Below are positions 1 to 20,000 of a DNA stretch of 20,000 nt, one piece after another. Source of the DNA: an uncultured virus (IMG/VR IMGVR_UViG_3300042402_007133) (Duplodnaviria; Heunggongvirae; Uroviricota; Caudoviricetes); the IMG/VR virus record IMGVR_UViG_3300042402_007133. One strand, given 5' to 3'. The position numbers and the translations under genes were made by a program. The notes below the pieces were generated by a model. That model saw nothing but the letters and a program-made list of their open reading frames with translations. It did not search any database and was not told where the DNA came from. How positions within the stretch are numbered: the stretch's first letter is position 1; each line of letters begins with the position of its first letter.

Positions 1-1
1 C

Positions 2-1072
2 ATGTCCATACGCCAGGACGTGACAAACATAAAGAAAAAAGAAGCAGAATTCAGAAACCGCATGACCGCCATAAACAATTCAAATGCGGTGATCGAATTT
101 GACACAGAAGGTAATATCATCTACGCAAATAACCAGTTTTTAAGTGCAATGGGTTATAAAATGGATGAGGTACAAGGAAAACATCATAGAATTTTTGTAG
201 ACCTAGAGTATGCTGAATCTAAAGAGTACGAAGAATTTTGGGAACAACTACGTAAGGGAAATTATATGTCTGGCGAAGTATCCCGGGTTAAAAAGGACGG
301 CTCTCTTATACAACTTCAATCCACTTACAATCCCATATTCAATACGTCCGGTCAAGTTTATCGCGTGATGAAAATTGCAGTGGATGTCACAGACAGGCTT
401 AACCAAAGAAGAGAGATAGAGAAGAAGAACTCCTACCTTGAACATGCTGCCAAGATACTCAGGCACGATATGCACAGTGGCATCAACACATACATACCAA
501 GAGGCATTAGTTCACTGGAGCGAAGACTCCCGGAGGAAAAGCAGAAGGACCTAAAGGTAGATGCGCCCATAAAGATGATCAAAGAGGGCCTTCGACACAC
601 GCAGAAAGTGTATAAAGGAGTTTATGAGTTTACCAACCTGGTAAAAAAGGATGTTGTGTTAAATAAGACAATGTGCAACCTCTCAACAATACTTGATGAC
701 TATCTTTCTGCTACTGCATACAGACCACAAGTTATAATTTCGGACCTTGGTGAGTCTGAAGTGAATGAGGCACTGTTTTGTACCGCAATTGATAACCTGA
801 TCAGGAACGGTTTGAAGTATAATGACAGTCTGAAAAAAGAGGTGCATATACGAAGAGAAGGAGATCTTCTTTTTGTTGAAGACAATGGAAGAGGAATGAC
901 GCCAGCAGAATTCAAATATCTGTCTCAGCCATACACAAGAAAGGAAGGACAGAATGAATCCGGAACTGGCCTGGGTCTTAACATCTGTGTTGCAATAATT
1001 GAAGAGCACGGGTTTGAACTAAATTGTCAACAAGTTACAACGGGAACAAGGATGGAGATAAAGTTAAAATAA
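2..1072 (+). CDS. PAS-domain sensor histidine kinase (5'-truncated by window edge)
   Basis: Opens with the PAC tail of an upstream PAS domain (SIRQDVT), then a full PAS/PAC domain (AVIEFDTEGNIIYANNQFL...GKHHRIF...KIAVDVT). Kinase motifs: H-box KILRHDMHS, N-box AIDNLIRNGLKY, G1 VEDNGRGM, G2 GTGLGL. The frame is open to the window start. Confidence 0.93.
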   Translation: MSIRQDVTNIKKKEAEFRNRMTAINNSNAVIEFDTEGNIIYANNQFLSAMGYKMDEVQGKHHRIFVDLEYAESKEYEEFWEQLRKGNYMSGEVSRVKKDGSLIQLQSTYNPIFNTSGQVYRVMKIAVDVTDRLNQRREIEKKNSYLEHAAKILRHDMHSGINTYIPRGISSLERRLPEEKQKDLKVDAPIKMIKEGLRHTQKVYKGVYEFTNLVKKDVVLNKTMCNLSTILDDYLSATAYRPQVIISDLGESEVNEALFCTAIDNLIRNGLKYNDSLKKEVHIRREGDLLFVEDNGRGMTPAEFKYLSQPYTRKEGQNESGTGLGLNICVAIIEEHGFELNCQQVTTGTRMEIKLK

Positions 1073-1085
1073 CGCAAACAATAAA

Positions 1086-1517
1086 ATGATCGATTCAATT
1101 TTGCTGGTAGATGATGAAAGCCTCTTTCATCTGGTGTTTGAGGATGCATGCAGCCTCTTAGACGTCTCGTTAACACTAGAATGTCTTAGTAGTTCTGATG
1201 AAGCTGCAAGAATATTCGAAGACCTATACAAGAATAAAAAAAACAGGCCCGAATGTGTGTTTGTTGATCTAAACATCATTGGGTCATCATTTGATGGGAT
1301 TGAACTGATCAGAAAGATAAACTATGAATTTGGAAATGGGATGGTCATAGGGATCATATCATCATCAAATGAGCCAGCAGAACAAGAAAAAGCAAAGAAG
1401 GCAGGTGCGCAGTTTTGGATAATAAAATCTGATGATATTGAACCTAGACTAGAGGCATTCAAGAGTGATTTTGAAAAGTTCAAAGACCGCTCCATGCCGT
1501 TCAAAATTTATTCATGA
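1086..1517 (+). CDS. Single-domain (CheY-like) response regulator receiver
   Basis: Acidic pocket LLVDDE, phospho-acceptor VFVDL, FDGIEL, ISSS, and AGAQFWIIK with the conserved Lys. No output domain. Starts 13 nt after the kinase. Confidence 0.92.
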   Translation: MIDSILLVDDESLFHLVFEDACSLLDVSLTLECLSSSDEAARIFEDLYKNKKNRPECVFVDLNIIGSSFDGIELIRKINYEFGNGMVIGIISSSNEPAEQEKAKKAGAQFWIIKSDDIEPRLEAFKSDFEKFKDRSMPFKIYS

Positions 1518-2116
1518 TGAAAGTTGACAAGGCAATTCGTGATTTTCTCATGAATACACAAAGGGAAAAGAGAGTCGTGCTAGAAGGTAGCATACTCAAG
1601 CTTATTGAAGCTGAGGATGGAGATATTGAATTTTCTGCATATCTTAAAGACGCAATTGAGAAAGATAAATTCACAAGAAAAAGGAGACTTGAGGTCACCA
1701 AACAGGTCCAGGAACAAAACACAGAGCTGCTTAACTGGCAAAAAGAAAACCAGGAGTTGATGGATAATCTAAAAACTGCATTATCAGAAGCAGAATCTTC
1801 AAGAGCTCTTGCAGAAGAATCCAGGCTTGATGCAGAAAAGGCAAAGGATGTTGCACTAAATGATCTCGATGTTCTTCAAAAGCGTTCACAAACTGAATTG
1901 ATAAGCACAATAGTGAAAGTTGCATTGGCAGTCATCATTAGTGTCGGTTTTGTGACAACGGCAATGTATGCAATTGCAATGTGGACAGGAAAGGACACCC
2001 AGATCATTGGTTCTACATGGTCAAATATGTTTGGCATTCTTCTTACGAATGCATTTTCGATTGTTGGGACAATAATGGGCGTAAAATATGCATCAGAAAA
2101 CAATAGCAATCAATAG
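1514..2116 (+). CDS. Hypothetical membrane protein: long coiled coil plus two C-terminal TM helices
   Basis: E/K/Q/L/A heptad-rich middle region; hydrophobic segments IVKVALAVIISVGFVTTAMYAIAMW and MFGILLTNAFSIVGTIMGV; ATGA overlap with the receiver gene stop. Confidence 0.8.
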   Translation: MMKVDKAIRDFLMNTQREKRVVLEGSILKLIEAEDGDIEFSAYLKDAIEKDKFTRKRRLEVTKQVQEQNTELLNWQKENQELMDNLKTALSEAESSRALAEESRLDAEKAKDVALNDLDVLQKRSQTELISTIVKVALAVIISVGFVTTAMYAIAMWTGKDTQIIGSTWSNMFGILLTNAFSIVGTIMGVKYASENNSNQ

Positions 2117-2126
2117 ATATATAGAC
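2116..2126 (+). promoter_or_regulatory. Putative phage late promoter GATATATAGAC
   Basis: Identical 11-mer at 19386-19396 (minus strand), near-identical copies at 9867 and 15166; 15 nt upstream of ATG 2142. Confidence 0.6.
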
Positions 2127-2141
2127 AAAAATACAACCAAA

Positions 2142-2777
2142 ATGGCAAGAGTTTTGAACTTTACTCAGTTCATCAATGAGGCTGAGGATCAAAAGAAGAT
2201 TGAATACATCTATGACAAAGCAGGAAAAGAAGTAGAAAAGGCCATACTTAACCTAGAAGGTTCAGACAGCGCACAGATGACAAAGCTTATGAACAAGTTT
2301 GTTGAGACGTATGAACTTCTTAAGCAGGCACAGGAATCACACGATGAGGTTAAAGACGTCCTTAAGGATAAGATAAATGAATCTTTTACAGAGGAATTGA
2401 AGTTTGTCACAAGGATAATAAATACTGTCAAGTATGCATTCACATTCTCGAAGTATACAAAGGCAAAGGAAGAAACATCTGAAGTTGTTGATTACAAAGC
2501 TGCAATGAATGAGATGATGGAGATCTTCCCAGACATAAAGGATGGTCTGAAGGAGATAATAAAGAAACACACCGAAATAAAGAAGGTAGTAAAGAAGGAA
2601 ATCTCTGGTTCAATAAAGTACACACATGTAACTCTGAACGAGGGACTTTCAGACATTCTAAAGGGCCTAATTACAAAGCTTGAAGGTATTTTTTCATCAC
2701 TCTATCGTTCTCTTAAGACCATCGGCGGAAGGATCGATGATAAGTTTGAAAAGATCGATAGTCTATTAAAGGGTTAA
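2142..2777 (+). CDS. Hypothetical helical phage protein with N-terminal MARVLNFTQFINE peptide (possible virion/head protein)
   Basis: Start moved from 2088 to ATG 2142, which removes the overlap and places it after the promoter motif. FxxFINE N-terminus and an internal TLNE-G site. Confidence 0.75.
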   Translation: MARVLNFTQFINEAEDQKKIEYIYDKAGKEVEKAILNLEGSDSAQMTKLMNKFVETYELLKQAQESHDEVKDVLKDKINESFTEELKFVTRIINTVKYAFTFSKYTKAKEETSEVVDYKAAMNEMMEIFPDIKDGLKEIIKKHTEIKKVVKKEISGSIKYTHVTLNEGLSDILKGLITKLEGIFSSLYRSLKTIGGRIDDKFEKIDSLLKG

Positions 2778-2781
2778 TTTT

Positions 2782-2901
2782 ATGCCATGGACATCACAGC
2801 CAATAACAGTAGATGCTGATGTGATGGAAATTCTACAACAGCTTCCAGAAGAGGCCATAGTTGAATATCTGCAGTCTTTAGGATACGAAGTAAACAAGTA
2901 A
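2782..2901 (+). CDS. Small 39-aa hypothetical protein (MPWTSQPITVDADVMEILQQLPEEAIVEYLQSLGYEVNK)
   Basis: Translated by hand (below the ORF-track cutoff). Fills the gap between stop 2777 and the hairpin at 2907; composition suggests an amphipathic helix. Confidence 0.65.
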   Translation: MPWTSQPITVDADVMEILQQLPEEAIVEYLQSLGYEVNK

Positions 2902-2906
2902 AACCA

Positions 2907-2942
2907 GAAGGCCTTCTCAAAGAGATGGCCTTCATCTATTTT
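2907..2942 (+). terminator. Putative intrinsic terminator
   Basis: GAAGGCC-T-TCTC-AAA-GAGA-T-GGCCTTC stem-loop (2907-2933) followed by ATCTATTTT (imperfect U-tract). Confidence 0.5.
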
Positions 2943-2956
2943 GAAAGAAGAAAGTT

Positions 2957-4120
2957 ATGAGAGAGAAAGAAATACCCCTGTTTAAGGTCTACATGTCACA
3001 GGAGTCCATAGATAGAACAGTAGATGTTCTTAACTCAGGATTCATCGGCCAGGGACCTGTTGTTGATGAATTTGAATCAATGTTGAGAGAGCGATTCTCG
3101 TGGGACTACATCCTGACTGTCAACTCTGCAACTTCAGCAGAACATCTTGCCCTTCACATGTTGAAGGAAGAAGGCAAGACCGTTTTGAATTCAAGCTGGC
3201 CAGGAATACAACCAGGCGATGAGATACTTGCAACGCCGCTTACATGCACTGCATCAAACTGGCCTATACTTGCAAATGGATTCAACATCAAGTGGGTCGA
3301 CATAGATCCAACAACGATGAACATGGACCTTGACGACCTTGCAAGAAAGATTGGCCCAAAGACAAAGGCCATAATGATTGTGCACTGGGGCGGATATCCA
3401 AACGATCTCAACAAGCTCAAACAGATCCAAGAGAAGGCAAAAGAATTGTATGGCTTCAAGCCTGCAATAATTGAGGACTGTGCACATGCAATGGGAAGCA
3501 AGTTCAATGACAGATACATAGGAACTCATGGAAACATCTGCACGTTCAGCCTTCAGGCCATAAAGCACGTAACATCAGGTGATGGCGGTCTTCTCTTCCT
3601 TCCGCACAATGAATTGTACAGAAGAGGAAAGCTCCTTCGTTGGTACGGAATCGATCGAGAGTCAAACAGAAAGGATTTTCGATGTGAGGCCGACATACCA
3701 GAATGGGGATTCAAATTCCACATGAATGACATAAATGCTGCCATAGGAATGGGCAACATGAAGAAGATCGATGAGATAACAGGAAAGCACAAAAGCAATG
3801 CAGCATTCTATGACAGAGAGCTTGCGGGCGTAGCTGGAATCCAGACGTTGAAAAGAGAAAAGGGGCACGATTCTGCATTCTGGATATACAGCATCCTTGT
3901 TGAAAACAAAGATGGATTCCAAAGGTGGATGAAGGAGCGTGGCGTTGCAACAAGCCAAGTCCACGAGAGGAATGACATACACAGCACGGTAAGACAATAC
4001 AAATCAATACTTCCAAATCTAGACAAGACAGTACCAATGTTAAGCTCAATACCTGTGGGTTGGTGGCTGTCCGAAGAGGATAGAGAATGGATAGTTGAAT
4101 CCATAAAGATGGGCTGGTAA
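2957..4120 (+). CDS. DegT/DnrJ/EryC1/StrS-family PLP-dependent nucleotide-sugar aminotransferase
   Basis: NSATSA, KTKAIMIVHWGG, IIEDCAHA, FSLQAIKHVTSGDGG (PLP lysine), GFKFHMNDINAAIG. Confidence 0.95.
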   Translation: MREKEIPLFKVYMSQESIDRTVDVLNSGFIGQGPVVDEFESMLRERFSWDYILTVNSATSAEHLALHMLKEEGKTVLNSSWPGIQPGDEILATPLTCTASNWPILANGFNIKWVDIDPTTMNMDLDDLARKIGPKTKAIMIVHWGGYPNDLNKLKQIQEKAKELYGFKPAIIEDCAHAMGSKFNDRYIGTHGNICTFSLQAIKHVTSGDGGLLFLPHNELYRRGKLLRWYGIDRESNRKDFRCEADIPEWGFKFHMNDINAAIGMGNMKKIDEITGKHKSNAAFYDRELAGVAGIQTLKREKGHDSAFWIYSILVENKDGFQRWMKERGVATSQVHERNDIHSTVRQYKSILPNLDKTVPMLSSIPVGWWLSEEDREWIVESIKMGW

Positions 4121-4121
4121 A

Positions 4122-4718
4122 ATGAAGAATCTTTTAATGTTGCTATTGGCTGTGTTTGCTATACAAACATTGGCTGCACAAAAAAGGGATAGCGTAGTCA
4201 TAGAGAATGACATCTATAAGATAGTGTATTCAGAGGTCCTTGAACAGCCTCTGTACATCAGATACACAGTTCTTTGTCCAGAAGGAACAGCGTCAAGATC
4301 CGGAATGGACTTCTATACAGAAAAGACTGTCCATACATCAGATGGAGAAGACTATGAAAAGAATGTTTGGGACAAGGGACACTGTGCTCCTGCAGCAGAC
4401 TTCAATTGCACAAAAGAGATGCTGTACAAAACATTCTCATATGTAAACTGCATTCTACAACACGAGAAGCTTAATAGAGGCGCATGGAGGTTTCTTGAGG
4501 CCCATGAGAGAGAACTGGCAAAAACAAAAAACACCGTTGTGGAAATAAGGGTTGCATTCTCAAAGAAATCAATGAAGCTTCCAACTGGTGCAACAATTCC
4601 TGACGGTTTCTATAAGATGATATACACAAATGGAAATCTTGTTGAATGCTACTACTTTGACAATGCTATACCACCAGAACCAGACTACAACAGATATAAG
4701 ATGAACTGTAAAAAATAA
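4122..4718 (+). CDS. DNA/RNA non-specific endonuclease (NucA / His-Me family) with signal peptide
   Basis: DKGHCAPAADF (DRGH motif), LNRGAWRFLE, IPDGFYK; N-terminal signal peptide MKNLLMLLLAVFAIQTLAA. Confidence 0.9.
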   Translation: MKNLLMLLLAVFAIQTLAAQKRDSVVIENDIYKIVYSEVLEQPLYIRYTVLCPEGTASRSGMDFYTEKTVHTSDGEDYEKNVWDKGHCAPAADFNCTKEMLYKTFSYVNCILQHEKLNRGAWRFLEAHERELAKTKNTVVEIRVAFSKKSMKLPTGATIPDGFYKMIYTNGNLVECYYFDNAIPPEPDYNRYKMNCKK

Positions 4719-4726
4719 TACTTAAG

Positions 4727-5668
4727 ATGTTAACGAGAGAACAGACAAACCTTCTTGAAAGGATGAAGACTGATTTAGAAAGGGCAAAAAACCCGTTCTA
4801 TAAGCCAAGCGATTTCTTCTGGAAGAGGATAGTTGATGATTTTGAAAGACGCAGATTCAAGAATGAAGGAATTGGAGAGATACAGTCGCAGAGTTACAAT
4901 GCCTTGTTTGCATTCTTATCTGGACACAAGTCTTCTCTAACTGGGCACGATAACATAGACTTTGAAATATGTCTATGGACTTTTTATACGCTGCTAAAAT
5001 CCAGGGACAAACATGGACTGTTGGATAAGACAGAAGCCCTAATAGCAACAGATGGGAGCCTATACCTTGACACGGATCGTGTTGTAGGAAGGCCTAGCCA
5101 TTTAGAAAAGAAGCGCCTAACATGGGACTATCTGTTCTCAATGGATACAATACTTAGAATAGTTGAACAGTATCCAGAGGTATTGACCGAAGAGCTCAGC
5201 ATATGTGAAGTAGGAGCAGGCTGGGGAAGGCTATCCTACTACTTCACCCAAGTCAATAACAAACTGAGATACCACATATTTGACATACCACACGTGCTTC
5301 TCATATCACATGAGTACCTCGCTAGATCGACTAAGCACACAAGGGTGTTTTCTTATGATGAATCAAGCGTGTCAAGCAACGAACCAGGAATAAAGTTCTT
5401 TACATCAAACAAGCTTGAAGATCTTGATGGAAAGACATTTGACCTATTCATAAATCAGGCATCATTTCAAGAGATGACGCTAGAGCAGGTGACTGGCTAT
5501 TTTGAAAGAATAAACGTGCTAAGCAAAAGGTTCTACAGCTTTCAAAGGTATGAGTGTCTAGACATGGAATACAAGAAGTATCCTATTTACCCAAACTGGA
5601 CAAAAACATATGACGCAGACTGCTGCTTTGATCCTCTTTGGTTTGAACAATTCTTTGTAATAAACTAA
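4727..5668 (+). CDS. Putative sugar O-methyltransferase (SAM-dependent, TIGR04371-like)
   Basis: ICEVGAGWGRL, YHIFDIPHVLLIS and FDLFINQASFQEM...VTGYF motifs, recognised from memory of this family. Confidence 0.75.
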   Translation: MLTREQTNLLERMKTDLERAKNPFYKPSDFFWKRIVDDFERRRFKNEGIGEIQSQSYNALFAFLSGHKSSLTGHDNIDFEICLWTFYTLLKSRDKHGLLDKTEALIATDGSLYLDTDRVVGRPSHLEKKRLTWDYLFSMDTILRIVEQYPEVLTEELSICEVGAGWGRLSYYFTQVNNKLRYHIFDIPHVLLISHEYLARSTKHTRVFSYDESSVSSNEPGIKFFTSNKLEDLDGKTFDLFINQASFQEMTLEQVTGYFERINVLSKRFYSFQRYECLDMEYKKYPIYPNWTKTYDADCCFDPLWFEQFFVIN

Positions 5669-5681
5669 TTGATAATCATTT

Positions 5682-6488
5682 GTGATACACTACATCGTTG
5701 CAGTATTTACAGGAAAAAGACAAAATAAAGTAATAAATGCCCGTCTTTCTGATCCAGCATATCTTGTCAAGAAGCACCTGTTTGGGTTGGAAACGCTTAA
5801 ACTTCCAGATGTTGTAAAGGCAACTTTTGTTGTTAGCCCTTCTGACAATGAAGCTAGAGACCAGGAAGTGGTAGAATATGTAAAGAACTATGATAATAAG
5901 ACTAGCATAGAGATCGATGCGTACATAAAAGAAGACAATCTTCTGTTCTCATATGGCTCGTGGAACGATGCAATGGAAAAGAACATAGAGAATGATGAAC
6001 ACTTCTTTTTGATAGAGGATGATTACTTTCCGTGCTCGGATAATTTCTATGAGCCATTTGTTAAGAAGATGGAAGAAACTGATTCTGCATATGTTTGTCA
6101 GCTATGGTCTGATAAGTTTCTTAGCAGGCCATGTGCTGCAATAAGCAATGGATTGATGAGCATAGATGCAGCAAGATTCCACCACAAAAAATTTCGAGAG
6201 TGTCTTAATCTGAGAAAGCTAAAAAATCGTAAAGCCCTTAATCATCAGCAAGGCGTAACTGCTCAGATACACTTCCTAGACGGTTACCAAAAGCTTGCCT
6301 TTCCAATAACAGACATAGCAGAAGAATACGGTCAGCCGTTTCTTTCTCCAGAGAATCGTGTGTTCATGTATGGAAACAGGGTGAAGGGAATAATGATAAA
6401 GTGCGAAAGCTTTGGAGAGGTAAAGACAGAGCCAGCAACTTATCTACGTTATAGTCAAATAAGAATCACAGGATCAGGAGACGAATGA
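5682..6488 (+). CDS. Putative GT-A-fold glycosyltransferase, paralogue 1 of 3
   Basis: GTG start; FSYGSWN, HFFLIEDDYFP (DxD-like), AYVCQLW, AAISNGLM shared with 6485 and 7984. Confidence 0.6.
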   Translation: MIHYIVAVFTGKRQNKVINARLSDPAYLVKKHLFGLETLKLPDVVKATFVVSPSDNEARDQEVVEYVKNYDNKTSIEIDAYIKEDNLLFSYGSWNDAMEKNIENDEHFFLIEDDYFPCSDNFYEPFVKKMEETDSAYVCQLWSDKFLSRPCAAISNGLMSIDAARFHHKKFRECLNLRKLKNRKALNHQQGVTAQIHFLDGYQKLAFPITDIAEEYGQPFLSPENRVFMYGNRVKGIMIKCESFGEVKTEPATYLRYSQIRITGSGDE

Positions 6489-7249
6489 TAAACTATATTG
6501 TAGCATTATACGTTGGCCAAAGAGGAAACGGGGCTGTTAGCTCTCTGACAAAGGACCCAACATACATGGCAAAACGCCATCTTGATCTGTTATCATCCTT
6601 AAGCGTCCCTCTGATTAAAAAGGCAACTTTTGTAATATCTCCATCCTCTTCACATGAAGAAGACTTGCGAGCACTTGAGTTTATTCGAGAAAACAAAGTT
6701 AGTCTTAATGAAATTGAAGTAGATGCATTCATAGGACAGAATAATCACAACCATTCCTATGGATCTTGGAACTTTGCCATGAATAAACACATCAACGATG
6801 GGATGGACTTCTTTTTGATGGAGGACGACTATTTCCCATCAAGGGATGAGTTTTACATGCCATTCATTGAAAAAATGAATGATAGGATAGCATACGTCTC
6901 ACAGCTTTACACGCACACTAGGGAACAGAGAAAGCATGCAGCAATAAGCAACGGTCTTATGAACTATGTTGCAGCAAAGAAGCACCATGAAGAATTTGGA
7001 AACTCTATATCAATAGAAATTCCTAATAAAAAGCCATATGATGTGGGTGTTTACACCCAACTAAATTTTCTAAAGGGCTATGAAGGTATAGGGTACCGTA
7101 TGGATGATGTTTCAGAAAAGTATTGTCATCCATTTTTACAGAGAAGCAACAAAATAACAATATACGGAAATGTAAAGGGTGAAACTCTGATAGAACCAGT
7201 CTTCTATGAGGATAGGATAAGAAGCACCTATAAAGTTTTATCAATGTAA
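6485..7249 (+). CDS. Putative GT-A-fold glycosyltransferase, paralogue 2 of 3
   Basis: HSYGSWN, FFLMEDDYFP, AYVSQLY, AAISNGLM; ATGA overlap with paralogue 1. Confidence 0.6.
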   Translation: MINYIVALYVGQRGNGAVSSLTKDPTYMAKRHLDLLSSLSVPLIKKATFVISPSSSHEEDLRALEFIRENKVSLNEIEVDAFIGQNNHNHSYGSWNFAMNKHINDGMDFFLMEDDYFPSRDEFYMPFIEKMNDRIAYVSQLYTHTREQRKHAAISNGLMNYVAAKKHHEEFGNSISIEIPNKKPYDVGVYTQLNFLKGYEGIGYRMDDVSEKYCHPFLQRSNKITIYGNVKGETLIEPVFYEDRIRSTYKVLSM

Positions 7250-7265
7250 CCGTCAACTTTAAGAT

Positions 7266-7976
7266 ATGAAATTCTTGATACTACTATTTTACTATGAGAG
7301 GCCTGAACTTCTTAAAAATGCACTCTCAACTGTAAAGTCCTCAACATATAAGAATTGGGATCTATGTGTGATAGATGATGGAACAAAATTTCCAGCATTC
7401 AATGTCATAAATGAATGTTTCTCATCAGATGAACGAATGTCACACAAGATAACATACATTCAAACTTTTGATAGTGAGGAAAGGAAGAAGACCAGAGGAG
7501 GAAGCCAGTTTGGAGAGTATGCAAACTCAGCAATAAAGACAAGCGATGCAGACATCGTGTTAATGCTTTGTGATGACGATCTGCTAAAACCAGATTACAT
7601 GGAACTGCTGAATGAATTCTACATCAACAACCCAGATGTTAAGTATTCGTATGCACACCTGGACTTCTATGATCCTACAATAGGTCTTCCTAGTGAAAGC
7701 AATATGGTTAGCGATGGATACACAAAGTATCTTGTGAGAAACACACACCCAATAAATCCTGTAAGAAGGCTTGACTCATCACAGGTTAGCTGGAGAAGAA
7801 GGAACTGTTTGGATGATGGGATACTTTTTCCGTGTCCAAGGACATCTAACCTAGATGAAGTGATCTATGGACACATGTATGTTGCATGGGGAGAATGTGT
7901 ATTCAACGGAATAAATGGTCAATGGAAGGGAATACATGAAGGCCAACTAATAAACCTTGCAAGAAAAGATAGGTAA
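7266..7976 (+). CDS. Glycosyltransferase family 2
   Basis: YYERPELLKNALSTV, TYKNWDLCVIDDG, ANSAI...DIVLMLCDDDLL: typical GT2 N-terminal domain. Confidence 0.85.
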   Translation: MKFLILLFYYERPELLKNALSTVKSSTYKNWDLCVIDDGTKFPAFNVINECFSSDERMSHKITYIQTFDSEERKKTRGGSQFGEYANSAIKTSDADIVLMLCDDDLLKPDYMELLNEFYINNPDVKYSYAHLDFYDPTIGLPSESNMVSDGYTKYLVRNTHPINPVRRLDSSQVSWRRRNCLDDGILFPCPRTSNLDEVIYGHMYVAWGECVFNGINGQWKGIHEGQLINLARKDR

Positions 7977-7983
7977 AATAATA

Positions 7984-8805
7984 ATGGTAAATTACATAGT
8001 TGCTCTATACCTTGGAAAGAGAAGGAATGGCATGGTCCAGGATTGCATGGACAAGGATCCGTTCTATCTCCTGAAGTCACACATGCTTGCGATACACAAG
8101 TATAAAATGGATGGAATCCATAAGGTGACATTTGTCCTTAACCCGTCAGAAAATAAAGAGGCAGAGGATGCACTAGATTCTGTTTTTCAGGAATACAAGT
8201 CACTCTGTTCAAAGAAGGAAATAGAAATTGAGCTCATTAAAAACCCAGATAACAAGCACATATCATACGGTGCATGGAACTATGGTGTGATGAATGGGCT
8301 ATCAGACGAGAGGACAAAACACTTCTTCTTGTTGGAGGATGACTATGTCCCCTGTTCGGACAACTTCCATCTACCCTATATTGATAGAACGGGCCCGGAC
8401 ATAGCATATGTTTGCCAGCTTTGGACTCCATCATCTCCACAGCCAAAGTCCATACATTCTGGCCGTGTTGCAATAACCAATGGGCTTTTGAATGCAGACA
8501 TATCAAAAAAGGTGTTTGAGAAGTATGGAAGATGTTTCATGTTGGATGTAACAGGAGACTATGGGCATCTATCAAAATCAAAGACATTGGACGATGTATC
8601 AAAGAAGTACATCCTTTCTGGTCCTGCACAGAAGTTTTTTGTTAGACTATACCAAGATGAAAACTACAGGATCGTAGATCTTGGTCCTGGGTGGCAACAG
8701 CTGTTCTTAAATTCTAGAACTATAAAAACATATGGAGAAGGAAACCCTGCAACTCTTTATCCAATAAATGAATATGTTCCAATAACACCGGAGTCATTTT
8801 TATGA
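7984..8805 (+). CDS. Putative GT-A-fold glycosyltransferase, paralogue 3 of 3
   Basis: Start moved to ATG 7984 (MVNYIVALYLG aligns with the paralogue N-termini); ISYGAWN, HFFLLEDDYVP, AYVCQLW, VAITNGLL. Confidence 0.6.
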   Translation: MVNYIVALYLGKRRNGMVQDCMDKDPFYLLKSHMLAIHKYKMDGIHKVTFVLNPSENKEAEDALDSVFQEYKSLCSKKEIEIELIKNPDNKHISYGAWNYGVMNGLSDERTKHFFLLEDDYVPCSDNFHLPYIDRTGPDIAYVCQLWTPSSPQPKSIHSGRVAITNGLLNADISKKVFEKYGRCFMLDVTGDYGHLSKSKTLDDVSKKYILSGPAQKFFVRLYQDENYRIVDLGPGWQQLFLNSRTIKTYGEGNPATLYPINEYVPITPESFL

Positions 8806-9461
8806 TGAACATAAAGCTAAGACTGATTGATTACACAGATATCTCAACCATAAACAGGATACGAAATCAATCAGCGTCATACTTACATGATGATAGAACG
8901 TTCACCGAAGAGGAGACTCATGAATGGTGGCTACGATATGACCTAGATTGGTATGCAATAGTTCTAGATGGAGAAATGATAGGATACTTCAGAATATCAA
9001 ACTACTCCAAGGAAAACCGAAACCTCTACATAGGAGCAGACCTAGCTGAGGAGCATAGAGGAAAGGGGATTGGGTATGCTGCATATCTGATGATGATGGA
9101 GATGTTGTTCAACCAAAGAAAGCTTAACAAGATAACGCTTGAAGTCCTAAGCACAAATGAAAGGGCATATGGCCTCTACAGAAAGCTTGGATTCTCCGTT
9201 GAAGGGACAAAAAGACAGGAGGTATGGAGGGATGGAAGATGGGCAGATTCAATTGTGATGTCAATCACAAGGAAAGAATTCATGTCGCTGAACCCACAAT
9301 CTGTTGCATCTCCTTGCATAGGGATATGTCAAAGAGACGGAGACATATGCCTTAGCTGTGGAAGAACCATGGATCAGATAAGATCATGGAAGGATTTAAG
9401 CCCTGGGCAGAGGGCAGATGCAATAAATGAAATGATACAAATCAATGTAACAAAGCCATAA
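8802..9461 (+). CDS. GNAT N-acetyltransferase (PseH/RimJ-like) fused to a C-terminal DUF1289-like Cys4 domain
   Basis: HRGKGIG acetyl-CoA motif and LEVLSTNERAYGLYRKLGFSVEG; C-terminal SPCIGIC...ICLSCGRTMDQIRSW...R. Confidence 0.85.
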   Translation: MMNIKLRLIDYTDISTINRIRNQSASYLHDDRTFTEEETHEWWLRYDLDWYAIVLDGEMIGYFRISNYSKENRNLYIGADLAEEHRGKGIGYAAYLMMMEMLFNQRKLNKITLEVLSTNERAYGLYRKLGFSVEGTKRQEVWRDGRWADSIVMSITRKEFMSLNPQSVASPCIGICQRDGDICLSCGRTMDQIRSWKDLSPGQRADAINEMIQINVTKP

Positions 9462-9503
9462 CTGTTGGCATATAACAAGAACAATAACCAAAAGGAAATA
9501 CTG

Positions 9504-9767
9504 ATGATTTTGGACATTAACCAAAACAATCCCGCTGAACAGGCGCCCCAGATGTCAAGGGAACAAATGATGAATGCAATTAGAGATGCATTTGCAACCC
9601 ATGCAACAGATCTTGCATGTGAAAAATGCAGCAATGATACATTCAATGAAGTGGTCAAGATAAAGAGGTTGAGCGCAATTGCATCTCCAACTGGAGAAGA
9701 GATGGTCCTTCCATTTAAGGTTTTCATCTGTTCAAAGTGCTCAGAGCCTATACCAGATATGAAATAA
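9504..9767 (+). CDS. Small zinc-ribbon hypothetical protein
   Basis: CEKC...CSKC pairs. ATG 9504, preceded by AAGGA, is preferred over TTG 9465. Confidence 0.75.
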   Translation: MILDINQNNPAEQAPQMSREQMMNAIRDAFATHATDLACEKCSNDTFNEVVKIKRLSAIASPTGEEMVLPFKVFICSKCSEPIPDMK

Positions 9768-9783
9768 ATTTTTTCTAGTTCTA

Positions 9784-9836
9784 GGGACCGTTTAATTTTG
9801 TGCCATTGCAAGAAATTGACGGTCCCATTTTTATTT
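9784..9836 (+). terminator. Intrinsic terminator
   Basis: GGGACCGT (9784-9791) pairs with ACGGTCCC (9819-9826), with an extended imperfect inner stem, followed by ATTTTTATTT. Confidence 0.7.
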
Positions 9837-9866
9837 CAGAATCAATAACAAAGCTAGACCTAAGGT

Positions 9867-9878
9867 GATATATAGAAC
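9867..9878 (+). promoter_or_regulatory. Putative phage late promoter GATATATAGAAC
   Basis: Copy of the recurrent motif, after the terminator and abutting ATG 9879. Confidence 0.55.
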
Positions 9879-10259
9879 ATGTTAAATTCAGATAAAAATT
9901 TTGAAGCCATGAACATTACTTTGACGATAGCAAGAGTTGCATTTGTAACAGCTGCAGCATTCATCAACCCATGGCTGGTTATTCCTGCTTTCATAATAGC
10001 AGAATTGGTATCGACAAAATTCCAAAACAAGCCAGCGGTTGAGCAACCAAAGGCAGACACAATATTGAACGCAACAGAAGCTTCAGCAGAAGCAATTCAA
10101 CCATTAACACAAGAGCTGGTCATTGAGAAGGTTGAAGAAGTAAAGGCCGAAGAAGAGCCTAAAAAGAAGAGCAGGAAGAAAAGATCATCTAAGCTCTCTG
10201 ATAACAGCAGCAACCAGCAGGTAAAGACGTCAAAGCCAAAGGGTAGGCGCAGCAACTAA
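9879..10259 (+). CDS. Hypothetical membrane-anchored protein with acidic linker and K/R/S-rich tail
   Basis: Hydrophobic ARVAFVTAAAFINPWLVIPAFIIAELV segment; tail KKKSRKKRSSK...KPKGRRSN; alternative start at 9909. Confidence 0.7.
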   Translation: MLNSDKNFEAMNITLTIARVAFVTAAAFINPWLVIPAFIIAELVSTKFQNKPAVEQPKADTILNATEASAEAIQPLTQELVIEKVEEVKAEEEPKKKSRKKRSSKLSDNSSNQQVKTSKPKGRRSN

Positions 10260-10273
10260 AATTAAATAACCAA

Positions 10274-10347
10274 GTCGTTTAATCGTCGAGCGACCGGAAT
10301 CTGGAATCTTCGGATTCCTTAGTATCACAAAATATTAAGGAGGAACT
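10274..10347 (+). promoter_or_regulatory. Structured 5' leader with alternative hairpins and strong SD (AAGGAGG)
   Basis: Stems: 10274-10294; GGAATC-TTCG-GATTCC at 10303-10318; and 10315-10325 pairing with 10332-10342 over the SD. Confidence 0.55.
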
Positions 10348-10830
10348 ATGAATTTTCAAAGATACGGCCTAGCTTTAGCTACGCTTTTTCTTGTTTTGAT
10401 AACAAACATATACGCATTTGACATAGATGTTGAAAGCGTAATGAATACTGCTTTTATGGATTCAATAATACATGTTGAAAGCAGTGGGCGTGATAATGCT
10501 GTATCCCGAGATGGATCTGCTGGACCTTTGCAGATCAAAGCAGTATTGGTCAAAGATGTCAATAGAATACTTGCGCACAGAGGAGATACTCTGAGGTTCA
10601 GGATGAAAGACAGGTTTGACAGGGATAAAGCCATACAGATGTTCTGGATATACCAGAGCTTCTATGGAAAGCAAGGCGACAGCTTTGAGACCATGGCAAG
10701 AAGGTGGAACGGAGGCCCAAATGGACCATCCAAAAAGGCCACAAGAAAGTACTGGAAGAAGGTAAACAAGCAATTGATGCTAAGGGTCAGCAATGACATG
10801 GCAACATCCCAATCAAGGACAAACCTATAA
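10348..10830 (+). CDS. Lysozyme-like / lytic transglycosylase (SLT-type) with signal peptide; candidate endolysin
   Basis: IIHVESSG (catalytic Glu), AGPLQI (GxxQ motif), ARRWNGG; hydrophobic N-terminal leader ending IYA. Confidence 0.8.
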   Translation: MNFQRYGLALATLFLVLITNIYAFDIDVESVMNTAFMDSIIHVESSGRDNAVSRDGSAGPLQIKAVLVKDVNRILAHRGDTLRFRMKDRFDRDKAIQMFWIYQSFYGKQGDSFETMARRWNGGPNGPSKKATRKYWKKVNKQLMLRVSNDMATSQSRTNL

Positions 10831-11408
10831 TGTTGAAGAGCAGGCTTGCAATAGAAGGGCTTGAAATAATCAAGCCAACAAACCACAGCGATGAACGTGG
10901 ATTCTTTTCTGAGATATGGAAGGATGAATCAGGTTTTCCAGAATTCAAGCAGATGAATATGTCTGTAAGCAAGCTCTGTACATTCAGAGGGCTTCACTAT
11001 CAATGGGATAGGCCACAGGGAAAGATGATACGTGTGGTAAAAGGAAGCGCAATATTCTTTGAACTAGATGTCAGAAGTTACAGTCCAACCTTTGGTGAGC
11101 ATGAGGTAATTCCATTGAATGGAAAGACGAATGAATGGCTGTGGGTTCCTGCTGGGTTTGCAAATGGTTTCTTCACTCTTGAAGAAGACACACACGTAAT
11201 GTACATGTGCACAGAAAAGTGGAGCAAGTGCGAAGGGTCAATAAATCACAACATCCTTGGATACGATTTTAATATGCTTGGAAGCATAAGAAACATATCA
11301 GAGAAGGATTCCAATGCACCATCGTTTGATGAATCAATAGCACACTTGGAATCAATATCAGATTTTTTCCGCAATGACAGTAAAGGCGTTATAGAGATCA
11401 ACGCCTGA
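10830..11408 (+). CDS. rmlC: dTDP-4-dehydrorhamnose 3,5-epimerase
   Basis: DERGFF, RGLHYQ, QGKMIRV, LWVPAGFANGF, SEKDSNAP; TAATG overlap with the upstream gene. Confidence 0.92.
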   Translation: MLKSRLAIEGLEIIKPTNHSDERGFFSEIWKDESGFPEFKQMNMSVSKLCTFRGLHYQWDRPQGKMIRVVKGSAIFFELDVRSYSPTFGEHEVIPLNGKTNEWLWVPAGFANGFFTLEEDTHVMYMCTEKWSKCEGSINHNILGYDFNMLGSIRNISEKDSNAPSFDESIAHLESISDFFRNDSKGVIEINA

Positions 11409-11852
11409 GACGAATATCTTGTTGAAACTCTTCGTTGATTTTAGATAATCCCTTAGGATGTTTGGAGTAAACATATGTACATGTTTACGATTGTTCCATG
11501 GCCTCCAGTATTCCTGTGAATAGTCAGGAAGATACAAGAACAGAATGCCACCCGGCTTTAATTTATCTGTCCAATATTCCAGTGCCCCTACCCAGTCTGG
11601 TATGTGTTCAAGGCAATGAGAAGAGAACACATAATCCATGTTGGTATATGGAAAGTCTGTTGCGTGGTATTGGTTTATCTCGGGATCTACTGGATAAGAT
11701 CCAGGAAACTTCCATTCCATTCTGTTGCAGCCAACATCAACACCATCACCTTTGCAAACCTCTAGAGCAAATGGCATAACAAACCTTGCCGCAAAGCCAT
11801 TCGTTTGGAATGCAGGATATTCGGCTTCATTGAACTTAACAGTTTCTAACAT
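11358..11852 (-). CDS. Class I SAM-dependent methyltransferase (type 11-like)
   Basis: GVDVGC, YVFSSHCLEH, LKPGGILFLYLPD. Confidence 0.85.
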   Translation of the reverse strand: MLETVKFNEAEYPAFQTNGFAARFVMPFALEVCKGDGVDVGCNRMEWKFPGSYPVDPEINQYHATDFPYTNMDYVFSSHCLEHIPDWVGALEYWTDKLKPGGILFLYLPDYSQEYWRPWNNRKHVHMFTPNILRDYLKSTKSFNKIFVSGVDLYNAFTVIAEKI

Positions 11853-11867
11853 AACATCGTAGTTTGA

Positions 11868-11881
11868 TCCTTATATAAGGA
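11868..11881. promoter_or_regulatory. 14-bp perfect palindrome TCCTTATATAAGGA in a 33-nt divergent intergenic gap
   Basis: Read directly; has a TATATA core and supplies AAGGA on both strands. Confidence 0.4.
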
Positions 11882-11885
11882 GGAT

Positions 11886-12482
11886 ATGGTAAATGTTTAC
11901 ACAGTTCTTAACGTATCCTTCAACCACACGAAGGAATACGTCTATCGGCTAAAGAGGTCGTTAGAAAAGAACTCCACTGTTTCCTTCAATTTCTTCTGTT
12001 TAACCAATGAACAGCTTCCAGGAATAAACACGATCCCGGTTAGTGAGGAAGGAAAATGGGCAAAGATAGAACTGTGCAAGTCATCCATAAAGGGAAGAAT
12101 CCATTACATGGACATAGACACCGTTCTTGTGGGAAACGTCGATTTCTTTCTTAACGCGCAAGCATCATTCTTCTGTAGAACATGGGTAGGTCAAAGAAGA
12201 ACCAATGTGATGTCATTGGACGAAGAAGAAAGAGCTGCAGTCTGGGACTTCTGGACGTTTTCAAGGAACAGGATAATACCAAACTTGAAGGGCGAAGGGG
12301 CTGTCTATGACTTTGTTTCAAACGTAACAACACCATGCATACAGGACATTCATCCTGGAAAGGTTGTTAGCCTACAGGAAGCAGAGCCTTGCATTCCTCT
12401 TGGTTGCAAGATGGTTACATTTTCAAATGGAAAATTTCCAAAGAACCTTGATGATGAAAATTGGATGAAAAAATACTGGTAA
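11886..12482 (+). CDS. Putative glycosyltransferase (GT-A, GT8-like phage type)
   Basis: YVYRLKRSLEKN...FFCLTN, WAKIEL, YMDIDTV (DxD), FSNGKFP. Confidence 0.7.
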   Translation: MVNVYTVLNVSFNHTKEYVYRLKRSLEKNSTVSFNFFCLTNEQLPGINTIPVSEEGKWAKIELCKSSIKGRIHYMDIDTVLVGNVDFFLNAQASFFCRTWVGQRRTNVMSLDEEERAAVWDFWTFSRNRIIPNLKGEGAVYDFVSNVTTPCIQDIHPGKVVSLQEAEPCIPLGCKMVTFSNGKFPKNLDDENWMKKYW

Positions 12483-12488
12483 ACTACT

Positions 12489-13253
12489 ATGCCTCTATGG
12501 TCTCATAATGGTGAAAATTGGCAAACCGTGAATCTTCATAAGAAGAACAACGGTCTATCTGCATTTTTATGTGGAGGCGGCCCATCACTGAATCTTGTGA
12601 ATCCCAAGTTTTTGAACGGCCCAAACAGGCTTGTGTTTGGTCTTAATAACACGTATCCAATGATCAGGCCTGATTATTGGATTGGAATGGATGATGCAGA
12701 CTGTTATGATGCAAAGCTTTTCTGGGAGCCATTTCCAAAGATACTTCGCGGAAACTACGGTGACAACCTGTGTAGAGGGTTTGCATTGAAGACCCTCAAC
12801 AACACACTCTTTGCTGATGTCGTTGAGTATGAAGATAAGATGGACATATTTGATTTCAATGAAAACACCAAGTTCTGTTGGCAGAAGAACACGTTCTCAT
12901 TCGCTCTACAATTGATAATGTGGATGGGAATAAAGAACATATACCTCTTTGGCGTTGATCTTAACAACGAACAGCAGGACTATTTTGATGGAACATATCT
13001 CAAAAAAGAACAGAGAGATTCAAACTCTCTTCTCTATAACCAGCTGTTCAATTTTTTGACTAAGTTCAAGGAAAAGGCAGAACCAATGGGATACAAAATC
13101 ATTTCGTGTTCTCACGGTTCAAGGATAAACACGCTCTTTGAGTACCAGCACTACATGGACGCCATAAAGTATCTTGAGATTGATGTTCCTTTTGGCAGAA
13201 TAAAAAAACACGTACTAGATGATAAAAAAGGCGATAATACTGGCAGGGGGTAA
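12489..13253 (+). CDS. DUF115/MAF_flag10 (MptE-like / Maf / CstII-like) putative sugar transferase
   Basis: AFLCGGGPSL, VFGLNN, PDYWIGMD, ALQLIMWMGIKNIYLFGVDL...YF. Confidence 0.7.
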   Translation: MPLWSHNGENWQTVNLHKKNNGLSAFLCGGGPSLNLVNPKFLNGPNRLVFGLNNTYPMIRPDYWIGMDDADCYDAKLFWEPFPKILRGNYGDNLCRGFALKTLNNTLFADVVEYEDKMDIFDFNENTKFCWQKNTFSFALQLIMWMGIKNIYLFGVDLNNEQQDYFDGTYLKKEQRDSNSLLYNQLFNFLTKFKEKAEPMGYKIISCSHGSRINTLFEYQHYMDAIKYLEIDVPFGRIKKHVLDDKKGDNTGRG

Positions 13254-14100
13254 CGGTAGCAGACTATACCCTTCTACAATATCAACTTCAAAGCAACTTC
13301 TTCCGATATACGATAAGCCACTCATATACTATCCATTATCCATAGTCATGCTTGCTGGCATGAAGGATGTACTAATTGTGACCTCGCCTGGTCAGATAGA
13401 ATCATTCAAGTCGTGCCTTGGAGATGGATCTCAATGGGGAATAAATCTTTCGTATGGTATACAGGAAGAGCCACGTGGAATTGCTGACGCAATACTTGTT
13501 GGAGAGGAATTCATAGACGGCGATCCGTTCTGCCTGATTCTAGGAGATAACATATTCTATGGCGACCTTAACTTCATGTATGCTGCAATAGAAAAGTTCT
13601 CAACTTGCACCATATTTGCTTACAGCGTCAAGGATCCTGAGAGGTTTGGCGTTGTAAAATTTGACCGTCAAGGAAAGGCAAAGATGATAGTTGAGAAGCC
13701 AAAGAAGAAGGTTTCAAACTGGGCAGTTCCTGGATTGTATCTCTTTGATTCAAGCGCAGTTGGCCGAGTAAAAGAAATGAAGCCTTCTGACAGAGGAGAG
13801 CTTGAGGTCACAGACCTAAACAGATCCTACATGGAAGATGGAATCCTTGATGTTCAAAAGATGAACAGAGGTCTTGTGTGGTTTGACACAGGAACTCCAG
13901 AAAGCATGCTAGAAGCATCTAACTTTTTGCACACAATTGAAAAGACGCAGAACAGGAAGGTTGCATGTCTGGAGGAAATTGCACTACAGAGAGGTTTCAT
14001 CGATGAGGAATCATTTCAGCAGGTGGTAAACTCAATGCCAAACTGCGACTATAAGAACTATTGTAAATCACTTCTATCACCTGATGAGCAGGATCAATGA
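13219..14100 (+). CDS. rmlA: Glucose-1-phosphate thymidylyltransferase
   Basis: IILAGGNGSRLYP, SKQLLPIYDKPLIYYPLS, LILGDNIFYG, DPERFGV, EKP, RGELEVTD, WFDTGT. Confidence 0.97.
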   Translation: MIKKAIILAGGNGSRLYPSTISTSKQLLPIYDKPLIYYPLSIVMLAGMKDVLIVTSPGQIESFKSCLGDGSQWGINLSYGIQEEPRGIADAILVGEEFIDGDPFCLILGDNIFYGDLNFMYAAIEKFSTCTIFAYSVKDPERFGVVKFDRQGKAKMIVEKPKKKVSNWAVPGLYLFDSSAVGRVKEMKPSDRGELEVTDLNRSYMEDGILDVQKMNRGLVWFDTGTPESMLEASNFLHTIEKTQNRKVACLEEIALQRGFIDEESFQQVVNSMPNCDYKNYCKSLLSPDEQDQ

Positions 14101-15161
14101 AAACAGCATACACGTTTGATGACATACAGATAATACCAAAATACTCCGAGGTCCAGTCCAGATCGGAGTGTAGTTTAGTGACAAGGTTCACAAAGAATAG
14201 AAACATAGTAACACCGTACGTGTCATCTCCGATGGACACTGTAACCGGTTATGAGATGGCATCATTCATGATGAAGTATGGCGGCGTTGGAATACTTCAC
14301 AGATTCATGACAATTGAAGAGCAGGCCCAAGAAGTCTCAAGAATAAAGCTTGACCGAATAAACCACGGAATGGTCTATTCACAGCCAGAGGCAATTGTTT
14401 GTGCTGCAATAGGTGCAACCGGTGATTACCAAGAGAGGGCAAAGGAACTTGCATTGGCAGGTTCAACTGTGATTCTCATAGATGTTGCCCACGGTAACAC
14501 AAAGCAGGTCAAAGATGCAATACAGTGGTGCAAACAAAACCTGCCGGACTACGTTGACATAATTGCAGGAAATGTTGCCACGCGTGAGGGTGCAAGAAAC
14601 CTTGCAGAATGGGGAGCAGATGCAATCCGTGTTGGGATAGGCAACGGTTCACTTTGTGAGACGCGAATAAGAACTGGTATAGGAGTTCCACAGGTCACGG
14701 CCCTATTGGAGTGTGTGAAGGGCGTAGAAGAATCAGGTATTGATGTTCCTGTGATGGCTGACGGAGGAATGAAGACGCCAGGTGACATTGCAAAGGCGCT
14801 GTCTTTGGGGGCAGATACCGTCATGGTTGGTTCTCTTCTTTCCGGAACAAGAGAGTCTCCTGGTGAGATTCAAAAGGTTGGAATGTGGCCAAATGAACAG
14901 CTGTTCAAGAAGTATAGAGGATCCGCAAGCGCAGAGACAAAAAAGGCCCATGGCATGGAAGAGAAGAATGTTGAAGGCAATACAAAGCTCATACCATACA
15001 AAGGAAAGGCATCTAGGATACTGGACGATCTTTCTGATGGTCTAAGGTCATCAATGTCATATGTCAATGCAACAGATCTTGTATCGTTCAGGGCAAATTC
15101 TGAACATGTCATAATAACACAAAATGGCCTAATAGAGGCAAAACCGCATCTTCTTCTTTGA
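14097..15161 (+). CDS. IMPDH/GMP reductase family oxidoreductase without CBS domains (GMP reductase favoured)
   Basis: TFDD, SSPMDTVT, IDVAHG, AGNVAT, GIGNGSLCETR (catalytic Cys), ADGG, YRGSAS, VEG, GLRSSMSY; no Arg-Tyr flap. Confidence 0.88.
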   Translation: MKTAYTFDDIQIIPKYSEVQSRSECSLVTRFTKNRNIVTPYVSSPMDTVTGYEMASFMMKYGGVGILHRFMTIEEQAQEVSRIKLDRINHGMVYSQPEAIVCAAIGATGDYQERAKELALAGSTVILIDVAHGNTKQVKDAIQWCKQNLPDYVDIIAGNVATREGARNLAEWGADAIRVGIGNGSLCETRIRTGIGVPQVTALLECVKGVEESGIDVPVMADGGMKTPGDIAKALSLGADTVMVGSLLSGTRESPGEIQKVGMWPNEQLFKKYRGSASAETKKAHGMEEKNVEGNTKLIPYKGKASRILDDLSDGLRSSMSYVNATDLVSFRANSEHVIITQNGLIEAKPHLLL

Positions 15162-15165
15162 ACAG

Positions 15166-15177
15166 AATATATAGACC
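15166..15177 (+). promoter_or_regulatory. Putative phage late promoter AATATATAGACC
   Basis: Copy of the recurrent motif in a 16-nt intergenic gap, abutting ATG 15178. Confidence 0.55.
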
Positions 15178-15894
15178 ATGAAATCAATAAAGAACTTTTT
15201 TTCGTGGTTAAATGAGCAGAAAGAAGAGAGCTTTTCTTCTCAACTGTTTAATATTGTCCGCAATCAAGGACAAAAAGCAGACATAAGAGATGTTAGGGAG
15301 CTTCTTCATCTTGGAGCAGACCCAAATTACATACTTATGGGAATGACAGATGAAGATTTCATAAATAAGGTAATAAAAGCCAAAGAAGAGGATGATGATC
15401 TAGTTGTACCAGAGATGAATACGTTTTTTATGTCTTCATTTGCTTACGTCATATGGAAGAGAAGGCCTGATCTTGTTAGTGTGTTTCTTGAGTATGGAGC
15501 AGATCCTGATCTAAACATATCAAATGTTAATATTGCTTCAGGTATGCCAACGCCATTCATGCTTGCAATTAAACAATACCATTCATACCAAAAGGATGAT
15601 GAAATGGAAAAGATCCTTGACCTTCTCGTGGACGCTGGGGCAAACATAAATGTATTGGATAAAAATGGTAACAACGGACTACATATTGCTGTTGATGATG
15701 GAAACTTTGATATAATACCAAAATTAGTAGAGATGGGAGTCGACATAAAGAGGAAGAACAACCAAGGAAAGACCCCATATGATCTAATAGATACATGGAA
15801 AGAGTACCATTTTAATGGAAAGCATGTAAGAGGAACTCAGATAGCAGGCATGTTTGAGGAAATCCTGGATCCGAATTTTAAGGCAAAAAGCTGA
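15178..15894 (+). CDS. Ankyrin-repeat protein with N-terminal MKSIKNFFSWLNE peptide
   Basis: LLHLGADPN, FLEYGADPD, TPFMLAI...LLVDAGANIN, GNNGLHIAV...LVEMGVDI, GKTPYDL. Confidence 0.9.
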   Translation: MKSIKNFFSWLNEQKEESFSSQLFNIVRNQGQKADIRDVRELLHLGADPNYILMGMTDEDFINKVIKAKEEDDDLVVPEMNTFFMSSFAYVIWKRRPDLVSVFLEYGADPDLNISNVNIASGMPTPFMLAIKQYHSYQKDDEMEKILDLLVDAGANINVLDKNGNNGLHIAVDDGNFDIIPKLVEMGVDIKRKNNQGKTPYDLIDTWKEYHFNGKHVRGTQIAGMFEEILDPNFKAKS

Positions 15895-15910
15895 AGATAA
15901 AACCACACAA

Positions 15911-16666
15911 ATGGATACTAACGTAAAGTCATTCCAACAATTTTCTAAATCAATAGACCCGCATTTTCTAAAGCTTAGAGATGCTATGGAATTGATGTCT
16001 GGAAAAAAGGTTGTTTTCATAACAACATCAACAAGATGGAGTGGTTCAAAGGAAAAACCAAAATCAACACAGCTTGCAGAAAAGATGTCTGAGAAGCTAT
16101 TTCCTTCTGCACAGATAATAAATGCTGCAAATCTAATAGTGTTTCCTTGCGAGGGGAATGTTTCCACTTCCCCTGAGAATGGTGCAAATCACTGCGGAAC
16201 TCCCGGTGCAATATTAAAGGATGGTGAAAAAAACCCAGGCGGATTTCTTCGTTGCTGGGCATCATTAAACAATCCAAGCGATGAGCTCTGGAAGATATCA
16301 AAAGCAATATATGAGTCAGACGTCATAGTGTTCTTTGGCTCAATGCGTTGGGGTTCATTGGATTCGATATACAAGAAGGTCCTTGAGCGTTTGACCTGGA
16401 TAGAAAACAGGCACACAACCCTTGGAGGAGAAAATCCAGTAAAAGACAAGTCAGTTGGCGTGATGATAATAGGCCAGAATTGGAACGGCCTTGAAGAGCT
16501 TGAGAAGCAAAAGCAGATACTCAGCTGGTTTGGGTTCCAAACTCCAGATGAACTATTCTGGAACTGGCAGTACACTAATGACTTCAAAGATGAAAGTCAA
16601 AAAAGCTACATTGAAGCATACGATAGCTTTGAAAAGCACCTAGAGCAGATGGATTATTTTCTGTAA
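15911..16666 (+). CDS. Flavodoxin-fold NAD(P)H-dependent FMN reductase / iron-sulfur-flavoprotein-like protein
   Basis: VVFITTSTR...KSTQLA, PCEG...HCG...RCW...DEL, ESDVIVFFGSMRWG, KKVLERL, KDKSVGV. Start moved to ATG 15911. Confidence 0.75.
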   Translation: MDTNVKSFQQFSKSIDPHFLKLRDAMELMSGKKVVFITTSTRWSGSKEKPKSTQLAEKMSEKLFPSAQIINAANLIVFPCEGNVSTSPENGANHCGTPGAILKDGEKNPGGFLRCWASLNNPSDELWKISKAIYESDVIVFFGSMRWGSLDSIYKKVLERLTWIENRHTTLGGENPVKDKSVGVMIIGQNWNGLEELEKQKQILSWFGFQTPDELFWNWQYTNDFKDESQKSYIEAYDSFEKHLEQMDYFL

Positions 16667-16690
16667 CAGATCACGTTAAAAGCGTGTATT

Positions 16691-17356
16691 ATGATTGTGC
16701 TAAACGATAAATTCAAAAGAATATACTGCATAAACCTTGATAGACGAACTGATAGATGGCAAGAGTCATCTGATCTCTTCAGGAGGTTTGGTATCACAGT
16801 AGAACGTGTTTCTGGGATAGAGGATGAAATTCCATGGAACGGGCTTCGCATGACTGTGATAGGGATATTCAAACAGGCAATAGAAGAAAATGCAGATACC
16901 ATCCTCATATTTGAGGATGATGTGGATTGGTCAGATGACTTCAATGAAAGGTTTGAACAGTGCTGGAATGTTCTCCCAGATGATTGGGACATGTTTTACT
17001 TTTCAGCAGCACACCAATATTGGCCTCCAAAATACAATGAGCTTCTGTTTAGACTAACATGGTCTACTGCTGCACACGCAATAGGATTTAGAAGAAAGTG
17101 CTTTGAAGAAGTTCTATATGACCTTGAAAACAACATGGATGCAATAGATGTGATATACTCAAGGCTGCAACCAAGGCTAAATGCTTACTGTTGCATTGAT
17201 CCAATAGCATGGCAGAGAAGAAGCTACAGCGACATAGAAGGGCAGGAAAAGTGGTATCCTTATCTCAAGGACATTGGATTCTATTCAAAATACATGTCAG
17301 GGCTGGTCACGATCGATGGCAAAGAAGTTCAACCTCCTTCTGAAGAAAATCAATGA
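16691..17356 (+). CDS. Glycosyltransferase family 25
   Basis: IYCINLDRRTDRW, ERVSGI, ILIFEDDV, LPDDWDMFYF, AHAI, AIDV. Confidence 0.88.
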   Translation: MIVLNDKFKRIYCINLDRRTDRWQESSDLFRRFGITVERVSGIEDEIPWNGLRMTVIGIFKQAIEENADTILIFEDDVDWSDDFNERFEQCWNVLPDDWDMFYFSAAHQYWPPKYNELLFRLTWSTAAHAIGFRRKCFEEVLYDLENNMDAIDVIYSRLQPRLNAYCCIDPIAWQRRSYSDIEGQEKWYPYLKDIGFYSKYMSGLVTIDGKEVQPPSEENQ

Positions 17357-18245
17357 ATTTCTGTCTGGTGCATTTTGGCCCCCAGCCAAGCATCTTCATC
17401 TTTGAACTGTCTATTGCATAACGAAAATCATGGCCTAACCTGTCGGTGACAAACTTGATCTTGTGATCCCCTGGTATCATTGATCTGATCTGTTCAACAA
17501 GGTCTATGTTTCTCCATTCGTTGTTTGCGCCGATGTTGTAGATGTTTTTAGGATCTCCATATTCTAAAAGAAAGACTAGTGCATCGACGTGGTCCTCTAC
17601 CCAGATCCAGTCTCTTATATTTTCACCCTTTCCATATATTGGGATCTCTAGGCCATTCATGCATGATCTGACTATCGTAGGTATGAGTTTTTCTCCGTGT
17701 TGACGATGTCCAAAGTTGTTTGAACACCGTGTAACTATTGCGTTTATTCCATACGTCTCAATGTAACTCATGACAAAAAGATCTGCAGCAGCCTTGCTGC
17801 TTGCGTATGGCGACCTCGGTCTTACTTTATCTCCTTCAATGAATCCTCTTTGATCCTTTGTCAAGTGCCCATACACTTCATCAGTCGATATCTGGAAGAA
17901 TCTGCATCCAGACTTTCTGACGTATTCCAATAGGTTCAGTGTGCCTTCAACATTGGATTCAACGAAAGGCCTTGGGTCCTTTATTGAGTTGTCAACGTGG
18001 CTCTCTGCTGCGAGATTGAATATAACATCTGGCTTCCAGTTTTCTATCTTAAAGGTGCACTCATCTGACTGTATCTTCACCTTTGAATATGCAAATTTCT
18101 TGTTCTCTCTTGCACTTTCAAGATTGCTTAGATTTGCTGCATAGGTTTCTGAGTCTATGCCCAACACATGGTGTCCGTCCTTTAGTAGTCTGTCTACAAG
18201 GTGTGAACCTATGAAACCTGCTGCGCCAGTTACCGCTATTCTCAT
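17307..18245 (-). CDS. rmlB: dTDP-glucose 4,6-dehydratase
   Basis: GAAGFIG, LAAESHVDNSI, ISTDEVYG, SPYASSK, TRCSNNFG, EKLIP, RDWIWVEDH, DRLGHDFRY. Confidence 0.96.
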   Translation of the reverse strand: MRIAVTGAAGFIGSHLVDRLLKDGHHVLGIDSETYAANLSNLESARENKKFAYSKVKIQSDECTFKIENWKPDVIFNLAAESHVDNSIKDPRPFVESNVEGTLNLLEYVRKSGCRFFQISTDEVYGHLTKDQRGFIEGDKVRPRSPYASSKAAADLFVMSYIETYGINAIVTRCSNNFGHRQHGEKLIPTIVRSCMNGLEIPIYGKGENIRDWIWVEDHVDALVFLLEYGDPKNIYNIGANNEWRNIDLVEQIRSMIPGDHKIKFVTDRLGHDFRYAIDSSKMKMLGWGPKCTRQKFIDFLQKEVELLCHRS

Positions 18246-18256
18246 AAATCTGTTCC

Positions 18257-19027
18257 CTATCTTTTCTTTGATCTTTGTTTTTGAAATTCTGACGTATGTG
18301 AGTTTATCTTATTAGTTACTGCTTCCGTCGCCTTACTGCTTATGACATAGTTTGTTGCCACCTTACCCGTCACTTTAACTAGGGTTTCTTCTGCCTCACC
18401 TGAACCTGCTTTTGCACCGATCTTTTGTGGATTTACTCTTGCCAATATATTCAACGCCTTTTCTATGTAAACCGGTATGGTCTTTGTGAAAAAATTTTTG
18501 AACCAAACAGATGCGTCGTTGATTCCTATTTTTTTTCCAAACCAGTCTATGCAGTCATTGAATGCCCTTTGACTTATCAATTTATCATACAACAATTTGA
18601 TATTGTCCTTTATCCTTTTTAGACCGCTCTGAAGCAGAACTATGTCAGACATCAATTCTTTTACTGCAGTGGCATTGACAAGTTTTGAGGATAGGGTTTT
18701 GAATACCTTATTCAGGATGATATTCATCTTTGAAATAATGTTCAACGGATCGAACGCAGCAAATCCTTGTATTATTCCACATATCATTAGATAAATCTTA
18801 TCCCATTCATCATCTGCGTAATAAAATTCTATGAAATATGACATCATGTTGACCACGTCTATTGCCGCTCCTGATCCAGGAACGACAAAATCCGCCACTC
18901 CTGCAGCCAAATCCCCGGCAAGGTGCAAGGCATCTCCCCAAGAATCTGCTATTCCATCAAATATTCCTTCATTGAGGCTTAGAGATTCGTTCAACCTCCA
19001 TTGATCATATGACAATACATTTTGCAT
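18257..19027 (-). CDS. Hypothetical protein with N-terminal SYDQWRLNESLSLNE peptide and Gly/Ala-rich PT-TG-like helical segment
   Basis: 256-aa ORF; segment HLAGDLAAGVADFVVPGSGAAIDVVNMMSYFIE; TGATG coupling with the upstream gene. Confidence 0.75.
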   Translation of the reverse strand: MQNVLSYDQWRLNESLSLNEGIFDGIADSWGDALHLAGDLAAGVADFVVPGSGAAIDVVNMMSYFIEFYYADDEWDKIYLMICGIIQGFAAFDPLNIISKMNIILNKVFKTLSSKLVNATAVKELMSDIVLLQSGLKRIKDNIKLLYDKLISQRAFNDCIDWFGKKIGINDASVWFKNFFTKTIPVYIEKALNILARVNPQKIGAKAGSGEAEETLVKVTGKVATNYVISSKATEAVTNKINSHTSEFQKQRSKKR

Positions 19028-19371
19028 CAGACGTATTTTTTGAAGTATTGTACGATATCATCTGCCGTCTTTATCTCTTCATCATCTATCTTCTTCTTTA
19101 TCGATGAACGTACTTCTCCCAAAGATACATCACTTAGATTCAGTTTCTCTATCCTTTTTATGGTTCCATCCACTAATTCTTTTAGATATTCCTTTGTCAT
19201 CTCCTCGTTCTTCGTCTTCTCTCCTATATTTCTGGCTATCTTGTTTATTAGAGCCTTTAAGCCCTTCCAACCAAGTATTCCTAGTATTACACCTATCTGT
19301 AATGCTAACACAGAAACCTCTTCGTTCATCCTATCAGATTTCCAGTCGTGAAATGTGTTTATGGTTCTCAT
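19027..19371 (-). CDS. Hypothetical single-TM protein with N-terminal MRTINTFHDWKSDRMNEE peptide
   Basis: Start moved from 19449 to ATG 19371, 14 nt after the promoter motif; hydrophobic VSVLALQIGVILGILGW segment. Confidence 0.7.
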   Translation of the reverse strand: MRTINTFHDWKSDRMNEEVSVLALQIGVILGILGWKGLKALINKIARNIGEKTKNEEMTKEYLKELVDGTIKRIEKLNLSDVSLGEVRSSIKKKIDDEEIKTADDIVQYFKKYV

Positions 19372-19385
19372 GACGTTATTTATTG

Positions 19386-19396
19386 GTCTATATATC
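19386..19396 (-). promoter_or_regulatory. Putative phage late promoter GATATATAGAC
   Basis: Plus strand reads GTCTATATATC, the exact reverse complement of the 2116 copy. Confidence 0.6.
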
Positions 19397-19479
19397 ATGG
19401 GTTTAACAATTTGACCAACAAGTAATACAATAATGTACACCAGAGTCATAATGACTCATAAACTATACACAAAACAAAA

Positions 19480-20000
19480 ATGAAAATACTTGTAACAGGT
19501 GGAGCCGGATTCATAGGGTCACACATCGTCGATGCGTACATAAAAGAAGGCCATGATGTGACAGTGATCGATAACCTTTCGACAGGAAAGATAGAAAATG
19601 TAAACACCGAACGCTGCCATTTTATCGATGCAGACATTCGAAACGCAGAGGAAATGAAAAGGCTGATGATTCTATATGGGCCATTTGATGTCGTGAATCA
19701 TCAGGCAGCACAGATGTCGGTTTCCGATTCGGTTCGTAACCCACATATGGACATCGAGATAAACATAATGGGAACCGTTAATGTTCTTAAAACGTTTGGA
19801 TCGCAGTGCAAAAAGTTCATATTTGCATCCAGCGGAGGAACGGTGTACGGAGAACACGGTTCTCCGAGAGTTGAACGAGATCCACTCGAACCGGTTTCGC
19901 CGTACGGAATATCCAAGCTTGCATGCGAAAAGTATGTACACATGTATTCTAAAACCTTTGGTTTTGATTACGTCATATTCAGGTATTCAAATGTATACGG
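19480..20000 (+). CDS. NAD-dependent epimerase/dehydratase, UDP-glucose 4-epimerase (GalE)-like; 3'-truncated
   Basis: Absent from the ORF track because it has no stop in the window. Hand translation: MKILVTGGAGFIGSHIVDAY...VIDNLSTG...HQAAQMSV...FASSGGTVYG...SPYGISK...RYSNVY. Confidence 0.92.
   Translation, partial: MKILVTGGAGFIGSHIVDAYIKEGHDVTVIDNLSTGKIENVNTERCHFIDADIRNAEEMKRLMILYGPFDVVNHQAAQMSVSDSVRNPHMDIEINIMGTVNVLKTFGSQCKKFIFASSGGTVYGEHGSPRVERDPLEPVSPYGISKLACEKYVHMYSKTFGFDYVIFRYSNVY

What the first reader, a model, noticed from the sequence alone, without database searches (positions are those of the whole stretch)
2..2116. Apparently phage-borne two-component cassette: multi-PAS kinase, bare receiver and coupled membrane coiled-coil protein
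Seen: a kinase with at least two PAS/PAC units and an atypical H-box (RHDMHSGIN, lacking the usual Pro), a receiver with no output domain, and a third gene overlapping it by ATGA that encodes a long coiled coil plus two TM helices. Known: complete kinase-regulator pairs are uncommon in phage genomes, and single-domain receivers act by protein-protein contact. Inference: a three-gene signalling module in which the membrane protein is the receiver's target or scaffold. It could let the virus sense redox, oxygen or energy state and time lysis or rewire host signalling.
Basis: partly seen in the sequence, partly recalled or inferred. Interest (0 to 1): 0.78.

Follow-up and report, generated by a model that had tools for sequence, protein, structure and literature searches.

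The report
Phage sensor relay to membrane hairpin
An uncultured freshwater phage carries its own sensor kinase, phospho-receiver and a virus-only two-helix membrane protein, a trio that hundreds of large phages keep together and mostly place among their cell-bursting genes, so it probably lets the phage set lysis by the state of the infected cell, though nothing has been tested at the bench.

Summary
Window 2-2116 encodes a PAS histidine kinase cut off at its 5' end by the window edge, a 143-aa receiver with no output domain, and a 200-aa protein with a small N-module, one long helix and two C-terminal TM helices. The last two genes overlap by ATGA.

The trio is syntenic in viral contigs: kinase in 73, receiver in 78, third gene in 80 of 80 loci. 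Five of five long relatives carry a T4-type capsid gene. The family is phage-only on what I searched.

The hairpin's second TM helix is invariant in 34 of 34 sequences although synonymous sites are saturated. In another large phage group the same coil and hairpin is fused directly to PAS-PAS, and there is no receiver: 0 of 80 loci, 0 of 5 contigs. GAF and single-PAS fusions also occur as database proteins whose context I could not see.

Cell-wall hydrolase or holin genes lie within 5 genes in 47 of 80 cassette loci, and within 3 genes in 71 of 80 fused-form loci.

Best reading (about 0.55): a sensor-gated lysis-timing module with the hairpin as holin-like effector or holin regulator. Receiver-hairpin binding has only weak model support (0.34 against 0.00).

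My searches found it in no paper. The scan has noted the same cassette before on other DNA.

The parts
2..1072 (+). Sensor histidine kinase, C-terminal 356 aa (5' end cut by the window). Tail of an upstream PAS (res 1-17), complete PAS (res 29-131), DHp with H-box, HATPase_c (res 259-356).
   Evidence: Pfam PAS_3/PAS_9/HATPase_c. PDB 3ewk alignment of res 2-100 and 33-118. 68-71% identical to 523-709-aa kinases in viral loci.
461..487 (+). H-box RHDMHSGIN. The presumed phospho-accepting His is the H of RHD.
   Evidence: Read from the sequence. Conserved at >= 90% in 52 distinct kinase tails. No Pfam HisKA hit.
1086..1517 (+). Single-domain receiver (143 aa). Acidic pocket D9/D10, phospho-acceptor D61 (nt 1266-1268), S92-94, K114, and a ~25-aa C-terminal tail.
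   Evidence: Pfam Response_reg only. Alignment A2: mean column identity 82%, catalytic residues invariant in 34 of 34. One copy per phage genome in 5 of 5.
1514..1517 (+). ATGA start/stop overlap of the receiver and the third gene (translational coupling).
   Evidence: ORF coordinates and sequence. Overlap in 42 of 76 related loci.
1514..2116 (+). Membrane hairpin protein (200 aa): N-module (res 1-~72, including the conserved RRKRLEVTKQVQxQN stretch), variable long helix, TM1 (~res 129-152), short loop, TM2 (~res 166-193), short charged tail.
   Evidence: AF2 model, pLDDT 84. Hydropathy. Alignment A1. No Pfam or PHROG family. 5848 relatives in metagenomes. 252 viral contigs.
2009..2092 (+). 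TM2 block (..IIGSTWSNMFGILLTNAFSIVGTIMGVKYA): almost invariant at the protein level.
   Evidence: Within the block TWSNMFGILLTNAFSIVGTIMGVKYA, 24 of 26 positions are identical in 34 of 34 sequences, while their codons use all synonymous alternatives.
2088..2777 (+). 229-aa ORF of no known family, directly downstream on the same strand. It overlaps the hairpin gene by 29 nt if the first ATG is used. Possibly co-transcribed, and not conserved with the cassette.
   Evidence: ORF list. No tblastn hit in 80 related loci. No significant Pfam or PHROG family.

Best explanation
This is a phage-encoded signalling cassette whose output is a membrane hairpin protein that belongs to the phage lysis module.

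Shown or directly read:
- The kinase is intact by sequence and has a cytoplasmic PAS sensor (GAF/PAS in relatives).
- The receiver is intact and has no output domain.
- A virus-only protein (N-module, long helix, two TM helices) is translationally coupled to the receiver.
- The three genes stay together across hundreds of large aquatic phages, while the kinase's sensor end varies freely and the receiver and TM2 are nearly frozen.

Inferred mechanism:
- The kinase reads an intracellular cue. The PAS nearest the kinase core resembles flavin-binding redox PAS domains.
- It phosphorylates the receiver on D61.
- The phospho-receiver docks on the hairpin protein's cytoplasmic N-module.
- The long helix passes the change to the TM hairpin, which alters its oligomerisation or its hold on a partner in the inner membrane.
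- This sets the moment of membrane permeabilisation and endolysin release. The hairpin acts either as a gated holin or as a holin regulator (antiholin).
- Phages with the fused PAS/GAF-coil-hairpin form do the same in one protein, without the phosphorelay.
For: Synteny. The third gene has 252 relatives in viral contigs, of which 80 were kept. In those 80, tblastn finds the kinase in 73, the receiver in 78 and the third gene in 80. All misses except L024 are at contig edges. Gene junctions overlap or are <= 8 nt in 72 of 76 loci.

Phage origin. Gp23 was found in 5 of 5 long contigs. Atlas clusters are 'Viruses 100%'. There is one MAG hit only, with a virion gene beside the cassette.

Intact parts. 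H, N, G1 and G2 boxes are conserved in 52 kinase tails. Receiver catalytic residues are invariant.

Variable input, constant output. Among 28 kinases the sensors are GAF-PAS-PAS in 3, GAF-PAS in 1, PAS-PAS in 8, PAS in 10 and none recognised in 6. Five loci have two tandem kinases. TM2 is invariant despite saturated synonymous sites.

Domain swaps.
- P0167/P0169/P0151 are PAS(-PAS)+coil+hairpin, and P0143 is GAF+coil+hairpin.
- The PAS-PAS form occurs in 253 viral contigs. There is no receiver in 0 of 80 of those loci and 0 of 5 whole contigs. The positive control gave 5 of 5.
- The N-module plus coil is also found fused to a HisKA/HATPase core (P0242, P0262).

Lysis context.
- Cassette loci have a Pfam-recognisable hydrolase or holin within 1, 3 or 5 genes in 13, 39 and 47 of 80. 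Adding a PHROG endolysin-like cluster gives 49 of 80, and 21 of 28 distinct flank contexts.
- Fused-form loci have one within 1, 2 or 3 genes in 34, 58 and 71 of 80.
- The neighbouring enzymes belong to different families: GH19+PG_binding_1, Peptidase_M15_3, Amidase_2, Phage_lysozyme, Glucosaminidase. Phage_holin_4_1 and Phage_holin_10 also occur.
- In G001 and G002 the only above-cut-off PG_binding_1 and M15_3 genes of 430-kb and 294-kb genomes flank the cassette.

Complex model. Receiver plus hairpin residues 1-130 scores 0.34 against a best control of 0.00: 'weak support'. That mark was reached by 116 of 157 solved complexes and 2 of 215 mismatches, but scores of 0.60 or under came from only 18 of those 157 and from both mismatches. 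The runs agree in 100% of contacts, and partner pLDDT is >= 85.
Against: In this window no lysis gene is adjacent. Downstream is an ORFan and then a ~17-kb sugar-nucleotide and glycosyltransferase island, and upstream is cut off.

33 of 80 cassette loci show no recognisable hydrolase or holin in the DNA held. In the complete 252-kb genome G003 the PG_binding_1 enzyme lies about 120 kb from the cassette.

Many loci also carry a Pfam holin, so the hairpin need not be the holin.

At 190-226 aa with a 130-aa cytoplasmic domain and an invariant TM helix, it is unlike known holins, which are small and diverse (recalled). It matches no holin family.

L024 keeps the hairpin gene without kinase or receiver.

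The loci are related phages, so the counts are not independent events.

The complex score is weak. No phosphotransfer, binding, pore or lysis assay exists.
Confidence: 0.55

Rival explanations
1. The cassette is a host-takeover device unrelated to lysis. The hairpin inserts in the inner membrane and binds a highly conserved host membrane machine (respiration, transport, division or motility). The phosphorelay switches this on or off according to host state.
For: The extreme invariance of TM2 under saturated synonymous change is what binding to a conserved partner would give. 33 of 80 loci and the complete genome G003 have no hydrolase near the cassette. This window has sugar genes rather than lysis genes beside it.
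Against: Hydrolase or holin genes lie within 3 genes in 71 of 80 fused-form loci and within 5 genes in 47 of 80 cassette loci, with enzyme families changing between lineages. No host partner is known. The fold search found nothing.
Confidence: 0.2
2. The receiver acts elsewhere, on a host target or as a phosphate sink. The third gene is merely a co-transcribed lysis or membrane gene with no contact to the receiver.
For: The complex prediction is only weak (0.34 against 0.00). L024 keeps the hairpin without kinase and receiver. Single-domain receivers have many kinds of target (recalled).
Against: The stop and start overlap or lie <= 8 nt apart in 72 of 76 loci. The N-module form always comes with a receiver, and the PAS-fused form never does: 0 of 80 loci, 0 of 5 contigs, with a control of 5 of 5. 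Sensors homologous to the kinase's PAS (52% identity) are fused directly to the hairpin.
Confidence: 0.12
3. The hairpin is a regulated superinfection-exclusion or membrane-immunity protein (in the manner of T4 Imm/Sp), not a lysis protein.
For: It is an inner-membrane protein of T4-like phages. Control by signals would make sense for exclusion.
Against: The position among endolysin, holin and spanin-like genes is not what is known for exclusion genes (recalled). No similarity to any known family was found.
Confidence: 0.08
4. The window is a piece of a bacterial chromosome and the cassette is an ordinary cellular two-component system.
For: The window's other genes (DegT, RmlA, RmlC, epimerases, glycosyltransferases, GMP-reductase-like) look like a cellular polysaccharide locus, and no phage hallmark gene lies within the 20 kb.
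Against: No whole genome is held for the window. The three proteins are 59-84% identical to genes on Gp23-bearing phage contigs of up to 430 kb. There is 1 hit in 185,579 species genomes, and that contig is phage-like. Atlas clusters are Viruses 100%. Relatives also carry sugar genes next to the cassette (L008).
Confidence: 0.03

Closest known systems
Phage T4 lysis inhibition: holin T with antiholins RI and RIII (PMC11413866, abstract read; PMC8385771, search listing)
   Same: A T4-type phage adjusts the time of lysis in response to a signal, through a protein that acts on a membrane lysis protein. RIII acts from the cytoplasm.
   Different: T4 senses superinfection through a periplasmic antiholin. 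There is no kinase, receiver, PAS or GAF. Holin T has one TM helix and a large periplasmic domain, whereas here there is a cytoplasmic N-module, a long helix and a two-TM hairpin. I did not test homology to T, RI or RIII.
LytSR two-component system with LrgAB/CidAB holin-like proteins of staphylococci and Bacillus (PMC5675857, PMC8805020, PMC2996381: search listing and abstract starts only)
   Same: A two-component system is tied to holin-like membrane proteins and murein hydrolase activity.
   Different: LytSR is cellular and acts by transcription through a DNA-binding regulator. Here the receiver has no output domain, the system is phage-borne, and control is presumably by protein contact. 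The hairpin is not an LrgA/CidA family member (no Pfam hit).
Single-domain response-regulator pathways (CheA-CheY-FliM; recalled, not tested)
   Same: A soluble kinase phosphorylates a receiver-only protein that acts by binding the N-terminal part of a target at the membrane.
   Different: There is no CheA-type kinase (the kinase here is a DHp/HATPase_c class kinase with PAS), no chemoreceptor, no motor. The target is a virus-only hairpin protein.
Class II holins and pinholins such as phage 21 S68 (recalled; PMC9025707 and PMC7312051 seen in search listing only)
   Same: Two TM helices, with both ends presumably cytoplasmic. Small-residue (G/S/T) spacing on the second helix. A position beside endolysin genes.
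   Different: About 130 extra cytoplasmic residues. TM2 is invariant across divergent phages. There is no match to any holin family. Other candidate holins are present in many loci.
Phage-borne sensing genes, e.g. agr genes of a Clostridium difficile myovirus (PMC4124054, abstract start only)
   Same: A phage carries bacterial-type signalling genes, including a histidine kinase.
   Different: That case is a borrowed quorum-sensing set. Here there is a complete kinase-receiver pair with its own phage-only output, conserved across hundreds of phages.

Membership tests
Two-component system: class I (DHp + HATPase_c) histidine kinase | Catalytic ATP-binding domain with N, G1 and G2 boxes | tested here: met
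   Pfam HATPase_c 9.5e-15, above the cut-off. DNLIRNGLKYNDS, DNGRG and GxGLGLNI are conserved in 52 tails.
Two-component system: class I (DHp + HATPase_c) histidine kinase | Recognisable HisKA/DHp domain with a phospho-accepting His | tested here: inconclusive
   No Pfam HisKA hit at E <= 0.01, and none at 1e-5 in 28 relatives. A conserved RHDMHSGIN lies at the expected distance upstream of HATPase_c, and PDB kinases (HK853, EnvZ) align across residues 132-343.
Two-component system: class I (DHp + HATPase_c) histidine kinase | Autophosphorylation and phosphotransfer to the receiver | not testable with these tools
   Needs an in vitro assay.
Response regulator receiver (CheY-like, single domain) | Receiver fold with acidic pocket, phospho-acceptor Asp, conserved Ser/Thr and Lys | tested here: met
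   Pfam Response_reg 2.3e-08, 34.6 bits against a cut-off of 30.2. D9, D10, D61, S92-94 and K114 are invariant in 34 of 34.
Response regulator receiver (CheY-like, single domain) | No output domain; acts by binding a target | tested here: inconclusive
   Absence of an output domain is met (143 aa, one domain). Binding to the hairpin N-part has weak support only: 0.34 against a best control of 0.00.
Holin (class II / pinholin-like) | Small membrane protein with two TM helices and a charged C-terminal tail | tested here: inconclusive
   Two TM helices and a short charged tail are present. But the protein is 190-226 aa with a ~130-aa cytoplasmic extension.
Holin (class II / pinholin-like) | Membership of a described holin family | tested here: not met
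   No Pfam or PHROG holin hit, even at E <= 10 for the C-terminal 86 aa. Fold searches found only its own family.
Holin (class II / pinholin-like) | Gene beside the endolysin | tested here: inconclusive
   Met in relatives: 47 of 80 within 5 genes, and 71 of 80 within 3 genes for the fused form. Not met in this window, nor in 33 of 80 loci or in G003.
Holin (class II / pinholin-like) | Forms holes that release endolysin at a set time | not testable with these tools
   Needs a lysis-cassette complementation or membrane-depolarisation assay.
T4-like (Gp23 capsid) phages | T4-type major capsid protein in the genome | tested here: inconclusive
   Met in 5 of 5 long contigs carrying the cassette, with gp25 and gp20 nearby in some loci. 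The window's own contig beyond these 20 kb could not be read.

The most novel reading that the evidence does not exclude
The hairpin protein founds a new class of signal-gated lysis effector. Its invariant TM hairpin is a membrane-permeabilising (or holin-blocking) switch. That switch is set from the cytoplasm either by a fused PAS/GAF sensor or, through a phage-owned kinase-to-receiver phosphorelay, by several sensors at once. Large aquatic phages would then decide when to burst the host from its redox or energy state. Such a lysis clock driven by phosphorylation signalling is not described for any phage.
Probability: 0.4. Interest if true: 0.88.

Novelty: new variant of a known kind. Interest (0 to 1): 0.75.

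Why it matters
Lysis timing sets burst size and fitness for every lytic phage. In the studied models it is fixed by holin accumulation, or altered only by superinfection (T4 lysis inhibition; PMC11413866, abstract).

A phage-owned sensor kinase, receiver and membrane effector would mean that abundant lake and ocean phages read the physiological state of the infected cell and act on it. The set is kept in at least 252 viral contigs, plus 253 with the fused form, and in 5848 protein clusters. That bears on models of viral lysis in aquatic carbon cycling.

It would also give a compact, natural sensor-to-membrane switch with exchangeable inputs (PAS, GAF, receiver). The invariant TM helix points to a very constrained membrane interaction that is worth solving.

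The idea is directly testable with three small genes.

Tried and rejected
Window's own genome or contig. No genome is held. An exact 36-base pattern from the window found nothing in IMG/VR. The kinase N-terminus and the upstream genes of this phage therefore stay unseen.

Kinase as a query for related viral loci by peptide patterns: 8 stretches, none confirmed. The third gene worked instead.

GenBank phages. tblastn with the receiver and the third protein found no match in 50,697 records. blastn of window 1-8000 hit only an aminotransferase gene of four Flavobacterium phage records at 66% identity. No cultured carrier was found.

NCLDV capsid family: 0 of 5 contigs, but the control rang nowhere, so this is uninformative.

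Fold searches of the hairpin model. PDB gave nothing at E <= 0.001. BFVD gave only one family member, an uncharacterised protein of an uncultured Caudovirales phage.

Pfam at E <= 10 on the N-module and on the C-terminal 86 aa: nothing meaningful. The Atlas name 'GLE1-like' is automatic and I disregard it.

A resemblance I recalled between the GT(I/V)xG stretch of TM2 and the MotA/ExbB/TolQ helices was not borne out by any Pfam hit, so I dropped it.

Context of the N-module+kinase fusion P0242: no viral-contig relative. The metagenome scan returned only distant kinase cores.

P0198 (N-part + FecCD) is seen once, on a 1.5-kb contig, and may be a chimera.

T4 late-promoter word TATAAATA: 0 in the window against 0.98 expected. 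No tRNA. The promoter and terminator scan of 1-3200 gave nothing above the shuffles.

Sequencing runs: no RNA holder is listed for window 1-3000. I did not lay reads.

Complex prediction: weak support only.

Literature. Four searches found no paper describing a phage kinase-receiver pair tied to a holin or lysis cassette. The terms were: phage-encoded / histidine kinase / response regulator / jumbo phage; holin / PAS domain / phage / histidine kinase; two-component / lysis timing / endolysin; virus-encoded / T4-like / response regulator. The jumbo-phage survey PMC7824862 (passages read) mentions only a divergent receiver domain that is not in kinase systems. The library lacks most subscription journals, so absence from print is not proven.
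Full report
WHAT IS IN THE WINDOW

Three same-strand genes fill 2-2116.

Gene 1 (2..1072) is read from the first bases of the window, so it is the C-terminal 356 aa of a longer protein. Pfam finds one complete PAS (residues 29-131) and HATPase_c (259-356), and no HisKA at E <= 0.01. Residues 1-17 align to the end of the first PAS of PDB 3ewk, and residues 33-118 align to that PAS itself. So the window holds one whole PAS and the tail of another. The stated H-box RHDMHSGIN lies at nt 461-487.

Gene 2 (1086..1517) is a 143-aa receiver with no other domain.

Gene 3 (1514..2116) starts inside the receiver's stop (ATGA at 1514-1517). It has no Pfam or PHROG family. AlphaFold2 on a 34-sequence alignment (mean pLDDT 84) gives a small N-terminal module, one helix from 38 to 158, a four-residue turn, and a helix 163-198. 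Hydropathy places TM segments at 129-147 and 172-190.

THE TRIO IS A CONSERVED PHAGE MODULE

The third protein has 252 confirmed relatives in IMG/VR contigs, and the best 80 were kept. In those 80 loci tblastn (E <= 1e-5) finds the kinase in 73, the receiver in 78 and the third gene in 80. The window's other 26 proteins hit 0-4 loci each. Every missing kinase or receiver is at a contig edge except in L024, which has 3.1 kb upstream and neither gene.

The order kinase-receiver-hairpin is constant. The receiver stop and hairpin start overlap in 42 of 76 loci and lie within 8 nt in 72 of 76. Five loci (L016, L070, L072, L076, L078) carry two tandem kinases ahead of one receiver.

Five long contigs with the cassette (186-430 kb, one with terminal repeats, CheckV 68-100%) all have a T4-type Gp23 capsid gene. 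Each has exactly one receiver of this kind, and the cassette kinase is the only kinase-like HATPase_c beside it. gp25 and gp20 homologues lie near some cassettes.

Other searches agree that the family is phage-only:
- Among 185,579 species genomes there is one hit, a 21-kb MAG contig. It has the whole trio and a PHROG virion structural protein (4.7e-82) next to it.
- Atlas clusters of the family are 'Viruses 100%'.
- No GenBank phage has the receiver or the hairpin protein, so the lineage is uncultured.
- The family has 5848 clusters at 90% identity at E <= 0.001 and 245 representatives at 50% identity.

The window's first 3 kb is held by 19 lake or freshwater DNA runs from 15 studies, 5 of which may be its source.

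VARIABLE INPUT, FROZEN OUTPUT

Among 28 kinases scanned, the sensors are GAF-PAS-PAS in 3, GAF-PAS in 1, PAS-PAS in 8, PAS in 10, and none recognised in 6. Four of those six are the second kinases of the tandem pairs. My crude hydropathy scan also gives two N-terminal TM segments in some kinases.

By contrast the kinase core motifs are kept at >= 90% in 52 distinct tails. The receiver has 82% mean column identity, with D9, D10, D61, S92-94 and K114 invariant.

The hairpin's TM2 block TWSNMFGILLTNAFSIVGTIMGVKYA is nearly frozen. 24 of its 26 positions are identical in 34 of 34 sequences, even though the N-halves of those sequences are only 45-74% identical. The codons at these positions use every synonymous alternative, including both serine codon families. 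That is protein-level selection, not a DNA element. Nothing so far explains why one TM helix is so constrained.

DOMAIN SWAPS TIE THE SENSORS TO THE HAIRPIN

The profile search found proteins in which the same coil and hairpin follows other input domains:
- two PAS domains (P0167, 371 aa);
- one PAS (P0169, P0151);
- a GAF domain (P0143, 360 aa; 7 cluster members on several contigs).

The PAS-PAS form occurs in 253 viral contigs, of which 80 were kept. Its PAS is 52% identical to the window kinase's PAS. None of the 80 loci has a receiver, and the only kinase-like hit in each locus is the fused gene itself. Five long contigs of this group have no receiver by the A2 profile, and the same profile finds one in 5 of 5 cassette genomes.

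So the N-module form comes with a kinase and receiver, and the sensor-fused form comes without. This is the strongest evidence that the hairpin is the pathway's output and that its N-module is the receiver-dependent input.

The N-module plus the first part of the helix (with the conserved RRKRLEVTKQVQxQN stretch) is also found fused to a HisKA/HATPase core (P0242, P0262; 4 cluster members). That marks it as a portable signalling input. I could not recover the context of those fusions.

The complex prediction of receiver with hairpin residues 1-130 gave 'weak support'. The median score was 0.34 and the best of 3 controls was 0.00. The mark was reached by 116 of 157 solved complexes and 2 of 215 mismatches, but scores of 0.60 or under came from only 18 of those 157 and from both mismatches. 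The runs agree in 100% of contacts, and partner pLDDT is >= 85.

THE LYSIS CONNECTION

In L011 (a 294-kb contig) the cassette lies between a PG_binding_1+GH19 enzyme and a Peptidase_M15_3 enzyme.

Clustering the neighbours of all 80 loci and scanning representatives showed several families beside the cassette: GH19+PG_binding_1, M15_3, Amidase_2+PG_binding_1, Phage_lysozyme, Glucosaminidase, Phage_holin_4_1 and Phage_holin_10. There are also small one- or two-TM proteins and a lipoprotein-like 83-aa protein.

A Pfam-recognisable hydrolase or holin lies within 1, 2, 3 or 5 genes in 13, 28, 39 and 47 of 80 loci, and 33 of 80 show none in the DNA held. Adding a cluster that matches a PHROG endolysin (1.8e-11) gives 49 of 80, and 21 of 28 distinct flank contexts.

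For the fused form the figures are 34, 58 and 71 of 80 within 1, 2 and 3 genes, with 9 of 80 showing none. The same small two-TM protein families recur beside both forms.

Genome-wide, the only above-cut-off PG_binding_1 and M15_3 genes of G001 (430 kb) and G002 (294 kb) flank the cassette. In G004 the PG_binding_1 enzyme is about 1.2 kb away.

Against this, in the complete G003 (252 kb) that enzyme lies about 120 kb from the cassette. The large marine group to which G003 belongs has the cassette next to unknown genes and gp25 instead.

The loci are related phages, so these counts are not independent events. The change of enzyme family between lineages argues for a kept functional association, but I ran no formal null.

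THIS WINDOW'S OWN CONTEXT

Downstream of the trio come three things:
- a 229-aa ORFan (2088..2777);
- a hairpin followed by T's at about 2907-2945, read and not called by the scan;
- a long island of sugar-nucleotide and glycosyl-transfer genes.

The nearest lysis-like genes are weak candidates 8 kb downstream. One is a 126-aa protein with an N-terminal TM segment and a charged tail (9879..10259). The other is a 160-aa protein with a signal-anchor-like N-terminus and a sub-threshold SLT hit (10348..10830). A relative of the latter lies about 1.9 kb from the cassette in L013.

The upstream side is cut off and could not be retrieved.

MECHANISM, AND HOW SURE

Shown by sequence: intact kinase and receiver, translational coupling, conserved synteny, phage origin, sensor-hairpin fusions, and frequent lysis-gene neighbourhood.

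Inferred:
- An intracellular cue is sensed. The best PDB match of the PAS is the FAD-binding PAS of 3ewk at 1.3e-14, with NifL, Aer and LOV domains behind it. This is a lead only; I checked no cofactor residues.
- The kinase phosphorylates D61.
- The receiver docks on the N-module.
- The long helix transmits the change.
- The hairpin changes membrane permeability or holin activity.

I put 0.55 on the lysis-timing reading and about 0.8 on the narrower claim that the hairpin is the output of the phage's own signalling pathway. Whether it is a holin or a holin regulator is open. Some loci (for example L004) show no other membrane protein beside the endolysin, while others carry Pfam holins as well.

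COMPARISON AND NOVELTY

The system works like T4 lysis inhibition in purpose (PMC11413866, abstract). It resembles LytSR-LrgAB in linking a two-component system to holin-like proteins (abstract starts). It resembles CheY pathways in using a receiver-only protein (recalled). It is a member of none of these.

Four literature searches found no description, and the library is incomplete.

The scan's own notes show that the same cassette and the fused form were found before on at least ten other genomes, with the same reading. These are AI notes, read after my analysis, and are not independent evidence. They gave me the T4 paper.

Noticed in passing
window 2957-19998: A long island of sugar-nucleotide and glycosylation genes: DegT aminotransferase, GT2 and other glycosyltransferases, a GNAT+DUF1289 fusion, RmlC, RmlA, three NAD epimerase/dehydratases and a methyltransferase. 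It is mixed with a non-specific endonuclease (4122-4718), a GMP-reductase/IMPDH-like gene (14097-15161), an ankyrin-repeat protein (15178-15894) and several ORFans. It looks like a phage-borne surface-glycan modification set.
   Followed up: partly
window 9879-10259 and 10348-10830: A 126-aa protein with an N-terminal TM segment and a long charged tail, followed by a 160-aa protein with a signal-anchor-like N-terminus and a sub-threshold SLT/transglycosylase match. This may be the window's own lysis pair, 8 kb from the cassette. A relative of the second lies about 1.9 kb from the cassette in L013.
   Followed up: partly
window 2907-2945: Inverted repeat GAAGGCC..(13 nt)..GGCCTTC followed by a T-rich run, after a 39-codon ORF (2782-2901). 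It is a likely end of the transcription unit that holds the cassette. The terminator scan did not list it because the loop is longer than 8 nt.
   Followed up: no
L016:8132-9580, L070:8164-9555, L072:7768-9129, L076:8243-9580: Second, tandem kinases (445-482 aa) ahead of the same receiver have about 350 N-terminal residues with no Pfam domain: an unknown sensor type.
   Followed up: partly
L024:1-3806: A relative of L026 keeps the hairpin gene but has neither kinase nor receiver upstream. This natural deletion variant suggests that the hairpin can work without the relay.
   Followed up: partly
L123 and L146 (contigs G009, G010): Two complete terminal-repeat genomes of 123 and 120 kb carry the PAS-PAS-hairpin fusion but give no Gp23 hit, so the hairpin family has spread beyond T4-type phages.
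   Followed up: partly
P0242, P0262: The hairpin protein's N-module and first helix are fused to a HisKA/HATPase_c kinase core in place of the TM hairpin. Their genomic context was not recovered.
   Followed up: partly
L089:10190-12439: A 749-aa TonB-dependent-receptor-like gene (Plug + OMP_b-brl_3) on a viral contig, three genes from the fused hairpin gene. The type is common in Bacteroidota (recalled), which hints at the host.
   Followed up: no
L014:7104-7409; L078:14542-15417; L026:1-516; L093:6757-7857: Cellular-type genes on these phage contigs near the cassette: SmpB, a sigma-70 family factor, a NADH dehydrogenase subunit fragment and polyphosphate kinase 2.
   Followed up: no
L085:4672-4971 and L099:9082-9516 (clusters 36' and 37'): A 99-aa protein with an N-terminal TM segment and a coiled tail, and a 144-aa protein with a lipoprotein-like signal (..LIAGC). 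They flank the fused hairpin gene like an i-spanin/o-spanin pair.
   Followed up: no
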